From contig JAUVZM010000001.1 in NCBI GenBank assembly GCA_030602615.1, forward strand, positions 73,720 to 137,719: a DNA stretch of 64,000 nucleotides. The letters are read 5' to 3'. The notes under the pieces were generated by a model, which saw only the letters and a program-made list of their open reading frames with translations, had not been told where the DNA came from and did not search any database. The number at the start of each line of letters is the position of its first letter. Positions within the stretch are counted from its first letter, which is position 1. The stretch is from a bacterium (GTDB taxonomy: Bacteria > Armatimonadota > Zipacnadia > Zipacnadales > Zipacnadaceae). Shown here one piece after another: positions 1-64,000 of the stretch. The position numbers and the translations under genes were made by a program.

Positions 1-2
1 AG

Positions 3-446
3 GCAGGCAACGCGGCTTCGTCGTCGCTGCTGGCGGCGATTGATACTGCTATGCAGGCCCCGGCGCCGCTGGTGCCGGAAGTGGTGGACGCCGTCGAGCG
101 CGCCAAGGGCAAAGTGGACGATGAGCAGCTACAGCAGGGCGCCGAGCAGATAGTGGAAATACTGGACCAGCTTCGCGATGACGCCACCGTGAACTTACTG
201 GATAGCGCCAGCGGGAGCGTGCGCGGCGCCCAGGATGCGCTGCAGCGGACAGCCTGGCCGGTGCTGATTGCTGAACTGGACCAGCTCGAGGCGATGCTCA
301 GCCAGCTTCAGGAGAAGATTGGGGAGGAGACCACCGTAGTTGCTGCTGAGCAGGAGCCGACAGCAGCAGAAGATGCGGAAGCCGAGCCGGGCGAAGAGGC
401 CGAAGCTGAGATGCCAGAGCCGAGGCCGCAACCCGCTGAGGAGTAA
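3..446 (+). CDS. Hypothetical acidic protein, 3' part (frame is open to the window edge; the tool ORF starts at 51)
   Basis: Open frame from position 3 with no stop. C-terminus is Glu/Ala/Pro-rich (EAEAEMPEPRPQPAEE). No recognisable domain. Confidence 0.3.
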   Translation, partial: AGNAASSSLLAAIDTAMQAPAPLVPEVVDAVERAKGKVDDEQLQQGAEQIVEILDQLRDDATVNLLDSASGSVRGAQDALQRTAWPVLIAELDQLEAMLSQLQEKIGEETTVVAAEQEPTAAEDAEAEPGEEAEAEMPEPRPQPAEE

Positions 447-506
447 CCAAGCGGCAGCGGTATCGATCTCTCTGTCTTTGGCTAACTGGGGCCATGCAGG
501 TGTTGG

Positions 507-535
507 GGCAGGAATGCCCCTCCTACCGGTTTTGG
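507..535 (+). terminator. Intrinsic terminator-like hairpin
   Basis: GGCAGGA-atgcccc-TCCTACC followed by GGTTTTGG, immediately after the stop of ORF 3..446 and before dnaE. Confidence 0.45.
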
Positions 536-624
536 AACGCTTTCTAACAATAGACCACGGGTTTTGGAGCAGTCTCTACCGGTAAATCACAGTAAACTAC
601 ACACCAATACAAGGAAACCAGCCA

Positions 625-3600
625 ATGGCCGAGCAGTTTGCTCACCTCCACGTTCATACTGAGTACAGTCTACTGGACGGCGCCTGCCGTCTGGACCAGC
701 TAGCCCAGCGGGCTGCCGAGCTGGGTATGCCGGCGGTGGCGATGACTGACCACGGCGTGATGTATGGGGCGATTGATTTCTATAAGGCGTGCCAGGCCGT
801 CGGAGTCAAGCCGATTATTGGCTGTGAAATCTACGTGGCCTCTGACAGCCGATTTGAGCGGGCTCCCCGCCAGGGTCAGCGCACTCGGCATCTGACGCTG
901 CTGGCTGAGAATGAGGCCGGCTACCGCAATCTTCTCCAGATCGTCAGCCAAGCCCACCTGGAGGGTTTCTACTATCATCCTCGCGCCGACCTGGAGCTGC
1001 TCAGCGACCATGCAGAAGGGCTAATTGCACTCAGTGCCTGCAAGCAGGGGGCGATTGCCCGCGCGATTCTGGATGACAACTACGCCGCGGCCCGCCAGCA
1101 GGCCGAGGTAGCGCGTGAGGTGTTCGGGGAGGATAATTTCTATCTGGAGCTTATGGATCACGGCCTGCCCGGCCAGAAGAAGATTATCGCCGCTAAGGTG
1201 CAGCTTTCTGAGGAGCTGGGCATCCCCGTGGTGGCGACTAATGACGCTCACTACGTGCGCCAGGAAGACGCTGAGGCCCACGATGTCTTGCTCTGCATTC
1301 AGACGCAGGCCACCCTCTCCGATCTCAACCGGATGCGCTTTGAGACTGACGAGTTTTACCTGAAGTCGCCCGAAGAGATGGCAGAGCTGTTTGGGGAAGT
1401 TCCCGAAGCGCTGCGTAATACTGTGCAGATAGCGGAGCGCTGTAATCTTGAGTTAGACCTGGGGGCGGTGCGCTTGCCCCGTGTTGAGGTCGAAAACGGC
1501 TACGATGTGACCAGCTATCTGCGGCATCTGTGCGAGCAGAACACCGTCAGGCTGTACGGCGAAGATCGTCCGGATGTACGAAAGCAGTTGGACTACGAGC
1601 TGGATGTTATTGAAAGGGCGGACTACTCAGGCTACTTCCTGATTGTCGGTGACTTGATCCGCGAGGCGAAGAGTCGAGGCATTCTGATAGGACCGGGCCG
1701 AGGTTCGGCAACGGGCAGTATTGTCGCTTATCTGCTGGGCATTACCGATGTTGACCCCCTGGAGTATGACTTGATCTTCGAGAGAATGCTCAACCCCGAG
1801 CGGGCCAGCCCGCCTGATATTGACCTTGATTTCCCTGATGACCGCCGCGAGGAAATCATCGAGTATGTCAAGGAGAAGTATGGCCGCGACCACGTTGCCC
1901 AGGTGGCGACGTTCAATACGATGGGGGCGCGGGCGGCCATCCGTGACGTCGGGCGAGTTATGGGTGTGCCTTTGGATAAGGTTGACGCGCTGGCTAAGGC
2001 AGTACCGCCGGGCACCAGCCTGGAAGAGGCCTGTGAGCTGGTTCCGGAGTTGTCTGAAGCCCGCCAGGAAGATACCGAAATCGCACGCATGCTGGATATT
2101 GGCCAGCGCCTGGAAGGGCTGGCTCGCCACGCTTCGGTCCATGCCGCGGCGGTAGTCATCTCTGAGGGCCCGCTTACCGACTATGTGCCGCTGCGTGGAG
2201 AAAAGGATGGTATGGTGACCACCCAGTATCCGATGGGGCCGGTTGAGGAAGTCGGGTTGGTCAAGATTGACTTCCTGGGGCTCAAGACGCTGACGGCCTG
2301 TGCCCGCGCGCTGGAGGCTATACAGCGAAATCGACAGGTAGAGTTGGACCTACTGGCTATCCCCCGCGATGACCCCGAGACGTTCGGGTTGCTTTGCCAG
2401 GGAGATACGGCGGGTGTATTTCAGTTGGAAAGCGAGGGGATGCGCGGGCTAATGTGCAAGCTGCAACCCGATCGCTTCGAACATCTCATTGCCGCAGTGG
2501 CGCTATACCGGCCCGGCCCTATGCAGCATCTGGATGAGTTCTGCGAGGGCCGGCACGGAGCTGCAATTGAATACCTGCATCCAGACCTGGAGCCGATCCT
2601 GGAAGAGACCTACGGTGTGATCACCTACCAGGAGCAGGTTATGCAGATTGCGGTGAAGCTGGCTGGCTTTTCCATGCCCCAGGCTGAGATTATCATGCGA
2701 GCTATGGCCAAAAAACAACTCAAGAAGATGCAGCAGATGAAGCCAAAGTTCCTCCAGGGCTGCATAGACAACGGCGTAGCTGAGCGAATCGCGCAGGGGA
2801 TCTACTTGCGGATGGAGAGCTTTTCTTCGTACGGTTTCAATAAGTCCCACTCGGCGGCTTATGCGCTGGTAGCCTATTGGACGGCTTACCTGAAGGCTAA
2901 CTACCCCGGCGAATTTATGGCCGCGCACCTGTCCACGGTTATGGATAACAGCGAGGACGTCGGCAGGTATATGAATGAGTGTCGCCGCATGGGCCTGGAA
3001 GTGTGTGGGCCCACGGTCAATCGTAGCCTGGCACAGTTCACGGCCCGTGACGGAGAAGTTATCTTCGGACTGGCTGCTATCAAGAACCTCGGCTCACCGA
3101 CTGCTCAAGCAGTTGTTGCGGAACGCGAGGAAAACGGCCCCTATCAGGGGCTGGGTGATCTGTGCCGTCGCTTGCCCGGCAGCAAGGTTCCGCGCACAGC
3201 AGTCGAGCTGCTTATCAAGGCGGGGGCGTTGGACGAATTCGGTGAGCGTAATGCCTTGCTGGCGGGCCTGGATAGTCTCTACGCAGCCGGCCAGAAATAT
3301 CAACGGGATCAGGTCACCGGTCAAAACTCTTTGTTCGGTGAGGCGGGTTCAGGGGAAGTGCCGACGTTTGATGAGCAACTGCCTTGGGTACCGGAGATGC
3401 CGCAGTCGGAGCGCCTGCGCCTGGAGAAAGAGCTGCTCGGTCTGTATGTCTCCAGCCACCCGTTGATTGAGAAGCAAGAGCAGTTGGCCCAGCGGACCAC
3501 GGCTGAAATACGTGAGCTGGCAGAATTCGCTGACGGTACGCCGGTAATTGTGAGTGGGATCATCGGGCAGACCAAGCACTATGTCACTAACAGTGGCGCT

Positions 3601-4167
3601 CCTATGATGTTCTTGACGCTTGAAGGTTTGGGCAAGCATCTGGAGACAGTCGTGTTTCCGGATGCCTATGAGAAATACCGAGACAATATCAACGAAGGCG
3701 GAGTTGTAGTCGTCAAGGGCAAAATTGACCGAAAGGGCGCGCGCAGTGACGATAGCAACGAGGTGAAGTTACTGTGTGACTGGATCAAGCCACTGGCGGA
3801 GAGTGCGGCCGTCTCGGAGCAACAACGGAAGCAAACTGAGCAAGGCCGGCTGGAGGGTAGGCCGGCACAATCCGCGGGCGACCAGCAGCCCGAACCTGCG
3901 CCGCTGGACATCTCGACTCCGGCCCGAACCGTATTCATTGAAGTGGATGCGACTGATTGTGGTGAGCAATCACTGCGCCGAATCAAACAGGTCATCGAAG
4001 CGAATCGTGGCCAGCAGCCGGTTGTGCTGAAACTGACCGGAGGCAATGGGGCACGGCGCGTGGAACTGGGCGAAGGCTATACGGTTGACTGCAGCGAGCA
4101 GTTTCCCATTCAAATCCGGCACTGTCCTGCTGTAATAACCCTGTGGCAGCAGGAAGCTGATAGCTAG
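625..4167 (+). CDS. dnaE: DNA polymerase III alpha subunit
   Basis: 1180 aa. N-terminal PHP motif HLHVHTEYSLLDGA, polymerase core, OB-fold tail. Confidence 0.95.
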   Translation: MAEQFAHLHVHTEYSLLDGACRLDQLAQRAAELGMPAVAMTDHGVMYGAIDFYKACQAVGVKPIIGCEIYVASDSRFERAPRQGQRTRHLTLLAENEAGYRNLLQIVSQAHLEGFYYHPRADLELLSDHAEGLIALSACKQGAIARAILDDNYAAARQQAEVAREVFGEDNFYLELMDHGLPGQKKIIAAKVQLSEELGIPVVATNDAHYVRQEDAEAHDVLLCIQTQATLSDLNRMRFETDEFYLKSPEEMAELFGEVPEALRNTVQIAERCNLELDLGAVRLPRVEVENGYDVTSYLRHLCEQNTVRLYGEDRPDVRKQLDYELDVIERADYSGYFLIVGDLIREAKSRGILIGPGRGSATGSIVAYLLGITDVDPLEYDLIFERMLNPERASPPDIDLDFPDDRREEIIEYVKEKYGRDHVAQVATFNTMGARAAIRDVGRVMGVPLDKVDALAKAVPPGTSLEEACELVPELSEARQEDTEIARMLDIGQRLEGLARHASVHAAAVVISEGPLTDYVPLRGEKDGMVTTQYPMGPVEEVGLVKIDFLGLKTLTACARALEAIQRNRQVELDLLAIPRDDPETFGLLCQGDTAGVFQLESEGMRGLMCKLQPDRFEHLIAAVALYRPGPMQHLDEFCEGRHGAAIEYLHPDLEPILEETYGVITYQEQVMQIAVKLAGFSMPQAEIIMRAMAKKQLKKMQQMKPKFLQGCIDNGVAERIAQGIYLRMESFSSYGFNKSHSAAYALVAYWTAYLKANYPGEFMAAHLSTVMDNSEDVGRYMNECRRMGLEVCGPTVNRSLAQFTARDGEVIFGLAAIKNLGSPTAQAVVAEREENGPYQGLGDLCRRLPGSKVPRTAVELLIKAGALDEFGERNALLAGLDSLYAAGQKYQRDQVTGQNSLFGEAGSGEVPTFDEQLPWVPEMPQSERLRLEKELLGLYVSSHPLIEKQEQLAQRTTAEIRELAEFADGTPVIVSGIIGQTKHYVTNSGAPMMFLTLEGLGKHLETVVFPDAYEKYRDNINEGGVVVVKGKIDRKGARSDDSNEVKLLCDWIKPLAESAAVSEQQRKQTEQGRLEGRPAQSAGDQQPEPAPLDISTPARTVFIEVDATDCGEQSLRRIKQVIEANRGQQPVVLKLTGGNGARRVELGEGYTVDCSEQFPIQIRHCPAVITLWQQEADS

Positions 4168-4192
4168 GGCAACAGGGCACCGGGCCGGGAAG

Positions 4193-5503
4193 GTGGCATC
4201 ACTGATGGCACCAATCATAGACGTTATTGATGCACGGACTGGCGACAGTTCAGCCCTGCAAGCGCTGCGCCAGCGGTCACTGGCCGACCTGCCTGACCAC
4301 ATCGAGACCGATGTACGGCGCATCGTTGAAGATGTTCGGCGGCGCGGTGACGAGGCGCTGATAGACTATGAGCGTCAGTTTGATTGTTCGAACTTCACTG
4401 CCGAGCACTTGGTAGTTGGCTCCGAAGAGATTGAGGGGGCCTATGCGCAGGTCTCCTCGGCCCAGTTAGGAGCACTGCGACGGGCCCGGGAGAATGTGTA
4501 TGAGTTTCACCTACATGCCCGGCCTCGCTCGTGGCTTGACGAATTCGATGGCATGTGGCTGGGGCAGCGGGTTACCCCGGTAGATTCGGCCGGCATTTAC
4601 GTGCCTGCCAGAAGCGCCCCCCTGCCTTCCACTGTGTATATGTGTGCGATGCCCGCCAAGGTGGCGGAAGTGCCGCAGATCGCTATATGTTCGCCGCCGC
4701 GCAAGGACGGTTCGCTTGATGCCTTGACGCTGGTGGCTGCCGCCGAGTGCGGCGTAGACGAGATATATCGTCTGGGAGGTGCCCAGGCCATCGCTGCTCT
4801 GGCCTTTGGTACGGAGAGCGTCGCGCCAGTCAGCAAGATTGTCGGCCCGGGCAATCCCTGGGTGACGATGGCCAAGAAACACGTCTACGGTATAGTGGGC
4901 GTTGATTCGCTGGCCGGGCCCAGCGAGGTGTTGGTAATCGCTGATGCAACTGCCAAGCCGGCTACGGTTGCGGCTGATCTGGTAGCGCAGGCCGAGCATA
5001 CCGGGGATAATATGGCGGTATTGATCACGCCCAGCCAAGCGCTCGCCGAGCAGGTAACCGCCGAACTGCAACAGCAAGTTGCGGGGGCTGAGCGGGTCAC
5101 CAAGATTCAGGATTCGCTGAGCGAGTTCGGCGCGATTGTACTGGTGCGGGATTTGCACCACGCTGCCCGGCTGGCCAGCGACATCGCCCCCGAGCACTTG
5201 CAACTGTTGGTGGATGATCCTCTGGCGCTGTTGGCCGAGATTGACCACGCCGGGTGTGTGTGTCTCGGAGAGCTGACGCCTGTGCCCCTGGGCGACTATG
5301 CTGCCGGTCCCAGTCATGTCCTGCCGACTGGTGGCACGGCCCGCTTCGCTTCGGGACTGGCGGTGGATGACTTTGTGAAGAAGACGTCGCTAATCTCTGC
5401 AACGCGCCGCGGCTTAGATCGGCTGGCCCCTGATGTAATTGAGTTGGCTGAGGCTGAAGGGTTGGAGGCACACGCTCAGGCGGTGCAGCAGCGCCGTCAC
5501 TAA
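4193..5503 (+). CDS. hisD: Histidinol dehydrogenase
   Basis: 436 aa. HisD-family similarity along the whole length, including the AGPSEVLVIAD segment. Alternative start at ATG 4205. Confidence 0.9.
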   Translation: MASLMAPIIDVIDARTGDSSALQALRQRSLADLPDHIETDVRRIVEDVRRRGDEALIDYERQFDCSNFTAEHLVVGSEEIEGAYAQVSSAQLGALRRARENVYEFHLHARPRSWLDEFDGMWLGQRVTPVDSAGIYVPARSAPLPSTVYMCAMPAKVAEVPQIAICSPPRKDGSLDALTLVAAAECGVDEIYRLGGAQAIAALAFGTESVAPVSKIVGPGNPWVTMAKKHVYGIVGVDSLAGPSEVLVIADATAKPATVAADLVAQAEHTGDNMAVLITPSQALAEQVTAELQQQVAGAERVTKIQDSLSEFGAIVLVRDLHHAARLASDIAPEHLQLLVDDPLALLAEIDHAGCVCLGELTPVPLGDYAAGPSHVLPTGGTARFASGLAVDDFVKKTSLISATRRGLDRLAPDVIELAEAEGLEAHAQAVQQRRH

Positions 5504-5597
5504 GCGCGCGCCGCCTGCCGCCCTCGAAGAGAGTTGCCGGGATAATAGCATCGGCGGCTCCCCCGTCCTCCTGGAGTTAACAGGCATCCCAGCACAG

Positions 5598-5990
5598 TTA
5601 GCTGCCAGCATAGACCCTGGTAACGTCATCGAGGACGGTGGTCAATTCATTGATGTCGAAGGGCTTGTAGAGGCAGGGCTGACCGGAAAGCTCCACGAAG
5701 CGGTTGGTCCGGGTGCCCAGGTTGTCCCCCGTGACGAAGATAACCCGCTGGGCTAGCTCTGGCGACTGATGCTGCCAGATCCTGAACAATTCCATCCCAT
5801 TGAGGATTGGCATCAGCAGATCGCAGATGACCGCGGAGTAGCTACGCTGGGCGCCCATCTGCAGGGCTTTTTCTCCGTCAGCAGCTCGGTCGACGGCATA
5901 GCCCAAATGCTCCAGCAGAGCCTGCATTAGCCGGGCCAAGGTATCTTCGTCGTCAACAATCAGTATTCGCTGTCCGTTGGGCGTCTCCAC
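5598..5990 (-). CDS. Single-domain response regulator (CheY-like receiver)
   Basis: 130 aa. ILIVDDEDTLARL...DLLMPILNGMELF receiver signature, no output domain. GTG start sits directly after the TAA of the upstream kinase (TAAGTG). Confidence 0.8.
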   Translation of the reverse strand: METPNGQRILIVDDEDTLARLMQALLEHLGYAVDRAADGEKALQMGAQRSYSAVICDLLMPILNGMELFRIWQHQSPELAQRVIFVTGDNLGTRTNRFVELSGQPCLYKPFDINELTTVLDDVTRVYAGS

Positions 5991-7679
5991 TTACTTATTC
6001 ACACTCCCACGGCTAGATTTATGGCGCTTGACCTCTTCTTCATTGGCGGCAGGCAGTATTATCTTGACTAGCATTCCGCTCTCCTGGCGGTTGGGTGATA
6101 CCAATACTTGCCCGCCAGCTTGCTGGACTGTGCTATATACCACCGGCAGGCCCATGTCCATGAACTTGTCCTGACTCTCTTCAATGGGTTCAGTGCCTTT
6201 GAGCAGTTCGGGTACTTCTCCTGGCTCGGGGGAGGGGCCGGTACTGCGGAACCTGATCTCCACGGCCTCGAAGCGGCGCCGCGCCTCGATATGCAGTTTC
6301 CGTGGCCCCGGCCAGTCTTCCATAGTCTGCCATACATAGGTTATGATATTGATGAAGCTGTGATAAAGACTATGGCGATTGGCGTGAGCCAGCGGCAGGT
6401 TGGCAGGAATATCCTGCTCTAGTTCGACCCCCGTGATCATCAGTTGCGGCTGGGTCAGCACCAGTGCTTGCTCCATTACCTCGTTTACGTCGGAGACTGG
6501 GGTACTCTCATCCCGGCCAGCGACGTAGACCTCCAACCCTCTGATGGCTGCGTTGCAGCGGTCAAGCTGACGGATGATCTCATGCCAGTCCGGTTCTTCA
6601 CCTATCACTTCGGCTACCTGGATGCTCATGCGAATGATGGCCAGGGGATTGTTGAGAGTATGTCCGAGGCTGGTCAGGACATGACGCACCGCCACGAACT
6701 TCTCGAGGTGCTTGAGCTCCTGCTGGGTTTGACACAGTTCGGTAATATCACGAATGGCAACATTGATGGTGGTTATCTGACTTTCTTCGGCAATCGGCAG
6801 GGCGCTGAACAGCAGCGTGTGAGGCGTGCCGTTCCCGCCAGTAGTGGTCAGGGGGATTTCTGAGACACTCTCTCCTGCCAGAATCTGGTTCTGATAGGGC
6901 CTGAGGCCCTCGGGATGGCGCAACTGCAGTAGTTCCACCAGGTTCTTCCCCTCCAGGCGGGGTCCGTCGCCGTTCCCCAGCATCCTGGCAGCCGTGGCAT
7001 TGGCCTCCTGCACCTGCCAAGCTGGATCCACTATCAGCAGTGCGTCGTCAGATGACTCGGTCATCTCCCAGTACCGGCGGGCCTTGTGCCGGGCAGTATC
7101 GTGGGCTTGGTAAAGCTGGGTCATGTATTTGCTGACTATCCAGCTTATGGAAATCAGCAATATGCTGTGGCTGGCGAGGGTAAGCAGTACTGCACTGCTG
7201 GCCGTCCCCATCATCAGGGCCTGAGCAGATAACGCTATGACTGCTCCGCCTGTAACCAGTCCGGTCTGGGTACTGCTGGCGCAGATGGCATAAACGACTA
7301 CGACCAGATATAGCAATGGCAGTAATGGGCTGTTCAAATGGCCAGTGAATTGCAACGCGAACGCAATCCACGCTATGTGCATTAGGGCCACAGCGCCACT
7401 TATCAGCCAACTACTTTGCTGGGTGTCCATTGCGAAGCTGACGGCCACCAGCGCTATGAGAACCAGCGTCACAGCGATGAAGTAGGCAATTTCTGGGAGC
7501 ACGATATACAGGACGCAACCAGCCACCAGAGCTGCGCCCAGCAGTACCAGACGCATCTCCCAGCTTAGGCGTGTCCGGGCATCATCGGCCACTGCACGGT
7601 GAACGTTTGGTTCCTCAACGTCCAGAGGTCTGATGGAGCTGACTTCGCCTTCCAATTTAGGTTCTGTTAGTGTCATCAT
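5991..7679 (-). CDS. Membrane sensor histidine kinase (multi-TM N-terminus, PAS, HisKA, HATPase)
   Basis: 562 aa. About 6 predicted TM helices, a PAS-like region, H-box LGHTLNNPL, C-terminal ATPase region. Confidence 0.8.
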   Translation of the reverse strand: MMTLTEPKLEGEVSSIRPLDVEEPNVHRAVADDARTRLSWEMRLVLLGAALVAGCVLYIVLPEIAYFIAVTLVLIALVAVSFAMDTQQSSWLISGAVALMHIAWIAFALQFTGHLNSPLLPLLYLVVVVYAICASSTQTGLVTGGAVIALSAQALMMGTASSAVLLTLASHSILLISISWIVSKYMTQLYQAHDTARHKARRYWEMTESSDDALLIVDPAWQVQEANATAARMLGNGDGPRLEGKNLVELLQLRHPEGLRPYQNQILAGESVSEIPLTTTGGNGTPHTLLFSALPIAEESQITTINVAIRDITELCQTQQELKHLEKFVAVRHVLTSLGHTLNNPLAIIRMSIQVAEVIGEEPDWHEIIRQLDRCNAAIRGLEVYVAGRDESTPVSDVNEVMEQALVLTQPQLMITGVELEQDIPANLPLAHANRHSLYHSFINIITYVWQTMEDWPGPRKLHIEARRRFEAVEIRFRSTGPSPEPGEVPELLKGTEPIEESQDKFMDMGLPVVYSTVQQAGGQVLVSPNRQESGMLVKIILPAANEEEVKRHKSSRGSVNK

Positions 7680-7942
7680 TGATTTAGCTGCAACTGGCGA
7701 TAGTAGCTACTTGGTAGGCTGTCAGTTCAGGTTGCGGAAGGAAAGGCTCTAAGTTAAGGAGCGCCAGCGCATCCTCCTAACTCCAGATAGTTGAGCGAAC
7801 ATTGACTATTTGCTCGACATATACTTAGTATGTTCAAATCAACACATTCTTAAACATTAGTTTAGATAAACCCTTGAGTTTGTTTTGAGGTAGTAGGCGT
7901 GGTGGCCTCCTCCGGAGTACCTCGGTACAGTTAAGCTTTTCC

Positions 7943-7971
7943 TTGACCCTATCAGGGGTTTTGTTTATAAT
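7943..7971 (+). promoter_or_regulatory. Sigma70-like promoter
   Basis: TTGACC, 17-nt spacer, TATAAT. Located in an unusually AT-rich 7.7-8.0 kb intergenic stretch upstream of ORF 8029. Confidence 0.5.
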
Positions 7972-8028
7972 GAGTGGTGTGAGCGACAGCCCCCGAGCGC
8001 TGCACTCAACTCCAAGGAGGCCAGGCAG

Positions 8029-8421
8029 ATGGCAGACGAGCTTGACGATCTCCAGTACCCAGCGCAGGAAACCGAGCAGGACATTGAAGAGCAGGCTCTC
8101 CACCCCGCCAAGGCGATACCGGCGCGTAAGCCGGGCTGGCTGGCGCGCCTGGGCGAGCGGATAAGCAATCAAATCGCGCGCATTGGCCTGCCTGAGTGGG
8201 ACCTACGCAGCTTTCTATATGGGCTTGCCATATTGATCACGTTCATCCTGATTTGGCGCAACTGGGTTGATGTTCGGCTGGATGTGCTCGTCTGGCGATT
8301 CGATATTCCTAAGTCGATAGTCATCATTGCTGCAATATTACTGGGGGCAGGCTTGGTGCGCGCCTGGGATGCCTACCGCCGGCGCCAGGTGGACAGGACA
8401 GAGGAGTCTGAGGAAGCTTAA
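8029..8421 (+). CDS. Hypothetical membrane protein (acidic N-terminus, 2 TM)
   Basis: 130 aa. RBS AAGGAGG upstream. Hydrophobic segments ILITFILIW and IVIIAAILLGAGLV. Confidence 0.5.
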   Translation: MADELDDLQYPAQETEQDIEEQALHPAKAIPARKPGWLARLGERISNQIARIGLPEWDLRSFLYGLAILITFILIWRNWVDVRLDVLVWRFDIPKSIVIIAAILLGAGLVRAWDAYRRRQVDRTEESEEA

Positions 8422-8429
8422 CCGCGGCG

Positions 8430-9125
8430 ATGGGAGAGAAGAGCATGTGCTATAAGCGACAGGTGGTTCATCGGCGTACACCCGTGGTGGCGATGCTGGC
8501 CGCTGTGCCCTATCTGTTGTTGTCAGCCTCGCAGAGTGTGCAGTTGCGCACGGTCGTCAACCTTGACGGCTCAGGCTTGCGCCAGTATACGGTTGCCTGC
8601 CTGCCGGATCGCACTAAAGAGGTGCAGAAGCGCTTGCTCGAGCAAACCGCGGATTTTGACCACCAAAGCTGGCAACGCAAAGGTCCAGACCGGGTGGTCA
8701 CCCGCGACTGGCGCCCGGCCAATTTGGCCAAAGCGGTCATCGACCCAGACGCGGCGGCCTCGCTGCAGATTACTGACATAATCCAGAAGCCGTTTGATGT
8801 GTTTACCGAGTATCATTGGTCAGAGCAGCTTGAGATCTACCGCGAAACCGCTACCCCGATCGAGATCGTTGGCGAAGAGATAGCTATACTATCCTACAAG
8901 TTGAATATGCCGGGCAGAGTCATCGCCTCCAATGCGGATCGCACAGATGGGGGCAGCGCGTTCTGGGAACTGAGCGCGAACGTTGATACATATACTTTAG
9001 AGGCTACTTCCCGCCGCCTGCGCTGGGAGTATCTGCTGCTTCTGCTCTATGTAGTAGGGTTTGTTGTCTTTCAGGTTGTCGGCTACGTCACGCAGCTGGT
9101 TCGCAACCGTCCGCGCAAGATCTGA
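8430..9125 (+). CDS. Hypothetical secreted / membrane-anchored protein
   Basis: 231 aa. N-terminal signal-like segment and C-terminal TM (LLLLLYVVGFVVFQVVGYV). Probably co-transcribed with 8029. Confidence 0.45.
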   Translation: MGEKSMCYKRQVVHRRTPVVAMLAAVPYLLLSASQSVQLRTVVNLDGSGLRQYTVACLPDRTKEVQKRLLEQTADFDHQSWQRKGPDRVVTRDWRPANLAKAVIDPDAAASLQITDIIQKPFDVFTEYHWSEQLEIYRETATPIEIVGEEIAILSYKLNMPGRVIASNADRTDGGSAFWELSANVDTYTLEATSRRLRWEYLLLLLYVVGFVVFQVVGYVTQLVRNRPRKI

Positions 9126-9167
9126 GTCCGGCCAGGATTCGCTGCCGGCGATCCCTGCTAGCAAGTG

Positions 9168-9196
9168 AGCCGTGGAGGCCTCCACGGCTCTTTTAC
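9168..9196 (+). terminator. Rho-independent terminator
   Basis: Perfect palindrome AGCCGTGGAGG/CCTCCACGGCT followed by CTTTTAC. Confidence 0.7.
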
Positions 9197-9374
9197 ACGT
9201 CTATGTTGCGAAGGCTCAGTGGGCAAGGTGTCACCGCTGGCAACATACCGCTTAGCGCCGCTGTTAGGAGTTAGAATTGTGCCAACTGCAGCACCGTTCT
9301 GCCACCTGTCTGATCTGGCAGTTGGTTATATGGCATTATCGAGAACCTCGCTGATTGTCGTGGAGTGGTCATAG

Positions 9375-10562
9375 ATGTGGCAGCGTATCCGGGCACCTCG
9401 GCAGCGGCTGGTCGGCGCAGCCTTTGTTATGGATATGGCGAGCGGCTGTGCGATGCTGGCTGTGCAGTTCACGGGCGTGGCTTTGGGAGCTGGCCCCGGG
9501 CTGCTGGGGTTGCTGGGTGCTGTGGGTGGGGCTACTTATACCGTATCGTGCCTGGGTAGTGGGATGGTGGCAGATCGCTTCGGCCCCCGGCGCACCACTC
9601 GCCTGGCGGCTGCGTTGATGATTGTGATTTGGTTGGCACTGGCGGCGACCGGTCGCGTAGGGCTGTTGCTGGGGTTGGTAGTGGCCAGTGGCGCAGCTAT
9701 GGCGTTGTTTTGGCCCTCTATTATGGTATGGGTGGCCGATTTAAGTTCAGGACAGGCGCGGGGACTAGGGCGGGCACTGGGTGTGTTCAACATCTCCTGG
9801 TCGGCAGGTTTGCTGGTCGGGGCAGTGGTCGCGGGAGCTTTATGGGACTCGGTGGGTGGGGGTGCGTTTTACTTCTCGGTCGCCGCTGGGATAGTAATCC
9901 TGATATTGCTGCAACTTACCCCGGGCGGTGCCAGCCGAGGTGGTGAACACCCCTCTGACGAGCCTACTGCACTGCCGCGTGCTGCGCTGGGTCGTCGACT
10001 GCGCATTGCTGGCCGCGTTGGTGTCTTTGCCAGTTTCTTCTCGACTGCTATGATTCGGGCCTTGTTTCCCAAAGTCGGCGACACTCTGGGTTACTCCAGT
10101 GCGCTGGTTGGTTGGGCTGCTGGTATGCCCTACCTTAGCGCCATGGTCATATTTGCGCTGGCCCGAACCACCACTGGCTGGCAGTACCGCCCCTGGAAGT
10201 TGTGGCTGGCGATGCCAGCCGGGGTTGTGGGGATGGTGCTGGCGACATCGGCCCAGGTGCCCTGGCAGTTTTTGGTGGGCTTCTCCCTGGTCGGCTTCTG
10301 TGGGGGAATTTCCTACCTGTCCAGCCAGTTCTACGGACTGCATCAGCCCGAGCAGCGCCGTGCCGCCAGTATGCGCCATAACGAGGCTATGGTGGGGGCA
10401 GGGGTGGTGGCTGGCCCCCTGTTGGGCGGGTTGGTGGCTGACTACACCGGCCAGTTGCCGGCCGCCTTTGCCCTGGCCGCGAGCGCTATGGTCATTGCGG
10501 GGCTGGTCCAAATCGTGCTGTGGTGGGTTATGAGCAAGGCAGACGAAGGTTCTTCAGTCTGA
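9375..10562 (+). CDS. MFS transporter
   Basis: 395 aa, about 12 TM, MFS-like loop motif GMVADRFGPRRT. Confidence 0.8.
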   Translation: MWQRIRAPRQRLVGAAFVMDMASGCAMLAVQFTGVALGAGPGLLGLLGAVGGATYTVSCLGSGMVADRFGPRRTTRLAAALMIVIWLALAATGRVGLLLGLVVASGAAMALFWPSIMVWVADLSSGQARGLGRALGVFNISWSAGLLVGAVVAGALWDSVGGGAFYFSVAAGIVILILLQLTPGGASRGGEHPSDEPTALPRAALGRRLRIAGRVGVFASFFSTAMIRALFPKVGDTLGYSSALVGWAAGMPYLSAMVIFALARTTTGWQYRPWKLWLAMPAGVVGMVLATSAQVPWQFLVGFSLVGFCGGISYLSSQFYGLHQPEQRRAASMRHNEAMVGAGVVAGPLLGGLVADYTGQLPAAFALAASAMVIAGLVQIVLWWVMSKADEGSSV

Positions 10563-10621
10563 TGCGTAGACCGTGAACATACTGAATTCGGTGCCCTGCT
10601 CGCCGCTGCCCTTGACATTCT

Positions 10622-10885
10622 TTGGTTAACTGGGTACCTTTTGCTGCAGAGGCGAGGCTGATGGGACGTGGGCCAGGATCAAAGTGGGGTAGCCAGTTGC
10701 GCCTGTCCACCGTGGGTTTGACCTTGGCGATTGCCGTAGGCATTGGTGCAGTGGGCGGGCTGTATCTGGATGACTACCTGGGAACGGGGCCCTGGCTGAC
10801 GATCTTGGGCGTACTGCTGGGTAGCGCTGCCGGCTTCCATCAATTAGTCCGTGAGATTAAACAGTCCGCAGATCCCGATGACTGA
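10622..10885 (+). CDS. atpZ: AtpZ-like small membrane protein (ATP synthase gene-1 family)
   Basis: 87 aa, 2 TM. LAIAVGIGAVGGLYLDDYLGTGPWLTILGVLLGSAAGF is typical of the AtpZ/Atp1 family. Lies directly upstream of atpI; the true start may be an internal Met. Confidence 0.55.
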   Translation: MVNWVPFAAEARLMGRGPGSKWGSQLRLSTVGLTLAIAVGIGAVGGLYLDDYLGTGPWLTILGVLLGSAAGFHQLVREIKQSADPDD

Positions 10886-11282
10886 CCAGTTACAATCACG
10901 GTTCTTTGTCCGGGGCTATTTTGCTGCCGGGTTTGTCACTGCTCTGTTAGCTGGAGGGTTAGCTGTCAGCGGGCGTGGCAATGTGGCGTTGGGGGTGGTG
11001 GCGGGCGCGGCGGTTGCCCTGCTTATGATTCACGGCACAGTCAAGCTGGGTACTGCCCTTGTTGATCGGACTGGGAATGAAGCGCAAAAGGGGCGACGCT
11101 TTCGGCGCGCGCTGGCCTTTCAAATAAGTAAGTACATAGTGGCCATTGGCGCGCTGTTTCTGCTGGTTACCAGATGGGAAGTTGACCCGGTAGGACTGGC
11201 CGTCGGCTATGGCATACCCCTTGTGGTTTTGGTAGTGGCGGGCCTGAGGGCGCGAGGCGCCGGGCCTACGCAGGAAAGATGA
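10878..11282 (+). CDS. atpI: ATP synthase protein I
   Basis: 4-TM small protein, overlapping atpZ stop and atpB start (ATGA). Start chosen at ATG 10878; the tool ORF starts at 10851. Confidence 0.6.
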   Translation: MTDQLQSRFFVRGYFAAGFVTALLAGGLAVSGRGNVALGVVAGAAVALLMIHGTVKLGTALVDRTGNEAQKGRRFRRALAFQISKYIVAIGALFLLVTRWEVDPVGLAVGYGIPLVVLVVAGLRARGAGPTQER

Positions 11283-12067
11283 GTCCGAGTCGGGCTTCGG
11301 TAACTTGGATGGAAGAACATGCTGGTAGTTGGCTAAACCTGTTAGTAAACCTCGAGCCCCAGTGGCTGCGGCCCTATCTGCCGCTGGAAGTGGTCACTGG
11401 TTGGCTAGTGTTGATTCTGGTAGTGCTGGTGGCCTGGTACAGTGTCCGCCGCATGCAGCGAGTGCCCGCCTCCGGGTGGCAGACGATAGCTGAGTGGAGC
11501 TACGGACTGTGCGCTAGCTTCTCTCGGCAGATGATTGGCCCGGGCGGCGAGCGCTATGCCCCCCTGCTGGGCACGCTTTTTGTCTACATATTGATAATGA
11601 ACGTGGCCGGCCTGGTGCCGGGCCTGACCTCGCCTACTGCGACGCTGAACATGACACTGGCGCTGGCGATTACTGCAGTGGTGGGGGCAGCTATCTACGG
11701 AATAATGCAAAAAGGGTGGCGCTATCTGGAACATTTCGTGGATGGCCCGTGGCCTATATGGCCGCTTACGGCGCTGATCCATCTAATCGGGGAGCTTGCC
11801 CGCATTATGTCGCTGAGCTTCCGTCTATTTGGCAATATCTTCGCCAAGGAGACCGTCATTGCCCAGGTGCTACTGCTTTTGGGCAGTGTGCTAGCTGTTC
11901 AGCAGATTAGCCTGGTGCTACGGGCACCGACAGTACTGGCCGGCACAGCGCTGTTGCACTTGCCGTTGCTGCTGTTGGGACTATTGGTCAGCCTAATTCA
12001 GGCTTTGATATTTATGATGCTAACTGCTGCCTATATCCAGGGTGCGGTGGAGACGCATTCGGAGTGA
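11279..12067 (+). CDS. atpB: F0 ATP synthase subunit a
   Basis: 262 aa. Conserved LSFRLFGNIFAKE segment carrying the essential Arg. Confidence 0.9.
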   Translation: MSPSRASVTWMEEHAGSWLNLLVNLEPQWLRPYLPLEVVTGWLVLILVVLVAWYSVRRMQRVPASGWQTIAEWSYGLCASFSRQMIGPGGERYAPLLGTLFVYILIMNVAGLVPGLTSPTATLNMTLALAITAVVGAAIYGIMQKGWRYLEHFVDGPWPIWPLTALIHLIGELARIMSLSFRLFGNIFAKETVIAQVLLLLGSVLAVQQISLVLRAPTVLAGTALLHLPLLLLGLLVSLIQALIFMMLTAAYIQGAVETHSE

Positions 12068-12133
12068 CGCTAGCGAGCAGTTGATTTTGTGATCTATCCG
12101 AACCGGATCAAACTAAGATAGGAGGCACGAATT

Positions 12134-12394
12134 ATGTCATTTGCTGCGGTGTTTGCGGCTGTACTTGGATTAGCTGTACCCATAACAGCTGTGTTCGCGG
12201 CCACCGCTCAGGGTAAGGTAGGCGTCGCGGCGATGGAGGGCATCGCCCGCCAGCCGGAGGCGGCCGGCGATATCGGGCGCAACCTGATTATCACGCTGGC
12301 CCTGATTGAGGCGCTGGTGATCTACGCTCTGCTTACCTTCCTGGTGCTGTTTGGCAACATTCCTCCCTTGATCGAAAAACTCGGCCAGTTGTAG
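12134..12394 (+). CDS. atpE: F0 ATP synthase subunit c
   Basis: 86 aa hairpin. ARQPEAAG loop, ion-binding Glu in LIEALVIYAL. RBS TAGGAGG. Confidence 0.9.
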   Translation: MSFAAVFAAVLGLAVPITAVFAATAQGKVGVAAMEGIARQPEAAGDIGRNLIITLALIEALVIYALLTFLVLFGNIPPLIEKLGQL

Positions 12395-12419
12395 ATACTG
12401 CCAGTGAGGGCTGTCGTAT

Positions 12420-12956
12420 ATGGAATTCCTGCAGGGACTGCTGGGTGAGTTGCACATTGACCCGCCGGTAATTCTGGTGAATATTATCGGCTTTTTGATA
12501 TTGCTCGCCCTGATGCGCAAGTTCTTCTTTGGGCCAATCAGCCAGTTTTTCGCTGAGCGCCAGCAGGAGGTGGCCCAGCGGATAGAGAGCACAGAAAGCG
12601 CCCAGAAAGAGGCTGCTCAGGAGCTTTCCCGCATCCACGGCCAGCGCCAGGAGATGATTGACCAGGCCCAGCAGGAGGCCACCGAGCTGCACCAGCAGGC
12701 CCAGCAGCAGGCTGAGGGGTTGGTTGATGAGGCCCGCCGGCAGGCCCTGGAGCGGGAACAGCGTGCCGAAGAGCATATCCGCGACAGCCAGGAGCGGGCT
12801 TTGGCTGAGGCTCGTGGCGAGATTGCCCAGCTATCTACTCAGCTTGCCCGGCGGGCGTTGGGCGAGAGCCTCAAGGATGAAGAGCAGCAGCAACTGCTGG
12901 AGGCTGCTCTGCGGGATGTAGAAGAGATAGCCAGGCGCAACAGTGAGCAGGTGTGA
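12420..12956 (+). CDS. atpF: F0 ATP synthase subunit b
   Basis: 178 aa. N-terminal TM followed by a long charged coiled-coil. Confidence 0.85.
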   Translation: MEFLQGLLGELHIDPPVILVNIIGFLILLALMRKFFFGPISQFFAERQQEVAQRIESTESAQKEAAQELSRIHGQRQEMIDQAQQEATELHQQAQQQAEGLVDEARRQALEREQRAEEHIRDSQERALAEARGEIAQLSTQLARRALGESLKDEEQQQLLEAALRDVEEIARRNSEQV

Positions 12957-13498
12957 TTGTGGTGCTGGCTGCCAGTCAGAGCGGAAAGAAATATGTTCAG
13001 GGGCTGGTGCAGGCTGCTGTGGAGCGGGACAAGGTAGAGGAAGTTAAAGCAAGCCTGCGCAGACTTCAGGATACTGTTGAAAACGTGCCACAGTTGGTCG
13101 TCACCCTGAGCCACCCTGAGCTGGCCGATGGCGAGAAGCTACAGGTCCTGAACAGGGCGACCGGAGAAGACCGGCCGCCGCTGGTGGCGGGATTTATAGA
13201 CCTGATAGTCAGGGACGGGCAGACGGACGTTTTGCAGCACGTTGCTGACCTGTATGAGCAACTATATGACGAGGTGCGCGGCGTGCAGCGGGCCCTGGTC
13301 GAGACGCCGATCCCGCTCAGTGACTCGCAGAAGCAGCGCCTGCATACGGCCCTGGGAAAGATTGTCAGCGGTCAGGTCAGCCTGGAAGAGCAGATCAACC
13401 CACAGGTCCTGGGCGGGCTGCGTATTTCCCTGGGCCACAGAATCATAGATGCCAGCTTGCAGGGGCGGCTGGAGGGCCTCCGCCAGGCCGTCGGGTAG
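12953..13498 (+). CDS. atpH: F1 ATP synthase delta subunit (OSCP)
   Basis: 181 aa. Position between b and alpha. OSCP-like C-terminus. Confidence 0.8.
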   Translation: MIVVLAASQSGKKYVQGLVQAAVERDKVEEVKASLRRLQDTVENVPQLVVTLSHPELADGEKLQVLNRATGEDRPPLVAGFIDLIVRDGQTDVLQHVADLYEQLYDEVRGVQRALVETPIPLSDSQKQRLHTALGKIVSGQVSLEEQINPQVLGGLRISLGHRIIDASLQGRLEGLRQAVG

Positions 13499-13522
13499 AC
13501 TGCCAGAGGTGTTGGCCGCCGT

Positions 13523-15076
13523 TTGCCGTTTGTTGATGAGGTGAACCGGTTGCGGGCAAATGAAACTAACATAACATCTGTGCTTCGCGAGCGAATCGCC
13601 GCCTACGAGCAGGAGTTGAAGGTGGACGAACGCGGGACGGTGATTGCCGTCGGCGACGGCATCGCTCGGGTCTACGGCCTGGAGAAGGTTATGGCCCAGG
13701 AACTGGTGGAGTTCCCCGGCGACGTAATGGGGATTGCCCTGAATTTGGAGGAGGACACCGTTGGCTGCATCCTGATGGGCCCGGACGAGGATATCGTAGA
13801 AGGCGACGTTGTCCGCCGCACCGGTCGTATTGCTGAGACCCAGGTCGGCGCGGGGGTCTGGGGGCGGGTGATGACCCCGTTGGCCGAGCCGCTGGACGAT
13901 CCCGACCGGCCCATTGCGGGCGAAACCACTCGTCCGCTGGAAGTCAAGGCGCCGGGAGTTATCAAGCGCCAGCCCGTCAACGAGCCGCTGTATACCGGCA
14001 TTAAGGTCATTGATGCTCTAACGCCCATTGGGCGAGGCCAGCGCGAACTTATCATCGGCGACCGCCAAACCGGCAAGACCGCCCTTGCTGTTGATACCAT
14101 TATCAACCAGCGTGACAGCAACGTAAAGTGCATCTATGTGGCCATAGGACAGAAGATCTCCACAGTTCGGCGCATCGCTGCCATCTTAGAAGAGTATGGG
14201 GCGATGGAGCATACCTGTATCATCGCCGCCTGTGCCAGTGACCCGGCGGCGCTGCAATATATCGCTCCTTACGCCGGCTGTACCATAGGAGAGCACGAGC
14301 GCAACAACGGCCGCAACGCCCTAATTGTCTATGACGATCTGTCCAAACATGCCAAGGCCTACCGCGAGCTTTCCCTACTGCTGGAACGCCCGCCGGGTCG
14401 GGAGGCTTACCCGGGAGACATATTTAACCTCCATTCCCGCCTGCTGGAACGGGCGGCCAAGATGAGTGACGCAGAGGGCGGCGGGTCGCTCACCGCTCTG
14501 CCCATTGTGGAGACCCAGGAGGGCGACTTTTCGGCCTATATTCCCACCAATATAATCTCCATTACTGATGGGCAGATATATCTGCAGCCGGACCTGTTTC
14601 ACCAGGGAGTGCGTCCGGCAATTAACGTGGGTCTGAGCGTCTCCCGTGTGGGAGGCGCCGCCCAGCCGAGGATGATGCGCCAGGTGGCGGGGCAGTTGCG
14701 CTCGGACCTGGCTACGTACCGCGAGTCAGAGGCTTTCACGCAGTTCGCCGAGGAGCTTGACGCCCACACTCAGCAAATCCTGCGCCGTGGCCAGCGTATG
14801 GTCGAGGTGCTCAAGCAGCCCCAGTACGTCCCTCAGGCTGTCGAAGACCAGGTTATTGCAGTCTTTGCCGGCAGCGAGGGACATTGGGACGAGGCCCCAG
14901 CAGATGCCGTTGATGAGCTTGAAAACGAGCTGATTGAGTTCATTCACGAACAGCATCCTGAAATCATCGAAGAGCTGCGCAACAAGCAGGAACTTGAGGA
15001 AGCGGTGGCGCAGGCGTTGAGTGAGACCATTGAAAGGTTCAAAGCAGAAAGCCCTCACCTTGAAAAGGATGAGTAG
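13523..15076 (+). CDS. atpA: F1 ATP synthase alpha subunit
   Basis: 517 aa. P-loop GDRQTGKT and the canonical alpha-subunit blocks. Confidence 0.95.
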
Positions 15077-15107
15077 GACTGCTGCGTATGATACACAGGC
15101 AGGATAA

Positions 15108-15983
15108 ATGATGGCTCGTAGCCTGCGCGATTTGCGTCGAAAAATCAAGGGCGTCCGGCACATTCGCCAAATCACTCGGGCGATGAAGATGGTGGCCACG
15201 GCCAAGCTGAAGCGCATTCAGCGCACGGTCGAGAACAGCCGGCGCTATCAGGAGGAGTTGCGCTCCCTGCTGGCCGATGTGGCTAGAGCCAGTGTCGAGG
15301 TTGATCACCCCTACCTGCAAGCCCGCGAAGTCGAGCGGGTGGGGGTGATGATTGTCGGCGGCGACCGGGGCTTGTGTGGGGCATTCAATCGTCAGATAGA
15401 CGAGCAGGCGGTCGAGTTCATTGCTGGCCAGTCAGCGCCGGTCGAAGTTATTACGGTGGGCAGGCGCATGCGCCGGTATGCCGACCGGCACGGGCTGGAT
15501 GTCGTGAGCAGTCACGCGGCCGTGGAGCGTGCTGATGCCCCTGATATTGACCAGATCATCGGCGAGGTGCGCTCGTGGTATGAAAGTGGTCATGTGGATT
15601 TGGTGCAGGTGGTCTATGCCCGGTTTGACTCGCTCGTCCGTCACCCGGCAATCAGCGAGCAGCTCCTGCCGATGTCGCCGCAGGCCTTTGCGGAAGCCAC
15701 TGACGATGCCGCCCCCGTGCCTGTTGAATATATCTTTGAGCCGCCGGCTGCCCGGTTACTGGCAGAGCTGCTGCCCCGGGCGCTGGAGGTGGAGATTGCC
15801 CAGATATTGTTGACGACCCAGGCCTCCGGGCAAGCAGCACGCATGACCGCGATGAGTGCAGCTACCGACAACGCTGGCGATATGATCACTGACCTTACTC
15901 GTAGTATCAACCGTGCTCGCCAGGAGGAGATCACCGCTGAACTTCTGGACGTGGTCACCGGCGCGCGGGCCCTGCAGTCCTAA
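15108..15983 (+). CDS. atpG: F1 ATP synthase gamma subunit
   Basis: 291 aa. Conserved N-terminal ITRAMKMVATAKL and C-terminal helix. Confidence 0.9.
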   Translation: MMARSLRDLRRKIKGVRHIRQITRAMKMVATAKLKRIQRTVENSRRYQEELRSLLADVARASVEVDHPYLQAREVERVGVMIVGGDRGLCGAFNRQIDEQAVEFIAGQSAPVEVITVGRRMRRYADRHGLDVVSSHAAVERADAPDIDQIIGEVRSWYESGHVDLVQVVYARFDSLVRHPAISEQLLPMSPQAFAEATDDAAPVPVEYIFEPPAARLLAELLPRALEVEIAQILLTTQASGQAARMTAMSAATDNAGDMITDLTRSINRARQEEITAELLDVVTGARALQS

Positions 15984-16022
15984 GTGGCCGGCAGCCGAGC
16001 ATTTAAGGGACGAACGATATAG

Positions 16023-17411
<1,389 letters not shown>

Positions 17412-17443
17412 CTTACCCCTGGGGGAATGGGCAGGTTAAGCGT

Positions 17444-17866
17444 ATGGCGTCTGCGCCTGCATTTGTCACCACAATCGTCACCCGCAATGGGGAGTTGTTC
17501 GCGGGTGATGCAATAAGCACAATTGCCCCCGGCCAGGAGGGGTACTTCGGCGTGAAGGCCAATCACGCCCCGTTTATGGTCGCGCTGGGCATAGGTGAGC
17601 TCCGAGTCACTACCCCGGACAACCAAAATCACTATTTCGCCATTGCTGGTGGGGTAGCTGAGGTGCAGGACAACGCCTTGGTGGTGCTGGCCGATACTGG
17701 CGAGCGAGCGCTGGATATTGATGTCGCTCGGGCCGAAGAGGCCGCCGAGCGGGCGCGGACACGCCTATTCGGTGAAGGACCCGAAGAAGAGGTAGAACTC
17801 ACCCGGGCGGAGGTGGCTCTAACCCGGGCCATGAATCGCCTGCGCGTCGCCCGCCACGGGCGGTAG
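17444..17866 (+). CDS. atpC: F1 ATP synthase epsilon subunit
   Basis: 140 aa. Beta-sandwich plus helical hairpin. Last gene of the operon. Confidence 0.9.
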   Translation: MASAPAFVTTIVTRNGELFAGDAISTIAPGQEGYFGVKANHAPFMVALGIGELRVTTPDNQNHYFAIAGGVAEVQDNALVVLADTGERALDIDVARAEEAAERARTRLFGEGPEEEVELTRAEVALTRAMNRLRVARHGR

Positions 17867-17897
17867 TTGCATCGTTGTAGTGCTCCTTGTTTGTCGC

Positions 17898-17925
17898 GGC
17901 AGGAATGCCGCTCCTACCGGTTTGG
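17898..17925 (+). terminator. Intrinsic terminator after the atp operon (same hairpin sequence as 507..535)
   Basis: GGCAGGA-atgccgc-TCCTACC then GGTTTGG. Identical at 27 of 28 nt to the hairpin at 507..535. Confidence 0.5.
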
Positions 17926-18060
17926 CAATAGTTTCGTTCTGTTCATCTTGCCGGCAACAAATAGACCCCTGAGAAGGAGATAGGGCGCAGCTTAGAGAAG
18001 GGGCTATTGTGGCTTGGAATATCACTGCGAAGGCTAAAGCCTGTATAAGGGGGTTCCAAC

Positions 18061-18876
18061 ATGCAATGGGGACTTGAAAACCGTTTGGCGCAGATTATTC
18101 GACCGGAGACGGGCCGAACCGTGATGCTGGCTATTGACCACGGTTACTTCCAGGGGCCGACTACCGGCCTGGAGGAACCGGGAAAAACCGTCGCACCGCT
18201 TCTGCCCTATTGTGACGCGCTCAGCCCGACCAAGGGGATACTCCAATACTGTATCGATCCGCTGACCGCTCCCCCGATTATCCTGCGGGTCTCGGGCGGC
18301 AACAGTATGGCCCGGCGCGACGAGTTGGACGATGAAATCCTCACCTGCACCATTGAGCAGGCTGTTGCGCTTAATGCCGTCGGGGTATCAATCTCGATAT
18401 ACGTCGGTACCGAGCATCAGCGCCAGACAATACAGAATCTGGCGACAATGGCCGACGAGGCCCACAAGTACGGCCTGGTGGTCCTGGGGATCAGTGCAGT
18501 TGGCGCGAGCCTGGGCGAGTTGCGCGAGCCGGGCAAGGAGCAGGAGTTCGCCCGCTATTTGGCCCTGGCCAGCCGCATCGCCGCCGAACACGGTGCTGAC
18601 ATCTCCAAGACTTACTACGTGCCCGGCCATTTTGATAAAGTGGTGGGCGGCTGTCCTATCCCTATTGTGCTCGCCGGCGGCAAGAAAGTGCCGGAGGCCG
18701 AGGCGCTTGAATTCTCCTACAACGCCATTCAAGACGGTGCCTCCGGCGTTGACATGGGCCGCAATATCTTCCAGGCGGAATCACCGGTGGCTATGATCCA
18801 GGCCGTCCGCGCTGTTGTGCACGAGGGCAAGGCATCCGAGGAAGCCTACGAATTGTACCAGAGCCTGGCCAAATAG
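18061..18876 (+). CDS. Class I aldolase of the DhnA/LsrF/FbaB (DeoC-LacD) family
   Basis: 271 aa. LAIDHGYFQGP signature, with a TIM-barrel aldolase Lys region. Confidence 0.65.
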   Translation: MQWGLENRLAQIIRPETGRTVMLAIDHGYFQGPTTGLEEPGKTVAPLLPYCDALSPTKGILQYCIDPLTAPPIILRVSGGNSMARRDELDDEILTCTIEQAVALNAVGVSISIYVGTEHQRQTIQNLATMADEAHKYGLVVLGISAVGASLGELREPGKEQEFARYLALASRIAAEHGADISKTYYVPGHFDKVVGGCPIPIVLAGGKKVPEAEALEFSYNAIQDGASGVDMGRNIFQAESPVAMIQAVRAVVHEGKASEEAYELYQSLAK

Positions 18877-18892
18877 CTGCCAGGAGCAGGAT

Positions 18893-19936
18893 ATGGTCAG
18901 AGGAAACTCTATGAAAGTGGGGATGTACTACAACAATCGCGATGTGCGTGTCGAGCAGATGCCGATTCCGCAGATTGGTCCGGGCGAGCTGCTTATGGAG
19001 GTCAGGGCCAGTGGGATCTGCGGCAGCGACGTTATGGAGTGGTATCGCATTAAGAAAGCCCCCCTGGTTTTGGGCCACGAGGTCACCGGCGATGTTGCTG
19101 AGGTCGGGCAGGCCGTTACTGACTATCAGGTCGGCGACCGCATCTTTGTTACCCATCACGTGCCCTACAACACCTGCCACTATTGCCTGAGTGGGCATCA
19201 TACTGCCTGTGAGACGCTGCATACTACCAACTTCTACCCCGGCGGCTTTGCCCAATATGTGCGTGTACCCCCGATCAATGTGGATCGGGGCACACTGCGT
19301 TTGCCCGCAGAGGTTTCCTATGAGGACGGCTCGTTTATCGAGCCGCTGGGCACGGTAGTGCGCGGCCAGCGCAATGCTGGTGTTGGCCCGGGCGACAGCG
19401 TGCTGGTGCTGGGCTGTGGCATCGCTGGCCTGCTGCATGTCAAGCTGGCCCAGGCACTGGGGGCCAGCCGGATTATGGCTACTGACATTGATGACTACCG
19501 AATGGCAGCCGCGCGCAAGTTGGGGGCCGACAGTGTTGCTGATGCCGCCGAAGACATCCCTGACTTCGTTCGCCAGGCCAACGAGGGCCGACTGGCTGAT
19601 AAGGTGATAGTCTGCGCCGGAGCAGTGGCGGCATTCGGGCAGGCCCTGGAGTCGGTTGACCGCGGTGGCGTGGTGCTGTTCTTTGCTGTGCCCAGGCCCG
19701 GCGAGACGGTGGCCGTTGATTTCAATCGCTTTTGGCGCGACGACATATCCTTTATGCCCAGCTACGCGGCGGCGCCCCAGGATAATGCCACTGCTCTGGA
19801 GCTTATCAGGTCGGGGCGAGTGGTAGTTAATGATATGATCACCCACCGATTGAGCCTGGAGGAAATCGGCGAGGGCTTCCGCCTGGCCAGCGCCGCTGAC
19901 CACTGTCTTAAGGTGATAATACAGCCAAATGGCTAA
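18893..19936 (+). CDS. Zn-dependent medium-chain dehydrogenase (sorbitol / threonine-DH-like)
   Basis: GHEVTGDVAEVG catalytic-Zn motif, Cys-rich structural Zn loop, Rossmann GCGIAGLL. Start moved to ATG 18893, after AGGAGCAGG. The tool ORF at 18815 overlaps the aldolase. Confidence 0.8.
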   Translation: MVRGNSMKVGMYYNNRDVRVEQMPIPQIGPGELLMEVRASGICGSDVMEWYRIKKAPLVLGHEVTGDVAEVGQAVTDYQVGDRIFVTHHVPYNTCHYCLSGHHTACETLHTTNFYPGGFAQYVRVPPINVDRGTLRLPAEVSYEDGSFIEPLGTVVRGQRNAGVGPGDSVLVLGCGIAGLLHVKLAQALGASRIMATDIDDYRMAAARKLGADSVADAAEDIPDFVRQANEGRLADKVIVCAGAVAAFGQALESVDRGGVVLFFAVPRPGETVAVDFNRFWRDDISFMPSYAAAPQDNATALELIRSGRVVVNDMITHRLSLEEIGEGFRLASAADHCLKVIIQPNG

Positions 19937-20046
19937 GCTGCCCGCTAGTTGGCGATGTGGTGTCGTCTGTTATTGTGCCTTCGCGGCTTGACAGCAGCCG
20001 TCAACTCTGGGAAAATGGAATAGGAAACAATAGCTTTGGCAGGAGG

Positions 20047-21453
20047 ATGGTTCAAGTGACGAGATGGATGAGAATTGCGGTAGTATTGCTCGCTGCAGCA
20101 GTAGTGGCCGGCTGCGGGGGCGGCCCGAGCTCCTCTCGACAGACCAGTCGCCAGCAGCTCACCATTCGCGGCACCAGCTTTCCGCAACAGCTAGAGCCAG
20201 CCAGCCAGGTGAGCGTCTATGAAGACGACTACAACGGCTGGCCAGCGCTGTTTATGAAGAATGGTCTGGTCACGGTAGTGGCAGTGCCGGCCATCGGCGG
20301 TCGGATTATGGAGTACAACCTGGGCACTCACCCCTTCCTGTGGGTCAACGACGCTGAATTTGGTAAGACCTATGACCCACCCAAGACAGAGGAAGAGCGA
20401 CGGTGGCACAACTATGGTGGGTACAAAGTGTGGCCGGCCCCAGAGAGCCGCTGGGACGGGCCGCCTGATCCGTTGGGCTCGGCTCTGGATGGCGGAAAGT
20501 GGACTGGCGAGATCACTGCCCACGGTGGCCAGATTGGGGAGATTGAGCTGGTCAGTCCCGCTGACGAGAACGTGACGGGTTTGCAGATTAAGCGGAGAGT
20601 ACAGATGTTTGCTGGTACTACCCAGGTAGTGGTTACCGAGACCTTCGAAAACGTAAGCGCCGAGCCGATTGAATGGAGTATCTGGGGAGTCACCCAGGTC
20701 CGCGGCTCGCTGTCCAGCAGCGAAAAGTTCAGTGAACAGGCCCGCATCTACTTCCCGCTGAATCCCGACAACCGTGCCTCGAAGGGCTTCTGGTATTTGA
20801 CCAAAGGTCCGTCGGATCAATTTCAACTGCTCGACGATGGGAAGCTGATGCAGGTCTCTTACGGCTTTGAGACCAGCAAAATCGGCGCAGACGTAGCTGA
20901 CGGCTGGATGGCTTACGTTGACGATATTCACCAGTATGCTTTTGTCCAGCGTTTTGAGGAGCGGAGCTTGAGCGAATATCCCGACCAGGGCGCGAACGTG
21001 GAGGTATATACCTCGGGTGAAGAGTTCGCCCATATGGAGATGGAGACACTCAGCCAGTTATACACCCTCCAGCCCGGCGAGACGAAATCCTACTCTCAAC
21101 AGTGGTATGCCACCAGCTTGCCAGGACCGGTTCGCGATACCACCGAGCTGGCGGCTATCCGCGAGCCGTTGCGCCTGGAAAGTGTGGAGGCGGGATTGCA
21201 GCTTACTGGCGAGCTGGGCATATTTGCGCCAGGAACCCTTGAGGTCGTCCTGACTGACAGTGCAGGGAGACCTATGGGCGAGCCGGTGGCTGCGATCACA
21301 GTCAGCCCAGCACAGACAGTGGTGTTGGACCAGATTGTAACGCCGCAGCCAGAGGCGTCGGCACTGGTCCTGAGACTGGTCAACGACTGGGACACACCGC
21401 TGGGCGAGGTAGCCAGCGTCTCGTTGGCGACCCAGACCGCGCAGGCCCCCTGA
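20047..21453 (+). CDS. Secreted lipoprotein, possibly DUF4380 / mutarotase-like fold
   Basis: Lipobox LLAAAVVAGCGG after an AGGAGG RBS. GGRIMEYNL motif and a beta-rich sequence. No catalytic assignment possible. Confidence 0.45.
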   Translation: MVQVTRWMRIAVVLLAAAVVAGCGGGPSSSRQTSRQQLTIRGTSFPQQLEPASQVSVYEDDYNGWPALFMKNGLVTVVAVPAIGGRIMEYNLGTHPFLWVNDAEFGKTYDPPKTEEERRWHNYGGYKVWPAPESRWDGPPDPLGSALDGGKWTGEITAHGGQIGEIELVSPADENVTGLQIKRRVQMFAGTTQVVVTETFENVSAEPIEWSIWGVTQVRGSLSSSEKFSEQARIYFPLNPDNRASKGFWYLTKGPSDQFQLLDDGKLMQVSYGFETSKIGADVADGWMAYVDDIHQYAFVQRFEERSLSEYPDQGANVEVYTSGEEFAHMEMETLSQLYTLQPGETKSYSQQWYATSLPGPVRDTTELAAIREPLRLESVEAGLQLTGELGIFAPGTLEVVLTDSAGRPMGEPVAAITVSPAQTVVLDQIVTPQPEASALVLRLVNDWDTPLGEVASVSLATQTAQAP

Positions 21454-21635
21454 ATCCGATGGTAAAGACCCGCATTTACCATTTGTCACTGGGAGGTAAG
21501 AGAGCTGGATGAGGCCCTGGGCTTGACCGAGTTAACGGGGCTTACGCCGGTAGCGGGTGACTATGCCCTTACTGCGGCGAAGGATCGGTGGTGTTGCGTA
21601 TGCCCAGGCGGGATTGTCTCTGCTATCGCCCCAGC

Positions 21636-21669
21636 GCTGTCATACTTGTTCAATTCGGGGCAGAATCCC
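21636..21669 (+). promoter_or_regulatory. Conserved promoter module (copy A): CTGTCA, 18-nt spacer, CAGAAT
   Basis: 31 of 34 nt identical to 30322..30355, and matches the inverted copy at 26741..26771. RBS GAGGTGG and ATG 21683 follow. Confidence 0.55.
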
Positions 21670-21682
21670 AGAGGTGGACGAA

Positions 21683-24304
21683 ATGTACAATGCCAAAGCA
21701 ACAGTGTTTTTGGCAACTCTGATGTGTGCAGTAGGACTGACAATATGTGAGGCGTACACCGAGAGCTTCCCCGGGGGGATCTTGGGGCCACGGCAATCAC
21801 AGATCCCGGCGGCGCAGTGGACGAAGGCCGAGTTAGACAAGGGGTACGTGGTCTTCACGCATAGCACCTTGGAGGGCCTTCAACCCGACTACGTGCCCGC
21901 GCGGAGAGCGGTCGTCGGCAAGGTATCCTGTGCCCTGGCCCAGGGTGAGTACAAGTCCGTGCAGATCGGCGTCCACTCGCTGACCGGAGGCCTTCAGAGC
22001 GTGCGCCTGGAGCTTGAATCGGACCTGGAGGCCAGGATATACCGCTCCATTGACGGGGAGACGAGGAAGCTGCTTCTGGGATATGAGAACCCCGTGCCTG
22101 ACTCGATCCATGCCGTGTGTCTGGACGAGTCGAGCCGGATCGCCTCGATCGAGAAAGGGAGCACCTCCTTTTTCTGGGTGACCCTTCATGCAGAGGAGAA
22201 CGCCACTGCAGGCAAGCACCGTGGCAAGATGCTTATCCGACCCGCGGGCAGGCCTGCCACGGAACTGGATCTGGAGGTGACCGTAAGGCCCTTCAAACTC
22301 CAGCGCGCCAGAATTGCCTACGCTCCGTTCTTCTACGTGGAGTGGAAGCCGGGGGCGCTCCCCAAGTTCGCCCAGACCGACGAGTGGATCGGCGCCTTCT
22401 TCCGCGACATGGCCGAGCACTCGCACACCTCCGTCATCATACACGGCGCGGGATTCGTGGACTTCTCCAGGCTCCCCCCTCCGGAGAACCGGTACTTCTC
22501 TACGCTGCTCCCTCTGGCCAAGCAGGTGGGTCTGACCAGCCCCGGCATCCCCATCATCGTTATGGACCACAACATGGCCCGGAGGCAAGACCAAGGCGGG
22601 ATGGAGACCGTGGAGCAGAGGAATGCGGCTATGGACTGGTACGAGGCAGAACGGCGCAAGCACGGCTGGCCGGAGATCGCCGCTTATGGCCAGGATGAAC
22701 CATCTTATCCGCATCCTGTTGTTCGGAGGAACTGGGAGTGGTTCCGCGATGTACGGATGCGGCTAGCCACCGCGTTGTTTGCCCCGGCAGCGTACGGGTT
22801 CGGAGATTTCCACGATATCTGGATTGTGATTGGGGGAAGTATCACGCAGGAGATGGTCGCGGAGGCCGAGCGGATGGGCGCGGAAGTGTGGACCTACATC
22901 TGTACGCCCATGTCCAACAATCCCCTGCACGAACGCCACTATGCAGGCCTGTACGTCTGGGCATACGGATTGAAAGGTCATACCACGTGGCATCACTATG
23001 ACGGGGGCGAGTTCAAGCTCGTGTGGATGCGGGAAGGCGACCAGCGCCCGATGCCGCTGGTCGGGTGGGAGACCCGTCGCGAAGGCGTTGACGACTACCG
23101 TTATCTGCAGATGCTGGAGGACTGCGTTGCGGCCCAGCCGGGCAATCCCCTGGCCGCTGAGGCGAAGAAGTGGATAGCCGGCCTGCGCGCCCGAATCGTC
23201 ACAGCGGATCCCTACATCCGAAACGTTCCTGGAAAGCCTTTGGCCCTGGATGAGTATGACCGTATCCGCGAGAAAGCGGCGGGGTACATCCAAAGGTTGG
23301 GTCCAGTACCGGCGGACCGGATTCCCCCGAGTCCACCCACACGCCTGAAAGACGAGGCGAAGCTCTTCCGAGGCAAGCCCGTGCAAGAGTGCATCGCCGG
23401 CCTCAGGAGCACGCAGGCCTCCACCCGTCGCGCGGCAGCATGGGCTCTGTTCGAAAAAGGCTGGCAGGCCGCCCCGGCTGTGCCAGCTCTGACGGACTTG
23501 CTGGACGACACCGATGTGCGCATACCGGCGTTGCGGGCGCTGGAGGCGATCGGGCATGAGAGCCGCCCGGCCCTGCCGAAACTGACAGCGCTCCTGAAAC
23601 ATCCGGACGGGTTCGTGCGACTGGGCGCCATTCACGCCCTGGGCGCCATCGGAGCACCTTCCATTCATGCGCTGATGCAAGCGACGGGAGACGAGTATTG
23701 GCCAGCCAAGTGCCGTGCCGCGAACTACATGCCGTGGATGGCAGGACAAGCAGCTCTGCGATCGGCGATGCCCGCCGTGCTGCCGGTCCTGATCAAGCTA
23801 CTCGACGATCCTAGCCCGAATGTGTGGACGTCGACTTTGTGGGCCTTCGAGCTCATCGGCCCGGAAGCTGCGCCCGCCGTGCCGCACATCATCAGGCTCA
23901 TACAGGGAGTTGTCCCAACTACCCGTCTCCGCTACCATAAACGCTGGACCGATGCACTGGCAGCCATCGGACCCGGAGCGGCGCAAGCCGTACCCATGTT
24001 GGAGGAGTTCCGCAAGGACCACGGCTCTTCAGATCCGCTCGCGGAAGCCTATGCGTTAAACGCGCTGTACAGAATCAGGGGCTCGCCGGAGGACCTCCAC
24101 GCGCTCGTCGCCCTGATCAGCGGCGCCGGAGAGGGACCGATAGACGCATCCGCGGCCCTGCAAAAGCTGGAGGAACTGGGCAGCGAGGCGAGAGACGCCG
24201 CGCCCCAGATCCGGGAGCTGATCGCTCAGGGCGGCCTGAGCGACGACGTGAAGAAGCGGCTTGAGGCAGTCCTCGATTCGATAGCCGCCCCGGCCGGCGA
24301 GTGA
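21683..24304 (+). CDS. Secreted GH123-like (DUF4091) putative beta-N-acetylhexosaminidase fused to C-terminal HEAT/PBS-lyase-like repeats
   Basis: Signal peptide MYNAKATVFLATLMCAVGLTICEA. Central region is paralogous to ORF 26984, sharing the G.DEPS motif, WTY.C block and REGV(D/E)DYR(Y/L)L motif. The C-terminal ~300 aa are repeated AAPAVPALTDLLDD / ALRALEAIG HEAT-like units. Start set to ATG 21683; the tool ORF starts at 21557. Confidence 0.6.
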   Translation: MYNAKATVFLATLMCAVGLTICEAYTESFPGGILGPRQSQIPAAQWTKAELDKGYVVFTHSTLEGLQPDYVPARRAVVGKVSCALAQGEYKSVQIGVHSLTGGLQSVRLELESDLEARIYRSIDGETRKLLLGYENPVPDSIHAVCLDESSRIASIEKGSTSFFWVTLHAEENATAGKHRGKMLIRPAGRPATELDLEVTVRPFKLQRARIAYAPFFYVEWKPGALPKFAQTDEWIGAFFRDMAEHSHTSVIIHGAGFVDFSRLPPPENRYFSTLLPLAKQVGLTSPGIPIIVMDHNMARRQDQGGMETVEQRNAAMDWYEAERRKHGWPEIAAYGQDEPSYPHPVVRRNWEWFRDVRMRLATALFAPAAYGFGDFHDIWIVIGGSITQEMVAEAERMGAEVWTYICTPMSNNPLHERHYAGLYVWAYGLKGHTTWHHYDGGEFKLVWMREGDQRPMPLVGWETRREGVDDYRYLQMLEDCVAAQPGNPLAAEAKKWIAGLRARIVTADPYIRNVPGKPLALDEYDRIREKAAGYIQRLGPVPADRIPPSPPTRLKDEAKLFRGKPVQECIAGLRSTQASTRRAAAWALFEKGWQAAPAVPALTDLLDDTDVRIPALRALEAIGHESRPALPKLTALLKHPDGFVRLGAIHALGAIGAPSIHALMQATGDEYWPAKCRAANYMPWMAGQAALRSAMPAVLPVLIKLLDDPSPNVWTSTLWAFELIGPEAAPAVPHIIRLIQGVVPTTRLRYHKRWTDALAAIGPGAAQAVPMLEEFRKDHGSSDPLAEAYALNALYRIRGSPEDLHALVALISGAGEGPIDASAALQKLEELGSEARDAAPQIRELIAQGGLSDDVKKRLEAVLDSIAAPAGE

Positions 24305-24528
24305 GAAATCAGCAAAATAATCTTCCAGATGGTGGAGGTGGCAGTATCCAGGGAGCTCTTTGAGCAAGTATTGGGACGAATCTGGGCCTTAACGCCCGGC
24401 ACTGGGTGACAGTGCCGTCGGCGACGGGATTATTGATAGTTAGTGTCTGGCGCAGGCCAGCCCTCACTGGAACGTGGGCTAAGTGCGATAGTGGCGCTTG
24501 AATTCTGTGACTATCTTGTTAAAACCAC

Positions 24529-26613
24529 TTACTCTCCCGCTACTGGCATCCACACGCGCATTGCGGAATCGGCGCGATTAGCCCAGGCATAATAGGGAAT
24601 AGCCGTCACCAGGACTTTGTCCCTACGCATTGTGGGTCGCGTACCTAGCGGATGATAGAGGGGACTGTTCTCCGGGGCATAGCAAACTGGCAAGGCCCGC
24701 CGGCGCAGGACGGTCACGCCGCCCAGCAGGTCGGGCTGCCACTCAGGCCGGAAGCCGCCCTCCGGGTCTGGCGTCTCGAAGACCAAGGCCAGGTCAGCCA
24801 GAACCGTGTCGGGATTATCTACACTCTCAAAGCAGTAGACTAACGGGCCACGCTGCAACGCCACACAGCCCCGGTTCTCCGCCACACGTGGATGGCTTTC
24901 CATTATTCGCACCGGCATTGGTAACTGCAGGCGGACCGTATCTCCGGGCCGCCACCGGCGTGTAAGCTTTAGATAATTGCCAGGCTCAATGGCCGCAGAC
25001 AATGGCTCATCATTCACCGCTGCCGCGGCTCCTGCTGCCCAGCCCGGAATGCGGAGGAAGAGAGTGAACTGTGCAGGTTGTTGCAAATCTAACGCGATTT
25101 CAATCTCGCCCTCCCCCGGGTACTTAGTGTCCATCTTCAGTGTGACTCGGGGGCCGTCGGGTACAGGGAGCGTGGCCTGGCAGGTATCGTAAAGGTGCAC
25201 CCAGAGGCCCTGGCGGCTGGTACTGAAGAGGTAACCGGGAACAGCCGCCAGCGTACGGTGGATGTTGGGGGGGCAGCAGTTGCACGGGAACCAGGACTGC
25301 CGCTGGTAGCCGCCGTCCGAGGCCAGCGGGTTGCCGTAGAAGTATTTGCTCCCGTCCAGAGATACGCCGGACAGAAAGCCATTGTATAGAATCGTCTCCA
25401 TCACATCCGCATACTGGGCCTCGCCCGTCAGCAGCAACATGCGCCAGGCCCACATTGCGTGCGCGATCTGTGCACAGCTCTCGGCATAGGCCCAGGTGAG
25501 TTCGTTATAGTGCGCCCGCGGTCCAGGGAAATACCCCCATCGTCCCCCGTGTTGTGAAGGCCGTGTACCGGTGGTGTCGGCCCAGGCGTTAGGCAGCTCG
25601 TACCGCTCACCGAAAGACTCGCCGCGAGCCCCCATGCCACCAGTGATGTAGATCTTACCTCCGACTAAGTCCTGCCACAAGGACTGCAGGTTGGCCCACA
25701 TCTGCTCGTCGCCAGTTTCAGCATAATAGTCAGCTCCGCCACAGCAGAGATAGCCGGACCGGACGGCGTGACCTACCACGATGCGATTGTTTAGATATTG
25801 GGACTGGCCCAAGAAGAAGGCAGCGAGGTCCCAATAGCGCGTCCTACCGGTGGTGCGGTACAGTTCGATCAGGGCCATTTCCACCTCGGGATGTCCGGGG
25901 GCGGCCTCGATTTTTCCGGGGCCAAACTCCTGGCATATATAATCAGCGAGGCGGCAGGCCACTTGCAGCAAACTGTCCTGGCCGGTGGCCCGGTAGTAGG
26001 CAATCGCCGCCTGCACTAGATGCCCGGCGCAGTACAGCTCATCGGGGCAAGTGTTGAGGAACAAGCGGCCGTCTTCGCCCTGGGCGGCTGCGATGTCGTC
26101 AATAATTGCTGCCACCGTTTGCCGCAGTTCAGGCAGATCCTGCGACTGGAGAGCCCAGGAGACCCCCTCCAGCCACTTATACAGGTCAGATTCGCTGCCG
26201 TAAGAAGCGTCCCGGAATTCAACCTGCTTGCGTCCGGACAGGCGCCGGAAATTATCCACCACCCCATGCTCCTCCATTAGACGTAGGAAAGTGGGCATTC
26301 CCTCCTTGGCATTGGCCTCCATTCGCGGCCGCCAAAAGCCTGGCCCCATTGCTACCGCCCGGATCGGCACCGATTGCAACCGAAACTGCGACCCCCGGCG
26401 GGTATCGACAACGCCGCCTTGTTGCCACTGGTCCTCCGGTTGTAGTTCCCTATCTTCGACAATGCCGCCGTTGGGGTCAAAACCTGTGCGTGCCACGACA
26501 CCCTCAGGCACCGGTCTGAAGGCTGGTTTAGCTTTTCCTGCACGAATCACGCTAACAAGCAATGCGCAAACACCAACTAGCACCAACAAGTCAGACAGTC
26601 TCATGTTCTTCAC
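24529..26613 (-). CDS. GH127 (DUF1680) beta-L-arabinofuranosidase-like glycoside hydrolase
   Basis: 694 aa. N-terminal signal anchor. GH127-type GFWRPRMEANAKEGMPTFLRLMEEHGVVDNFRR block and Cys-rich catalytic region. GTG start. Confidence 0.75.
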   Translation of the reverse strand: MKNMRLSDLLVLVGVCALLVSVIRAGKAKPAFRPVPEGVVARTGFDPNGGIVEDRELQPEDQWQQGGVVDTRRGSQFRLQSVPIRAVAMGPGFWRPRMEANAKEGMPTFLRLMEEHGVVDNFRRLSGRKQVEFRDASYGSESDLYKWLEGVSWALQSQDLPELRQTVAAIIDDIAAAQGEDGRLFLNTCPDELYCAGHLVQAAIAYYRATGQDSLLQVACRLADYICQEFGPGKIEAAPGHPEVEMALIELYRTTGRTRYWDLAAFFLGQSQYLNNRIVVGHAVRSGYLCCGGADYYAETGDEQMWANLQSLWQDLVGGKIYITGGMGARGESFGERYELPNAWADTTGTRPSQHGGRWGYFPGPRAHYNELTWAYAESCAQIAHAMWAWRMLLLTGEAQYADVMETILYNGFLSGVSLDGSKYFYGNPLASDGGYQRQSWFPCNCCPPNIHRTLAAVPGYLFSTSRQGLWVHLYDTCQATLPVPDGPRVTLKMDTKYPGEGEIEIALDLQQPAQFTLFLRIPGWAAGAAAAVNDEPLSAAIEPGNYLKLTRRWRPGDTVRLQLPMPVRIMESHPRVAENRGCVALQRGPLVYCFESVDNPDTVLADLALVFETPDPEGGFRPEWQPDLLGGVTVLRRRALPVCYAPENSPLYHPLGTRPTMRRDKVLVTAIPYYAWANRADSAMRVWMPVAGE

Positions 26614-26771
26614 TTCTTCTTTCAGCGAGATTTCCCAGATGCTTTGTTGCTGCCTGTAGCATCCTCTGTTTACTGCACTGCTTCCTCCCGATGCGGATCA
26701 TTTAGCTAGAAAAACTCCAGATTAGAACACTTCTGACGAAGATTCTACCCCGAATTGAACAAGTTTGACAA
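26591..26771 (-). promoter_or_regulatory. Conserved promoter + leader + uORF cassette (copy C, oriented with GH127)
   Basis: On the minus strand: TTGTCA, 18 nt, TAGAAT (plus coordinates 26741..26771). Leader CGTCAGAAGTgTTCTAATCT...GCATCGGGAGGAAGCAGTGCAG follows. A 23-codon uORF (26591..26662, MLQAATKHLGNL...) overlaps the GH127 start in the +1 frame. Confidence 0.55.
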
Positions 26772-26876
26772 CTTTTGGACCGATGGCAAAGACAGTCCCG
26801 CTTGGGCATAAACCCAATCACCATTGCTACAGAATAATGGTTCAACTGCTACCTATAATTCTAACACAACTGTCCC

Positions 26877-26905
26877 TTGATAGCAAGCCCCCCGTGTGCT
26901 ATAAT
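26877..26905 (+). promoter_or_regulatory. Sigma70-like promoter for ORF 26984
   Basis: TTGATA, 17 nt, TATAAT in the divergent intergenic region. Confidence 0.45.
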
Positions 26906-26983
26906 AGGAAGGTAACTTTCGCAACAGTCTCAAACAAGTAAGAGCCAAATGCTAAATCTCGATGAGAAGGAAAGGATGCTGCC

Positions 26984-28765
26984 ATGAGAATGATTGCCAA
27001 CGACTTGCGGTGTTATGTCATATGGATGCTGGCGGGTGTCTGGTGCGTGGCACTGATGACAAGCGCGTTCGCGGCGGCTGAGCAAGCCGACCGGGTCATG
27101 AACTGGCGCCAATATCCCACTCCTTACGGGACGCCCGCCACGGCCCGCCCGCCGGACGAGGCGTTCTTGAAGGTCATACCGCCCTTGAAGACACTGGGTA
27201 CCATCAGTGACGAGGCGAAGGAGTTGGGGGTCGCCGTCTGGTGGGCCGACTACGGGCAGAATGTCTTTTGCGAGCAGCCGCCGACCGACGAGGACCTCGC
27301 GCGCAAGGGCGCAATCCGCACGAGCGCGGGCGAGGACGAGCCGTTGGTCCTGGCGCTGTGGGGGCTCGACGACGTGGGCAATGCGACGCTTAGCGCGAAC
27401 GCCCCGGTCTTCCCGGTCACGATCCGCAAAGTGGAGTTTGAGCCCCGGTACATCCCGGGCGACTACCGGGACTATCACATCGACGGTGGGCGCAAGGTGG
27501 GCATTCCCACGTATCTGCCGGAAGAATCGAGCGTCGTGGTGAAGGCTGGCGAGAACGCGCCGTTCTGGGTGACGGTGTCCGTGCCCGAGGACGCCGCGCC
27601 CGGGACTTACGAGATTCCGTTCCGGTTGATCCTCACGGACGCGAACAAGGCCGTGACGCTCGCGGTCACGGTCGAGGTGCTGCCGTTCGAGCTGCCGCGG
27701 GCGAAGATCGCCTACGGTATGTATTTTCGCCCCTCGGCGAAGACGCTCGAGAACCCGCGCGACCGCACGCCGGAGCGGCTGCGTTTCTACTGGCGAGATA
27801 TGGCACGTCATGGCATGACAAGTGCGACCCTCTACAACTACACTCGCCTGCACGATCCTGAGGGGAATCTCAATCTCCACACCGTGCCGGTGCTGGGGTG
27901 GCTTGAGGAGATGATCGAGGAAGGGCTCGTCACGCCGGACGTGCCCGTCATGTACCTGGACGGCGGCGGGATCGACCTGGCGAACCCCAAGACGCCGGAG
28001 ATCCTCGCCTCGCTCAAGGAGGAGATCGCCGAGCGCGGCTGGCCGGAATTCCTCTACTACGGGCCCGACGAGCCGTCGGTCAATGACAAGGGCTGGGCGG
28101 ATTTCGAACGCCTGCAGCCCTTGCGCGAGTATTTTCGCGTCGTCACCGCGATCGGCGATCACGCGGTAAACGCGTATGCGGATTTTCTGGATGTTTATAT
28201 CGTGAACGCCGGTTGCACGAGCCCGGAAATGTACAAGCTGGCTGCCGACAAGGACGCGGAGCTGTGGACCTACACATGTCACAATCGAGGGCGAAGCAAT
28301 GCGCCGTTCCAGCGATACTACGCGGGCATTTTCACGTGGGCGCTGCGCCTGAAGGGAAACTTCATGTGGGCTTACACCGAGAACTATACGCGGGAAAAGG
28401 GTCAGTATCTTCCCTGGTCTCCGCTGTACTGTTACGTGGTTCCCAGCGACGAAGGAGCGATCCCGTCGATCGCCTGGGAAGTCCGCCGGGAGGGTGTGGA
28501 GGACTATCGCCTGCTTACGCTCCTGGAAGAACAGATAGCGAAGAATCCTGACAACACGGTCGCTGCCGAAGCGAGAGACTGGCTGGAGCAACTGCGCGGG
28601 CGCGTTGACTGGTATATCGCGCGCGACATGCCACCGTCGCTGTATCCGTGGGACGGTCCAGAACTCTATCCGCTCTGCCCGAACTTCGAACCGGCGGAGT
28701 TCTCGAAGATCCGGGCCAAGGTGATCGATTACATTCTTCAGTTGAGCAGCGCCGCCGGCGGCTAG
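26984..28765 (+). CDS. Secreted GH123-like (DUF4091) protein, paralogue of 21683
   Basis: 593 aa. Signal peptide. Shares the LPRAKIAYG, YGPDEPS, WTYTC and REGVEDYRLL blocks with the 915-aa protein. Confidence 0.6.
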   Translation: MRMIANDLRCYVIWMLAGVWCVALMTSAFAAAEQADRVMNWRQYPTPYGTPATARPPDEAFLKVIPPLKTLGTISDEAKELGVAVWWADYGQNVFCEQPPTDEDLARKGAIRTSAGEDEPLVLALWGLDDVGNATLSANAPVFPVTIRKVEFEPRYIPGDYRDYHIDGGRKVGIPTYLPEESSVVVKAGENAPFWVTVSVPEDAAPGTYEIPFRLILTDANKAVTLAVTVEVLPFELPRAKIAYGMYFRPSAKTLENPRDRTPERLRFYWRDMARHGMTSATLYNYTRLHDPEGNLNLHTVPVLGWLEEMIEEGLVTPDVPVMYLDGGGIDLANPKTPEILASLKEEIAERGWPEFLYYGPDEPSVNDKGWADFERLQPLREYFRVVTAIGDHAVNAYADFLDVYIVNAGCTSPEMYKLAADKDAELWTYTCHNRGRSNAPFQRYYAGIFTWALRLKGNFMWAYTENYTREKGQYLPWSPLYCYVVPSDEGAIPSIAWEVRREGVEDYRLLTLLEEQIAKNPDNTVAAEARDWLEQLRGRVDWYIARDMPPSLYPWDGPELYPLCPNFEPAEFSKIRAKVIDYILQLSSAAGG

Positions 28766-29082
28766 TGCGCCCCAACCGGGATCGTCAGCTTTGAGACGTT
28801 TGGGCCTGCATTATAGAGAGCGCACAACTTGCCCGGCCGCCAGCGCGGACGGGAGCCATAGACCTTGAGCCTGAAGATGTCCTCCTCAACTCGGTAGCAA
28901 GACGTAGCCAGCAGCTCGCCGCCGGGCAACAGTGCTACGGAGGTTTTATAGATGTCCCGCTGCCCGATGCGAACCCGCATGGCCGGTTGAAGGGTCCAGT
29001 GGACCACCTGCTGCAAGTCGAAGCCAGTAAAGCCAGCCATCCCTTCCGGGTACTGGGCATAGTCTGGCTCTTCGGCGAACAC
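28762..29082 (-). CDS. Short hypothetical ORF, possibly a gene remnant
   Basis: 106 aa from a GTG start. The stop overlaps the convergent GH123-like gene. No domain recognised. Its upstream end runs into leader copy 1. Confidence 0.2.
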   Translation of the reverse strand: MFAEEPDYAQYPEGMAGFTGFDLQQVVHWTLQPAMRVRIGQRDIYKTSVALLPGGELLATSCYRVEEDIFRLKVYGSRPRWRPGKLCALYNAGPNVSKLTIPVGAH

Positions 29083-29111
29083 CGGCGCCGTAGCCGGCTC
29101 GATTGGCGCCG

Positions 29112-29289
29112 CCCCGTCAGAAGTCTTCTAATCTCGGGTCTTTCTAGCTAATTGATTCGCATCCGGAGGAATTAGTGCAGGAAATAGAGAATGTCAAACG
29201 TAGTAACAAACGATATGAGAGACCCCAGTTCACTGTCATCCAGGCATTCCTGGTGCTCTGGCTCGACTAAGGGGGAAAGGAATAACGCT
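29112..29289 (+). promoter_or_regulatory. Conserved leader + uORF cassette (copy 1, lacks the -35/-10 module)
   Basis: CCCCGTCAGAAGTCTTCTAATCTCGGGTCTTTCTAGCTAATTGATTCGCATCCGGAGGAATTAGTGCAGGAAATAGAGAATG, about 90 % identical to copy 2. The uORF ATG at 29191 (MSNVVTNDMRDPS...) runs in frame into the PIG-L gene. Confidence 0.55.
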
Positions 29290-30198
29290 ATGTCTAAAAG
29301 ACCGCTCGTAGTCGAGAATATTCTGCCGGACGAAAACATTAACATCCTGGTCGTTGGTGCGCATCCGGCTGATGCGTTTGATGATATCGGCGGCACGCTG
29401 GCCCATCACGCGGCCCGGGGCGATCACATCACCGCCTTAATCCTGACACACGGAGCGCGTGTCCACGATGTGGTCTTGACCGATGAGGTGGGCCAGCGCG
29501 AGCGCGCTCCCACCCGCGAGGAACTGGAGCCCATCATCGAGGAGCGCACGAGCGTGAAGCACCAGGAAGTCCTGGAAGCCTGCCAGATTCTAGGGTTCTC
29601 CGACTTGCGCTTCCTCACCTACGACGACAGCGTCCTGACCCTAAAAGAGGAGCTCATGCAGAGGATCGCTAAAGTCATTCGAGAGGTGCAGCCGCATCTC
29701 CTCATTACTCACTATCCCCTCGAAAGCGGAGGCATCGCCAGCCACCATGCTATCACGGGCCAACTGGTCCTCAATGCCGTGGGGTCGGCCTCCAGAGTCT
29801 CGCCTGAAGACCCTAACCCCCCATGGGGGGTGCCCGAGGTCTATTTCAAGGCCATCCATACGGCACTGGCGAGGCCAGACGTGCTGAGTCACGCTACTGC
29901 AGGCTTTGCCAATGTCTATGTGGACGTCACCGACGTCATCGAACTCTTAGTCAAGGCTCTGGACAAGATGAAGAGCCAACAGTACAACGGTGCCTGGGCC
30001 CGTAAATCCCGCGAGGTGTACGAGGGCGTCTTTGGCCTCAATGTCGGTGTCGCCTACGCCGAAGCGTTCATCCGCCTTAGGGCACAAGTCTGCGATTACC
30101 TGCCCCTCTCACACTATGCCATGGCAAGGGCTAACGAGCTTGAAGCCACTGAGCACCGTCGCCAGAACCTCCTAGTGTGCCATACAGTGCCTGAATAG
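29290..30198 (+). CDS. PIG-L / LmbE-family N-acetylglucosaminyl deacetylase
   Basis: ILVVGAHPADAFDDIGGTLAHH (HPDD-type motif) and the H..H zinc region. RBS AAGGGGGAAAGGA before ATG 29290. The tool ORF starts at the upstream in-frame ATG 29191. Confidence 0.7.
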   Translation: MSKRPLVVENILPDENINILVVGAHPADAFDDIGGTLAHHAARGDHITALILTHGARVHDVVLTDEVGQRERAPTREELEPIIEERTSVKHQEVLEACQILGFSDLRFLTYDDSVLTLKEELMQRIAKVIREVQPHLLITHYPLESGGIASHHAITGQLVLNAVGSASRVSPEDPNPPWGVPEVYFKAIHTALARPDVLSHATAGFANVYVDVTDVIELLVKALDKMKSQQYNGAWARKSREVYEGVFGLNVGVAYAEAFIRLRAQVCDYLPLSHYAMARANELEATEHRRQNLLVCHTVPE

Positions 30199-30321
30199 TC
30201 GTACAGTGGTCTTTATGTTGTCAACTGTATCAGTATGCGGGTGGATATGGCAGGTGCACCAAGCGGCGGTTGTTCTGTCTGATGTTGCCAAGGCAGGAGT
30301 GTCTCTGCCCTGGGCCCGCAA

Positions 30322-30508
30322 GCTGTCATACTTGTTCAGTTCGGCGCACAATCCCCGTCAGAAGTCTTCTAATCTCGGGTCTTTCTAGCTAATTAATCCG
30401 CATCGGAGGAATTAGTGCAGCAAACAGAGAATATGAGTAGTCCCAGATTAGTGCAGGAAACAGAGAATGTTGAACGTACTGGCAAAGCATATGAGAAATC
30501 CCAGCTAA
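30322..30508 (+). promoter_or_regulatory. Conserved promoter + leader + uORF cassette (copy 2)
   Basis: CTGTCA, 18 nt, CACAAT module, then the same ~80-nt leader with an internal 22-nt duplication (ATTAGTGCAGcAAACAGAGAAT repeated). 13-codon uORF at 30467..30508 (MLNVLAKHMRNPS). Located upstream of the MttB-like gene. Confidence 0.55.
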
Positions 30509-30554
30509 CCAAAACCCCAAGCCGACGAGTTAGCCTACCATTGTAGGGAGATTA

Positions 30555-31979
30555 TTGGAATTGATTACTTTCCGCCTCGACGGTGGGTTCACGGAAGCCC
30601 AACTGGATCAGGTATACAGCGAAACTTTCCAGGTACTTGAGGAAATCGGCGTGGAGGTCGGCGACGACGAGATTCGTCAGTATCTGGGAGAGTTACCGGG
30701 CATCTCCGTGCGAGGCACACGGGTCTGCTATGCCCCCAGCCTGGTGAAAGAATGGATCGAAGTCATCAAAGAGGACAATCTTGAGTACGCTTACAACCGC
30801 AAAGACGGCCGCATCCGGATGGTCGGACCGTACATGGGACAGTACTATCACGACCCAGACACCGACGAGGTGCGGCTAGCGACCGGGGCGGATATGAGCC
30901 TTGCGGTGAAGCTGTGCGACGCCCTTGACTTCTACGGTCCCTCGCCGATCCACCTGCAGACCGTCCCTCCACCTGTTCGCCAAGTGACGACCTTCAAGAT
31001 CTGTGTGGAGAACAGCCGAGAAGTCGGTGGCTGGGGGCCGGCGGCCACCGAGAAGGACGGATACTGGCTGTGCCAGATTGGTGAAGCGGCAGGGCGCCAG
31101 CCTCCGCACTGCTGTATGGAGATCCCCATCAGCCCCCTGCGGCTCAACCACAAGGCTCTACGGATGATTTACAATCGCCGTAATCAGGATGATCAACTGA
31201 CCGGCATGGTACTGGGCGGCGGGGTTGTGCCGATGCCTGGAGCAACGGCGCCCATCTTTGCGCCAGCCTGCTTTATCCAGAGCATGGCCGAGGCCCTGGC
31301 CGCCTACATCACCCCTCAGTTAATTGATCCCCGAGTGCAGGGGTACTGCTCGTTCGGCGGTAAGCTGTTCGATCTGCGGCGTATGACCCCAAGTATTATG
31401 TTTCCCGAGACTGCCCTGTACACCAGCTTGGTCCGGCAGGTCATTCAGCGTTTCTTAGGTGAGACGATGGGCGGTCAACTCGCCGATGTGGGTATCATGA
31501 AAAGATTCGAAGACTACAGTGTGGACGGGTTTGGCAGCCCACAGGCCACCCTTGAGTTGGGCTTCCGCATAGCCCTGGACATCCTGGCCGGTGCGCGCAC
31601 CTTCCTGGGAGTAGGTGGGTACGGTGATGGCTTCTGTCCCGTGACGGCGGTTATTGAGGCCGACCTGGTGAACCACTTTACTAAATTCATTGCTGGCTGC
31701 GCATACCGTTATGAACCCGGGATCAATCTACGCACTATGACCGAGGCCCTGGAGGACAAAAACTACCTGGCGCATCCCACGACGCTAGAGTATCGTGAGC
31801 TGTATCTAATCCCAGAGTTGGTCTTCAGGCATGACACGCGCCCGGAACTGGTCGCCGCCGCTTGGGAGAAGGCCCAACAGATAGTCGCCGAGCACGACTA
31901 TGCGCTGCCCGAGGACGTACAGCGCAACGTCACAGAAGTCTACGAAGCGGCGTGTGCAGACCTACTGGAAGGGAAGTAG
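30555..31979 (+). CDS. MttB-superfamily methyltransferase, non-pyrrolysine member (quaternary-amine:corrinoid methyltransferase-like)
   Basis: 474 aa, TTG start after GGGAG. PMPGATAPIFAPACFIQSMAEALAAYIT resembles the MttB GATAP...AGxL block. No in-frame amber codon. Confidence 0.55.
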   Translation: MELITFRLDGGFTEAQLDQVYSETFQVLEEIGVEVGDDEIRQYLGELPGISVRGTRVCYAPSLVKEWIEVIKEDNLEYAYNRKDGRIRMVGPYMGQYYHDPDTDEVRLATGADMSLAVKLCDALDFYGPSPIHLQTVPPPVRQVTTFKICVENSREVGGWGPAATEKDGYWLCQIGEAAGRQPPHCCMEIPISPLRLNHKALRMIYNRRNQDDQLTGMVLGGGVVPMPGATAPIFAPACFIQSMAEALAAYITPQLIDPRVQGYCSFGGKLFDLRRMTPSIMFPETALYTSLVRQVIQRFLGETMGGQLADVGIMKRFEDYSVDGFGSPQATLELGFRIALDILAGARTFLGVGGYGDGFCPVTAVIEADLVNHFTKFIAGCAYRYEPGINLRTMTEALEDKNYLAHPTTLEYRELYLIPELVFRHDTRPELVAAAWEKAQQIVAEHDYALPEDVQRNVTEVYEAACADLLEGK

Positions 31980-31982
31980 ACC

Positions 31983-32930
31983 ATGGGGCTGCAAATCAGA
32001 GATTTCGCGCCTGTGGGTGCTGATCTGGCGACCATCTGCCACATCTGGAACGAAGCGGTGGCCCCAGAATCAGAATTGTATCTGCATATGACGCCAGAGT
32101 TGCTGGCCGAGCGGCTTGCCGGTCGCTCTGGTACACCTAGGCGCATCTGCCTACTGGCGCAAGCCCAGGGCGAAGCCATAGGGCTGGCCGTAGGGACGGT
32201 GACGCCAGCGGCAGCCCCTGAAGCGGCCAATCTGGCCTGTGTAGCAGTGTTGCCGCAGGCCCGGTGGCATGGTATCGGCTCAGCCCTACTAGCTGAAATT
32301 GAGGAAAGAAGCCGGGCCGCCGGCTGCACCAAGTTGAAGGTGGGCTCTGCTTCCCAGGTCCGGCTGGCCCACGGCGTTGCCCCGACTACACCCGGCCATC
32401 TGTGGCTGCTGCACAAAGGCTTTCGCGTCGCCAAAGACGAATTGTTCATGCGCATGGCATTCGGCACATGGCAAATGCCAGGGCAGATCCAGCAAATAAT
32501 CGAGGGCCTCTGCGCTCAGGGCGTTGACTTTCGCATAGCGACAAAGGGTGACCTGCCTGGGCTTATGGCCACTGCCCGAGAGTTTAGCGACCATCTACCC
32601 CAGATATTCCAGGATAACGTGGCGGGAGCCAAGGGCGCACCGGTGCTGATTGCAGTAGAGGGTGGACAGGTGGTGGGGTTCGTCGGCCCGCTGACGGTAT
32701 CGAAGTGCGGCTTTGCCGACTTCGCTTTTATAGGTGTTTCTGAGACTTACCGGGGTCGGGGGATCGGCAAGGCGCTGTTCTATCTTTGCTTGGACAATTT
32801 CCAGGAACGCGGCGCCCGCGCTTTTGAGCTGGTGACCGACTCGACCAACCCTGCGCAGAAATTGTATCTGGACGCGGGCATGCGCCTGGTGACTGTGTTA
32901 TTACATCTTGAGAAGCGTCTGGGCCACTGA
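31983..32930 (+). CDS. Tandem-GNAT N-acetyltransferase
   Basis: 315 aa with two acetyl-CoA binding cores (VLPQARWHGIGSALL and VSETYRGRGIGKALF). ATG lies 4 nt after the MttB stop. Confidence 0.7.
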   Translation: MGLQIRDFAPVGADLATICHIWNEAVAPESELYLHMTPELLAERLAGRSGTPRRICLLAQAQGEAIGLAVGTVTPAAAPEAANLACVAVLPQARWHGIGSALLAEIEERSRAAGCTKLKVGSASQVRLAHGVAPTTPGHLWLLHKGFRVAKDELFMRMAFGTWQMPGQIQQIIEGLCAQGVDFRIATKGDLPGLMATAREFSDHLPQIFQDNVAGAKGAPVLIAVEGGQVVGFVGPLTVSKCGFADFAFIGVSETYRGRGIGKALFYLCLDNFQERGARAFELVTDSTNPAQKLYLDAGMRLVTVLLHLEKRLGH

Positions 32931-33338
32931 GGTCACGCCATAGGGCGTCGGCCCCCTCCGAGGCTTGTCAAGTCCAAGGCAGAATACGTCCAATACAGAG
33001 GTTAGGCGAGCCCAAGACGCCACAGGAGGAGAACGACGAGTTGGAAGATACTTGTCCAACTCAAGGCAGCCTCAGCCTGTGGCGTAATCATTACGACCGC
33101 CTCTACAGAACACTGAGCAATTCAACACATATCTTCGCCGTCAAGTCCCAAATAGGAGGCTCGTCTCCCCACCGGGGCAGGAATATCGTTCAATACCCAA
33201 AGAGTTAGGCGGATCTAAAGGCTCCGGTCTGGCTAGGCCAGAGCATTTCTTGTGTAGCACTCGCATAGTGACCACAGGGCTGAGAGGAATCTATGCACTC
33301 ATCGCTGGCAAATTCCTCCGTCACTGCTTTCTGGCCGG

Positions 33339-34739
33339 CTACCCCAGTCCGACTACGTTGACGAGCAGCAGGCTCAATCCGAAGTAGATAAGTAGCGCGA
33401 AGCTGTCATTGAGGGTGGTCACCAGTGGGCCGGAGGCGACGGCGGGATCGATATTCCAGCGGTTGAACAGGAGGGGCATAACGGCTCCCACCATCGAGGC
33501 CCAGACGACTGCGCAGAACAGGGCTGTCCCGATCAGCGGAGCGTAGGCCATCTCGCCAGTGAGCAGCCCGGCGCCCAAGCCGGCCAGCACTGCGCAACTC
33601 AGGCCCACCAGTACGGCAATCAGCAACTCGCGGACCAGCATTCGGTATAGACCCACCCGGCCGATCAAGCCCAGAGCCAGCCCGCGTACGACGATAGTCG
33701 ATGATTGCAGTCCGCTGTTGCCACTCGTTGCGTTAATGACAGGGATAAAGGCCGCCAGGGCGATAAGCGGTCCCAGCAGGCTGGCGGTGAACAGGCGGAT
33801 AACGGCTGCCGAGACAAAGGTCCCGGCCAGACAGATAATCAGCCAGGGCAAGCGCAGGCGGGCGATGCGGAAGCTGGAGCCGGTGGCTAGCGCCTCAGCG
33901 CGGGTGCCGCCCAGCCGGCTGATGTCCTCGGTGTGTTCAGCTTGCATTGCGTCAATAACGTCGTCAATAGTTACGACACCCAATAATCTATCGTCCTCGT
34001 CAACGACCGGCAGGGCCATCAAGTCGTACTTGTCCACCAGGCGCACTGCCTCAGTCCGATCGCTATCTGGACTTATTGTCACCACATCGGTGACCATGGT
34101 CTCAGCCAGGGGCTTATGAGGCGGCGCGGTGACCAGCTCGGGTATGTCCACCACGCCCAGCAACCGCCTGCTCTCTTCGTCCACCACATAGATGTAGCTG
34201 AGCACCTGCGCCTCCACCTGCTGGCTGCGCAGGTGGGCGATAACATCTGCTGGAGTGAGGTCAGGTGGCGCGTAGACCAGCTCGGAGGTCATCAAGCCGC
34301 CCGCGGTCTCCGGGCCAAACTGCAGCAGTCCTCGTAGTTCCTCCGACTCTTCATCAGGAATGCGCTCCAGGACACGGTGGGCGGTCTGCTCGTCAAGTTG
34401 GCTGACCATATCACTACCGGCATCGGGGGGCATAGCGTCGATGATTTCGGCCAGTTCGGCCTCTTCGGTGGCCTCGGCCAGGTCGGCGCTTATCTCGTCG
34501 TCAACCTCTTCCAGAACTACCCCGGCCTCGGCGCTGTCGAGCAGGCGGAACAGGACCTCGCGCTCGTCGGGGTCCAGCTCGCGCATAGCAAAGGCGATAT
34601 CAATCGGGTGATAGCCGCTGATGAGTCCTTCCAGCGCACCGGGCACCTGGCTGCGGGCGGCGGCGCGAATCGCTGCTGCCACATCCTCCGGATGCTGGGC
34701 CCGCGGGAATTGGTTGTCGGAGTGTTGCGTATCCGTCAC
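33339..34739 (-). CDS. mgtE: Magnesium transporter MgtE
   Basis: 466 aa. MgtE N-domain, CBS pair, 5-TM C-terminal domain. Confidence 0.9.
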   Translation of the reverse strand: MTDTQHSDNQFPRAQHPEDVAAAIRAAARSQVPGALEGLISGYHPIDIAFAMRELDPDEREVLFRLLDSAEAGVVLEEVDDEISADLAEATEEAELAEIIDAMPPDAGSDMVSQLDEQTAHRVLERIPDEESEELRGLLQFGPETAGGLMTSELVYAPPDLTPADVIAHLRSQQVEAQVLSYIYVVDEESRRLLGVVDIPELVTAPPHKPLAETMVTDVVTISPDSDRTEAVRLVDKYDLMALPVVDEDDRLLGVVTIDDVIDAMQAEHTEDISRLGGTRAEALATGSSFRIARLRLPWLIICLAGTFVSAAVIRLFTASLLGPLIALAAFIPVINATSGNSGLQSSTIVVRGLALGLIGRVGLYRMLVRELLIAVLVGLSCAVLAGLGAGLLTGEMAYAPLIGTALFCAVVWASMVGAVMPLLFNRWNIDPAVASGPLVTTLNDSFALLIYFGLSLLLVNVVGLG

Positions 34740-34898
34740 TGTCTCTAACTCCTGGCTAACTGGACATAATCAGAGGCTTCCTACCAACTTTCGTCATGTA
34801 CATTGGCAGTTGAGGGCGCGTTATCTCCAGGCACCAGCCTGTTTTACAGAAAGTTCGAGTGACTGCTTACCTGCGCGTATCTTCCCTGCAGGTCCCGC

Positions 34899-35573
34899 TC
34901 AGGCCTGCGCATTGAGAAATTCTTCCTGCTCCTGGCGCATCCGGGCGATGCTGGTCATCACCTGGTGGGTAACTTCCTGGAGCTGTTCTTTGTGCAGGCG
35001 GCGACTCTCGAACTTATCGAAGGTGATTGGTTCACCGAAGCTGACCTGTACGATGCCCCGATGCAGGTACCAGGCTCCGCGCGGCAGGACCTGGTCGGTA
35101 CCACTGAGGGCGCAGGGGATTATGGGGACGCCGGCGCGGGAGGCGATCAGAGCTGCTCCAACCTTGCCTTCTTCCAGCTTGCCGTCGGCGCTGCGCCCGC
35201 CCTCGGGAAAGACGAGCAGTAGCTCACCAGCTTGTAGCAGCCTAATAGCATGGCGAAAGGCAGCTATATCGCTGATCTCTCGATCCACGGGGAAGGCGTA
35301 GCACTTGCGAATAATCCATCCGAAAATTGGTATCTCAAAGAGTTCCTTCTTGGCGAAAGAGTACGCCCGGCGGGGCAATGCGCTACCGACCGCCGGCGGG
35401 TCCAGATACGAGACGTGATTAGGTGCAATTGCTGCGCCACCAGTCTCCGGCACATTGTCCCGTCCCACCACCCGCCAGCCGCCCAGCAGCCGCAGCAGCC
35501 CGGGCAGAAACACGTGCAACGCCTGGTAATGCGGCCAGGTCCAGGAGCGAATTGGCTCAGGTGCCTTGTGCAT
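34899..35573 (-). CDS. plsC: 1-acyl-sn-glycerol-3-phosphate acyltransferase
   Basis: NHVSYLD (HX4D) and FPEGGRS motifs. Start set to ATG 35573, downstream of the cmk stop. Confidence 0.8.
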   Translation of the reverse strand: MHKAPEPIRSWTWPHYQALHVFLPGLLRLLGGWRVVGRDNVPETGGAAIAPNHVSYLDPPAVGSALPRRAYSFAKKELFEIPIFGWIIRKCYAFPVDREISDIAAFRHAIRLLQAGELLLVFPEGGRSADGKLEEGKVGAALIASRAGVPIIPCALSGTDQVLPRGAWYLHRGIVQVSFGEPITFDKFESRRLHKEQLQEVTHQVMTSIARMRQEQEEFLNAQA

Positions 35574-36276
35574 CGGTCCCCCCGCGGGCCAGCGCATCTT
35601 GCAGCCAGCTTTCCAGTACGTCCACAACCTGCTGGACAGTCAGTTCATCAGTAACCAGTTCACGGGCATCTTCGGCTGGGCGCAACGGTGCCACTGCCCG
35701 CGAGCTGTCGCGCTTATCCCGCTCGAGCTGGTCGCGCAGGACCTGCTCGTAGTCTTCGATAATGCCCTGCTCCTGGAGCTGCCGCCAGCGGCGCCGCGCC
35801 CGCTCTCCGGCTGTTGCAGTCAGAAAAACCTTCAGATCCGCATCGGGCAGTACCACCGTTCCGATATCGCGCCCTTCCATAATCACGCCGCCCGGAGCAG
35901 CCATCTGCCGCTGGGCGGCGACCAGATGCTCGCGCACCGCGGGGATGGCTGAGACCGGCGAGGAAAGATTGCCCACCTCCACGCTACGAATCACCTCTTC
36001 GACGTCTTCACCGTCCCCGAACAGGTGCTGCTCATCACCGACTTGCTGGAACTCGAAGGTAAGCTCTCCTGCTAGATTGCCAATCTCTTGGGCATCTCTC
36101 TCCGCGTCCAATCCTGCTTGGCTTGCCCGATACGCCACCGCCCGGTACATTGCCCCACTGTCAACGTAGATATAGCCCAGCCGCCGGGCCAGCATCTGGG
36201 CGACGGTGCTCTTACCGCAACCCGCCGGGCCGTCAATGGCCACTACACCTTTGCCTTTGGCCAGGGATTCAGTCAT
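35557..36276 (-). CDS. cmk: Cytidylate kinase
   Basis: P-loop AIDGPAGCGKST and Cmk-family similarity throughout. Confidence 0.9.
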   Translation of the reverse strand: MTESLAKGKGVVAIDGPAGCGKSTVAQMLARRLGYIYVDSGAMYRAVAYRASQAGLDAERDAQEIGNLAGELTFEFQQVGDEQHLFGDGEDVEEVIRSVEVGNLSSPVSAIPAVREHLVAAQRQMAAPGGVIMEGRDIGTVVLPDADLKVFLTATAGERARRRWRQLQEQGIIEDYEQVLRDQLERDKRDSSRAVAPLRPAEDARELVTDELTVQQVVDVLESWLQDALARGGTDAQGT

Positions 36277-37591
36277 TGTGCGCCTCATCCGGTGATATAT
36301 TGCTGCCTAACTGAGCAAGTGCATCAGCAAATCCCGGAAACGACGTATCAATGCAGACTGTATCCTCCACGACACTCTGACCCACTGCAATCAAGCCCGC
36401 TACCACTGCCGTCATAGCGATGCGATGGTCGCCGTAGCTGTTTACGGTGGCTCGGTGCAACCGGGTAGGTCCGGTGATGACCAGTCCGTCCGGCCGCTCT
36501 TGGACATCGCCGCCGAAGGTCTGCAATACCTGCGCGGTTGTTGCCAGGCGATCGGATTCCTTCACGCGCAGTTCGGCGGCGTCGCGAATAACTGTCTGCC
36601 CCTTGGCCTGAGTGGCAACAAGCGCCAGGATCGGCACCTCGTCAAGCATCCGGGGTATCTCGTCACCGCCTACCTCGGTGGCAACAGGCTCGCTGGTGCG
36701 TGCGGTGATATCGCCCCGTTCTTCGCTGCCGACCTGCCGGCGATCTGTCACTTCCACGTCACCACCCATTCGCTGCAGGATGTCCAGCAGGCCAGTGCGC
36801 GTCGGATTCAGCAGAACATTACGCACGGTCACCTGTGAGTCGGGCGCAAGCAGGGCAGCAGCCAGCAGGAACGCCGCCGACGAGATGTCGCCAGGTACCA
36901 CTATCTCCGCGCCACGCAGCTTGGGCGAGCCAATCACGCTGACCTGCAGTTCGTCAACTGTAATCTCAGCGCCGCAGGCCGCCAGCATGCGCTCGGTGTG
37001 GTCGCGCGAAGGCCCCGGCTCAATCACTGTAGTGATCCCTTCGGCATAAAGCCCGGCCAGCAGCACTGCTGACTTGACCTGCGCGCTGGCCGTCGGCGTA
37101 TGGTAGGTGATGGCCTCAGGCTGACCGCCGCATACGGTAACCGGCGGCGTGCAGCGCTCTCCCTGGCCGGTAACCTCTATGCCCATCTGTCCCAGGGGGA
37201 TGGCGATGCGATCCATAGGCCGGCGGCGCAGTGATTCATCGCCGGTCAGCGTAGTGGTAAAATCCTGGCCGGCCAGCACCCCCATCAGCAGCCGCATACC
37301 AGTGCCGGAGTTGCCCAGGTCCAGCGGCTTGCCCGGGTCACGCAGCCCTCTCAGCCCCACGCCGTGCACTACCATATCGTCCTGACCCAGGTTGTCAATC
37401 TTTACACCCATTGCGACGAGGGCCTGGGCGGTTTTGCGGCAGTCGGCGGCGTCCAGGAAGCCGCTAATTTGGGTTCTGCCCTCGGCCAGGGCTCCGAGAA
37501 TTATTGACCGGTGGGAGATGGACTTGTCGCCGGGCACGGTCAACTCGCCACGCAGGCCAGTCACCGAGCCACGCACGCGCAGGGCGGTCAT
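36269..37591 (-). CDS. aroA: 3-phosphoshikimate 1-carboxyvinyltransferase (EPSP synthase)
   Basis: LTVPGDKSISHRS N-terminal motif. Start chosen at ATG 37591 (MTALRV...) abutting the tyrA stop. The tool ORF extends to 37645. Confidence 0.9.
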   Translation of the reverse strand: MTALRVRGSVTGLRGELTVPGDKSISHRSIILGALAEGRTQISGFLDAADCRKTAQALVAMGVKIDNLGQDDMVVHGVGLRGLRDPGKPLDLGNSGTGMRLLMGVLAGQDFTTTLTGDESLRRRPMDRIAIPLGQMGIEVTGQGERCTPPVTVCGGQPEAITYHTPTASAQVKSAVLLAGLYAEGITTVIEPGPSRDHTERMLAACGAEITVDELQVSVIGSPKLRGAEIVVPGDISSAAFLLAAALLAPDSQVTVRNVLLNPTRTGLLDILQRMGGDVEVTDRRQVGSEERGDITARTSEPVATEVGGDEIPRMLDEVPILALVATQAKGQTVIRDAAELRVKESDRLATTAQVLQTFGGDVQERPDGLVITGPTRLHRATVNSYGDHRIAMTAVVAGLIAVGQSVVEDTVCIDTSFPGFADALAQLGSNISPDEAHND

Positions 37592-38454
37592 CGGCCCGTC
37601 AGCCTCCGGCGCGCCTGGCGAGCTTCGATCAGCAGCCGCTCGCACGCATCGGAGTCTGCCTCATGCAATGCCGCTGCCAGGGCCTGCAATGCGGCGATCA
37701 ATTCCTCCACGCTATCTCCTAGATTGTCGGCATTGCTCATAAGGATGTCGCGCCATATCTCGGGCGACCCCTCTGCCAGGCGCGTAGTGTCGGTAAACCC
37801 CGTGCCCAGGAAATTGCCGAGTTCTTTGTGGCCACTTGTCAAGCGGTGTACGGTACCAGCCAGGGCCGCTGCGGCCAAGTGGGGGAGATGACTCGTCGCT
37901 GCCATCAGCCGATCATGATAGTCTGCCGCTTTCACGTCGGGGCGGGCCCCCAGTACTCGGACGAGCGCTAGCATGTGGTCCAATTCGTCTTGCGTTGTAG
38001 CCTCGCTTGGGGTGAGGTAGTACGCTGCGCCCTCGAAGAGGTCCGCCCGCGCCGCCCGCACTCCCGACTGTTCGGAGCCGGCCATGGGATGGCCGCCGAT
38101 GAAGGCAACCTGGTCAGGCAGCAGTTCGGCAGCGGCCTGCATCACCTCGCGCTTGGTGCTGCCGGCGTCGGTGACCAATGCTCCTGGCTCCAAGACATCA
38201 CGAATCTGCTCGAAGACGCTGCGGGTAGCGCCCACCGGCACTGCGATATAGACCAGATCGGCTCCCCGCACCGCCTGGGCGGGATCAGTAGTAACTTCGT
38301 CGGCTGCGCCAATCTCCAGCGCTGCCTGCAGCGTCTCGTCCGAGCGCGCCACGCCCACCACTGTCTCAACGATTCCGGCACGCTTAGCCGCCAGCGCGAA
38401 CGACCCGCCGATAAGACCGATACCAATTATTGCTGTGCGTTTGTATTTCACCAA
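37588..38454 (-). CDS. tyrA: Prephenate / arogenate dehydrogenase
   Basis: Rossmann IAIIGIGLIGGS N-terminus and the TyrA C-terminal domain. Confidence 0.85.
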   Translation of the reverse strand: MVKYKRTAIIGIGLIGGSFALAAKRAGIVETVVGVARSDETLQAALEIGAADEVTTDPAQAVRGADLVYIAVPVGATRSVFEQIRDVLEPGALVTDAGSTKREVMQAAAELLPDQVAFIGGHPMAGSEQSGVRAARADLFEGAAYYLTPSEATTQDELDHMLALVRVLGARPDVKAADYHDRLMAATSHLPHLAAAALAGTVHRLTSGHKELGNFLGTGFTDTTRLAEGSPEIWRDILMSNADNLGDSVEELIAALQALAAALHEADSDACERLLIEARQARRRLTGR

Positions 38455-38468
38455 ATCTCCTCAGTCGG

Positions 38469-39488
38469 CTACAGTTCTTTGCCGATCGCCTGGGCCACCG
38501 CTCGTAGGTCGTTCATCAGCCGATGGAAGCTGGCCGGCGTCAGCGACTGTGGCCCGTCGGACAGGGCCTGGTCGGGATGCGGATGCACCTCAACGATTAG
38601 CCCGTCGGCACCGGCGGCGATGGCCGCTAGCGCCATCTGCGGGACCAGTTCGTGCATGCCCATACTGTGGCTGGGGTCGGCGATAACTGGCAGATGTGTC
38701 TCAAGCTGGGCGGCAGCCATCCCGCCTAAATCAAGCGTGAAACGGGTCTGGGTCTCGAAGCTGCGGATGCCCCGCTCACACATTATCACCCGCAGGTTCC
38801 CCGCCGCCGCGATATACTCTGCTGCACGCAGCCAGTCCTGGACCGTCGCCGCAAAGCCTCGCTTGAGCAGAACCGGCTTGTCGGTCTGGCCGACAGCGCG
38901 CAGCAGGTCGTAGTTCTGCATATTGCGGGCGCCGACCTGCAGCACATCAGCCGCCGCCAGCAGCTCCACCTGCCGGGGGTCCATCACTTCGGTGACGATG
39001 GGCAGCCCGGTCTCTTCGCGAGCGGCCAGCATTAGTTCCAAGCCCTTTTCCCCCAGGCCCTGGAACGAGTACGGCGAGGTGCGGGGTTTGTACACTCCGC
39101 CGCGCAGCGCGCAGGCCCCGGCCGCCTTCACCGCGCGAGCTGCCTCCAGAATCTGCTCCTCCGACTCAACTGCACAGGGGCCGGCGATTACCCCAATCTG
39201 AGAACTGCCAAATTCAACATCGCCTACCTTTACTTGGGTCGTCTGCGCTTGTGACTCGCGGCTGACCAGCTTATAGGACTTGAGAATGGGGACGACGCGG
39301 TCCACGTTGGGGAAACGCGACAGTTGCTCAGCGATGCTCTCCTTCTCACCCTCGGGCGCGCCCACTGCCCCGATGAGCGTGCGCTCGACGCCCCGCGAGA
39401 TGTGCGAATCATAGCCCCATTCCTTGAGCTTATCAGAAACGCGCTGGATGTCTTCCTCTGTGGCCTCTGGTCCCATTACGATGATCAT
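38469..39488 (-). CDS. DAHP synthase, class I-beta, with N-terminal ferredoxin-like regulatory domain
   Basis: 339 aa. KDSA-like TIM barrel (LLKRGFAATV, ADPSHS) preceded by a ~90-aa regulatory domain. Confidence 0.85.
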   Translation of the reverse strand: MIIVMGPEATEEDIQRVSDKLKEWGYDSHISRGVERTLIGAVGAPEGEKESIAEQLSRFPNVDRVVPILKSYKLVSRESQAQTTQVKVGDVEFGSSQIGVIAGPCAVESEEQILEAARAVKAAGACALRGGVYKPRTSPYSFQGLGEKGLELMLAAREETGLPIVTEVMDPRQVELLAAADVLQVGARNMQNYDLLRAVGQTDKPVLLKRGFAATVQDWLRAAEYIAAAGNLRVIMCERGIRSFETQTRFTLDLGGMAAAQLETHLPVIADPSHSMGMHELVPQMALAAIAAGADGLIVEVHPHPDQALSDGPQSLTPASFHRLMNDLRAVAQAIGKEL

Positions 39489-39531
39489 CGTTGTTTCTCA
39501 GTCCTCCGGACTATTTCACCTGTCAGCATCG

Positions 39532-39822
39532 TTACTCTTGGCCTCTACGATGGCGGATTCTTTGTACCACGGCATATACGCCGGCTGCGAGAATCGCCAG
39601 CGGTAGCACAGCCGAGGCCGTATGTGCCACAATCTGCCAGCCATTCAATTCCTTTGCGCTGCCCTCGCCCATCCATTCCAGCAATGCGGTACCAATGCCC
39701 AGTGCTCCTGAGATAACCAGGATCACACCGATGGCCACTTGAACTGCGGGTCTCAGCTTATGAAAGCTTAGACCAGTTGAGCCGTCCTCGGCTCTTGCCG
39801 AATTGTGATTTATGCTTTGCAA
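39532..39822 (-). CDS. Small hypothetical membrane protein
   Basis: 96 aa with 2 hydrophobic helices. Confidence 0.3.
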   Translation of the reverse strand: MQSINHNSARAEDGSTGLSFHKLRPAVQVAIGVILVISGALGIGTALLEWMGEGSAKELNGWQIVAHTASAVLPLAILAAGVYAVVQRIRHRRGQE

Positions 39823-39848
39823 ATCGATATACGTGCCTCCAGCCTAAC

Positions 39849-40946
39849 TCAGTTCAACACATCCCGCAACGCCTCGATGAACTTGCGGTTCTGCTCCATT
39901 GTCCCTATCGTCACTCGTATGTACGTCGGGCGGCCGAAGATATCGCCGGTGCGGACGGTAACGCTCCGTCGCATCAGCTCATCAAAGCATTTCCGGGAAT
40001 CAATCCCCACATCCACAAAAATGAAATTGGCCTGCGTCGGAACATAGCTCAGGCCCATCTGCTCGAATTGCTCGTACAGGTACTGCTTGCCATCCTGAAC
40101 GAGTTGAAAGCTGCGCTGGACCTGATTGGGATCGGCCAGGCTGGCCAGCGCCGCCGCCTGGGCGATGCTGCTGATGTTAAACGGCTCGCGCACTTGCTTG
40201 AGCGCTGTGGCCACTTCCGGCGGCGCGATACCGTAGCCGATGCGCAGTCCGGCCAGGCCATACGCCTTCGAGAAGGTCCGCAGCACCACCGCCTTACGCC
40301 CCTTGCGGACATAGTCGAGGCAGTTAGGATAGTCTGGGTCGTCTACATATTCACAATAGGCTTCATCGAAACCCACGATGACGTAGTCGGGAATAGCGTC
40401 CATGAACTCGGCAACCTGCGGGGCGGTTACGATCGTTCCGGTCGGATTGTACGGATTGCTGATGAAGACCAGCTTGGTCTTGTCGGTGATTGCCGCCGCC
40501 ATTGCCTCCAGGTCGTGCGTGAAATCACGGCACGGTATCACCACCGGCTGCCCGTCCATGATCGCCGTTGTCATTGGGTAGAGTGCAAATGGTGGGTCAC
40601 AGTAGATGATCTCCTCGCCGGGATTGACGAAGGCCAGCCCCATCATATGGATAATCTCATCCGAGCCGCGCCCCACCAGGATCCCATCAGGATCAACATC
40701 CCACTTCTCAGCCAAGGCCGCGGTCAAATCTCGGCAGAGTGGATCGGGATAAAAATAGACCTCCGCTGCCGCCTGCTGCATGGCTGCGACGGCCTGTGGG
40801 CAGGGCCCCAGTGGATTCTCGTTGGAGGCCAGCTTGACAATTTCGGCCAGGCCCAACTCTTCTTTAACCTCGCGGGACGATTTCCCCGGCGAATAAGGAG
40901 TTATCTGCTTAATACTATCGCGAACCAGGTCAGATATATCAGACAA
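39849..40946 (-). CDS. hisC: Histidinol-phosphate / aromatic aminotransferase
   Basis: 365 aa. LASNENPLGP motif and a PLP-lysine region. Confidence 0.85.
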   Translation of the reverse strand: MSDISDLVRDSIKQITPYSPGKSSREVKEELGLAEIVKLASNENPLGPCPQAVAAMQQAAAEVYFYPDPLCRDLTAALAEKWDVDPDGILVGRGSDEIIHMMGLAFVNPGEEIIYCDPPFALYPMTTAIMDGQPVVIPCRDFTHDLEAMAAAITDKTKLVFISNPYNPTGTIVTAPQVAEFMDAIPDYVIVGFDEAYCEYVDDPDYPNCLDYVRKGRKAVVLRTFSKAYGLAGLRIGYGIAPPEVATALKQVREPFNISSIAQAAALASLADPNQVQRSFQLVQDGKQYLYEQFEQMGLSYVPTQANFIFVDVGIDSRKCFDELMRRSVTVRTGDIFGRPTYIRVTIGTMEQNRKFIEALRDVLN

Positions 40947-41055
40947 TAGCTTTTCCTCCTATCTGAGTTGCTCAGTAGCTATACTTTTAACACAAATCGC
41001 CGCTGCTGGCAACCGTTCGGAGGTGTTTGGAGTTGCGTCGCGGGCAGCACTTGAG

Positions 41056-42243
41056 TCAGTCTTCCGGCTGACTGTCGGTTGAATCCTCGTCCACCAGGCG
41101 GGCGCGCTGGACGCTGGTGGTCCCAAACCGCTCCCGAACGGCGTCCATCGCCCTGTCAACCTCTGACTCGCGGGAGTTGGCGGTGGCCAGCAACTGGGGC
41201 TGCTGGCCGGTGTCCAGATTGCTCACCGCTACACCCACCAGGCGGACCTTGCGCCGGGCCAGGTTGACTGCGTCCAGCAGACCGCCGACTGATCGGTATA
41301 TCTGCCGGTCGGAGTTGGTCGGCTCGGTCAAAGTGGTACTGCGGGTTATAGTATGAAAATCGGAAAAGCGCAGTTTGAGGGTCGCAGTTCTGCCTTTAAA
41401 CTGGCCAGAACGCAATCGGTGGCCGACCCGCTCCGACAGTTCCAGCAGCTTGCTACGCAGAAACTGTCTATCTCTGGTATCTTCGGCGAAAGTTTGTTCG
41501 TGGCTGACCGATTTGCGCTCCCGGTGGGTCTGGATGGGGCTATCGTCCTGGCCTCGGGCAAGCTCGGCCAGCCGCCGGCCGTGCTTGCCAAACTGGGCAA
41601 GCAGTTCATCAACATTGCACTGCTGGAGCTGACCAATGGTGGTGAATCCCAGCCGGTGCAGCTTGCCGGCAGTGGTCTCCCCCACTCCCCACAGCGCAGC
41701 AACTGGCAGCGGGGCGAGAAACTCACAGACCTGGTCGGGTTCGATCGCCAGCAGACCATCGGGCTTAGCCTGCTCGGAAGCAAGCTTGGCGACAAACTTG
41801 TTCGGGCCGATGCCTACCGACGCAGTCAACTGGAAATCGTGGCTGATGCGCTGGCGAATCTGCTGGCCGATATGCGTGGCGCTGCCATGCAGCCGTAAGG
41901 AGCCGGTCACGTCCAGGAAGGCTTCGTCTACTGACACTTGCTCGACTAGCGGCGTATACTCAGCCAGCAGCGCCATTATCTGCTCGGAGAAGCGGCGATA
42001 TTTGGTATGGTCAGGAGCCACGATGATCAGCTCCGGGCAGCGCTGCTGGGCCTCAGCGGTGGGCATGGCCGAGCGGATGCCATAGCGCCGGGCCTCATAG
42101 GAAGCCGCGGCGACCACCCCTCGGCTTTCCGCAGAGCCGCCCACTGCAACCGGCTTGCCCCGTAAGTTGGGGTTATCGCGCTGCTCGACAGCCGCAAAGA
42201 ACGCATCCATGTCCACGTGGAGTATAGTACGCTGGTTCGCCAT
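41056..42243 (-). CDS. dinB: DNA polymerase IV (Y-family)
   Basis: ILHVDMDAFFAAVE catalytic N-terminus. Confidence 0.9.
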   Translation of the reverse strand: MANQRTILHVDMDAFFAAVEQRDNPNLRGKPVAVGGSAESRGVVAAASYEARRYGIRSAMPTAEAQQRCPELIIVAPDHTKYRRFSEQIMALLAEYTPLVEQVSVDEAFLDVTGSLRLHGSATHIGQQIRQRISHDFQLTASVGIGPNKFVAKLASEQAKPDGLLAIEPDQVCEFLAPLPVAALWGVGETTAGKLHRLGFTTIGQLQQCNVDELLAQFGKHGRRLAELARGQDDSPIQTHRERKSVSHEQTFAEDTRDRQFLRSKLLELSERVGHRLRSGQFKGRTATLKLRFSDFHTITRSTTLTEPTNSDRQIYRSVGGLLDAVNLARRKVRLVGVAVSNLDTGQQPQLLATANSRESEVDRAMDAVRERFGTTSVQRARLVDEDSTDSQPED

Positions 42244-42431
42244 AGGGGTTGGTTATCCTCGGATAGCTGACATTGCCACGGCTTCGCCTGCAGCAAAGCT
42301 GCGCTGCTATGGCCTAAGAATTGCGGACGGGTATGGTTGCTGACCTGACAGGTGACGGTTCGCGCAATATCGGCTTTTTCCTCCAGCGGTTAATTCGTCG
42401 GTCTTGCGGGTATAGGTATACAGGCTGTCGG

Positions 42432-42460
42432 TTGATTTTCAGGCCCATATGTGGTAGAAT
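42432..42460 (+). promoter_or_regulatory. Sigma70-like promoter for ORF 42496
   Basis: TTGATT, 17 nt, TAGAAT. AAGGAGG RBS 9 nt before GTG 42496. Confidence 0.5.
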
Positions 42461-42495
42461 TAGGTATGCGCTGATAGAGCAAGGAGGTTTGTGTA

Positions 42496-43011
42496 GTGTC
42501 GGGCAGGCCACAGGACAACGGTCTAGAAAGAGTAAGAACCGGCGTAGAACATCTGATCAATTCTTGTACCATGGTTGAAGAACAGCGTATAGGGTATGGT
42601 AATCTGCGCTGCCAGTGTTCGGACTGGGATCGAGGGGGCCAGACGATTACCAACATAGCAGTCATCTATGAAACTCCCGGCGGCTCAACTTGCCAAGTCA
42701 ACGTGGAGTACGATCATCGAAGCGCTGAGTTCGGTTTCCTGGGAGATGGACTGGAAACAACTGTAGTAACTGATGAACCTCAGCAGGTCCTCGCGATGGT
42801 GGATAGCCATGTACGGGCGATTCCGCGAAGGCGACTACAACAACTTCAGCAGCAGATCGATTCGTGGGTAGCAGAGGGCAAAACGCGCAGCCAACTGTTT
42901 AGTGAATTCAACAAGCTGCTGCAAGCTGAATTTCTCGGCGGGCGCATCAGTACCAATGAACTGAAGAAGGGCATCCAGTATGCCATAGACCACTTTCCCT
43001 CGCCCGATTAA
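42496..43011 (+). CDS. Hypothetical protein (no recognisable domain)
   Basis: 171 aa, GTG start with strong RBS and promoter. Divergent from dinB. Confidence 0.45.
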   Translation: MSGRPQDNGLERVRTGVEHLINSCTMVEEQRIGYGNLRCQCSDWDRGGQTITNIAVIYETPGGSTCQVNVEYDHRSAEFGFLGDGLETTVVTDEPQQVLAMVDSHVRAIPRRRLQQLQQQIDSWVAEGKTRSQLFSEFNKLLQAEFLGGRISTNELKKGIQYAIDHFPSPD

Positions 43012-43321
43012 GATCCGCGCAGCCCTTGCTCTAATCCTGTAATCTCTCTATTGTGTATACCTATTGTGCCCCCTGCCGTGTTGTGCGTCTGTGGAGCATT
43101 AACTGTCCCTTTGTCCGCTCTGTCCTATCTGGCGAATGTATGTTCTATTGCCTGGTTGCCCGCCGAGGCATAGACACCGGGGCCTGATTAGAGAATGTGC
43201 TCTAGCCAGCAGGCTGCTTAGAAGCCTGTGCCATCCCAGTGTTATCGGACGTATGTTCTAACCCTTGTCGGCCCGATAGCCTCCTGGTGGCGTCTGCGGC
43301 AGGCTCCAGTACTCCCAATAC

Positions 43322-44431
43322 CTATAGGTTGGAAATGATGTCCTCAATCTCCCCTATCTCCGTCTGGTTGGTCAGGACTCCAATCTCCAGATTGTAGTTT
43401 CGCGACTGCTGCGGGCCGATCGTAATCATACGCCCACTTTCGCGTTCTCCAGGCCGGTCGCCGCCTTGGCCGGTGGCTGGCTCGATACCTGTTACGTACG
43501 CCTGCGCCCCGGGCATCTTCCACTGCAGCAACCACGGCATCTGCTCGAGATTGAACTTGAAGTATAGGCCCAGTCCCTGGGCTGCATTGAACTTACGGTT
43601 CACGAAGGCAACATAGGTGGTCCCGTCTGGGTTCCCCCGCAGGCGGTGATAGTAACATAGCTCCTCCTGGTGGGGATTGGGAGCCGCGAACTTGTCCCAC
43701 TGCTCAGCACATTCGTCAGCCAACTCTGTGACAGGGATCGCTTGCTCGGAGGCGAATAGGTATTCGCTGTGCTCATCGGCTACCGGGAAGCCGATGTTGC
43801 AGTGATACATCAACATATGCTCCTGCTCGCGGGATCCCTCGTTGGTAACTTCATCATCGATCCAGATTCGATTCTCGCCCAGGCGGGTCCAGACTTTGCG
43901 CTCCAGAAGCAAATTGGGCCCAAATATCATCGTCTCCCGCATTTTGCCCTGCGCCCACATCGTGTATTCATCCCCCTCCCACGCACCGTCTACATAGAGA
44001 TTCTCGGCTGGGATGTGGGTAATTCTGCCGTGCAGGCCCAGGCCACTATGTGCCTCTACCCCACCAGCGGGATCCTCGTGCGGTGCGCCAAGCCAAGTCA
44101 TACCACAAGTCACTAACAAACCCCCAAAGAAGCTGCGTAGCCACCCCAGTCCCTCCGGCTCAAAGTAAGCCGGATGAACAACTCCGCACGGTGCCTCCCA
44201 GCATAGCGAAGCACCGCAATACGCGGCTGAACAGATATCCAGGGCGCGGTCGGCGAGGGCAGTGAAGCGCAGACCGGTTCCCGTGCAGAATTCGACGGCG
44301 CGGGTGGCGCGGGCCTTCCCGTCGGCCAGGGTAATCTGGCGGACGCCACCAAGTTGATCGACCCTCCCCACCTTCTGCAACAACTCATCACGCGAGTACT
44401 GCCGGCCAAAAAGCTTGGGCATTCTCAACAC
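43322..44431 (-). CDS. Aldose-1-epimerase-like (DUF4432-type mutarotase fold) protein
   Basis: 369 aa, beta-rich, with a GLHGRITHIPAENL..E..H pattern reminiscent of galactose-mutarotase-like proteins. Confidence 0.4.
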   Translation of the reverse strand: MLRMPKLFGRQYSRDELLQKVGRVDQLGGVRQITLADGKARATRAVEFCTGTGLRFTALADRALDICSAAYCGASLCWEAPCGVVHPAYFEPEGLGWLRSFFGGLLVTCGMTWLGAPHEDPAGGVEAHSGLGLHGRITHIPAENLYVDGAWEGDEYTMWAQGKMRETMIFGPNLLLERKVWTRLGENRIWIDDEVTNEGSREQEHMLMYHCNIGFPVADEHSEYLFASEQAIPVTELADECAEQWDKFAAPNPHQEELCYYHRLRGNPDGTTYVAFVNRKFNAAQGLGLYFKFNLEQMPWLLQWKMPGAQAYVTGIEPATGQGGDRPGERESGRMITIGPQQSRNYNLEIGVLTNQTEIGEIEDIISNL

Positions 44432-44791
44432 CTCCGTTGTTGTTAGTACTCTTATTTGTGCCCGGTTGATATCCGGGCGGGAGCAGTTTATTATACATTC
44501 TCCACTCTTGGCCCTTTCCCTTCTGTTTGTTAGAACAGCCGGGCATCTTTCAGACTATGGCCTACACCAGGGGTCATATTGCTAGCCGCGAGCGACTTGA
44601 GGAGCATTGTATAGCAATGGGGCTATTCCTTGTAATTTCTTGTACTTTCCTCCATTTTTTCATAATCAGAGCTGCGGCCTTGCATTTAGCGGCAGTTTGT
44701 GCTATACTATTCATTAGTGCTGTCAGATGTTTCATGTGAAACCTACTTGTGCTAACATATAGCTGTTGATCAGAGCCCGGAGCTGTTTCAC

Positions 44792-45439
44792 GTGAAACCA
44801 CTGCCCATATCGGGTTACCAACAATTTGCTGACTATGCCCAGGCCCAGGGTTGGTCACTATCCGACGACCAGCAGCAACGTATTGCTGACTTAGCTCAAT
44901 GGCTGACAGAAAGGGCACCACCCCTGGGACTGTCCAAGTATGCCGATCTACCCAGCGTTCTCTCGTACGCCATGGCGCCAGCATTGGTGATATCCGACCT
45001 TATCGAACCGAGTGAGGTCAGGCGAGTTGTTGATTTGGGAGCAGGCTCGGGAGCTTTGGGCTTGACCCTGAGTATCATCCAGTCCGGCTGGGAAGTAACC
45101 TTGATGGATCGCAGCAGCAATACAGCCACCTTTCTGGAGTGGACTGTTCAGTGGTTAGGGGTAGAGAATGTCACGGTCCGGCACGAGGACGCCGCCGCGG
45201 CGGCCACGGGTGGCGTTGCCCGGTACGATTTGGTCTGCTTGCGGGCGGTGGCTTCGGCCCAGCAGGCGTTGCAACTGGCTGGGCCATTGGCTGGACCTGG
45301 TGGATATGTAGTGGCCTGGCACCAGGCCGAGGATGAAGGCTTCTGCTCTCCCCAATCCCCATTGCCCTACACGGCCACCACCCCGACAGTTGTACCGGGT
45401 CTGGTGGCATCACTGTATAGGCCTCAAATAATGAGTTGA
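44792..45439 (+). CDS. rsmG: 16S rRNA (guanine527-N7)-methyltransferase
   Basis: SAM motif VVDLGAGSGALGL. Located upstream of parAB, as in many genomes. Confidence 0.85.
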   Translation: MKPLPISGYQQFADYAQAQGWSLSDDQQQRIADLAQWLTERAPPLGLSKYADLPSVLSYAMAPALVISDLIEPSEVRRVVDLGAGSGALGLTLSIIQSGWEVTLMDRSSNTATFLEWTVQWLGVENVTVRHEDAAAAATGGVARYDLVCLRAVASAQQALQLAGPLAGPGGYVVAWHQAEDEGFCSPQSPLPYTATTPTVVPGLVASLYRPQIMS

Positions 45440-45489
45440 GAATGGTTTGCCCGCCAGCCGCTGGCCAAGACGCTGCCGGAGGTGCGCTA

Positions 45490-46266
45490 ATGGCTTTGTC
45501 CTATGCAGTGGTTAATCAGAAGGGCGGTGTCGGCAAGACGACCACCGCGGTCAATCTCGCTGCCTGTGCGGCTCTGGACGGCCATAAAGTGCTGCTGGTA
45601 GACGCCGACCCGCAGGGCAACGCCACCAGTGGCTGCGGTATCGATCGCTCGATACTGGACGAATGCATCTATGATCTCCTCACCGCCACTGCGGAGGATC
45701 CCGCGCAATTGTTTCCGGAGGTAGTGACGCCCACATCGGTTGATAACCTTTCGGTGGTACCGGCTACTATTAATCTGGCAGGGGCTTCTATAGCCCTGGC
45801 CACTGCCATTGCCCGGGAGACGAGACTACGGCGGGCCTTAGAAAATGCTTACGAGCGCTACGATCTCATCATTGTTGATACAGCTCCCTCGCTGGGGCTG
45901 CTGACGATGAATAGCCTTACTGCTGTCCAGCAGATACTTATCCCTATTCAGTGCGAATACTATGCGCTGGAGGGGCTAACCCAGTTGTTGGAGGTCATTC
46001 AGCTCGTCCAGAGCCAACTCAACCCCAGCTTGCGCCTCAGCGGTGTGGTGCTGACGATGTATGATGCGCGCACCAACCTGGCCGCTGAGGTTGAGCAGGA
46101 GGTCCGCTCGAACTTCCCGGGGCGAGTCTACGGGACAGTTATTCCCCGCAACGTGCAGTTGGCGGAGGCGCCCTCCTATGGGCTCCCCGCTGTGCTTTAC
46201 GATAAATACTGTGCCGGCAGTCGAGCATATTGGCGACTTTACGAGGAGGTATTCCCCCATGAGTAG
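45490..46266 (+). CDS. parA: Chromosome partitioning ATPase ParA / Soj
   Basis: Deviant Walker A NQKGGVGKTTT. Start at ATG 45490. Confidence 0.9.
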   Translation: MALSYAVVNQKGGVGKTTTAVNLAACAALDGHKVLLVDADPQGNATSGCGIDRSILDECIYDLLTATAEDPAQLFPEVVTPTSVDNLSVVPATINLAGASIALATAIARETRLRRALENAYERYDLIIVDTAPSLGLLTMNSLTAVQQILIPIQCEYYALEGLTQLLEVIQLVQSQLNPSLRLSGVVLTMYDARTNLAAEVEQEVRSNFPGRVYGTVIPRNVQLAEAPSYGLPAVLYDKYCAGSRAYWRLYEEVFPHE

Positions 46267-47140
46267 ATCCCGCCTTGGACGCGGTCTCAGTCAGCTTATT
46301 TCCAGCAATGCCCTGTCGCAAAGCCGTGCAGTGATAGAGGTAACCCCGGATCGGCTTCAGCCCAATCCCTTCCAGCCTCGGCGCGGCTATGATGTTGCGA
46401 CACTTGATGAACTAGCCGAATCAATTCGCCAGCAGGGGATACTCCAGCCGCTATTGGTGCGACCTGCCGGCGACAACTACCAGATCGTCCTTGGTGAGCG
46501 CCGCTGGCGAGCTGCCCAGCAGGCCGGTCTGGAGACTGTCCCATGCATTGTTCAGGAAGTGGAGGACCGGCAGGCTCTGGAGATGGCATTGATCGAGAAT
46601 CTTCATCGCGAAGACCTCAATGCTGTGGAAAGAGCGCGCGCCTATCAGCAGCTAATTGATGACTTCGATTTCACTCACGAAGAGCTGGCTCAGCATATCG
46701 GCAAGAGTCGTTCCGCCATCACTAACACACTCCGACTGCTGCAACTGCCTGAAGAGGTGCTGGCCAGCCTGGCGGAGGGCAATATCAGCGAGGGCCACGG
46801 CCGTGCATTGCTCAGCCTGGAAGACGCCCCGGATTCGCTTCGAGATGTGTGGCGAACTGTCGAGAACGAAGAACTGTCCGTTCGTGCCACCGAGGAACTG
46901 GTGCGGGAGGTGTTGGGACGGGATGAGCCGCCTGCGCAGGCCCGCCGGTCACCCCGGGTCGCGCCACCGCCACCAGATCCTCACCTGATGGCGCTTAGTG
47001 AGCATCTGCAGGAGACCCTAGCCACTGAAGTCAGGCTGCAGCCCAGGAAAGGCGGCGGGGGAACGATCCTTATTCGGTTCAGCGACTCCGAGGAGCTCCA
47101 ACGAATCGTAGAGCACATTGCCCCGGGGGACTATCTTTAA
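46259..47140 (+). CDS. parB: Chromosome partitioning protein ParB / Spo0J
   Basis: N-terminal MSRSRLGRGLSQLI, ParB box GERRWRAA, HTH. Overlaps the parA stop by 8 nt. Confidence 0.9.
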   Translation: MSRSRLGRGLSQLISSNALSQSRAVIEVTPDRLQPNPFQPRRGYDVATLDELAESIRQQGILQPLLVRPAGDNYQIVLGERRWRAAQQAGLETVPCIVQEVEDRQALEMALIENLHREDLNAVERARAYQQLIDDFDFTHEELAQHIGKSRSAITNTLRLLQLPEEVLASLAEGNISEGHGRALLSLEDAPDSLRDVWRTVENEELSVRATEELVREVLGRDEPPAQARRSPRVAPPPPDPHLMALSEHLQETLATEVRLQPRKGGGGTILIRFSDSEELQRIVEHIAPGDYL

Positions 47141-47670
47141 GCTGGCCACCCTCTGAAGGACCCTGGCAAATAACTATTGGCGGCTAGTAATAATCAGCCG
47201 CCCAATGGGCGAGACCGTAGTGCTGCGCGCGGGCTGTGCTTCTGGTCTGTGCAAGAGTCTACATCCAACGGTTTGCGGCGGCAGGGACATTTCGCCGTCG
47301 TGTCGAACATATGTTCTATTCATCCTGGCTTCACAGGTTGCCCAAGTCAACATACCTGGGTAGTTATGCTGCAGACGACTACGCAAGATGCTCGGCGGGT
47401 AAACTCTCGCGTACGACAGAAGAACCCCACTATTCCGTTGTGTTCTCGTAGGGAGGAGAGCTCTGGGGGGTTGCGGACTAGTGAGGGCTGACAGCCTGGC
47501 TGAGTCGTCACGGAGTTGTTTTGATTAGCGGTTGTTTGGTATGGAAGAACGTAAGCACTTGCGCCAACCTGGTACTGCTTCGGGGTGTTGACGAAGCGAG
47601 CACGGAGTGGGGGAGAACATCATGGGTAGAAGCCAGGACGGGCTGCCCAGGCACCGAACAGCCTGACAGG

Positions 47671-47740
47671 TTGACAGGTACTGGCTAATATGCTACGATA
47701 GATACGCCTCCCACGCGGGAGGCTATCTTATTCAGGAGGT
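47671..47740 (+). promoter_or_regulatory. Promoter (TTGACA, 17 nt, TACGAT) plus a stable leader hairpin and RBS upstream of the S5-like gene
   Basis: Hairpin AGATACGCCTCCC-acgc-GGGAGGCTATCT at 47700..47730 lies immediately 5' of the AGGAGG RBS. Confidence 0.4.
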
Positions 47741-47749
47741 TGGATTGTA

Positions 47750-48556
47750 TTGGCCACAGTATCAGAGCGTGAGAAGTTGGAAGCAGAAGAGCTAGAGGAT
47801 CGAGTAATCCGGATTGACCGCACTCGCAAGACCGTAGCGGGCGGGCGGTTATCGAGTGCCCGCGTTGTAGTTGCTGTTGGCGATAATCGGGGGCACATCG
47901 GTCTGGGGATAGGCAAGGCCCGTAATGTTCCGGAGGCGATTTCTAAGGGAATTCGTAGAGCGAAGAAGAACATGATTGACATCCCACTGGATGGATACAC
48001 CATTCCTCATGTAACCCAGGCCAAAGTTGGCGGTGCCGTCATTCTGCTCAGGCCGGCCTCACGGGGTACCGGTATCGTCGCTGGTGGTGCAGTCCGGCAA
48101 CTGATCGAGATCAGCGGTATCCGCGACATACTGACCAAGTCGCTGGGCAGCGGCAATGTGATGAACCGCGCCAAGGCCTGTTTTAAGGCGCTGTCGGAGT
48201 TGCGAAATCCCCACGAAGTTGCCGAACGGCGGGGCATAGCCGTCGAGGAGATGATGGACCGCGAGATTGTCAATCCGTATGATGAAGAGGAAGTTGAGGA
48301 AAAGGAGGAAGCGGCCGAGGCTATAGAGGGCGGACAGGAAGCACCTGCGGAGACAGTCGCGGCTGCTGCCGATGCCCAACCCGAACCGGAGGCCGAAGAG
48401 GCAGAAGAAGTCGGGGCGGCTGAAGCTGAAGAAGAGGTGCTCGCCGAGGGTGGCGAAGAGGCAGAAACTGAGGTCGTGGCCGCGGCCATCGAGGCTTCCA
48501 GCGAACAGGCAGAGCAAGACGCTGAACAGCAACAAGCTGGCGACGAGCAAGAATAG
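47750..48556 (+). CDS. rpsE: Ribosomal protein S5 homologue with long acidic C-terminal extension
   Basis: TTG start. Residues 1-165 align with bacterial S5 (KTVAGGR, VVVAVGD..G.IG.G.GKA, PASRGTGIVAGG). The last ~100 aa are Glu/Ala-rich low complexity. Confidence 0.8.
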   Translation: MATVSEREKLEAEELEDRVIRIDRTRKTVAGGRLSSARVVVAVGDNRGHIGLGIGKARNVPEAISKGIRRAKKNMIDIPLDGYTIPHVTQAKVGGAVILLRPASRGTGIVAGGAVRQLIEISGIRDILTKSLGSGNVMNRAKACFKALSELRNPHEVAERRGIAVEEMMDREIVNPYDEEEVEEKEEAAEAIEGGQEAPAETVAAAADAQPEPEAEEAEEVGAAEAEEEVLAEGGEEAETEVVAAAIEASSEQAEQDAEQQQAGDEQE

Positions 48557-48610
48557 GCTGGCTGGGTCCCGGGCGGTCTGGAGTTGGAGATTGTAGCAAC
48601 TGGAGTGTTG

Positions 48611-48669
48611 AGCCGGCTTGTCACTTGGCAAGCCGGCTTTTGGTAAGCCCGCCTCCTTTTCGGCGGGCT
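48611..48669 (+). terminator. Tandem terminator hairpins after the S5-like gene
   Basis: AGCCGGCTTG-tcacttgg-CAAGCCGGCT followed by TTTTGG, then AGCCCGCC-tccttttc-GGCGGGCT. Confidence 0.65.
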
Positions 48670-49237
48670 ACCTCCCAATCATCCCCCCATTGTCTCCGCC
48701 TCGCCGGCTAGTACGGAGGCCGTCGTTGCTTCTGGCTTACCTAGTGGGTGTCGGATGGTGAGGTATTCCCCTGTGGCAAAGTGGTCTTTGCTGGAGACCG
48801 GCCACATGCGCTGCGCAGTCAGTGTTGATAAGTCAGGGAGTTGCACCTGCCTGTGGAAAGATGAGAAGGTGAGCAGGGGGGCGTGCTGGGCAAAGGAAAC
48901 AGCGAGACGCCCAGTGGGTGTGGCATGTGAAGGAGGGAGGGTGGAACCTTCTCATGACCTGGCTATCCCGCAGGTGCGGGTGATTGGGCGCCTCGCTTGT
49001 TTTGTGCAATAGTATAGACGTTTCCCGCTATGAAAAGGTTCCCTTGCCCTTGATTACTTCGGCTTTTTCAGGGAATTCTGAAGGCTCCGCTGAGCTTGCT
49101 ATTGGCCAATAATAGGCCATCTTTCCACATTTACAGGCGAAATGCACCTGTTATCAACTGACTTTTCCACAATTCTACGTCACTGCCAAGGACTCATCTG
49201 GAGCCCGTCGTTAGTTGTCCAGTTGAAGATGTCCTGC

Positions 49238-50293
49238 CTAAAGTTGGTCATAGGGTAACAGCGGCAGGCTGGAGAATACGTCCATATCCAGCTCAGAAGG
49301 GCCCTGGCGCTGAGCTTGGAAGTATCCGGCCGCGGCGACCATTGCAGCGTTGTCGGTGCATAGATCGAGCGGCGGAAAGGCCACGGGAATTCCCTGAGAT
49401 TGACCGACCTCGAATAGCCTCCGTCGCAGAAGCTGATTGGCGGCGACGCCCCCAGCCATTATCAGTTGCTCGGCCTTGTGCTCCCGCGCGGCGGCAGGTA
49501 GGTTGTGGATGAGCGTCTCCACCACGGCCTGCTGAAAGCTGGCAGCCAGATCCGCAACTTGCTGGGCAGCTTGTGGGGGAGTTTCGCGCACCTGGCGGGC
49601 CAGCGCCGTCTTGAGACCGGCGAAACTGAAGTCATAGCTGTCCTCAATACGAGGCCGCGGCAGGTCCACGGCGTTGGGATCGCCCTGGGCGGCGGCCTGC
49701 TCAATAGCTGGTCCGCCCGGATAGCCTAGCTCCAGCAGGCGGGCGGCCTTGTCGAGAGCTTCTCCGGCGGCGTCATCGCGAGTTTCGCCCAGCGATTGGC
49801 AGTCACCGAACTGTTGCATCAAGATGAGACTGGTATGCCCGCCCGACGCCAGCAGACACACGGTAGGGAAGAGCTGCTGTGCTGGCGGGTGTTGGCCGGG
49901 CGGCGCGATGAAGTTGGACATAACGTGAGCCTTCAGATGATTGACGCCCACCAGAGGGATGCCGCTGGCGGCGGCGTAACCCTTGGCGGCGCTGACTCCG
50001 ACAAGCAGCGAGCCGATCAGGCCGGGGCCCTGGGTGGCGGCCACCAGATCAATTTCAGCCAGTGACACCTGAGCCTGGTGCAGGGCTTTGTGTGTGATCA
50101 GGGTAATGACCTCGGTGTGACGGCGGGAGGCAATCTCCGGCACTACTCCGCCAAAGACAGCGTGGAGATCATCCTGGGTCGCGACGACATTCGAGAGAAT
50201 CTGTCGCCCGCCACGCACCACTGCTGCGCTGGTCTCGTCGCAGGAGGTTTCAATGCCCAGAACCAGAGCGTCAGAGTTGCCCTGCCATCTCAT
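49238..50293 (-). CDS. tsaD: tRNA N6-adenosine threonylcarbamoyltransferase
   Basis: LVLGIETSCDETS N-terminus and the Kae1/TsaD metal-binding H..H region. Confidence 0.9.
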   Translation of the reverse strand: MRWQGNSDALVLGIETSCDETSAAVVRGGRQILSNVVATQDDLHAVFGGVVPEIASRRHTEVITLITHKALHQAQVSLAEIDLVAATQGPGLIGSLLVGVSAAKGYAAASGIPLVGVNHLKAHVMSNFIAPPGQHPPAQQLFPTVCLLASGGHTSLILMQQFGDCQSLGETRDDAAGEALDKAARLLELGYPGGPAIEQAAAQGDPNAVDLPRPRIEDSYDFSFAGLKTALARQVRETPPQAAQQVADLAASFQQAVVETLIHNLPAAAREHKAEQLIMAGGVAANQLLRRRLFEVGQSQGIPVAFPPLDLCTDNAAMVAAAGYFQAQRQGPSELDMDVFSSLPLLPYDQL

Positions 50294-50574
50294 AGAAATC
50301 CGTCTCCAACAAACGTTCTAAAGACCTTCTCCGTCATGGATCTTTCTCAGACCCGACGACTTGGTAGTTCGCGGCGAAGCGGACGTCCTCCTGCTACCTT
50401 GCAGCGGATAGTGAGCGCAGCCCACTGGTAGCAGGAGTAATATAGATAGGAAACTTTTTGCCCGCTCAAACCGTCATAGAGAGACAGTAGCGAGGCGATC
50501 GCGCAAGAACCGGTCGCCTCGTCGTTGAGTTAGCACTATAAGTAGGTAGTGTCCTTGCCGACAGGAGTGATTCG

Positions 50575-51201
50575 ATGAGTATCAGCAAATATCGGCAGCG
50601 TCGGGTGAAGTCTGGCAGATTGTTTGGGGCAGTATTTGCTTGGGTAATGCTGGCGCTGGTAGCATTGCTTACCACCGGCCTCGCTACGGGACGTGAAGAC
50701 AATAACGCGTCGTCTGAGAAGTCGGCGACAGCAGACACTGGCCGGAGGGACGATGTGGATAATAATGACGGAAAACAACTACCAGCGAATCCAGTTCAGA
50801 GAGTGGCTCACAAGGCCCTGAAGGGCGAGTACGGCAAGCTGGAAGACTGGCAGTATAAGGCGTATAAGTATGCTCTGATCCAGGAAGCTAGTGTTAACGG
50901 AGTGGCCTGGGTCACCAGTTACGGCCCCTGGGAAGGCTTTATGTTCGGCGAGGCTTGCGCCTTCGGCTATGGCTGTAGTGACTCGACTGCCGCCGCTAAC
51001 CTGATCCCCTCACATTATTATGTCCTCATAGAGCTGCCCGAAGGCTGGGAAGCGCGGCGCATTGAAGACTGTGGCGCCAAGCGCAATGACTTTGTGGCCC
51101 GCCGCAAGGGCGCGCAGGTGTGGATTGACCGCTGGGTGCGAACCAATGAGGGCAGCTACCTCACCCGCTACGCCTCCATCCGCGCCTTCAAGACCTGGTA
51201 G
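50575..51201 (+). CDS. Hypothetical secreted / membrane-anchored protein (possible 3D / DPBB-like C-terminus)
   Basis: 208 aa, N-terminal TM. Cys- and Gly-rich C-terminal domain. The 3D/DPBB domain assignment is speculative. Confidence 0.35.
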   Translation: MSISKYRQRRVKSGRLFGAVFAWVMLALVALLTTGLATGREDNNASSEKSATADTGRRDDVDNNDGKQLPANPVQRVAHKALKGEYGKLEDWQYKAYKYALIQEASVNGVAWVTSYGPWEGFMFGEACAFGYGCSDSTAAANLIPSHYYVLIELPEGWEARRIEDCGAKRNDFVARRKGAQVWIDRWVRTNEGSYLTRYASIRAFKTW

Positions 51202-51249
51202 TAAGCCCCTGCTCCGCAAATGACCTCGCGTAGTCTTCCGCCGCCTTAC

Positions 51250-51390
51250 GGAAAGAGCCCCAGGTAGCTGATTGCTCCGCCAATCGCGCGGGAGTCGGTC
51301 AGCGTCAGGTCCACCCGCCAGGAACGGTCGGGAGCCGCGCGCAGCCCGTAGTTGAACCAGTCGGTGTCGTATTCCCCGATTACTGCCAGG
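51250..51390 (-). pseudogene. Duplicated 3'-terminal fragment (about 47 codons plus stop) of the YjbH-like gene at 52444..54708
   Basis: About 94 % nucleotide identity to 52447..52589. The frame is intact and encodes ...VIGEYDTDWFNYGLRAAPDRSWRVDLTLTDSRAIGGAISYLGLFP*. Confidence 0.6.
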
Positions 51391-51442
51391 CCCTGGGAGG
51401 TAATGAGATATCGGACGGAGAACCTCAGGCACAGTAGGAGGT

Positions 51443-52324
51443 ATGTCGCAAATCTGGACTAAAAGGTGGTTCCTGGATATGTGCCAGTTCTGCGTCAAAC
51501 ATGGTGAAGGCAAGAAATGGTATCTGCAGGCAAAGAACTATGCTGAGGACCTGCTGAGCGATCTGCGGCGACGCAATGTCATCACCAATTTTTTTGGTCA
51601 TCCCGAGCACTTGGCCGAGGACTCCACCCGGCTGGCAAGCCTCGCCCGGGCACCGGCTCTTGTGCGACGCGCAATCAGCGGACTAGTGACTCGCCGGATG
51701 AAGAAACAGCATTTTGGCCAGGTGCTGCCGCTGGAAGACATCGAGGTCATCTTCGGATTTGTCAATTCCATTGTGCGGGTGCCATGCATCTGCCGCCACA
51801 TCATACTTGGCCGCGAAGTAGGATACTGCTATGGTATCTCAATGGGCCCGGGTGGTGGTGCGTTTGGTGACTTGCTGAAGAACCTGGACGATAGCTTCTT
51901 GTTCGGCCCAGATACTTCCGAGTTCGAAGAGCTGAATGCTCAGGAGGCGCTGGAGGCATTCGCCGACCACGAAAAGGAAGGTCTCTGCCACAGTGTCTGG
52001 ACCTTTGTGACTCCTTTCATTGGCGGGATATGCAACTGCGACCGAGTTGATTGTATGGCCATGAGAGCCACAGTGGTACATGATGTGAAGGTGATGTTTC
52101 GGGCGGAGTATGTCGCTGAGGTGAATCCCGACCTGTGTACGGGCTGCCGTTCCTGCATGCGTGTTTGTCAGTTCGGGGCACTTGTCTACAGTGCTGCCGA
52201 CCAGAAGGCCTCCGTAGACCAGACGGCCTGCTATGGTTGTGGCGTCTGTCGCAGCGCCTGTCCCAATGACGCCCTCGAACTGAAGCCGCGTGCGGAAGTG
52301 CCGGTTGTGGCTAACTTGTGGTAG
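51443..52324 (+). CDS. 4Fe-4S dicluster domain protein (ferredoxin-like C-terminus, Cys-rich N-terminus)
   Basis: CTGCRSCMRVC and CYGCGVCRSACP motifs, plus N-terminal CQFC and CICRH cysteines. Strong RBS GGAGG. Confidence 0.6.
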   Translation: MSQIWTKRWFLDMCQFCVKHGEGKKWYLQAKNYAEDLLSDLRRRNVITNFFGHPEHLAEDSTRLASLARAPALVRRAISGLVTRRMKKQHFGQVLPLEDIEVIFGFVNSIVRVPCICRHIILGREVGYCYGISMGPGGGAFGDLLKNLDDSFLFGPDTSEFEELNAQEALEAFADHEKEGLCHSVWTFVTPFIGGICNCDRVDCMAMRATVVHDVKVMFRAEYVAEVNPDLCTGCRSCMRVCQFGALVYSAADQKASVDQTACYGCGVCRSACPNDALELKPRAEVPVVANLW

Positions 52325-52443
52325 TTTTCGTCTAGCTTGCTGTTCCGCACTACTGGAGAAAAGGGTCGGCTTTTCGCGGATCCCCGGTGTGACTTTCTGG
52401 TGCGGTCTCACCGCCGCTCCTGGGGCCGGAATTGCCCACTTGT

Positions 52444-54708
52444 CTAGGGAAAGATGCCCAGGTAGCTGACCGCGCCGCCAATCGCGCGGGAATCGGTCAG
52501 CGTCAGGTCCACCCGCCAGGAACAGTCGGGAGCCGCGCGCAGCCCGTAGTTGAACCAGTCGGTGTCGTATTCCCCGATTACCGCCAGGGTTGGGGAAAGG
52601 CGGTATTCCGCCCCGCCGAACAGCCCACTAAGCCGCTTCGTGCCTCTGCCCAGGTGTACGCGGAGGTCACCCAGTTGCTGCGTTGCCACGATGTATTCGG
52701 CACGGCCGACGACCTCAGCGTCATCGCGGAAGCTGATGTCCTGGGCACCAATGGCAACAGCCGGGACATTGCCGTGCTGCGGCCAGAGCTGATAGTGGGC
52801 AAATACGCTGCGGTCAGTGCTGTAGTCCCAATTGGGAAAGTGGAGTGGTTCGATATCGGGAAATATGCTCAGGCGGAAGCCCAGCTCCAGGCCAGGAAGC
52901 AGCCCCACGTTGACAAAGGTGGGAATCATATCGCTGCGGTCGGCATGGGCTCCCCTGGTGTAGTCGGAATCTATGAAGCTAGCACCGACCCGATAGCTGC
53001 CATCGGGGATCACATTGGCCGTCGGTATGCGGATCAGGCCAGAAATGCCCTCGTGGGAGGGCCCCGGGATCCAGCTTTGCTTGGACATATCCCGGCGCTG
53101 GCTTGCCTGACGGCGAGAGTCAGCCGTCAGGTATGGCCCACTCAATTCGCCGCGGAAGGCGCGCAAGTCATGATCTCCCCGTAACATCTCTGTCCCTGGC
53201 GTCCCCCTATCGGTGAAGTAATCAAGAGCCAGGTAGTCAGAGGTGCGCAACCGCAAGGGCGCGGGATCATCAACCCGGCGCGGGCCAAACGGTACGGTCA
53301 CCCGCACGATTCCTTCACGCACTGGTGAGTGAACTGTTATGCCCGCCCTGAGAGTGCTCTCACCGAAACGCCGGTCCAGCTCCACCAGGCCAGTGGGGTC
53401 TATGTAGTCGGCGAACTGGCCCGCCGTGGCTCGGATGGTCAGTCCGAGGTTGCCAAACTCGTGTTCGTAGTATCCCAGCCACATGGGAATGTCAAGGTCC
53501 CAGTCGTCACGGCCCACTCGGGCCAGGCGCACACCGGCCCGCCCGTCGCCCAACTCTAATTGGGCCTCGCCAAAGGCTCCGCGCAGGCGGGTGTCGAATC
53601 GGCCCGCGCTGGCAGTCCAAAGCACTCGACCACCCATGAGTCGTCCGGTCCTGGTCAGCAAGGCGTGACTTAAGTGTGCGCCTGGGTTGTCGGCTTGCAG
53701 GCTGCCCTGCAGCGACATGCGCCAGCCCGGTGCGATGGTGGTGCTAAGCTGGGGCAGCACGAACCAGTCGGTAATGATCGGACGACGCCAGTTACCGATC
53801 TCGTAGTCCAGGGCTGGGCGGAAGCTCAGATCAAAGCGCCCAAAGCTTTCGTTGAGCAGCCCACTGCTGTCGGCCACCGCGCCATCGGGCGCCGTCGGAC
53901 GAGTTTCCCTCAGTCCCTCCGGAACAGCGCCGGGCTTTGGCAATTGCTGAGATTTGTCGGCTTTGGTGGTGACGGTGATAACGGGCACGTCGTCGCGCTT
54001 GGCCGTCAGATACAAAACCGTGCCTGCCGAACAATGCTGAGAAGCAATCTGCGCTGCTATGCCCAGTGCCTCTGTATCGCTGCGGTAGGTACGGTTTTCA
54101 TATTCTATAGCTATGTGGCCGGATTCGAGCAGGCTTACTGCGACGTTTTCCAGTCCGGCCCCGACAAGGGCCTGTCCTATCTTTGAGGCGAAGCCAGGCT
54201 GCAGGCTCGGTGGCTTGGTGGTTGTGGGGCGTGGGGCAGGCTCTGCCTGGAGCGTTTGGTATCCGGGTTCACCGGGTTGCCCAATCTGCGGTGCGCCTGT
54301 GGCGGCTGCCGCTTGCTGCAGGAGCCTGCCGGCCTCCGCCATAGCCTCGGATCCGGCATTTCTCTCGGCGAAATGCATAAGGCCAGAGGGGCTGGTGGAA
54401 AACTCGAGAAAGTGCCGGCCCTCGCGCCGGGCGATGACACAGACTTTGTCGCAGCCACCGATGATATCCTGGGTGCCAACAGCGATTAGGGCAAGTGCTA
54501 GCTTATCCGAGAACTGTTTGCTGAAGGCGTATGTGATGGATAGCTCGTTGTTCTGACGCTCGAAGCTGACTTCCTGCAATCCGCAGGCAACAAGTAGCTG
54601 CTTGCCCTCCTGCTGGGCAGTGCCGCCTTCAGCGTACCCGGCAACGGCGACTAGGCCACATACGAGCATCCATGCAACGATACGCCATTCAGAACGTCGC
54701 ACCAGCAT
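52444..54708 (-). CDS. YjbH/GfcD-family-like putative outer-membrane beta-barrel protein (polysaccharide-export associated)
   Basis: 754 aa. Signal peptide. SGLIRIPTANVIPDGSYRVGASF resembles the YjbH GLL.mPtAr.. motif. Beta-rich with alternating aromatic residues, C-terminal aromatic end. Confidence 0.4.
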   Translation of the reverse strand: MLVRRSEWRIVAWMLVCGLVAVAGYAEGGTAQQEGKQLLVACGLQEVSFERQNNELSITYAFSKQFSDKLALALIAVGTQDIIGGCDKVCVIARREGRHFLEFSTSPSGLMHFAERNAGSEAMAEAGRLLQQAAAATGAPQIGQPGEPGYQTLQAEPAPRPTTTKPPSLQPGFASKIGQALVGAGLENVAVSLLESGHIAIEYENRTYRSDTEALGIAAQIASQHCSAGTVLYLTAKRDDVPVITVTTKADKSQQLPKPGAVPEGLRETRPTAPDGAVADSSGLLNESFGRFDLSFRPALDYEIGNWRRPIITDWFVLPQLSTTIAPGWRMSLQGSLQADNPGAHLSHALLTRTGRLMGGRVLWTASAGRFDTRLRGAFGEAQLELGDGRAGVRLARVGRDDWDLDIPMWLGYYEHEFGNLGLTIRATAGQFADYIDPTGLVELDRRFGESTLRAGITVHSPVREGIVRVTVPFGPRRVDDPAPLRLRTSDYLALDYFTDRGTPGTEMLRGDHDLRAFRGELSGPYLTADSRRQASQRRDMSKQSWIPGPSHEGISGLIRIPTANVIPDGSYRVGASFIDSDYTRGAHADRSDMIPTFVNVGLLPGLELGFRLSIFPDIEPLHFPNWDYSTDRSVFAHYQLWPQHGNVPAVAIGAQDISFRDDAEVVGRAEYIVATQQLGDLRVHLGRGTKRLSGLFGGAEYRLSPTLAVIGEYDTDWFNYGLRAAPDCSWRVDLTLTDSRAIGGAVSYLGIFP

Positions 54709-54801
54709 AAGGCTGCCCCCCTTCCAGTTGGACGGAAATGCGCTGATCTATGCCGCGCGACCTGTCTCAAGTCCGGGACACTAGCTATGCCCAGGCAAGC
54801 T

Positions 54802-55209
54802 CTAATCGCCACCTTCACTGTGGCCGGTGCCCCAGGTGGTTTCCCCAGCTGCGATCGTTATCGTCACCGCTATGTCCACTACCCCGTCGTCGTCTATGTC
54901 AACTTCCAGTTCGTACTCGCCCGGCGGCAAATCACTGAGCACATAGAATCCCAGTGAGTTAGTGATGGCGAGTTCCTCACCGAGAGTAACCACCGCACCG
55001 ACAGCGGGCACATAGCCTTCCGGCGGCGTCGGGCTGGCACTGATGATTATGGGAGGTGCCACCGCAACGCCAGGGGCACCCACATCGAGCTCGTACACAT
55101 ATCCCTTCGCCGTCCCGACGTTGGCCCCCTCTCCACCACATCCTACCAATCCCACCACAAGACCAACAACCACCACCACTATTATGGTACTACCGACTAG
55201 TCGCATCAT
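54802..55209 (-). CDS. Lipoprotein with carboxypeptidase-regulatory-like (CarbopepD_reg / Cna-B-like) domain
   Basis: Lipobox VVGLVGCGG. GAVVTLGEE..TNSLGFYVLSDLPPGEYELEV is typical of the beta-sandwich regulatory domain. Confidence 0.45.
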   Translation of the reverse strand: MMRLVGSTIIVVVVVGLVVGLVGCGGEGANVGTAKGYVYELDVGAPGVAVAPPIIISASPTPPEGYVPAVGAVVTLGEELAITNSLGFYVLSDLPPGEYELEVDIDDDGVVDIAVTITIAAGETTWGTGHSEGGD

Positions 55210-55723
55210 TCCAACTGCACCTCCGTTCAAGTTGTAGGTTCCTGGGCAGGGTGCTTCGCAGTACAGCTGGGCGCTGCTGGCGGGCCAGCCCCTTCTGCTC
55301 TGCGTGCCATTGGCGAAAGTTGTGGCCTCTTCTCAGCTATCCTCCACCTGAGCAGGCCACATTCTCATCTGTATCGCCAATGTCCCTGCACCACCCTATC
55401 TGCAATTGGTGTGCCAGACTTCTCACCCTACAGGAATCTCCCACCACGACAGCGCATTTTTCTGGCGTACTCGGGTTTAGGTTGACAATTTATGGGTAAT
55501 ATATTGACATTCTTGCCACAATTGACAGATAACTGCCAAACTGGCTAGCAGGCAGTTCTTGGAACTGCCATCAAAGCAGCCTTAGGCCAGTTTGAAACTA
55601 CAGTTTATGCCGTCTGGGGGGCAGGCGCAACACGCGCCGCTCCCCAGGCGGCATTTTCTTTTGTGCAAGCAAATCGCCGTGATGACAAGCTGCATAGCGC
55701 AAGTGAACATTAGGAGGTACATG

Positions 55724-56650
55724 ATGAGAAACTATCAGCAACGCAGTGTAATTCTTGTAGGAGTGTTGGCGTTCATTCTGTTGGTTACTGGATGTGGCGG
55801 AGGCCCTTCCATGGCCCCGGGAGTAGGTAATGCTCCCTCCCCCGTAACCGGTAAGATCGCCTTCTGCACCACCCGTGACGGTAACCATGAGATCTATTTG
55901 ATGGATACCGACGGCAGCGGCCAGACCAATCTTACCAACAATCCGGCCCTGGACGCAACCCCGGCGTGGTCGCCCGACGGCAGCAAGATTGCCTTCCGAA
56001 GCGATCGCGACGGCAACTCTGAGATCTACGTGATGGGTGCCGATGGCAGCAACCCAACCCGGCTCACCAATAACTCGGCGTTGAACTCAGCGCCAGCCTG
56101 GTCGCCCGACGGCACTAAGATTGCCTTCCAGAGCGACCTCACCGGCCAGTATGAGATCTGGGCGATGAACGCCGATGGCACCGGACAAGTCAATCTTACC
56201 AACGACTCGGCGCGGGACTTGTACCCGGCCTGGTCTCCCGATGGCGCCGAGATTGCCTTCACCAGCGAACGCGACGGGGACGCTGAGATCTACGTAATGG
56301 GTGCCGATGGTACCAGTCCAACCCGGCTTACCAACAGCTCAGCGGTGGAATCGGCTCCGGCCTGGTCGCCTGATGGTACTAGGATTGCCTTCAGCAGGAG
56401 AGAAGCCGACAGCTACTATTACGATGTCTATGTGATGAACGCTGACGGCAGTGACCAAGTCAATCTTACAAACGGAGCCCCTCCGTCGGATTTGACCCCA
56501 ACGTGGTCGCCCGATGGCACCAGGATTGCCTTCCAGAGCAGCCGGGTGGCACCGTACGAAATCTACGTGATGAACGCTGACGGCACTGGGCGAACCAATC
56601 TTACCAATACCTCGGCCAAGGAGTCCTGGCCGGTGTGGTCGCCGCATTGA
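55724..56650 (+). CDS. TolB-like beta-propeller lipoprotein (PD40 / WD40-like repeats)
   Basis: AGGAGG RBS, lipobox LLVTGCGG, and seven IAF.S.RDGN.EIYVM.ADGS...LTN repeats. Start set to ATG 55724; the tool ORF starts at 55592. Confidence 0.75.
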
Positions 56651-56825
56651 CTGCCGACAGCAACCCGACGGGAAGCTGCCAGGCGGCGGCCGGCCTACGA
56701 CCAATACCGTCATATTACTGACGGCAACTGATTGACTGTGTTGTCGGGCGGCCCGTTTTTGGGTGATGATAGGAGCGGTATGGAATGACGAAGCGATAGC
56801 ACGCAATGGTCTGCTATCGGCAGAG

Positions 56826-57830
56826 TCACAACCAGTTCAGCGCCAGTGGTGCTCCCTGGACCATGCTCTGATTGGCGAACGGTCGGTAGCGGTGCGCCTG
56901 GGAGAGTTTGTCAATTCGCTCGATGTCCTCAGAGTCTATCTCCACCTCCACTACATCCCACAGCGCCTCATAGTGCTCGGCACGGCTGCCGCCCATTATC
57001 GCTGAGGTCACATACGGCTTGGCCAGCAGCCAGGCATAAGCAAGCTCTGTCAGTTCTATCCCATACTGGCCTGCAATCTCCTCTAACTCATCGAGAATTT
57101 CGAAAAAATCCTGGCCGAACTCCTGTTTTCTTGCAGACTCCGATCGCTCGAAGCGGGCGCCTTCGGGAGGCGGCTTGTCTCGCTGGTACAGGCCGGTCAG
57201 CAGGCCACCGCACAGCGGGCCGTAGGTCATAGTCGCGATGTTGAACCGCTGGCAGAAGGGGACAGTCTCATTCTCGATGGCTCGGTCAATAATGTTGTAA
57301 CGGCATTGAATGGACACCAACGGCTCCCAGTTATGCAGGGTGCTGACCCCGAGCATATGGGCCATCTGCCAGGCATAGTGGTTGCAGACTCCGATATAGC
57401 GCACTTTGCCCTGCTTCACCAGCGTGTCCAGTGTGGAAAGCGTCTCTTCAACGGGCGTCTTGGGGTCGGGATGATGGAGCATATACAGGTCAATATGGTC
57501 GGTCTGCAGCCGCCGCAGGCTGTCCTCAACAGCCTGCATAATGTGCAGGCGCGAGCAGCCCCCGGTGTTTGGTCCCTCCCCCATTCGCACCCAGAACTTG
57601 GTGGCCAGTACCACGTCGTCCCGGCGCCCCTGCAAAGCCCGCCCCAGAACTTCCTCACCATAGCCTTGGCCATAGGCATCGGCGCAGTCAATGAAGTTTA
57701 TGCCATGATCCAGCGCCGCGTGGACTACGCCGATAGCTTCGTCTTCCTCAACTCGATTGGGCAGATCCATAAAGCCTAGACAGAGCCGAGAGACCTGCAT
57801 ACCGCTGTTCCCAAACTTGACGTATTCCAT
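56826..57830 (-). CDS. Aldo-keto reductase
   Basis: 334 aa. AKR catalytic tetrad region DCADAYG...GRRDDVVLATK. Confidence 0.85.
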   Translation of the reverse strand: MEYVKFGNSGMQVSRLCLGFMDLPNRVEEDEAIGVVHAALDHGINFIDCADAYGQGYGEEVLGRALQGRRDDVVLATKFWVRMGEGPNTGGCSRLHIMQAVEDSLRRLQTDHIDLYMLHHPDPKTPVEETLSTLDTLVKQGKVRYIGVCNHYAWQMAHMLGVSTLHNWEPLVSIQCRYNIIDRAIENETVPFCQRFNIATMTYGPLCGGLLTGLYQRDKPPPEGARFERSESARKQEFGQDFFEILDELEEIAGQYGIELTELAYAWLLAKPYVTSAIMGGSRAEHYEALWDVVEVEIDSEDIERIDKLSQAHRYRPFANQSMVQGAPLALNWL

Positions 57831-57881
57831 AGTCCTTTGCTTGCCTCCTGTTCAGAGATATCTGATTAGCCAGTAACGGCA

Positions 57882-58982
57882 CTATTCACCGAGCGCAGCG
57901 TGACTCTCTTTCAGCCGCTCGATGATGGGGATATCCTGGGGGCATTTCTCCTCGCATTCTCCACACTCTACGCAGGCGGAAGCGTTCATCTTGCCCTCTT
58001 TGTTGTCGGGCCCCAATCTCCGATAGAGTTGTTTCGCATGTGCGGTCAGGCCCCACACCCTGTGGTGGTTCATTGCCACGAAGATGTCCGGAATCGCCAC
58101 GCCTTGCGGACAAGGAATGCAGTAGTTGCAGCCCGTGCAGTAGAGTTCTGCTAGGCGCTTGTTCTCTTCCAGAGCACTCTGAATGGCTTGCATCTCTTTA
58201 TTGGAAAGCGGCGCTTCTCGGGAGGCAACGGCACAATTCTCTTCCACTTGGGCGCGGGTGTTCATACCGGAGAAAGCAATCGTAACGTTGGGGTTTGCCA
58301 ACACGAATCGCAGGGCGAGCTCCGGCGTGCTGCTGACCCCTGGAACCATCGATTCGACGCGCTCGGAAGCCATACCCAAGCGCCCTCCGCCCACCGGGCC
58401 CATGATCTCGACACCCGTCCCAGATTCGTGGGCATGGGCGATGACTTCCTCGTTAGCCCGATCCAACAGGTTATACTGAAGCAGAATGCCTTCAAAAACG
58501 CCGGTATTGATGAGCTTGGTCATGTTTTCTGGGCTATCATGACAGGAGAAGACCAAGTGGCCGATAATACCCTGGTCACGCGCCTTTAGTGCTTTTTTGT
58601 GCAGTTTCGGCTCGTAGACGCGAGTGTAGACGTCCCAGGTGAGGCCATGGATGACCTTGTAGAAGTCTATGTGATCGGTTTGGAGGCGTTCCAGTTGGGT
58701 TTCAAGCCGCTGCCACCACCCGGCCACCGTCTCGTCGTGCAGCGGGTTTTTGGTGGCGATATAGACCTGATCACGGCGGTCTTTGATCGCTTGGCCGACG
58801 TATTTTTCGCTGCGCCCTTCCCCGCCGTATCCGTAAGCAGAATCTACGTAGTTGACGCCGAGATCCATGCCCAGCCTCAACAGAGCTACAGATTCTTCCG
58901 GGTCATCAAAAGGCAGACGCATAGCGCCGTATCCTAGTGCTGATACTATCTTGCCCGTGTTGGCGTACTCACGGTATTGCAT
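57882..58982 (-). CDS. Aldo-keto reductase fused to a C-terminal 2x[4Fe-4S] ferredoxin domain
   Basis: AKR N-terminus (DSAYGYG, ATK) followed by CTGCNYCIPCP and CVECGECEEKCP. Confidence 0.8.
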   Translation of the reverse strand: MQYREYANTGKIVSALGYGAMRLPFDDPEESVALLRLGMDLGVNYVDSAYGYGGEGRSEKYVGQAIKDRRDQVYIATKNPLHDETVAGWWQRLETQLERLQTDHIDFYKVIHGLTWDVYTRVYEPKLHKKALKARDQGIIGHLVFSCHDSPENMTKLINTGVFEGILLQYNLLDRANEEVIAHAHESGTGVEIMGPVGGGRLGMASERVESMVPGVSSTPELALRFVLANPNVTIAFSGMNTRAQVEENCAVASREAPLSNKEMQAIQSALEENKRLAELYCTGCNYCIPCPQGVAIPDIFVAMNHHRVWGLTAHAKQLYRRLGPDNKEGKMNASACVECGECEEKCPQDIPIIERLKESHAALGE

Positions 58983-59039
58983 ACGCTTTTTCCTCCTTGT
59001 AGGCACGAACTTGCAATGACTCGACGCACTTCGCAGACT

Positions 59040-60161
59040 TTAGTAGTATCCTTCGGGGATTGTGCCGGCCTTCATCTGGACTTGTCGCAGTTCGCTGCCT
59101 TTTTGCACGGTCAGTTTTATAATGTCGCCAATTTTGTGGCTGCGGATCTGCTTCTGGAGTTCGTCTGTGTCCGTCACGACCTGGCTGTCAACCTCCAGAA
59201 TCACATCGCCCGGCTCAATCCCAGCTCGCGCAGCGGGGCTGGCTTCGGCCACGGCTATCACCACCAGGCCCCTATTGGTGCCTAGCTGAAGGTAGTGAGC
59301 CAGCCCCTGACTGTTCTTTTGCACATTGAGCAGGCCGACCCACGGCCCGCGATTTACCAGGAAGTACATCATCTCCTTGGCCTGGTTTATGGGAATGGCA
59401 AAGCCGATACCCAGACTGGTTTTGGTGGGGCTGAAAATGGCGAAGTTAATACCGATAACGTTGCCACCTAAATCCACCAGCGGCCCGCCGCTGTTGCCCG
59501 TGTTGATGGCCGCGTCGGTCTGAATGACCTCGCGCCTCTTATCTCGTATCTCGCGGGGGCCTTTGGCGCTGACAATACCAGCAGTAACTGTATTCTCGAA
59601 ATCAAAGGGATTGCCCACAGCGATGACTTTCTGCCCGACTCGCACCTGGGCCGAATTGCCCAGCGGCAAGGCTGTGAGCGCCCTGGGGGCATCAACCGGC
59701 TCGATTACTGCAATATCGTTGGCGGGGTCGGCTCCTAGCTTTTTGGCCTCGAACTGATCGCCGTCCACGGTCTTCACAACCAGTCGCTCTGCCCCGCCGA
59801 TGACATGGGTATTGGTCAGGATCAACTTTTTCCCGCCATATTCGAAGACAAAGCCCGACCCTACCCCTTTCTGCTCACGGGGAGGCAGCCGGAAAAAGAA
59901 GCCAGGAGGTTCAATCAGGTGGGTGGAAATGATCTTGACGACGCCCCGGCTGACCTTCTGGGCTGCCTCAATCACAGCCTCGTCTTCGGAGATCACCTTG
60001 ACAGGTTGTGGCTGGGGCGGTGGCGGCTGGGGGCTTGGCGGAATCGCCGACGGCATACTATTCATAACCACATACGTCCCGATGCCGCCGCCGATCAGGC
60101 CAAAGATCAGCGCCACCACAACCACAGCTAACACGCTCAAACCTCTACTGCGTGCCACCAC
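59040..60161 (-). CDS. HtrA/DegP-family serine protease with PDZ domain
   Basis: N-terminal TM. Catalytic TNTHVI, D, and GNSGGPL. C-terminal PDZ. Confidence 0.85.
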   Translation of the reverse strand: MVARSRGLSVLAVVVVALIFGLIGGGIGTYVVMNSMPSAIPPSPQPPPPQPQPVKVISEDEAVIEAAQKVSRGVVKIISTHLIEPPGFFFRLPPREQKGVGSGFVFEYGGKKLILTNTHVIGGAERLVVKTVDGDQFEAKKLGADPANDIAVIEPVDAPRALTALPLGNSAQVRVGQKVIAVGNPFDFENTVTAGIVSAKGPREIRDKRREVIQTDAAINTGNSGGPLVDLGGNVIGINFAIFSPTKTSLGIGFAIPINQAKEMMYFLVNRGPWVGLLNVQKNSQGLAHYLQLGTNRGLVVIAVAEASPAARAGIEPGDVILEVDSQVVTDTDELQKQIRSHKIGDIIKLTVQKGSELRQVQMKAGTIPEGYY

Positions 60162-60170
60162 AACGCCTCC

Positions 60171-60641
60171 TTAGTCGGGTATTGACTTGAGCGCATTTAC
60201 CTGCTCGATGGCGGTGAGAGCCGCCTCGAAGCCGCGGTTGGGCAGCTTGGTGCCAGCCCGTTCGATGGCCTGTTCGATGGTCTCGGCGGTCACCACGCCA
60301 AAGATGACTGGTACGCCCGTCTGCAAGCCTGCTTGAGCGACGCCCTTGGCGCATTCGCTGGCAACGAACTCAAAGTGCGAGGTCGCGCCGCGAATCACCG
60401 CCCCAACTGCAATGACTGCGTGGTAGCGGCCCGACTGAGCCATCTTCAAACAAGCCAGTGGTATCTCGAACGAACCGGGCACATAGAGCGTGGCAATGTC
60501 TTCGTCGGCTGCTCCATGGCGGCTGAGGCCATCTATGACGCCCTCAACCAAGTGCTTGGTGATGAAGCTGTTGTAACGGCTGACCACAATAGCAAACTTC
60601 AGACTGGTCGCATCCAGCTTGCCTTCGATTACCTGACCCAT
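60171..60641 (-). CDS. ribH: 6,7-dimethyl-8-ribityllumazine synthase
   Basis: 156 aa. Lumazine synthase signature [18 protein letters not shown]. Confidence 0.9.
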
Positions 60642-60661
60642 AATCTTCTCCTTCTCCGGCT

Positions 60662-61879
60662 CTATGGTTCATCCTGCTCAACAGCACTAATCAGATGCCC
60701 CATCTTCTCTTTTTTGGTCTGGAGATACTTTTCATTATACTCGGTAGGGCGAGACTCCAGCGGTACCCGTTCGACCACCCGCAGACCGTAGCCTTCCATA
60801 GCGGCATACTTCTGCGGATTATTCGTCATCAGCCGCATCTCGGTAATGCCCAGGTCAGCCAGCACCTGCGCGCCAATACCGTACTCCCGCATATCGGCCG
60901 GAAAGCCGAGTGCTTCGTTAGCCTCCACCGTATCGTAGCCTTCCTCCTGAAGGTGGTAGGCCTTAATCTTGTTGGCCAGGCCGATGCCGCGCCCCTCCTG
61001 GCTGGCGACGTACACCACCACGCCGCAGCCTTCGTCTTCAATCTTCCCGAGCGCTGCCGCTAACTGCCAGCCACAGTCACAACGCAGCGAGCCCAGCACA
61101 TCACTGGTAACACAGCCCGAGTGAACTCGCACCAGCGGCGCCCGTTCGTAACTGGCTAGATCGCCCTTAATGACTGCCAGATAGTCGGTGCTGTCCAGTA
61201 GCGAGGTATAGATAACCACATGAAAGTTACCGTATTTACTGGGCAGCTCGGCCTCCGCCTTCCTCTCAATAAGCTTTTCGGTCCGCCGGCGATACTCAAT
61301 CAGATCAACAATCGTAACCAGCCCGATGCCGTGGACTCGACTGAACTGGGCAAGTTGGGTCATATCTGCCGCCTGGCCCTGCTCGTCCAGGATCGTTGAT
61401 ATCACTCCGGCTGGATACAGCCCCGCCATAAGGGCCAGATCAACCGCTGCCTCGGTGTGCCCGGTACGCCGCAGCACTCCTCCGTCGGCGGCACGAATGG
61501 GGGAGATGTGGCCGGGGCGGACCAGATCCTCCGGCCCTGTCTTCGGGTCAGTTAGCGTAGCAATGGTAGTGGTGCGGTCGGCCGCAGAATCGCCGGTGGT
61601 AACACAGGTCTTGGCATCAACTGAGATCGTGAAGGCGGCGCGTTGGTCATCGCTAGGTTCGATGACCATCAGAGGCAGATTGAGCTGCTCCAGGCGCTCG
61701 CCGGTCATCGCCACTCCCATCAACCCGCGGGCCTGCTGCATCATAAAGTTCAGCCGCTCGGCAGTGACGTGCTCAGCGGCCAGCACCAGATCGCCGGTGC
61801 TGGGCCCCTCAGGCTGGTCCACCACGATGAGAAACTGCCCGGCTTTCATCTGCTCGATTGCTTGTTCTATGCTAATCAT
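60662..61879 (-). CDS. ribBA: Bifunctional DHBP synthase / GTP cyclohydrolase II
   Basis: 405 aa. RibB N-half (DDEDRENEGDL-like) and RibA C-half with a Zn Cys cluster (CDCGWQ). Confidence 0.9.
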
Positions 61880-61889
61880 AAGTGAACAG

Positions 61890-62537
61890 TCAGTAAAAGC
61901 CGTGCTCGGTCAGAAACTCTTTCGTAATTGTACTTTCGGGAGATTCGTCGCTCGGGTTTAGCATATTGTAGACGTATTTGGCGATGATATCAACCTCGAG
62001 ATTGACCTGAGCGCCCACGGAAAGCTGCGCCAGGTTGGTATGCTCAAGCGTATAGGGAATGATGGCTACTGAAAAACCTTCCTTAGTTACCTCGGTGACC
62101 GTCAGGCTTATTCCGTCAACGGCGATGCTGCCCTTCTCGGCGACGAACGGGCACCACGGGGCCGGCAGTGCGAAGGTGAAGTAGACAGTCTCAGCCGGAG
62201 GGTCGCGCTTTATCAGCTCGCCGACGCAGTCCACATGGCCCTGCACGAAGTGTCCGCCCATGCGCTGGCCGGTAGCGCGCGCGCGCTCCAGATTAACTGG
62301 TGTACCCGCCTGCCAGCCGGCCGCCGTGCTGCGCTGGACGGTCTCGGCACCGACGTGGAACTGGAGCCGACTGCCGGTCACCTGCTCGACAGTCAGGCAG
62401 ATGCCGTTGATGGCCACGCTGTCGCCGACCACACATTCCGCGCCAATGGTGGGTGCCTCAATCAGCAGACTCAGCTCCTCGTCGGCCGACGAGATCACTG
62501 CTACCTGGCCAACTTCTTCAATTAGTCCGGTGAACAT
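61890..62537 (-). CDS. ribE: Riboflavin synthase alpha chain
   Basis: MFTGLIEE N-terminus and duplicated lumazine-binding barrels. Confidence 0.85.
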
Positions 62538-63652
62538 AGGTATGCAGTCACCAGTATATCTGCGCCGATCTGCTCGACGCGATGAATACGGACACTGTGA
62601 GCATCGGAAATGTTCGCTACTTTCATCCCACTAATCGCACTGAGCGCCTGCTCGTCGCCCAGAAGCTTAGGCGCGTAGAAGAAGAGCAACTTATCAACCA
62701 ACCCCTCTTCCAACAGCCCTCCAACCAGGCGCGAGCCGCCCTCTACCAGCACTGACATAATGTCGCGGCTGCCCAGTTGGCGCATTAGCTCTCTCAGGTC
62801 TACTCTGCCCTCTTTTTCCGGCACTAAGATAATCTCCGCACCGGCCTGCTGCAATTTTGCTGTCCGCCTTTGCGCTTCATTGTCGCCTACCTCCGCCTCA
62901 GCCACCGCGATTAGGCAGGGAGCGTCACTTTCCACACCAATCACCTGGGCGGTGGGCGGCGTCTGCGCGCGGGTATCTACCACCACTCGCACTGCGTCGC
63001 GGCTGTCGGGTCGGTCTGTACGCGTGGTCAGGGCCGGGTCGTCGGCCGCCACCGTTCCCCGGCCGACCATAACTGCATCGCTGCGACCGCGCAGGATATG
63101 AACAAACTCCCGCGCTTCTTTGCCTGTTATCCACCGAGCATCGCCGCTGCGGGTGGCGATTTTGCCATCCAGTGTGCAGGCCAGTTTGACCGTTATAAAA
63201 GGGTATCCAGTGTTTTTGTGTTTGAAGAAGGCTTCATTAAGCTGGCGCGCTTCGTTTGCCAGCGGCCCAGCCAGAGTCTCAATCCCCGCAGCCGACAGTA
63301 TCTGGTCAGCGCGACCGGAGTTAGCTGGATCACAGTCTTCGCATGTATAAACCACGCGGCTGATTCCGGCGGCAATTATGGCATCGGTGCACGGGGGAGT
63401 TCTGCCCTCAGTTGAGCAGGGCTCGAGTGTGACGTACAGTTCGGCTCCCGCAGCCCGCTCGCCCGCCTCCTCGAGGGCTAAGATCTCGGCATGGGGCTGT
63501 CCTGCAGCTCGATGAAAGCCCTCTCCTACTACCTTATCACTGACAACAACCACCGCCCCGACCACGGGATTAGGGGAAGTCCGCCCCAGACCCCGCTCGG
63601 CCAGCTCTAGGGCTCGCCGCATATATTTCAAATCGCGAGCAGCGGTAGTCAC
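62522..63652 (-). CDS. ribD: Bifunctional pyrimidine deaminase / reductase
   Basis: CMP/dCMP-deaminase zinc motif HAEILAL...PCSTEG and a C-terminal RibD reductase domain. Confidence 0.9.
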   Translation of the reverse strand: MTTAARDLKYMRRALELAERGLGRTSPNPVVGAVVVVSDKVVGEGFHRAAGQPHAEILALEEAGERAAGAELYVTLEPCSTEGRTPPCTDAIIAAGISRVVYTCEDCDPANSGRADQILSAAGIETLAGPLANEARQLNEAFFKHKNTGYPFITVKLACTLDGKIATRSGDARWITGKEAREFVHILRGRSDAVMVGRGTVAADDPALTTRTDRPDSRDAVRVVVDTRAQTPPTAQVIGVESDAPCLIAVAEAEVGDNEAQRRTAKLQQAGAEIILVPEKEGRVDLRELMRQLGSRDIMSVLVEGGSRLVGGLLEEGLVDKLLFFYAPKLLGDEQALSAISGMKVANISDAHSVRIHRVEQIGADILVTAYLCSPD

Positions 63653-63942
63653 GACTCAGTCTCAATGTCCTGCTCGGTCTTATCCTGGCTCTGTTTGGCT
63701 TTCGTAAGCTCCTCTATCTCCTGGCGCATATCGGCAAGACGCTGATACAGCTCACCGCGCGCCCGCTGTTGAGCGGCCATGACCTGCCGCAAATCCAGCA
63801 GCGCCAGCACCACTACTGCAACAATCATCACAAGCCCCAGGCCGATTCCGACGGCCAGAGCTGTTGGCTCCCGGTTTTCGCTGCTCAGATAGACCTTCCC
63901 CCAGAAACCGAGCCCGATAATGCCGAGCAGCAGCACGGCCAT
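63649..63942 (-). CDS. Hypothetical TM + coiled-coil protein
   Basis: 97 aa, 2 TM then a charged helix. Overlaps the ribD start by 4 nt. Confidence 0.35.
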   Translation of the reverse strand: MAVLLLGIIGLGFWGKVYLSSENREPTALAVGIGLGLVMIVAVVVLALLDLRQVMAAQQRARGELYQRLADMRQEIEELTKAKQSQDKTEQDIETES

Positions 63943-64000
63943 GACCAGACGCAGCAGAAGCTGGCGGCCAGAGATTATCGTCTGGCCCCGGAAGTACTTG

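Follow-up and report, generated by a model that had tools for sequence, protein, structure and literature searches.

Positions 21469–33200 of the window, by which we mean the whole 64-kb stretch of DNA analysed here, constitute an accessory, strain-variable block of 11.7 kb on the chromosome of a not yet cultivated member of the Armatimonadota. The DnaE and MgtE proteins agree with this phylum, since members of their clusters at ≥90% identity are labelled Armatimonadota. We read this block, with a probability of about 55%, as a glycan-foraging island that would probably behave as one cassette-controlled regulon. The island is real but fairly ordinary: its genes belong to known families and appear to be co-regulated, and the specific pathway is unproven.

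In a blastn comparison with the close relative L088, window 19986–21468 corresponds to L088 9931–11413 and window 33201–34804 to L088 11411–13014. The breakpoints are clean and the island is missing from both L088 and L089, where the gene of a DUF4380 lipoprotein (P1) is followed by mgtE with nothing of the island between them; in the window it lies between these two genes. The first-pass annotation had drawn a single island from 20047 to 32930, and all the genes it described are present at their positions (Table 1). P2 to P7 indeed fall inside the variable block, but the DUF4380 gene is conserved backbone outside it, since L088 joins this gene directly to mgtE. About 270 nt of non-coding DNA 3′ of the GNAT gene (P7) also belong to the block. 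Its GC content is similar to that of the remainder of the window, housekeeping genes surround it, and searches revealed neither a tRNA at the island nor an integrase or mobility gene (Pfam) within it. Compared with strain L002 the island is 94–96% identical while the flanking backbone reaches only 88%, and the L002 island holds two extra genes, one of the GFO/IDH/MocA type and one for a secreted protein, both without counterpart in the window. A second backbone segment, next to P1, is variable as well; it matches NCBIfam PRK08227 (364 bits, cut-off 297), and in L088 a class II aldolase stands there instead.

Table 1. Features of the island and its upstream neighbourhood, in window coordinates
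Feature	Position	Strand	Basis or remark
Second variable backbone segment: DeoC/LacD (LsrF-like) aldolase and Zn-dependent dehydrogenase	17882..19985	+	Pfam; NCBIfam
P1, DUF4380 (mutarotase-like) lipoprotein, backbone gene beside the island	20047..21453	+	Pfam; lipobox; L088/L089 gene order
Accessory island proper	21469..33200	.	blastn breakpoints against L088, where the block is absent
Module A only, TGTCA-N18-CAGAAT, upstream of P2	21599..21669	+	module B deleted in this strain
P2, GH123/DUF4091-like domain (~residues 1–590) with C-terminal HEAT repeats, 873 aa, predicted exported	21683..24304	+	paralogy to P4; HEAT_2
P3, GH127 glycosidase, N-terminal signal/anchor, 691 aa from ATG 26604	24529..26604	-	three GH127 Pfam domains; 4qjy
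Full cassette upstream of the GH127 gene, promoter TTGTCA-N18-TAGAAT (module A 26741–26810, module B 26643–26738)	26643..26810	-	promoter scan 10/12
Promoter-like site of P4, TTGATA-17-TATAAT, no cassette	26877..26905	+	promoter scan 11/12, TG extension
P4, GH123/DUF4091-clade glycosidase, 593 aa, predicted exported	26984..28765	+	PF13320; AF2 model; Foldseek
Small conserved ORF, 106 aa	28762..29082	-	annotated in L002 as a gene of 114 aa
Module B only, no promoter module, upstream of the PIG-L gene	29112..29232	+	copy comparison
P5, PIG-L/LmbE-fold metalloenzyme, 'HPAD' subfamily, 302 aa, predicted cytoplasmic	29290..30198	+	Pfam PIG-L 79 bits
Full cassette upstream of the MttB-like gene (module A 30286–30355, module B 30353–30509)	30286..30509	+	internal partial duplication 30404–30432 / 30440–30468
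P6, non-Pyl MttB-superfamily TIM-barrel protein, 474 aa	30555..31979	+	Pfam MTTB 48 bits
P7, tandem-GNAT acetyltransferase, 315 aa	31983..32930	+	two Acetyltransf_1 stretches; 4 nt 3′ of P6

A promoter/leader cassette recurs within the block. It is composed of a sigma-70-like promoter (module A) and a ~100-nt 5′ UTR leader (module B). Four copies, mutually 80–96% identical over ~100–200 nt, all lie in the island; there are none elsewhere in the window and shuffled sequence gave 0 matches, so that the shared regulatory leader noticed earlier is well founded. The P2 ortholog of L002 has kept both modules, and in that strain cassettes precede five genes, including at least one of the two extra ones and apparently both. 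On the metagenome contig L009 the cassette stands upstream of a BNR/sialidase-like gene. The genes that bear it (GH123-like, GH127, BNR, GFO/IDH/MocA, PIG-L and MttB-like) are all carbohydrate-related or recur in carbohydrate contexts, and its copies lie where strains have gained or lost genes relative to one another. The +1 region is partly palindromic; an RNA structure, an Rfam match and a coding signal were sought in the leader and none was found. Because the leader is common to several genes, it is reasonable to infer that these are co-regulated, and since all transcription units but one carry a copy, the block most likely acts as one regulon, the trans-acting factor presumably being encoded elsewhere. 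The exception, P4 with its own promoter-like site, argues against such a regulon.

The seven family assignments made by the first-pass annotation hold by Pfam, that of P2 through its 31% identity to P4 over 433 aa (E 1e-49), as expected for the paralogues they were said to be. P2 itself has only HEAT matches in Pfam (HEAT_2, 63 bits) and stays short of the E 0.01 threshold for PF13320. Its ORF could encode 915 aa, but the actual start is the ATG at 21683, and in L001 and L002 the ortholog is annotated with a length of 873 aa. P4 matches GH123_cat/PF13320 with 36.2 bits (cut-off 23.1). Its AF2 model (pLDDT 94) has the N-terminal β-sandwich, (β/α)8 barrel and DUF4091 region of GH123 enzymes, and the top 22 Foldseek matches in the PDB are all GH123, the best being 8k2j, NgaDssm (E 5e-28, TM 0.60/0.66). 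In all 39 family members the consecutive D-E motif (D362/E363 in P4) is invariant, and it aligns with the catalytic pair of NgaDssm and CpNga123. P2 retains it together with the other invariants of the family, and the two motif blocks quoted earlier, YGQDEPS/YGPDEPS and RREGVDDYRYL/RREGVEDYRLL, are found in both sequences. GH123 comprises the β-N-acetylgalactosaminidases NgaP, CpNga123 and BvGH123, to which Sumida et al. (2024) added the DUF4091 subfamilies NgaDssm, NgaCa, NgaAt and NgaLy (PMC11087588). In contrast to these, P2 bears a ~290-aa HEAT-repeat tail, P4 is just 13–17% identical to any solved member, and the clade formed by P2 and P4, found solely in MAGs of Armatimonadota, the PVC group and Latescibacterota and often in many copies per genome, includes no characterised enzyme. 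Both are deeply divergent GH123-clade enzymes that would use the D-E pair for substrate-assisted catalysis on a 2-acetamido sugar. The proposed β-GalNAc specificity is weakened, as it was extrapolated from enzymes of this low identity.

The ORF of P3 (24529–26613) contains all three GH127 Pfam domains (262, 81 and 87 bits) and matches 4qjy with E 1e-107. It shares the three-domain architecture and the catalytic and Zn motifs of HypBA1 (3wkw), the Geobacillus enzyme (4qjy) and BT1003 (5mqo): GESF with the acid/base Glu, AESCA (E-x-C) and CCPPN (Cys/Zn) all align, although ~30 additional residues separate the acid/base Glu from the E-x-C Zn-ligand motif. Unlike HypBA1, which is cytoplasmic, P3 begins with a signal or anchor segment, and its score against the NCBIfam equivalog model for aceric-acid hydrolase, the activity of BT1003, is under the cut-off (435 against 950 bits). 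P3 is a GH127 Cys/Zn glycosidase that would act on a β-L-arabinofuranoside or related furanoside. The narrower β-L-Araf assignment loses weight, being extrapolated from a family in which more than one activity is known. GH121 and GH43 partners, as in the Bifidobacterium extensin cluster, are missing from the island.

P5 (start at 29191 or 29290) finds its best PDB match in diacetylchitobiose deacetylase (E 1e-9) and shares with the PIG-L/LmbE zinc deacetylases (archaeal Dac, MshB, BshB) the Pfam domain and the three Zn ligands (H-x-x-D ... H; H25, D28 and H153). In MshB and Dac, however, the general base is the first Asp of HPDD. The subfamily of P5 reads HPAD or HPHD instead, with Ala at this position in P5 and either Ala, His or Lys in the subfamily as a whole; the HPDH motif reads ASHH in P5, which lies well under every NCBIfam equivalog cut-off. 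The family and Zn ligands of the 'N-deacetylase' thus stand, but its activity is uncertain, since the whole subfamily is devoid of the canonical general-base Asp.

A similar distinction applies to P6. The AF2 model (pLDDT 85) has structural matches solely in the MttB superfamily (TM 0.72), the family profile finds MtgB (9yce) with E 1e-17, and a Leu at the Pyl position makes it non-Pyl as annotated. P6 therefore has the TIM-barrel fold of MttB, MtgB, MtpB, MtcB and MtyB, and is non-Pyl like MtgB. Its family-invariant Y93 corresponds to the π-cation Tyr Y97 of MtgB; P6 has not kept R312 and H348, the carboxylate ligands of MtgB (for the roles of these residues see PMC13080624). While fold and family are sound, the methyltransferase role is uncertain because no corrinoid protein is adjacent in any of five contexts examined, nor is an MT2 or a reductive activase. 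Unlike in MttB-superfamily methyltransferases, the neighbours are carbohydrate-type genes and GNATs: a GNAT is near the MttB-like gene in three of four independent contexts, and in L007 the context is AP_endonuc_2, GFO/IDH/MocA and 2-Hacid_dh. The subfamily is small (~35 clusters at 90% identity) and confined to uncultivated lineages. No close solved relative of P7 was found. The P6–P7 pair also occurs in L010, there after a different gene and without the cassette.

With respect to localisation, P1–P4 carry N-terminal hydrophobic segments (15-aa Kyte–Doolittle maxima 2.1–3.2) and P5–P7 do not (0.4–1.2), which agrees with the four signal-peptide proteins of the first-pass annotation. P2, P3 and P4 would be three exported exo-glycosidase-type enzymes whose probable task is to trim a complex glycan outside the cytoplasm, and P5, P6 and P7 probably process amine- or acetamido-bearing products within it. 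Clustered putatively exported glycosidases, apparent co-regulation and presence/absence between close relatives are features of CAZyme clusters and PULs as well. However, the island encodes neither a SusC/D pair nor an ABC or MFS transporter, and neither a sensor nor a regulator. What points to co-regulation here is not an operon but a promoter/leader cassette that is duplicated across separate transcription units. The lack of a transporter and regulator counts against a foraging island and further weakens the single glycoconjugate pathway envisaged earlier. Comparative genomics gives that pathway no backing either: among 77 loci of other genomes (1.1 Mb) that contain GH123-like relatives, not one has GH127, PIG-L, this MttB type, this GNAT or DUF4380 within 10 kb, and the neighbours were heterogeneous. 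One dedicated pathway is hence without synteny support beyond close relatives. The joint presence of a PIG-L deacetylase and a GNAT acetyltransferase offers no obvious catabolic logic, and the missing general base of P5 and corrinoid partner of P6 also speak against foraging.

The lack of a conserved gene combination (0 of 77 loci) would suit a recombination hotspot, a flexible slot of unrelated genes in which the cassette would be a strong promoter/leader, present in several copies, that homologous recombination spreads and that in turn mediates such recombination; its genes might be co-expressed without serving one pathway. The gene content differing at cassette copies between L002 and the window, the module B deletion at P2, the partly duplicated MttB leader, the cassette-free pair of L010 and the variable neighbouring slot all fit. 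We nevertheless hold this unlikely, given that every cassette gene has carbohydrate connections and that the paralogous cassettes are still so similar, suggesting that selection or gene conversion has acted for a function they share.

It is rather more doubtful that the block combines two separate modules, P2–P4 foraging glycans and P5–P7 handling small molecules, for instance amines with methyl or acetyl groups, or amino sugars linked to an aminocyclitol or to inositol. MttB-like and GNAT genes do recur away from GH123 and GH127 (L007, L008, L010), the π-cation Tyr is conserved, and GlcNAc-Ins and GlcNAc-PI, two known substrates of PIG-L enzymes, are conjugates of inositol. But P5 and P6 share their leader with the GH127 gene, and neither the MtgB carboxylate ligands nor the corrinoid machinery accompanies P6. 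That the exported enzymes trim or recycle the cell's own envelope or exopolysaccharide glycans appears very improbable: the missing transporter, the housekeeping surroundings and the HEAT extension of P2, which could tether it to envelope partners, would be compatible with this, but a dispensable island is unusual for envelope maintenance and glycosyltransferase and polysaccharide export genes are absent. The glycan-foraging island thus remains our preferred reading.

Two genes at the margin of the argument complete the description. The 106-aa ORF gave no match in Pfam or NCBIfam searches. P1 matches Pfam DUF4380 (46 bits) and the NCBIfam 'TTE1925 family mutarotase' (72 bits, under that model's cut-off), contains the lipobox VVAGC and has its own promoter-like site at 19988–20016 (promoter scan). 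Its ortholog beside mgtE in L088/L089 is 91% identical, and the named DUF4380 homologues are from Armatimonadota too.

The accessory island proper extends from 21469 to 33200, a narrower block than the interval 20047-32930 which the first-pass annotation had treated as one island. A 91% identical ortholog of the DUF4380 lipoprotein gene (P1) directly adjoins mgtE in two relatives (L088, GCA_030615605.1, and L089, SRR14872670), and blastn comparison with L088 places the breakpoints at 21468/21469 and 33200/33201. The proposed island thus holds for most of its genes, but P1 is part of the chromosomal backbone. All of the families that had been named were confirmed in Pfam searches, that of P2 via its homology to P4. 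N-terminal hydrophobic segments are present in P1-P4 and absent from P5-P7.

Genes of the island and of the adjoining backbone gene P1, with domain evidence and the regulatory sequence found ahead of each (module A, promoter; module B, leader)
Gene	Position	Strand	Domain evidence	Regulatory sequence
P1	20047-21453	+	DUF4380, 46 bits (Pfam); lipoprotein signal ...LAAAVVAGC	own promoter-like site (promoter scan)
P2	21683-24304	+	873 aa; Pfam: C-terminal HEAT matches only	module A only
P3	24529-26604	-	GH127 catalytic, middle and C-terminal domains: PF07944 262, PF20736 81, PF20737 87 bits (Pfam)	modules A + B
P4	26984-28765	+	GH123_cat/PF13320, 36.2 bits, cut-off 23.1 (Pfam)	own promoter-like site (promoter scan)
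P5	29290-30198	+	PIG-L PF02585, 78.6 bits (Pfam)	module B only
P6	30555-31979	+	MTTB, 47.8 bits (Pfam)	modules A + B
P7	31983-32930	+	two Acetyltransf_1 stretches, 83.7 bits (Pfam)	

Two of the exported proteins, P2 and P4, are paralogues, since the first ~590 residues of P2 are 31% identical to P4 (E 1e-49). P4 scores above the PF13320 cut-off; P2 has no PF13320 match of its own at E<=0.01, but is homologous to P4 and therefore enters GH123 by transitivity only. The earlier description of the pair as GH123/DUF4091-like is borne out on these grounds. The best solved relative of P4 by sequence is NgaDssm (8k2j, E 1e-7), and the YGPDEPS segment of P4 aligns with ADEP of NgaDssm and with MDER of CpNga123 at chain positions D367/E368, which we take to be D344/E345 of the literature on the assumption of a 23-residue expression tag. 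The D-E catalytic pair is kept as claimed, D362/E363 of P4 being invariant across 39 aligned family members including P2. An AF2 model of P4 (pLDDT 94.1) combines an N-terminal beta-sandwich with a (beta/alpha)8 barrel as in the GH123 fold, and its top 22 Foldseek matches in the PDB are all GH123 structures (E 5e-28 to 3e-19, TM 0.52-0.66), at just 13-17% identity. GH123 has recently been redefined as a large family whose members contain DUF4091 and share a conserved DE motif; every member tested in that study acts on beta-GalNAc and one also on beta-GlcNAc (Sumida et al. 2024, PMC11087588). With their DE pair and the matches of the P4 model, P4 and P2 fit this family in both fold and motif. 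Their own branch is uncharacterised and confined to MAGs, often with many copies per genome; the nearest named homologue of P4 is 76% identical and labelled Planctomycetota.

The assignment of P3 to GH127 likewise stands, with three GH127 Pfam domains and all of the catalytic and zinc motifs in place. In the alignment with PDB 4qjy (E 1e-107), its GESF (acid/base Glu), AESCA (E-x-C) and CNCCPPN (Cys/Zn) motifs coincide with those of the solved structure. For HypBA1, we take the relevant GH127 residues to be E322, E338, C340, C417 and C418, providing a Cys nucleophile, a Cys3-Glu zinc site and a Glu acid/base. P3 carries an insertion of ~30 aa near the active site, between the GESF acid/base Glu and the E-x-C motif. 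The GH127 family comprises an aceric-acid hydrolase and further activities besides beta-L-arabinofuranosidase; with the NCBIfam aceric-acid hydrolase equivalog P3 reaches 435 bits, below the cut-off of 950.

The cytoplasmic proteins are less easily given an activity. P5 had been called a PIG-L N-deacetylase, and the family is secure from its Pfam score and from the zinc ligands H25, D28 and H153, which are kept at 93-97% in 86 subfamily sequences. However, the N-deacetylase label is doubtful. Aligned with its closest solved relative, the archaeal diacetylchitobiose deacetylase Dac (E 1e-9), P5 reads HPAD for HPDD and ASHH for HPDH, so that the first Asp of (A/P)HPDD, the general base, is absent. 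This is not peculiar to P5: an exhaustive search for relatives gave 1099 representatives at E<=1e-3, and among the best 150, about 117 of which have a recognisable motif, HPAD occurs 64 times, HPHD 18 times and HPDD once. P5 can thus be described as a PIG-L-fold zinc enzyme without the canonical general base, for which the name deacetylase would be an extrapolation.

P6 presents a comparable picture. Its family profile matches MtgB 9yce at E 1e-17, and the top 10 Foldseek matches of its model (pLDDT 85) in the PDB are all MttB-superfamily structures (TM ~0.72). Since its ORF is uninterrupted and a Leu aligns with the pyrrolysine (X) of 7xcl MttB, P6 is a non-Pyl member like MtgB. In the latter, Y97 holds the quaternary amine and forms with F356 the aromatics at the quaternary/methyl-ammonium group, while R312 and H348 are the carboxylate ligands (PMC13080624). 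The equivalent of Y97 is the invariant Y93 in the P6 family; the equivalents of R312/H348 are Thr/Glu and Gly, i.e. the carboxylate ligands are not kept, and the F356 position falls in an unaligned insert of the family alignment. The subfamily is small (35 matches) and lives in neighbourhoods of carbohydrate type, with GHL10 and BNR, with AP_endonuc_2, GFO/IDH/MocA and 2-Hacid_dh, or with DUF4838. A GNAT is encoded near the P6-type gene in three of four independent contexts and a corrinoid protein in none; a search for genes with a B12-binding domain within +/-8-10 kb of P6-type genes was negative in the window and in L005/L006, L007, L008 and L010, although a partner may be encoded elsewhere. 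Of the proposed MttB-like methyltransferase, family, fold and non-Pyl character are therefore retained, but with no corrinoid protein nearby the methyltransferase label is doubtful. P7 has the two GNAT domains in one chain that had been described; it has no close or informative solved relative.

The leader that several of these genes were said to share does exist, as part of a two-part cassette detected by repeat finding and BLAST, with no further copy elsewhere in the 64-kb window. Module A (~70 nt) contains TTGTCA-N18-TAGAAT, scored 10/12 in a promoter scan. Module B (~100 nt) begins at the predicted +1 region with a partial palindrome, AGAAGTCTTCT, and carries GGAGGA and a short ATG-initiated ORF. 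A pattern search for the cassette gave 0 matches in genome contigs and a single match in metagenome contigs, L009, where the full cassette precedes a secreted BNR/sialidase-like gene. On this 2.2-kb contig the cassette-led ORF (612-2048, minus strand) consists of a BNR/sialidase-like N-half fused in frame to a MeaB/ArgK GTPase C-half, probably a chimeric assembly or a rearrangement and not a real fusion.

Two ways in which such a leader could act in cis were considered and rejected. A riboswitch or other structured leader finds no support, since Rfam gave no match at the gathering score in the whole window and none at E<=1 in 26560-30600, the RNAalifold consensus (-7.4 kcal/mol) has 0 compensatory pairs and the leaders fold no better than shuffled sequence (MFE z-scores +1.7 to -0.6). 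A conserved leader peptide is not indicated either. Although ATG is followed by 13 codons in 8/9 cassette copies, the variable sites show no codon-position bias (11/6/8), codon differences are 187 non-synonymous versus 33 synonymous, and the position of the stop is inconsistent among copies. Lacking an RNA family and any signature of covariation, folding or coding, the leader is a primary-sequence element, and from its sequence the cassette would most economically be read as a common promoter with one or more sites for a trans-acting regulator, protein or sRNA.

The cassette also bears on two start codons. For P2 we prefer the ATG at 21683 to the GTG at 21557, because the 915-aa ORF that begins there includes the promoter module in its upstream part and gene calls for the orthologues give 873 aa. 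In the PIG-L leader, a short ORF (29191-29289) is in frame with P5, which has 335 aa in the NCBI annotation versus 302 aa in Prodigal-type calls. A start at ATG 29191 is unlikely and the 335-aa model probably wrong, as the N-terminal extension is leader sequence found at other genes too. The leader of P6 contains a partial internal duplication at 30404-30468 (CGGAGGAATTAGTGCAGCAAACAGAGAAT, then ...GATTAGTGCAGGAAACAGAGAAT) that looks like the scar of recombination between cassette copies; an extra secreted-protein gene is located at the matching point in L002, a sister strain.

Comparison of related strains shows the island to be variable in content. The exact GH127 protein is also encoded on a Logan contig from SRR14872667 (L001). 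The sister strain L002 (SRR24954018) has the same island genes plus two, a GFO/IDH/MocA oxidoreductase gene between P2 and GH127, preceded by a partial module-B copy, and the gene for a secreted protein after PIG-L, which is cassette-led; its P2 retains the full cassette. In L010 (93% identical), the MttB-GNAT pair lies behind a different gene and without the cassette. Nucleotide identity between the window and L002 is 94-96% in the island versus 88% in the adjacent P1/ADH backbone, which hints at recent exchange. Neither composition nor gene content supports a horizontally acquired mobile element: island GC (0.565-0.627) falls within the range of the whole window (0.546-0.627), ORF and Pfam scans of the island revealed no integrase or transposase, the 64-kb window has no tRNA, and the junctions display AAAGA microhomology only. 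Exactly at the right junction, 33201-33250 form a GC-rich hairpin with a T-run (AAAGGCTCCGGTCTGGCTAGGCCAGAGC...TTTCTTG), which is also found in L088 (11411-11460) and, at ~90% identity, in L010 (~3330-3390) beside a different downstream gene (EamA-like transporter). The element could serve as a shared bidirectional terminator, or else rearrangements may have used it as a repeat.

The conclusion that this combination of genes constitutes a single pathway, as initially suggested, has no comparative support. We searched 77 loci (1.1 Mb) from species-representative genomes encoding P4/P2-family proteins by tblastn at E 1e-8 and found no GH127, PIG-L, P6-type MttB, P7-type GNAT or DUF4380 within 10 kb, so that the combination occurs in 0/77 loci. 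A Pfam census of 120 ORFs near GH123-like genes was heterogeneous, with 2 hits each for MTTB, URO-D, GFO/IDH/MocA, BNR and GHL10. MttB-superfamily genes other than the P6 type do occur no more than 10 kb from GH123-like genes in L031, L034 and L080, of which two are contigs of Candidatus Zipacnadia MAGs and one comes from a Lentisphaeria MAG, and two loci have URO-D genes as neighbours as well. From this weak recurrence, methyltransferase-type TIM barrels may be recurrently linked to the GH123-like clade. Publications on DUF4380, on TTE1925 and on GH123 combined with GH127 yielded nothing useful. Given these surveys, functional linkage rests on the shared cassette and on adjacency in one shallow lineage and not on deep synteny; moreover, no transporter or regulator is encoded in the island.

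Weighing these observations, we put at slightly better than even (about 0.55) the probability that the block is a co-regulated accessory glycan-foraging island. The exported GH123-clade and GH127 enzymes would strip residues of HexNAc and furanoside type from a complex glycan, and the cytoplasmic PIG-L-fold, MttB-fold and GNAT enzymes would process products with amine or acetamido groups; we infer both the substrate and the connection of the exported with the cytoplasmic enzymes. The same cassette copies and strain-variable gene content could also be those of a recombination hotspot at which unrelated genes sharing a duplicated promoter have been collected, a possible reading to which we give about half as much credence. 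That the block comprises two independent modules, the glycosidases and a small-molecule amine/aminocyclitol module, is unlikely; GH127 and the MttB-like gene carry the same modules A and B. Remodelling of the cell's own glycans by the same enzymes seems very improbable to us.

A more ambitious reading would have the MttB-fold, GNAT and HPAD PIG-L proteins under the glycosidase cassette constitute a new route for N-methylated/N-acetylated amino-sugar or aminocyclitol moieties from complex glycans, working without a dedicated corrinoid protein or with a distant one, and the cassette could be a new primary-sequence module that brings genes into a regulon by being copied from one to another. We regard this as a long shot. 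Such a route would, if real, give the MttB superfamily its first function linked to carbohydrates. The island alone reveals no new pathway: all of its proteins fall into known families, and CAZyme clusters that vary among strains are a familiar type of system. The pathway put forward in the first-pass annotation has no comparative backing, counts one member from outside the island and includes two doubtful enzyme labels. Three features are of specialist interest, though not yet tied to a mechanism: an MttB subfamily that occurs in sugar contexts with GNATs but no corrinoid protein, the PIG-L subfamily with HPAD, and a portable cassette of promoter and leader whose copies coincide with the gain and loss of genes. 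If the foraging reading is right, seven genes and one promoter/leader would provide a compact experimental handle on three clades, the P2/P4 branch of GH123, the HPAD branch of PIG-L and the corrinoid-orphan MttB branch, which are abundant in uncultivated glycan degraders and have no characterised member. Island-plus and island-minus relatives from runs with neighbouring accession numbers would then amount to a natural knock-out, and duplicated cassettes could build up a regulon and rearrange it with neither an operon nor a linked regulator.

We treat the host of the island as a member of the phylum Armatimonadota. Named DUF4380 homologues, up to 85% identical, come from Armatimonadota, some of them from its class Candidatus Zipacnadia, and Armatimonadota is also the label of proteins that cluster at >=90% identity with the window DnaE and MgtE. 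On these labels a Planctomycetota origin, to which the nearest named P4 homologue had pointed, was given up. Both flanks are of housekeeping type, with the ATP synthase operon followed by genes for a DeoC/LacD aldolase and a Zn-dependent dehydrogenase on the left, and mgtE, plsC, cmk, aroA, tyrA and a DAHP synthase gene on the right; the remaining window is core chromosome (dnaE, hisD, gidB-parAB, tsaD, rib operon). The aldolase and dehydrogenase genes, at 17882-19985 to the left of the DUF4380 gene, make up a second strain-variable slot. This aldolase scores 364 bits (cut-off 297) with the NCBIfam LsrF-type '3-hydroxy-5-phosphonooxypentane-2,4-dione thiolase', and L088 carries a single class II aldolase in the slot. 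At 39777-40949, a 390-aa plus-strand ORF without Pfam match overlaps a 365-aa minus-strand ORF and is probably spurious, as the syntenic gene of L088 encodes a class I/II aminotransferase of 366 aa on the minus strand. A DUF4432 protein (319 bits), presumably also of a galactose-mutarotase-like family, is encoded at 43322-44431 on the minus strand, ~10 kb from the island and among housekeeping genes. Finally, gidB, parA and parB lie together at 44792-47140 and the cumulative GC skew peaks at ~33-35 kb, so that the window may be near the replication origin.

What the first reader, a model, noticed from the sequence alone, without database searches (positions are those of the whole stretch)
21636..30510. 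Reused promoter + 5'-leader cassette in front of GH127, PIG-L, MttB-like and GH123-HEAT genes
Three copies share about 85-90 % identity over roughly 80-120 nt: 29112-29230 upstream of PIG-L, 30322-30510 upstream of MttB, and an inverted copy at 26620-26771 oriented with GH127. A fourth site, 21636-21669 directly upstream of the GH123-HEAT gene, carries only the promoter part.

The promoter-like module is TTGTCA, an 18-nt spacer ACTTGTTCAATTCGGGG, then (C/T)AGAAT. The -35 region itself contains a tandem TTGTCA-nnn-TTGTTCA direct repeat.

The transcribed leader is CGTCAGAAGTCTTCTAATCTCGGGTCTTTCTAGCTAATTGATTCGCATCCGGAGGAATTAGTGCAGGAAACAGAGAATG. It contains complementary segments (CTAATCTC paired with GAGGAATTAG) that could sequester the GGAGGA.

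Conservation of a 100-nt non-coding block in front of four functionally related genes points to a shared cis-regulatory RNA or operator, possibly a leader RNA or a transcription-factor site of a local regulon. Copy 2 also has an internal 22-nt duplication.
Basis: seen in the sequence. Interest (0 to 1): 0.78.

Follow-up and report, generated by a model that had tools for sequence, protein, structure and literature searches.

The report
Recently copied promoter-plus-leader DNA module
A roughly 250-300 base stretch of non-coding DNA, made of a likely promoter and an unstructured 5' leader, has been copied in whole or in part in front of several unrelated sugar-degradation genes in one narrow bacterial lineage; it is a clean example of the known "promoter reuse" phenomenon, not a new regulatory RNA.

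Summary
The repeats are real. There are two full copies, c2 at 30240-30522 (+) before the MttB-like gene and c3 at 26605-26864 (-) before GH127. There is a leader-only copy, c1 at 29112-29251, before PIG-L, and an upstream-plus-promoter-only copy, c4 at 21520-21671, before the GH123-like/HEAT gene.

- **Position:** every copy points at an ORF and ends 14-57 nt before its start codon.
- **RNA structure:** nothing supports a structured RNA. Rfam gave no hit, the leaders fold no better than shuffled sequence (z +0.02 to +1.96), and there are no compensatory pairs. The proposed SD-sequestering hairpin is broken without compensation in 2 of 6 copies.
- **Small ORFs:** the small ORFs in the leader are not conserved.
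- **Mobile-element features:** there are no terminal inverted repeats.
- **Distribution:** the family is very narrow. A 20-base core found no true match in 185,579 species genomes and two true copies in the metagenome collection, one before an unrelated gene and one cut off from its gene by an IS.
- **Close relative:** it has a full cassette before PIG-L whose 5' part carries the last 28 nt of PIG-L, so it spread by segmental duplication. The same relative's MttB has no cassette.
- **More distant homologues:** loci with 61-78% protein identity lack the cassette.

Verdict: a putative mobile promoter plus 5'UTR family, and a new member of a known kind.

The parts
21520..21671 (+). Copy c4: upstream block plus promoter only (-35 CTGTCA 21637-21642, 18-nt spacer, -10 CAGAAT 21661-21666). 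It ends at ...AATCCC, 14 nt before the ATG (21683) of the GH123-like/HEAT gene. No leader is present.
   Evidence: nhmmer model positions 4-131. Alignments. D10 and I4.
21683..24304 (+). GH123-like/HEAT-repeat secreted protein (873 aa), downstream of c4.
   Evidence: Pfam HEAT_2/HEAT. The N-terminal 400 aa are 31% identical to the GH123 protein at 26984. The same 873-aa gene call appears on Logan contig L011.
24529..26604 (-). GH127 beta-L-arabinofuranosidase-family gene, driven by c3.
   Evidence: Pfam GH127 catalytic, middle and C-terminal domains, E 1e-77.
26605..26864 (-). Copy c3: full cassette in inverted orientation (-35 TTGTCA 26771-26766, 18-nt spacer, -10 TAGAAT 26747-26742, leader to about 26620). 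It ends about 16 nt before the GH127 ATG at 26604.
   Evidence: nhmmer model positions 7-263, E 2e-78. Promoter scan 10/12. I1 and I2.
26845..26932 (+). Separate element: remnant of the right end of an IS5-family insertion sequence, with an outward-facing near-consensus promoter (TTGATA-17-TATAAT with a TG motif, 26877-26905). It points into the GH123 gene.
   Evidence: 86% identical to L003 1466-1524, and the similarity stops exactly at the IS terminal inverted repeat GTCTC. The L003 transposase has DDE_Tnp_1 and DUF772 domains. Promoter scan 11/12.
26984..28765 (+). GH123-family gene. It is not preceded by the cassette, and it probably supplies read-through transcription to c1 and PIG-L.
   Evidence: Pfam GH123_cat. 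No + strand promoter-like site was found in 28766-29111.
29112..29251 (+). Copy c1: leader only, starting at CCCCGTCAG. It contains GAGGAA (29166-29171) and a GTG (29175) that opens a 31-codon uORF ending at 29270. The PIG-L ATG is at 29290.
   Evidence: nhmmer model positions 127-264. Orthologous to the 3' part of the full cassette in relative L015; homology starts exactly at 29112.
29290..30198 (+). PIG-L/LmbE-family deacetylase gene, flanked by c1 and c2.
   Evidence: Pfam PIG-L. Logan contig L004 equals window 29124-30382 and breaks inside both cassettes.
30240..30522 (+). Copy c2: full cassette (-35 CTGTCA 30323-30328, 18-nt spacer, -10 CACAAT 30347-30352, leader from about 30357), with a 36-nt internal duplication (30411-30446). 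The MttB-like TTG start is at 30555.
   Evidence: nhmmer hits at 30240-30434 and 30447-30522. Duplication. Homology to the cassette-free locus L005 starts at 30542.
30555..32930 (+). MttB-like (non-Pyl trimethylamine methyltransferase family) gene and GNAT acetyltransferase gene, downstream of c2.
   Evidence: Pfam MTTB and Acetyltransf_1. 95% nt identical to L005 678-3120.

Best explanation
The repeats are paralogous copies of one non-coding module. The module has an upstream block of about 60-150 nt, a sigma-70-type promoter (-35 [C/T]TGTCA, 18-nt spacer, -10 nAnnAT) and an AT-rich, unstructured 5' leader of about 120 nt that carries an invariant SD-like GAGGAA.

The module was duplicated within a narrow lineage, probably Armatimonadota. 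The mechanism was segmental duplication or illegitimate and homologous recombination, not transposition. Copies were retained where the 3' end landed just upstream of a gene's ribosome-binding site, so the module supplies transcription, and probably a common 5'UTR, to otherwise unrelated genes. This is the phenomenon described as putative mobile promoters or promoter reuse.

In this window, full copies drive GH127 and MttB-GNAT, and a promoter-only derivative drives the GH123-like/HEAT gene. The PIG-L copy has lost its promoter half and is now an internal leader, probably read through from GH123.

Shown: the repeat family, its boundaries, its orientation and distance to start codons, its presence or absence in relatives, the duplicated PIG-L 3' fragment, and the lack of RNA structure.

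Inferred: promoter activity, the transcription start site, and any role of GAGGAA or the GTG uORF in mRNA stability or translation.
For: 1. Repeats far exceed chance.

2. All gene-linked copies are in sense orientation and end 14-57 nt from the start codon: c4 14 nt, c3 about 16 nt, L002 about 17 nt, c2 about 33-45 nt, and c1 and L015a about 40-57 nt.

3. The downstream genes belong to different Pfam families: HEAT/GH123-like, GH127, PIG-L, MTTB, and Cu_amine_oxidN1 in L002.

4. The -10 hexamer varies (CACAAT, TAGAAT, CAGAAT, CAGGAT, CATAAT) but always keeps A2 and T6. c3 scores 10/12 and L015a 9/12 in the promoter scan.

5. In the close relative L015 (94% nt identity), PIG-L is preceded by a full cassette. 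Its 5' part (L015 1388-1650) is 94% identical to window 30171-30432. It therefore includes the last 28 nt of PIG-L plus the spacer, so it was copied from the site downstream of PIG-L with an arbitrary 5' boundary.

6. The MttB-GNAT module is 95% identical in L005, but the similarity stops 13 nt before the start codon, and L005 has no cassette.

7. Homologous loci lack the cassette: PIG-L at 73-78% aa identity (L016, L017, L018), GH127 at 61-64% (L012-L014) and MttB at 65-69% (L006-L010).

8. There are no terminal inverted repeats, no Rfam hit, no excess folding energy and no covariation.

9. Orthologous cassette divergence between window and L015 is 3.6-7.4%. That is about the same as fourfold-degenerate sites in PIG-L (6.6%), so similarity reflects recency, not strong constraint.

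10. The published PMP criteria are met: at least 80% identity over at least 50 nt within -150..-50 (c1-c3 85% over 53 nt; c1-c2 83% over 58 nt; criteria from PMC3575422 and PMC3488235).
Against: - No transcription data exist, so the promoter is a consensus match only. c2, c4 and L002 reach only 8/12 or less and were not called by the scan.
- An 18-nt spacer is at the long end of the usual range.
- Only 8 copies at about 6 independent sites are known, because the source genome could not be scanned. Genome-wide orientation bias is therefore untested.
- Four copies clustered in 9 kb of one glycan-degradation cluster, with none in the other 55 kb, could also mean a locally selected co-regulation device. 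That is compatible with a regulon operator.
- Two cassette sites lie next to the same IS family (L003, and window 26845-26932), so an IS-assisted route is not excluded.
Confidence: 0.68

Rival explanations
1. Regulon device. The cassette is kept because it carries an operator for a transcription factor. Candidate sites are the AGAAG-N-CTTCT palindrome at about +3 to +13, and the paired TGCC(N2-3)GGC motifs 20 nt apart at about -75 to -45. Copying the cassette places glycan-degradation genes under one regulator. This overlaps the best explanation and adds a specific regulatory function.
For: All four window copies sit in one carbohydrate-active gene cluster, running from DeoC, ADH and DUF4380 through GH123-like/HEAT, GH127, GH123 and PIG-L to MttB and GNAT. 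The upstream block is shared by six copies, with invariant GGA.TGTC..TGC positions. The +3 palindrome is perfect in c1, c2, L002 and L015a.
Against: No regulator gene lies in or next to the cluster. The palindrome is degraded in c3 (AGAAGTGTTCT) and L003 (ACAAGTGTTCT). L002 places the cassette before an unrelated Cu_amine_oxidN1 gene. Cassette divergence is about the neutral rate, so conservation carries no signal.
Confidence: 0.3
2. Structured cis-regulatory leader RNA (riboswitch, thermometer or SD-sequestering switch) or a leader-peptide attenuator.
For: c1, c2, L003 and L015a can form a GCUAAUU...AAUUAGU hairpin that partly covers GGAGGA. GTG follows GAGGAA in 5 of 6 copies and opens uORFs of 31 codons (c1), 43 (c2) and 22 (L003) (sequence).
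Against: Rfam has no match at E<=1. Fold z-scores are +0.02 to +1.96, so the leaders are no more stable than shuffles. The alifold covariation term is positive. There are 0 compensatory pairs, and the hairpin arms are broken in c3 and L002. No terminator-like hairpin lies in any leader. The uORF has a stop at codon 3 in c3 and no start in L002. The alternative ATG ORF loses its start in L002 (ATA). Differences between c1 and c2 are not concentrated at third codon positions (sequence).
Confidence: 0.05
3. A non-autonomous transposable element (MITE, REP or Correia-like), or an IS-end-derived outward promoter, that moves by transposition.
For: The element is multi-copy and short, and AT-rich relative to the genome (45-49% vs 59% GC). 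It breaks short-read assemblies at its copies (L004 and L011). An IS5-family element sits immediately 3' of the copy in L003, and a remnant of the same IS end abuts the 5' side of c3. An integrase gene lies about 600 nt upstream in L002.
Against: There are no terminal inverted repeats in three full copies. The 5' boundaries vary: c3 starts at about -95, c2, c4 and L002 at about -150, and L015a carries an extra PIG-L fragment. No target-site duplication is seen. All copies are oriented with the downstream gene. The cassette shares no sequence with the IS itself.
Confidence: 0.08
4. Functionally inert debris: leftovers of local segmental duplications and rearrangements in a recombination-prone cluster, with no promoter or leader function.
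For: Divergence is near the neutral rate. Truncated halves exist (c1, c4). Another 144-nt duplicated gene fragment flanks a gene elsewhere in the window (51247 and 52445). PIG-L and MttB show equal substitution at all codon positions against the close relative.
Against: All gene-linked sites have the module's 3' end 14-57 nt from a start codon, in sense orientation. The key -10 bases A2 and T6 are kept in all six promoter-bearing copies. The cassette persists in at least three or four distinct genomes (window, L015, L002, L003).
Confidence: 0.12

Closest known systems
Putative mobile promoters (PMPs) / promoter reuse in prokaryotes (Matus-Garcia, Nijveen and van Passel 2012; PMC3488235, PMC3575422)
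   Same: Highly similar non-coding sequence (at least 80% over at least 50 nt) lies in the -150..-50 region of non-paralogous genes in one genome. It is not an Rfam family, an IS or a MITE, and the mobilisation mechanism is unknown. Most described families are small (pairs), as here.
   Different: Here the module is longer (about 250-300 nt) and clearly modular. There are promoter-only and leader-only derivatives. Comparison with a close relative gives direct evidence for how one copy arose, because the copy carries 28 nt of the neighbouring gene's 3' end. The lineage (probably Armatimonadota, known only from metagenomes) was not in the 2012 survey.
IS-end outward promoters and promoter capture by insertion sequences
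   Same: Imported DNA supplies a promoter to the adjacent gene. A real example lies in the same intergenic region: the IS5-family right-end remnant at 26845-26932 in front of GH123.
   Different: The main cassette shares no sequence with the IS, has no inverted repeat ends, and is not attached to a transposase gene.
Promoter-bearing MITEs (Correia elements in Neisseria, ERIC, REPIN)
   Same: Short intergenic repeats that can carry promoters and alter expression of neighbouring genes.
   Different: Those elements have terminal inverted repeats, target-site duplications, tens to hundreds of copies and both orientations. None of these features is seen here.
STAB-SD 5' mRNA stabiliser (Bacillus thuringiensis cry3A; Agaisse and Lereclus 1996, reviewed in PMC4113751)
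   Same: An SD-like sequence (GAGGAA, invariant in six copies) sits in a long 5'UTR, 60-120 nt from the real start codon. Bound 30S subunits there could protect the mRNA.
   Different: In 5 of 6 copies a GTG follows at SD-like spacing, so the sequence may simply initiate a short uORF. Stabilisation was not tested, and it is unknown whether this lineage has RNase J. This is a resemblance in possible mechanism only.

Membership tests
Putative mobile promoter (PMP) family | [quoted passage not shown] | tested here: met
   Within that window, c1-c3 are 85% identical over 53 nt, c1-c2 83% over 58 nt, and L002-c3 88% over 91 nt. Criterion from PMC3575422.
Putative mobile promoter (PMP) family | Downstream coding sequences are not paralogues | tested here: met
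   The downstream genes fall in different Pfam families: HEAT/GH123-like, GH127, PIG-L, MTTB and Cu_amine_oxidN1. BLASTP found no hits among the HEAT, PIG-L and MttB proteins.
Putative mobile promoter (PMP) family | Not explained by a known RNA family, IS or MITE | tested here: met
   Rfam gave no match. There are no TIRs. There is no similarity to the neighbouring IS. ISfinder itself was not available.
Putative mobile promoter (PMP) family | Actually functions as a promoter | not testable with these tools
   Only consensus matches are available: c3 10/12, L015a 9/12, the others 8/12 or less. A2 and T6 of the -10 are invariant.
MITE / REP-like mobile repeat | Terminal inverted repeats and fixed ends | tested here: not met
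   No inverted repeats at the ends of c2, c3 or L002. The 5' ends differ between copies.
MITE / REP-like mobile repeat | Many copies genome-wide with no bias toward gene 5' ends | tested here: inconclusive
   No extra copies in the remaining 55 kb of the window or in 14 related loci. All known copies are 5' of ORFs in sense orientation. The source genome could not be scanned.
Riboswitch / structured cis-regulatory leader | Thermodynamically stable, conserved secondary structure with covariation | tested here: not met
   Fold z-scores are +0.02 to +1.96. The alifold covariation term is +0.62. There are 0 compensatory pairs in either candidate hairpin. Power is low because there are only six close copies.
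Riboswitch / structured cis-regulatory leader | Match to a curated RNA family | tested here: not met
   cmscan of 20000-32000 at E<=1 gave 0 hits. The whole window at gathering threshold gave 0 hits.
Leader-peptide transcription attenuator | Conserved short ORF followed by alternative hairpins and an intrinsic terminator | tested here: not met
   The GTG uORF has a stop at codon 3 in c3 and no start in L002. The ATG ORF has lost its start in L002. No terminator-like site lies in any leader.
STAB-SD-type 5' mRNA stabiliser | SD-like sequence in the 5'UTR, far from the start codon, that does not direct translation initiation | tested here: inconclusive
   GAGGAA is invariant in six leaders, 60-120 nt upstream of the gene starts. 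However, GTG follows 5 nt later in 5 of 6 copies, so initiation is possible.
STAB-SD-type 5' mRNA stabiliser | Measurable stabilisation of the transcript against 5'-3' decay | not testable with these tools
   This needs mRNA half-life measurements.
IS-end outward promoter (applies to 26845-26932 only) | Homology to the terminus of an IS, including its terminal inverted repeat | tested here: met
   Window 26874-26932 is 86% identical to L003 1466-1524, and the similarity ends at the IR GCTTTC.CAACAGTCTC. The L003 element encodes a DDE_Tnp_1/DUF772 transposase.

The most novel reading that the evidence does not exclude
The cassette is a dedicated, portable expression module of this uncultured lineage. 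It would combine a promoter with a built-in operator and a deliberately unstructured leader whose GAGGAA-GTG element loads ribosomes, acting as an mRNA stabiliser or translational coupler. It would be spread actively, by IS- or recombinase-assisted movement or by targeted recombination at its fixed 3' end, so that a glycan-utilisation regulon is assembled by copying one cassette instead of by evolving sites de novo.
Probability: 0.12. Interest if true: 0.55.

Novelty: new member of a known kind. Interest (0 to 1): 0.33.

Why it matters
Promoter reuse is documented statistically, but how a given copy arose is rarely traced. Comparison with a 94%-identical relative here catches three things:
- a copy that still carries 28 nt of the neighbouring gene, which points to segmental duplication;
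- a copy that has since lost its promoter half;
- a gene module (MttB-GNAT) that has the cassette in one genome and not in the other.

The same intergenic region also holds an IS-end promoter feeding the opposite gene, so one small glycan-degradation cluster shows two routes of transcriptional rewiring.

For annotation, the repeat explains why short-read assemblies of this organism break around these genes. It also warns against calling the block a riboswitch or small RNA.

Tried and rejected
1. **Split-cassette idea.** c4 ends at ...AATCCC and c1 starts at CCCCGTCAG, so they might have been two halves of one cassette split by a 7.4-kb insertion. Rejected. The relative's full PIG-L cassette is 94% identical to the c2-type 5' part but only 87% identical to c4. 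c4 groups with the L002/c3 subfamily.

2. **Ancestral PIG-L-UROD-MttB operon with UROD replaced by the cassette.** Dropped. The URO-D genes of L010 and L016 are only 27% identical, and the L016 downstream gene is not MttB.

3. **Sigma-54 promoter.** L002 reads TGGCAT-N5-TTC. Rejected because the GG is absent in all other copies.

4. **ECF-type promoter.** No AAC -35 motif on the sense strand (sequence).

5. **Integron attC or gene-cassette array.** No GTTRRRY core, one copy is inverted, and an integrase is seen only near L002. Not pursued.

6. **cspA-like long 5'UTR.** A CSD gene precedes PIG-L in L016, but there is no nhmmer or Rfam similarity.

7. **Collection scans.** The genome-contig scan gave only a chance hit in a Flavobacteriaceae MAG (L001). 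Two viral-contig scans gave nothing.

8. **Compositional island.** GC is about 59% across the whole window, so there is no island.

Full report
**Observation**

Reading the four sites and running a repeat search confirm the finding.
- The leader core TTCTAATCTNGNGTNTTTCTAGCTAA occurs at 26702-26727 (-), 29126-29151 (+) and 30367-30392 (+), against 0.00 expected.
- The promoter core TGTCANACTTGTTCARTTCGGNG occurs at 21638, 26748 (-) and 30324, against 0.01 expected.
- Identities are 79-96% depending on pair and segment.
- Alignments show that the repeat extends upstream of the -35. All promoter-bearing copies share TGCCCAGGCGGGAcTGTCTCTGCCAT.GGCCC. c2, c4 and the metagenomic copy L002 share a further 50-60 nt or so.
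- An nhmmer profile of the copies sets the limits at 21520-21671 (c4, model positions 4-131), 26605-26864 (c3, 7-263), 29112-29251 (c1, 127-264) and 30240-30522 (c2). It finds nothing else in the window.

So there are two full copies (c2, c3), one promoter-only copy (c4) and one leader-only copy (c1). The duplication in c2 is a 36-nt insert.

**Gene context**

Pfam gives, in order:
- ADH (18815-19936) and DUF4380 (19957-21453).
- A HEAT-repeat protein (21683-24304), whose N-terminal part is 31% identical to the GH123 protein.
- GH127 (24529-26604, - strand), GH123 (26984-28765) and PIG-L (29290-30198).
- An MttB-like gene (30555-31979) and a GNAT gene (31983-32930).

The rest of the window is ordinary chromosome: dnaE, hisD, the ATP synthase operon, aromatic amino-acid genes, parAB and rib genes. 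It has no regulator or transposase gene near the cluster, and GC is even at about 59%. Named homologues point to Armatimonadota; this lineage assignment is an inference.

Every cassette copy points at a gene and stops just short of it:
- c4 ends 14 nt before the ATG at 21683.
- c3 ends about 16 nt before the GH127 ATG.
- c2 ends about 33-45 nt before the MttB TTG.
- c1 ends about 40-57 nt before the PIG-L ATG.

**Is it an RNA element?**

- Rfam gives no match, either at gathering thresholds for the whole window or at E<=1 for 20-32 kb.
- Five leaders fold no better than dinucleotide shuffles (z +0.33, +0.02, +1.96, +0.97, +1.50). They are at most as structured as random sequence of the same composition.
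- RNAalifold gives -7.95 kcal/mol with a covariation term of +0.62.
Both have 0 compensatory changes. Where the 3' arm differs (c3 AGCAG, L002 ATCCG), the pairs are simply lost.
- No terminator-like site lies in any leader.
- The leader ATG ORF (MLNVLAKHMRNPS* in c2) has no start in L002 (ATA).
- A GTG placed 5 nt after the invariant GAGGAA opens uORFs of 31 codons (c1), 43 (c2) and 22 (L003). It hits a stop at codon 3 in c3 and is GTT in L002. Differences between c1 and c2 are not concentrated at third codon positions.

A structured regulatory RNA or a conserved leader peptide is therefore not supported. With six close copies, the power of the covariation test is low.

**Is it a promoter?**

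- The scan tool calls c3 (TTGTCA-18-TAGAAT, 10/12) and the relative's copy L015a (CTGTCA-18-CATAAT, 9/12).
- c2 (CTGTCA/CACAAT), c4 (CTGTCA/CAGAAT) and L002 (GTGGCA/CAGGAT) fall below its threshold.
- Across six copies the -10 hexamer varies but always keeps A at position 2 and T at position 6. By established knowledge of sigma-70 promoters, these are the two bases that matter most.

Promoter function is thus plausible but inferred.

**Distribution**

- A 20-base core pattern that all copies match exactly found only a chance hit among 185,579 species-representative genomes (L001, Flavobacteriaceae).
- It found two real copies in the metagenome collection.
- L002 (SDBS01002721.1) has a full cassette ending 17 nt before a 605-aa Cu_amine_oxidN1-domain gene, with an integrase gene about 600 nt upstream.
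- L003 (Ga0209977_10053964) has a full cassette followed immediately by an IS5-family element.
- Two viral-collection scans found nothing.
- Logan contigs of the same strain (L004 = window 29124-30382; L011 = GH127 plus HEAT gene) end inside cassette copies, as expected for assembly breaks at repeats.

**Comparison with relatives**

1. L005 (JGI Ga0366832) carries the MttB-GNAT module at 95% nt identity from window 30542 onward, which is 13 nt before the start codon. Upstream it has a different gene, a 116-nt spacer and no cassette. Synteny also breaks on the other side (at 33253). This shows that the cassette is not tied to MttB; it does not show a clean insertion.

2. L015 (same sample) carries PIG-L at 94% identity, with L015 1570-2792 equal to window 29112-30334. 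There PIG-L is preceded by a full cassette (nhmmer model positions 9-263).
   - The 5' part of that cassette (L015 1388-1650) is 94% identical to window 30171-30432. It therefore includes the last 28 nt of the PIG-L coding sequence, the spacer and the c2-type promoter.
   - This copy was made from the DNA downstream of PIG-L by segmental duplication or unequal crossover between leaders, with an arbitrary 5' boundary. It was not made by a transposon with fixed ends.
   - Homology between window and L015 begins exactly at CCCCGTCAG, so the window's c1 has lost its promoter half through a later rearrangement.
   - L015 also has the start of the c2-orthologous copy at its contig end.

3. No cassette is found next to PIG-L homologues at 78%, 74% or 73% identity (L016, L018, L017), GH127 homologues at 61-64% (L012-L014) or MttB homologues at 65-69% (L006-L010).

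4. Orthologous cassette divergence between window and L015 is 3.6% in the leader (5/140) and 7.4% in the upstream part (7/95). Fourfold-degenerate sites of PIG-L differ by 6.6%. The similarity among copies is explained by recency; it is not evidence of constraint.

**Mobility features**

There are no terminal inverted repeats in c2, c3 or L002. The 5' ends vary. No target duplication is visible.

I tested the idea that c4 and c1 are two halves of one split cassette and rejected it. c4 is 87% identical to L015a, where 94% would be expected for an ortholog, and it groups with L002 and c3.

**Best explanation**

This is a lineage-specific family of duplicated promoter-plus-5'UTR modules. It meets the published definition of putative mobile promoters: at least 80% identity over at least 50 nt in -150..-50, upstream of non-paralogous genes, and not an Rfam family, IS or MITE (PMC3488235, PMC3575422). 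I put this at 0.68.

How the leader contributes is inferred. It is AT-rich (42-49% GC against 59%) and unstructured, and it carries an invariant GAGGAA far from the real start codons. It could aid ribosome loading or protect the mRNA in the manner of STAB-SD (PMC4113751). Alternatively it could simply start a short uORF that ends near the downstream ribosome-binding site: 19 nt before the PIG-L ATG and 9 nt before the MttB TTG.

A transcription-factor operator in the cassette would make the copies a small regulon. That remains possible and untested.

**Second element in the same region**

Window 26845-26932, just upstream of GH123, is homologous to the right end of the IS5-family element of L003. 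The similarity stops exactly at the IS terminal inverted repeat. The segment contains an outward near-consensus promoter, TTGATA-17-TATAAT with a TG motif.

The 379-nt divergent region between GH127 and GH123 is therefore built almost entirely from two imported promoters.

**Verdict**

The interpretation as a reused promoter/leader is right. The interpretation as a regulatory RNA is not supported. The element is a new member of a known kind. Its interest is modest and lies mainly in the traceable history of the copies.

Noticed in passing
window 26845-26932: A remnant of the right end of an IS5-family insertion sequence carries an outward-facing near-consensus promoter (TTGATA-17-TATAAT, TG motif). 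It lies directly upstream of the GH123 gene. The intact IS, with 17-nt terminal inverted repeats, is seen in L003 at 198-1523.
   Followed up: yes
window 51247-51390 and 52445-52588: A 144-nt direct repeat (94% identity) flanks the 4Fe-4S ferredoxin-domain gene at 51443-52324. The second copy is the 3' coding end of the YjbH-like gene on the minus strand (52444-54708), so the first copy is a duplicated gene fragment. This is another sign of segmental duplication in this genome.
   Followed up: partly
window 29290-30198 vs L015; window 30555-31979 vs L005: Against the 94-95% identical relative, PIG-L and MttB differ equally at all three codon positions (20/19/18 and 21/22/23 differences). Against a more distant PIG-L (L016) the third position dominates (39/34/82). 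This suggests relaxed selection, very recent divergence or contig errors.
   Followed up: partly
window 28766-29111: A 350-nt GC-rich stretch between GH123 and the leader-only copy c1 has no Pfam hit (an ORF of 106 aa on the minus strand) and no counterpart in the relative L015. It may be a pseudogene remnant left by the rearrangement that removed c1's promoter.
   Followed up: partly
L015 1218-1243: A perfect 26-nt palindrome, GTAGACTCACAATATTGTGAGTCTAC, lies in the 745-nt spacer upstream of the relative's full cassette. It looks like an operator and is absent from the window.
   Followed up: no
window 501-544 and 17892-17935: Two 82%-identical terminator-like elements (GGGGCAGGAATGCCCC hairpin, then a T-rich run). 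One lies just upstream of dnaE and one just after the ATP synthase operon, so a terminator sequence also appears to be reused.
   Followed up: no
window 55829-56643: Tandem 132-nt repeats (60-81% identity) lie inside the gene at 55592-56650. They encode PD40/WD40-like beta-propeller blades (Pfam PD40, 5 repeats), which is ordinary domain repetition.
   Followed up: yes
L002 8889-10050: A short tyrosine-recombinase (Phage_integrase) gene and a 134-aa ORF of unknown family lie divergently about 200-600 nt upstream of the L002 cassette copy. Whether this is linked to cassette spread is unknown.
   Followed up: no
window 21683-24304 vs 26984-28765: The N-terminal 400 residues or so of the HEAT-repeat protein are 31% identical to the neighbouring GH123 protein, although Pfam detects only the HEAT repeats.
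   Followed up: yes

Follow-up and report, generated by a model that had tools for sequence, protein, structure and literature searches.

Gene organization and integrity of the fusion

The target gene occupies positions 21683..24304 on the forward strand (+) of the window, the 64,000-nucleotide stretch of DNA that was analysed, and encodes a GH123-like glycosidase with a HEAT tail (873 aa, stop codon 24302-24304). From the N-terminus, the protein consists of a signal-like segment, a β-sandwich, a (β/α)8 barrel, a helical domain, a linker and about nine HEAT repeats. The uninterrupted open reading frame in the ORF list extends over 21557..24304 (+); translation from the ATG at 21683 gives the 873-residue product, and translation could alternatively begin at an in-frame GTG (21557, +). 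A protein from another assembly (P0001) that is 92% identical to the target has a Met start at the same position. Matches in a promoter and terminator scan around the gene were no commoner than in shuffled sequence.

The upstream neighbour (19957..21453, +) encodes a DUF4380 (mutarotase-like) protein whose N-terminal segment is hydrophobic, and is syntenic in the related contig L001, which also bears a gene 92% identical to the target. Downstream lie a convergent gene for a GH127 β-L-arabinofuranosidase-like protein (24529..26613, -), a tail-less paralogue of the target (26984..28765, +) and, in the same cluster, a PIG-L family N-acetyl-sugar deacetylase-like gene (29191..30198, +). At another locus of the family, L082, the neighbours include GH78, GH5, BNR sialidase-like, DHDPS/NanA-like, GHL10, GH39 and GH130 genes and more GH123_cat genes. 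GHL10 proteins, sugar-type oxidoreductases and sulfatases recur as neighbours across the family loci.

The earlier note had described one fused reading frame, and had named a missed stop near 23.3 kb, a frameshift or an assembly artefact as what might undo the fusion. The frame is continuous across the junction and contains no stop around 23.3 kb. The complete 873-residue protein was recovered with 100% identity in an independent assembly (SRR14872667), and full-length relatives at 90-92% identity are present in other datasets. The same junction is found in at least 134 homologues, down to ~30% identity, from about six phyla. In the AF2 model of the target (mean pLDDT 90.7, pTM 0.90), the junction between the catalytic and HEAT parts, for which structure prediction had been proposed, has a pLDDT above 90. 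The continuous frame, the independent identical copy, the syntenic contig and the conserved junction rule out a frameshift or assembly artefact, and the chance that two separate genes were joined by an overlooked stop, a frameshift or chimeric assembly is next to nil. The catalytic part and the HEAT tail form a real, conserved fusion.

Putative signal peptide

The N-terminus of the target (residues 1-24, MYNAKATVFLATLMCAVGLTICEA, followed by Y25; 21683..21754, +) reads as a putative Sec signal peptide, with a lysine at position 5, a hydrophobic stretch (residues 6-21) and C-E-A preceding Y25. This assignment is heuristic and was read from the sequence, in a region (residues 1-40) where the pLDDT is low. 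By a simple hydrophobicity heuristic, a hydrophobic N-terminal 11-mer is present in 83 of the 97 full-length homologues. The target is probably exported, in keeping with its earlier description as a secreted protein; alternatively, the N-terminal segment could serve as a membrane anchor.

Catalytic unit

The catalytic unit consists of an N-terminal β-sandwich (residues 55-205; 21845..22297, +), defined by AF2 secondary structure and by profile alignment to 8k2j, a (β/α)8 barrel (residues 206-460; 22298..23062, +) and a C-terminal helical domain (residues 461-540; 23063..23302, +) with the motif W-E-x-R-R-E-G-x-D-D-Y-R-Y. The target thereby matches the superfamily architecture of a β-sandwich followed by a (β/α)8 barrel with the DUF4091 region (PMC11087588). 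Pfam GH123 models match the target below threshold (E 0.03-0.05), with 13.4 bits for PF13320 (GH123_cat) against a cut-off of 23.1, a PDB search with the N-terminal 560 residues as a single sequence gave no significant match (best E 0.13), and NCBIfam held no informative family for either the target or the paralogue. A family profile built free of HEAT sequence matches 8k2j (2.7e-15), 8k2f (1.9e-9) and BvGH123 (3e-6), and fold searches also recovered a GH123-like fold, which upholds the assignment of the N-terminal region made in the earlier note.

A predicted catalytic Asp-Glu pair, D338/E339, lies in the motif YGQDEPSY (22694..22699, +; codons verified). It aligns with the DE motif of BvGH123 and with D353/E354 of NgaDssm, the experimentally defined catalytic pair of that enzyme (PMC11087588), and is kept in 47 of 48 family members. 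Nine residues of GH123-superfamily enzymes were reported to be invariant and needed for folding (PMC11087588). Among the positions compared, Y422, G457 and W461 of NgaDssm (Y392, G427 and W431 of NgaLy; PMC11087588) correspond to the barrel substrate-site residues Y405 (47/48), G432 (48/48) and W436 (47/48) of the target, and the N-domain tryptophan (W150 of NgaDssm, W115 of NgaLy; PMC11087588) corresponds to W165 in the β-sandwich (47/48). All four residues are retained in relatives with the tail (n = 134) and without it (n = 45).

At least two of the residues that link the N-domain to DUF4091 appear to differ. In characterised enzymes, a Tyr and an Arg of DUF4091 (Y466 and R478 of NgaLy; Y494 and R505 of NgaDssm), reported as invariant and needed for solubility, hydrogen-bond with an N-domain Asp (D95 of NgaLy; D131 of NgaDssm) (PMC11087588). 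In the profile sequence alignment, Y494 falls on R450 of the target, in a column of R, L, P or A, and R505 falls on G461 (G in 35/48). D131 aligns with A144 in a mixed E/D/A/G column, but the local alignment begins here and its register is least secure at this point; the nearby column 148 has Asp in only 18 of the 48 members. As judged from these alignments, at least two residues of the Asp-Tyr-Arg structural triad are missing from the target. The non-conserved equivalents of Y494 and R505 thus place the clade outside the characterised groups, and its members could differ in specificity.

These observations bear on an alternative in which the protein is not a β-N-acetylhexosaminidase, but a glycosidase of another specificity or a lectin-like protein with no catalysis, and the HEAT tail is its main functional part. 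The sub-threshold Pfam matches, the low identity to the closest solved enzymes (12-18%) and the loss of Tyr and Arg from the triad, with its Asp uncertain, would all suit such a protein. Moreover, the characterised superfamily groups differ in specificity, and NgaMg, a characterised Group 1 protein, was inactive on all substrates tried (PMC11087588). However, retention of the Asp-Glu pair, and of Y405, G432 and W436 in relatives with and without the tail, speaks against a pseudoenzyme. The gene neighbourhoods also contain many glycosidases, and the PIG-L deacetylase, sialidase-like and NanA-like neighbours suit amino-sugar glycans. We consider this alternative quite improbable; the catalytic unit is probably an active glycoside hydrolase of the GH123/DUF4091 superfamily.

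Tail-less paralogue

The paralogue encoded in the same cluster (593 aa) scores above the Pfam cut-off for GH123_cat (36.2 bits for PF13320) and carries the motif GPDEPS. It shares 31% sequence identity with the target over residues 148-540 (BLASTP, E 1e-49). The proposal that the first ~600 residues of the two proteins are paralogous therefore holds as to the relationship, but the pairwise alignment spans only ~390 residues; in a joint alignment with the paralogue, invariant columns are found in the β-sandwich (P72, E89 and W165). The paralogue and its relatives (~530-590 aa) have the same catalytic unit and DEP motif as the target. In contrast to the target, the paralogue ends directly after the C-terminal helical domain, without the linker motif or HEAT repeats, and does not have the clade-specific residues E394, R397, W497 and Y535. 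It apparently shares the absence of the Asp-Tyr-Arg triad. The idea that the HEAT tail offsets the loss of the triad was therefore rejected, since the tail-less protein is likewise without it.

Linker and HEAT tail

The catalytic unit is followed by a conserved, non-helical linker (residues 541-566; 23303..23380, +) that was delimited from column counts and the translation. It contains the motif L-K-D-E-A-x-x-F-R-G-K, in which E558 is invariant, and is modelled as coil with a pLDDT of 91-98. The remainder of the protein is an α-solenoid of paired antiparallel helices, the whole of which superposes on alphaRep and armadillo solenoids in fold searches. All four Pfam HEAT models exceed their cut-offs on the tail, with units of ~31 residues (HEAT_2, HEAT, HEAT_PBS), and the tail matches alphaRep at E 6e-55 and CpcE at 2.6e-9. 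Its identification as PBS-lyase-type HEAT repeats is thereby confirmed.

Repeats R1-R3 (residues 567-659; 23381..23659, +), assigned from the Pfam and alphaRep matches, are canonical PBS-type units. The distal repeats R4-R9 (residues 660-873; 23660..24301, +) are degenerate, HEAT/armadillo-like, and in the AF2 model they extend the helical solenoid without a break. When a unit HMM made from R2 and R3 was used to count repeats, it was strong only for these two and gave partial matches to R5, R6 and R9, with zero matches on shuffled tails. R4, R7 and R8 are recognized by structure only. As the unit HMM recovers few distal units, the distal repeat count rests on the AF2 model. The earlier count of at least six units is thus exceeded at the structural level (about nine), but by sequence only R1-R3 are canonical, three units are partial and three are not seen.

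R1-R3 are the most conserved part of the protein, with a column identity of 0.63-0.71 compared to 0.39-0.51 for R4-R9 and 0.53 for the barrel; the value for R1-R3 is partly inflated by the many consensus structural residues of canonical HEAT units. These three repeats are present in every tail class and domain variant. Tail lengths fall mainly into two classes (~100-150 aa and ~300-350 aa), and the distal repeats are missing or shortened in some relatives. In three proteins (P0084, P0100 and P0102), the catalytic part and R1-R3 are followed by a GH2_N sugar-binding domain, and in P0017 a GH2_N domain follows the full tail. In the sequences compared, the linker and R1-R3 are a constant, very conserved unit, and the distal repeats are variable and exchangeable.

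Proposed interface between the tail and the catalytic unit

Residues conserved only in tailed proteins are densest in the C-terminal helical domain (Q476, W497, P519, Y535 and G540), and others are located in the barrel (T388, E394, R397 and A400). The overall pTM of 0.90, the confidently modelled linker coil, the invariant E558 and this pattern of residue conservation suggest that the linker and R1-R3 may be rigidly docked on the catalytic unit. An inter-domain disulfide bond between C570 (47/48) and C83 (41/48) was considered as well and was rejected, since seven sequences have C570 without C83.

The usual ligands of HEAT and armadillo solenoids are proteins or extended peptides, and designed armadillo proteins that bind peptides, together with alphaRep binders, are among the closest solved matches to the tail. 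The tail could thus be a protein-protein docking module that makes no contact with the substrate, and that either tethers the various paralogous enzymes to one shared scaffold or envelope protein, in the manner of dockerin and cohesin, or oligomerises. R1-R3 exceed the barrel in conservation even across multi-copy paralogues (five in tandem at L081), which a common partner would explain. In addition, by-eye mapping to the alphaRep consensus places several family-conserved residues (R582/R583, W587, P615, R618, H640 and F/Y644) at sites of its hypervariable binding surface. The conserved surface could equally be explained by an intramolecular interface, however, and no partner gene conserved beside the family was found for the tail, the commonest neighbour family (GHL10, an enzyme) being present in only 12 of ~80 loci. 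The sugar-binding-type domain that takes the place of the distal repeats in some members also points to substrate targeting. Taken with these observations, protein docking as the role of the tail appears unlikely.

Family distribution

Of the 179 proteins fetched whose catalytic part is complete, 134 have the HEAT tail, in answer to the question raised earlier of whether orthologues keep the solenoid; the other 45 are tail-less. In the examples listed, the tail starts ~16-25 residues past the end of the catalytic match. The tailed members, at least 134 in number, come from Planctomycetota, Lentisphaeria, Latescibacterota, Armatimonadota, Poribacteria and Verrucomicrobia, are derived from uncultivated, largely marine bacteria, and are often present in multiple copies per genome; the five tandem copies at L081 belong to a member of the Latescibacterota. 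The closest named relatives of the target are from metagenome-assembled genomes (MAGs) of Planctomycetota (53-54% identity). Hundreds of clusters formed at 50% identity have a match to the catalytic domain, and the catalytic-domain clusters number 1374.

Where names are given by the source, they refer at most to HEAT repeats ('HEAT repeat domain-containing protein', 'hypothetical protein') and never to a glycosidase. A literature search found no paper naming GH123 together with HEAT repeats, and among solved structures none spans both parts (Foldseek, query-normalised TM-score of 0.40 or less). The suggestion that this architecture is undescribed is borne out to that extent, but the architecture is not rare, as the size of the tailed clade indicates.

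Proposed function

Our preferred reading of the whole protein, which we hold to be rather probable, is that of an active, exported glycosidase of β-HexNAc type whose HEAT tail combines a docked, constant adaptor with a variable arm for binding. The enzyme would most likely cleave a β-linked N-acetylhexosamine by substrate-assisted retaining catalysis, as in the solved β-N-acetylgalactosaminidases and β-N-acetylhexosaminidases, and may release GalNAc from chain ends or an oligosaccharide that contains it. The role of D338 would be to orient the 2-acetamido group of the substrate, E339 would act as acid/base, and the sugar site would be lined by Y405 and W436. The linker and R1-R3 would form the constant adaptor, probably seated against the C-terminal helical domain and against the helix of the barrel in which E394 and R397 lie. 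R4-R9 would be the variable arm that places the enzyme on a polymeric substrate or target surface, by analogy with a carbohydrate-binding module (CBM), which is replaced or extended in some relatives by a sugar-binding domain of GH2_N type. The suggestion in the earlier note that the tail might dock carbohydrate or protein is plausible. The gene lies in a chromosomal cluster of glycan-degrading genes.

In a more far-reaching form of this proposal, which we regard as doubtful, the solenoid would be an unrecognised substrate-targeting module of exported glycosidases, an α-solenoid equivalent of CBMs or a glycoprotein-binding one, in a large GH123-like clade with which uncultivated, mostly marine Planctomycetota, Lentisphaeria, Latescibacterota and others attack β-HexNAc glycans and which folds without the Tyr-Arg (and probably Asp) contacts.

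If the glycosidase prediction itself is correct, the catalytic fold would tolerate the loss of supposedly essential Tyr-Arg structural contacts, the GH123 superfamily would reach beyond the groups defined in 2024, and Planctomycetota, Lentisphaeria and Latescibacterota would have a larger predicted repertoire for glycan degradation. Because the database names are HEAT or hypothetical only, CAZyme surveys of bacteria that degrade marine polysaccharides miss this whole clade of probable glycosidases. As an accessory module of an exported glycosidase, a conserved HEAT solenoid would be unusual and a candidate binder of glycans or glycoproteins, and the alphaRep-like R1-R3 unit is a natural, enzyme-fused example of a protein-engineering scaffold.

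Comparison with known systems

The closest characterised enzymes are the DUF4091 β-N-acetylgalactosaminidases NgaDssm (Group 3, PDB codes 8K2J and 8K2K) and NgaCa (Group 1, PDB code 8K2F) (Sumida et al. 2024, PMC11087588). They share with the target the β-sandwich followed by a (β/α)8 barrel, the Asp-Glu pair at the aligned position and the equivalents of W150, Y422, G457 and W461. However, the sequence identity is only 16-18%, the target is below the PF13320 threshold and, in the aligned sequences, it differs from both in the Tyr and Arg of the triad, its Asp being uncertain. The classical GH123 exo-β-N-acetylgalactosaminidases CpNga123 (PDB code 5FQE) and BvGH123 (PDB code 5L7R) are more distant (12-13% identity), although their DE motif aligns with that of the target and a substrate-assisted retaining mechanism would be expected by homology. 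They originate from gut or soil Bacillota and Bacteroidota, whereas the target family is found in uncultivated, largely marine Planctomycetota, Lentisphaeria, Latescibacterota and other MAGs. Neither has a solenoid tail, nor does any other characterised GH123-superfamily enzyme carry a HEAT solenoid.

R1-R3 closely match the ~31-residue PBS-HEAT consensus seen in alphaRep (PDB codes 4ZV6 and 3LTM), the phycocyanin lyase CpcE (PDB code 5N3U) and MTH187 (PDB code 1TE4). These proteins are stand-alone scaffolds or lyase subunits, whereas in the target a probably exported glycosidase carries the solenoid as its C-terminal module, and the distal repeats of this solenoid are degenerate. Recognised CBMs mostly have β-sandwich folds and, to our knowledge, no α-solenoid HEAT module has been classified as a CBM. 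The modular organization is nevertheless similar: as in glycoside hydrolases with CBMs, the catalytic domain of the target family is followed by a non-catalytic C-terminal module of varying length, and in some relatives a GH2_N-type domain is found instead of, or after, the distal repeats.

Integrity of the fused gene

The target protein is encoded by a single uninterrupted ORF in the window (21557..24304, + strand), with the ATG at 21683 giving an 873-residue product (21683..24304) from which residues are numbered here. The earlier note had allowed that the fusion of a GH123-like region to HEAT repeats might be an artefact, such as a missed stop near 23.3 kb; no stop or change of frame was found there. 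An independent read-set assembly (SRR14872667) encodes the identical 873-residue protein beside the same GH127 gene, and a syntenic 27-kb contig from SRR24954018 carries a gene that is 92% identical to the target. A frameshift or misassembly is therefore excluded.

Fold and homology of the catalytic region

The earlier claim that the first ~600 residues are paralogous to the tail-less ORF 26984..28765 (+ strand, 593 residues) holds as to homology (31% identity, E 1e-49, BLASTP), but the pairwise alignment is confined to residues 148–540. The Pfam models GH123_N and GH123_cat reach only E 0.03–0.05 on the target, and GH123_cat scores above its cut-off on the paralogue. Two alignments were constructed, one of 48 full-length homologues (A1) and one of the catalytic region without HEAT repeats, paralogue included (A2). 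A HEAT-free profile matched NgaDssm (8K2J, E 2.7e-15), NgaCa (8K2F, E 1.9e-9), BvGH123 (5L7R/5L7V, E 3e-6) and a Niabella beta-GalNAcase (8P4L/8Q8H, E 2e-5), which bears out the GH123-like reading of the N-terminal region.

The AlphaFold2 model of the target, built on A1 (mean pLDDT 90.7, pTM 0.90), consists of a beta-sandwich (residues 55–205), a (beta/alpha)8 barrel (about residues 206–460), a helical domain (residues 461–540), a coil linker (residues 541–566) and a helical solenoid (residues 567–868).

Conserved residues and superfamily membership

The DUF4091/GH123 superfamily, defined as Groups 1–4 plus GH123 by Sumida et al. 2024 (PMC11087588), is marked by a beta-sandwich and barrel, by a catalytic Asp-Glu motif, and by another seven residues that do not vary; Supplementary Table 8 of that paper gives their numbering in each enzyme. 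Among these, an Asp-Tyr-Arg structural triad is reported to be invariant and essential for solubility in the characterised enzymes; in NgaLy, the alanine mutant of each triad residue was insoluble (PMC11087588).

NgaDssm residues were mapped onto the target through the HEAT-free profile alignment to 8K2J, and the register was checked with the help of the numbering of the chain and of the primers published for mutagenesis of the HLADEPVRT motif. D353/E354, W150, Y422 and W461 correspond to D338/E339, W165, Y405 and W436 of the target (each kept in 47/48 sequences of A1), and G457 to G432 (48/48); thus, all catalytic and substrate-site invariants are retained. The fold of the target is of GH123 type, and its Asp-Glu pair and sugar-site residues are intact. 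From the structural triad, by contrast, at least the Tyr and the Arg are apparently not kept in the target clade, as judged by alignment: Y494 aligns with R450 (23030-23032) in a mixed column, and R505 with G461 (23063-23065), a glycine in 35/48 members. The equivalent of D131 is uncertain: A144 (22112-22114), with which it aligns, lies close to where the alignment begins and in a column of mixed residues. The tail-less paralogue apparently also misses the Tyr and Arg, so that their loss belongs to the wider clade and is unconnected with the tail. In place of the triad, R465/R466, E463 and D470/D471 are invariant. The target is best regarded as a divergent superfamily member outside the characterised groups, and is not assigned to GH123 proper.

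The HEAT tail

The C-terminal third of the target matches HEAT_2 (3.6e-17), HEAT, HEAT_EZ and HEAT_PBS above the curated Pfam cut-offs. A search with the A1 profile gave matches to alphaRep, which was designed on the PBS-HEAT consensus (E 6e-55), to the phycocyanin lyase CpcE (2.6e-9) and to MTH187, and the tail is thus of the proposed PBS-lyase type. The earlier note counted at least six units; the model displays a continuous solenoid of about nine (R1–R9). R1 (residues 567–597), R2 (598–628) and R3 (629–659) are canonical by sequence; an HMM built from R2 and R3 matched R5, R6 and R9 only partially, and gave zero matches on shuffled tails.

Mean column identity is 0.63–0.71 for R1–R3, 0.66 for the C-terminal helical domain, 0.56 for the beta-sandwich, 0.53 for the barrel and 0.39–0.51 for R4–R9. 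The tail therefore comprises a constant R1–R3 unit and a variable distal arm. The linker, though coil, is modelled with pLDDT 91–98; within it the motif L555-K556-D557-E558-A559-x-x-F562-R563 is conserved, and E558 is found in 48/48 members. Several positions conserved in R1–R3 (R582/R583, W587, P615, R618, H640, F/Y644) are ones that we take, from our own mapping to the alphaRep consensus, to correspond to hypervariable binding-surface sites of alphaRep.

Cysteines occupy position 570 (23390-23392; first helix of R1) in 47/48 members and position 83 (21929-21931; beta-sandwich) in 41/48. An obligate C570–C83 disulphide is unsupported, the two cysteines showing no strict co-variation.

Distribution and domain variants

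The full-length search returned 145 homologues (34–92% identity), most of 850–900 residues with HEAT_2 matches. An exhaustive search with the N-terminal 560 residues, without the tail, gave 1374 clusters at 50% identity (E <= 1e-3), 75 of them at E <= 1e-30. Whether orthologues keep or lose the solenoid, a point raised in the earlier note, was assessed with separate catalytic-part and tail HMMs run over all fetched proteins: the tail is present in 134 of the 179 with a complete catalytic part, beginning in the listed examples ~16–25 residues past the end of the catalytic match. C-terminal extensions cluster at 0, about 100–150 and about 300–350 residues; distant, paralogue-like relatives (<= about 30% identity) have no tail. 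In three homologues (P0084, P0100, P0102) the catalytic part and R1–R3 are followed by a GH2_N-type sugar-binding domain, which in P0017 follows a full tail, and P0073 has extra N-terminal FG-GAP/ASPIC domains. These variants confirm that the tail is modular. The GH123-type unit and PBS-type HEAT solenoid form a genuine, ancient and conserved fusion.

Among GTDB representative genomes the family was found solely in MAGs, many of them from marine samples and several with multiple copies. The hosts are Planctomycetota (Planctomycetaceae, Pirellulales, Lacipirellulaceae, Phycisphaerae), Lentisphaeria, Latescibacterota, Armatimonadota (Ca. Zipacnadia), Poribacteria and Verrucomicrobia; the nearest named relatives of the target are from Planctomycetota MAGs (53–54% identity). 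A Latescibacterota contig (ctg361704, locus coordinates 3882-18805) contains five tandem head-to-tail GH123-like and HEAT paralogues of 845–867 residues, adjoining a DDE transposase; apparently the gene family has undergone a striking expansion at this locus.

Genomic context

The target lies in ordinary chromosomal DNA (dnaE, hisD, ATP synthase operon, aroA, dinB, ribBA), within a small glycan cluster in the order DeoC-type aldolase, Zn-dependent dehydrogenase, DUF4380, target, GH127 (convergent), tail-less paralogue and PIG-L deacetylase. The DUF4380 protein (19957-21453, +), upstream of the target, weakly matches the TTE1925-type mutarotase family and, close to its N-terminus, has a lipoprotein-like arrangement of a hydrophobic segment and a Cys after it; its gene is syntenic in the related contig L001. 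There, a GFO/IDH/MocA oxidoreductase gene (13237-14325) separates the 92% identical relative from GH127, and is missing from the matching interval of the window (24305-24528). Genes of the GFO/IDH/MocA type also adjoin family members in 8 other loci.

Directly downstream of the PIG-L deacetylase is an MTTB-family (trimethylamine methyltransferase-like) gene (30555-31979, +), and after it comes a gene whose product has a GNAT acetyltransferase domain (31983-32930, +). Elsewhere in the window are a 754-residue ORF that partially matches YjbH, a family of outer-membrane proteins of exopolysaccharide biosynthesis (52444-54708, -), and a second domain-of-unknown-function gene besides DUF4380, encoding a DUF4432 protein (43322-44431, -; full-length match, E 3e-95).

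Other members lie among GH78, GH5, BNR sialidase-like, DHDPS/NanA-like, GHL10, further GH123_cat, GH39 and GH130 genes (locus L082), or have BNR_2 and GHL10 neighbours. In L082 (7422-17082), four consecutive GH123-like genes, two of about 850–875 residues and two of about 720, one shorter protein having a CBM4_9 domain, form part of a polysaccharide-utilisation-type cluster, flanked by sialidase-like, NanA-like, GH78, GH5, GH39 and GH130 genes. Recurrent neighbours across about 80 loci are GHL10 (12), GFO/IDH/MocA (8), aldo-keto reductases (8), SDRs (7) and sulfatases (4).

Proposed mechanism

Catalytic residues are conserved alike in tailed (n = 134) and tail-less (n = 45) members, which were compared by position. 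Sixteen positions are conserved in tailed members only; they are ~2x denser in the helical domain (Q476, W497, P519, Y535, G540), and four lie in the barrel at residues 388–400 (T388, E394 at 100%, R397 at 98%, A400). By this sequence comparison they are candidate contacts for docked R1–R3.

The protein would be exported via an N-terminal signal peptide, predicted heuristically, and by homology it probably hydrolyses a beta-linked N-acetylhexosamine by a substrate-assisted retaining mechanism (PMC11087588). The pTM, pLDDT and conservation suggest that the linker and R1–R3 dock rigidly, both on the helical domain and on barrel residues around E394/R397. The distal arm may have a targeting role, as judged by its exchange with a sugar-binding-type domain in some relatives. 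The main rival reading is that R1–R3 could be a protein-docking handle common to many paralogues; high conservation across the paralogues speaks for it, whereas it is weakened by the finding that no obligate or conserved partner gene emerged from the about 80 member loci.

Comparison with known systems

The architecture is, as first suggested, undescribed: no paper mentioning GH123 together with HEAT repeats was found, profile and fold searches found no solved structure joining the two modules, and in their source annotations the homologues are named at most as 'HEAT repeat' or 'hypothetical' proteins. Each module is already familiar on its own, and the chemistry is likely that of the known superfamily. 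The finding is a solid annotation-level discovery, and would be of greater importance if the solenoid turned out to target substrates as a module of a new type.
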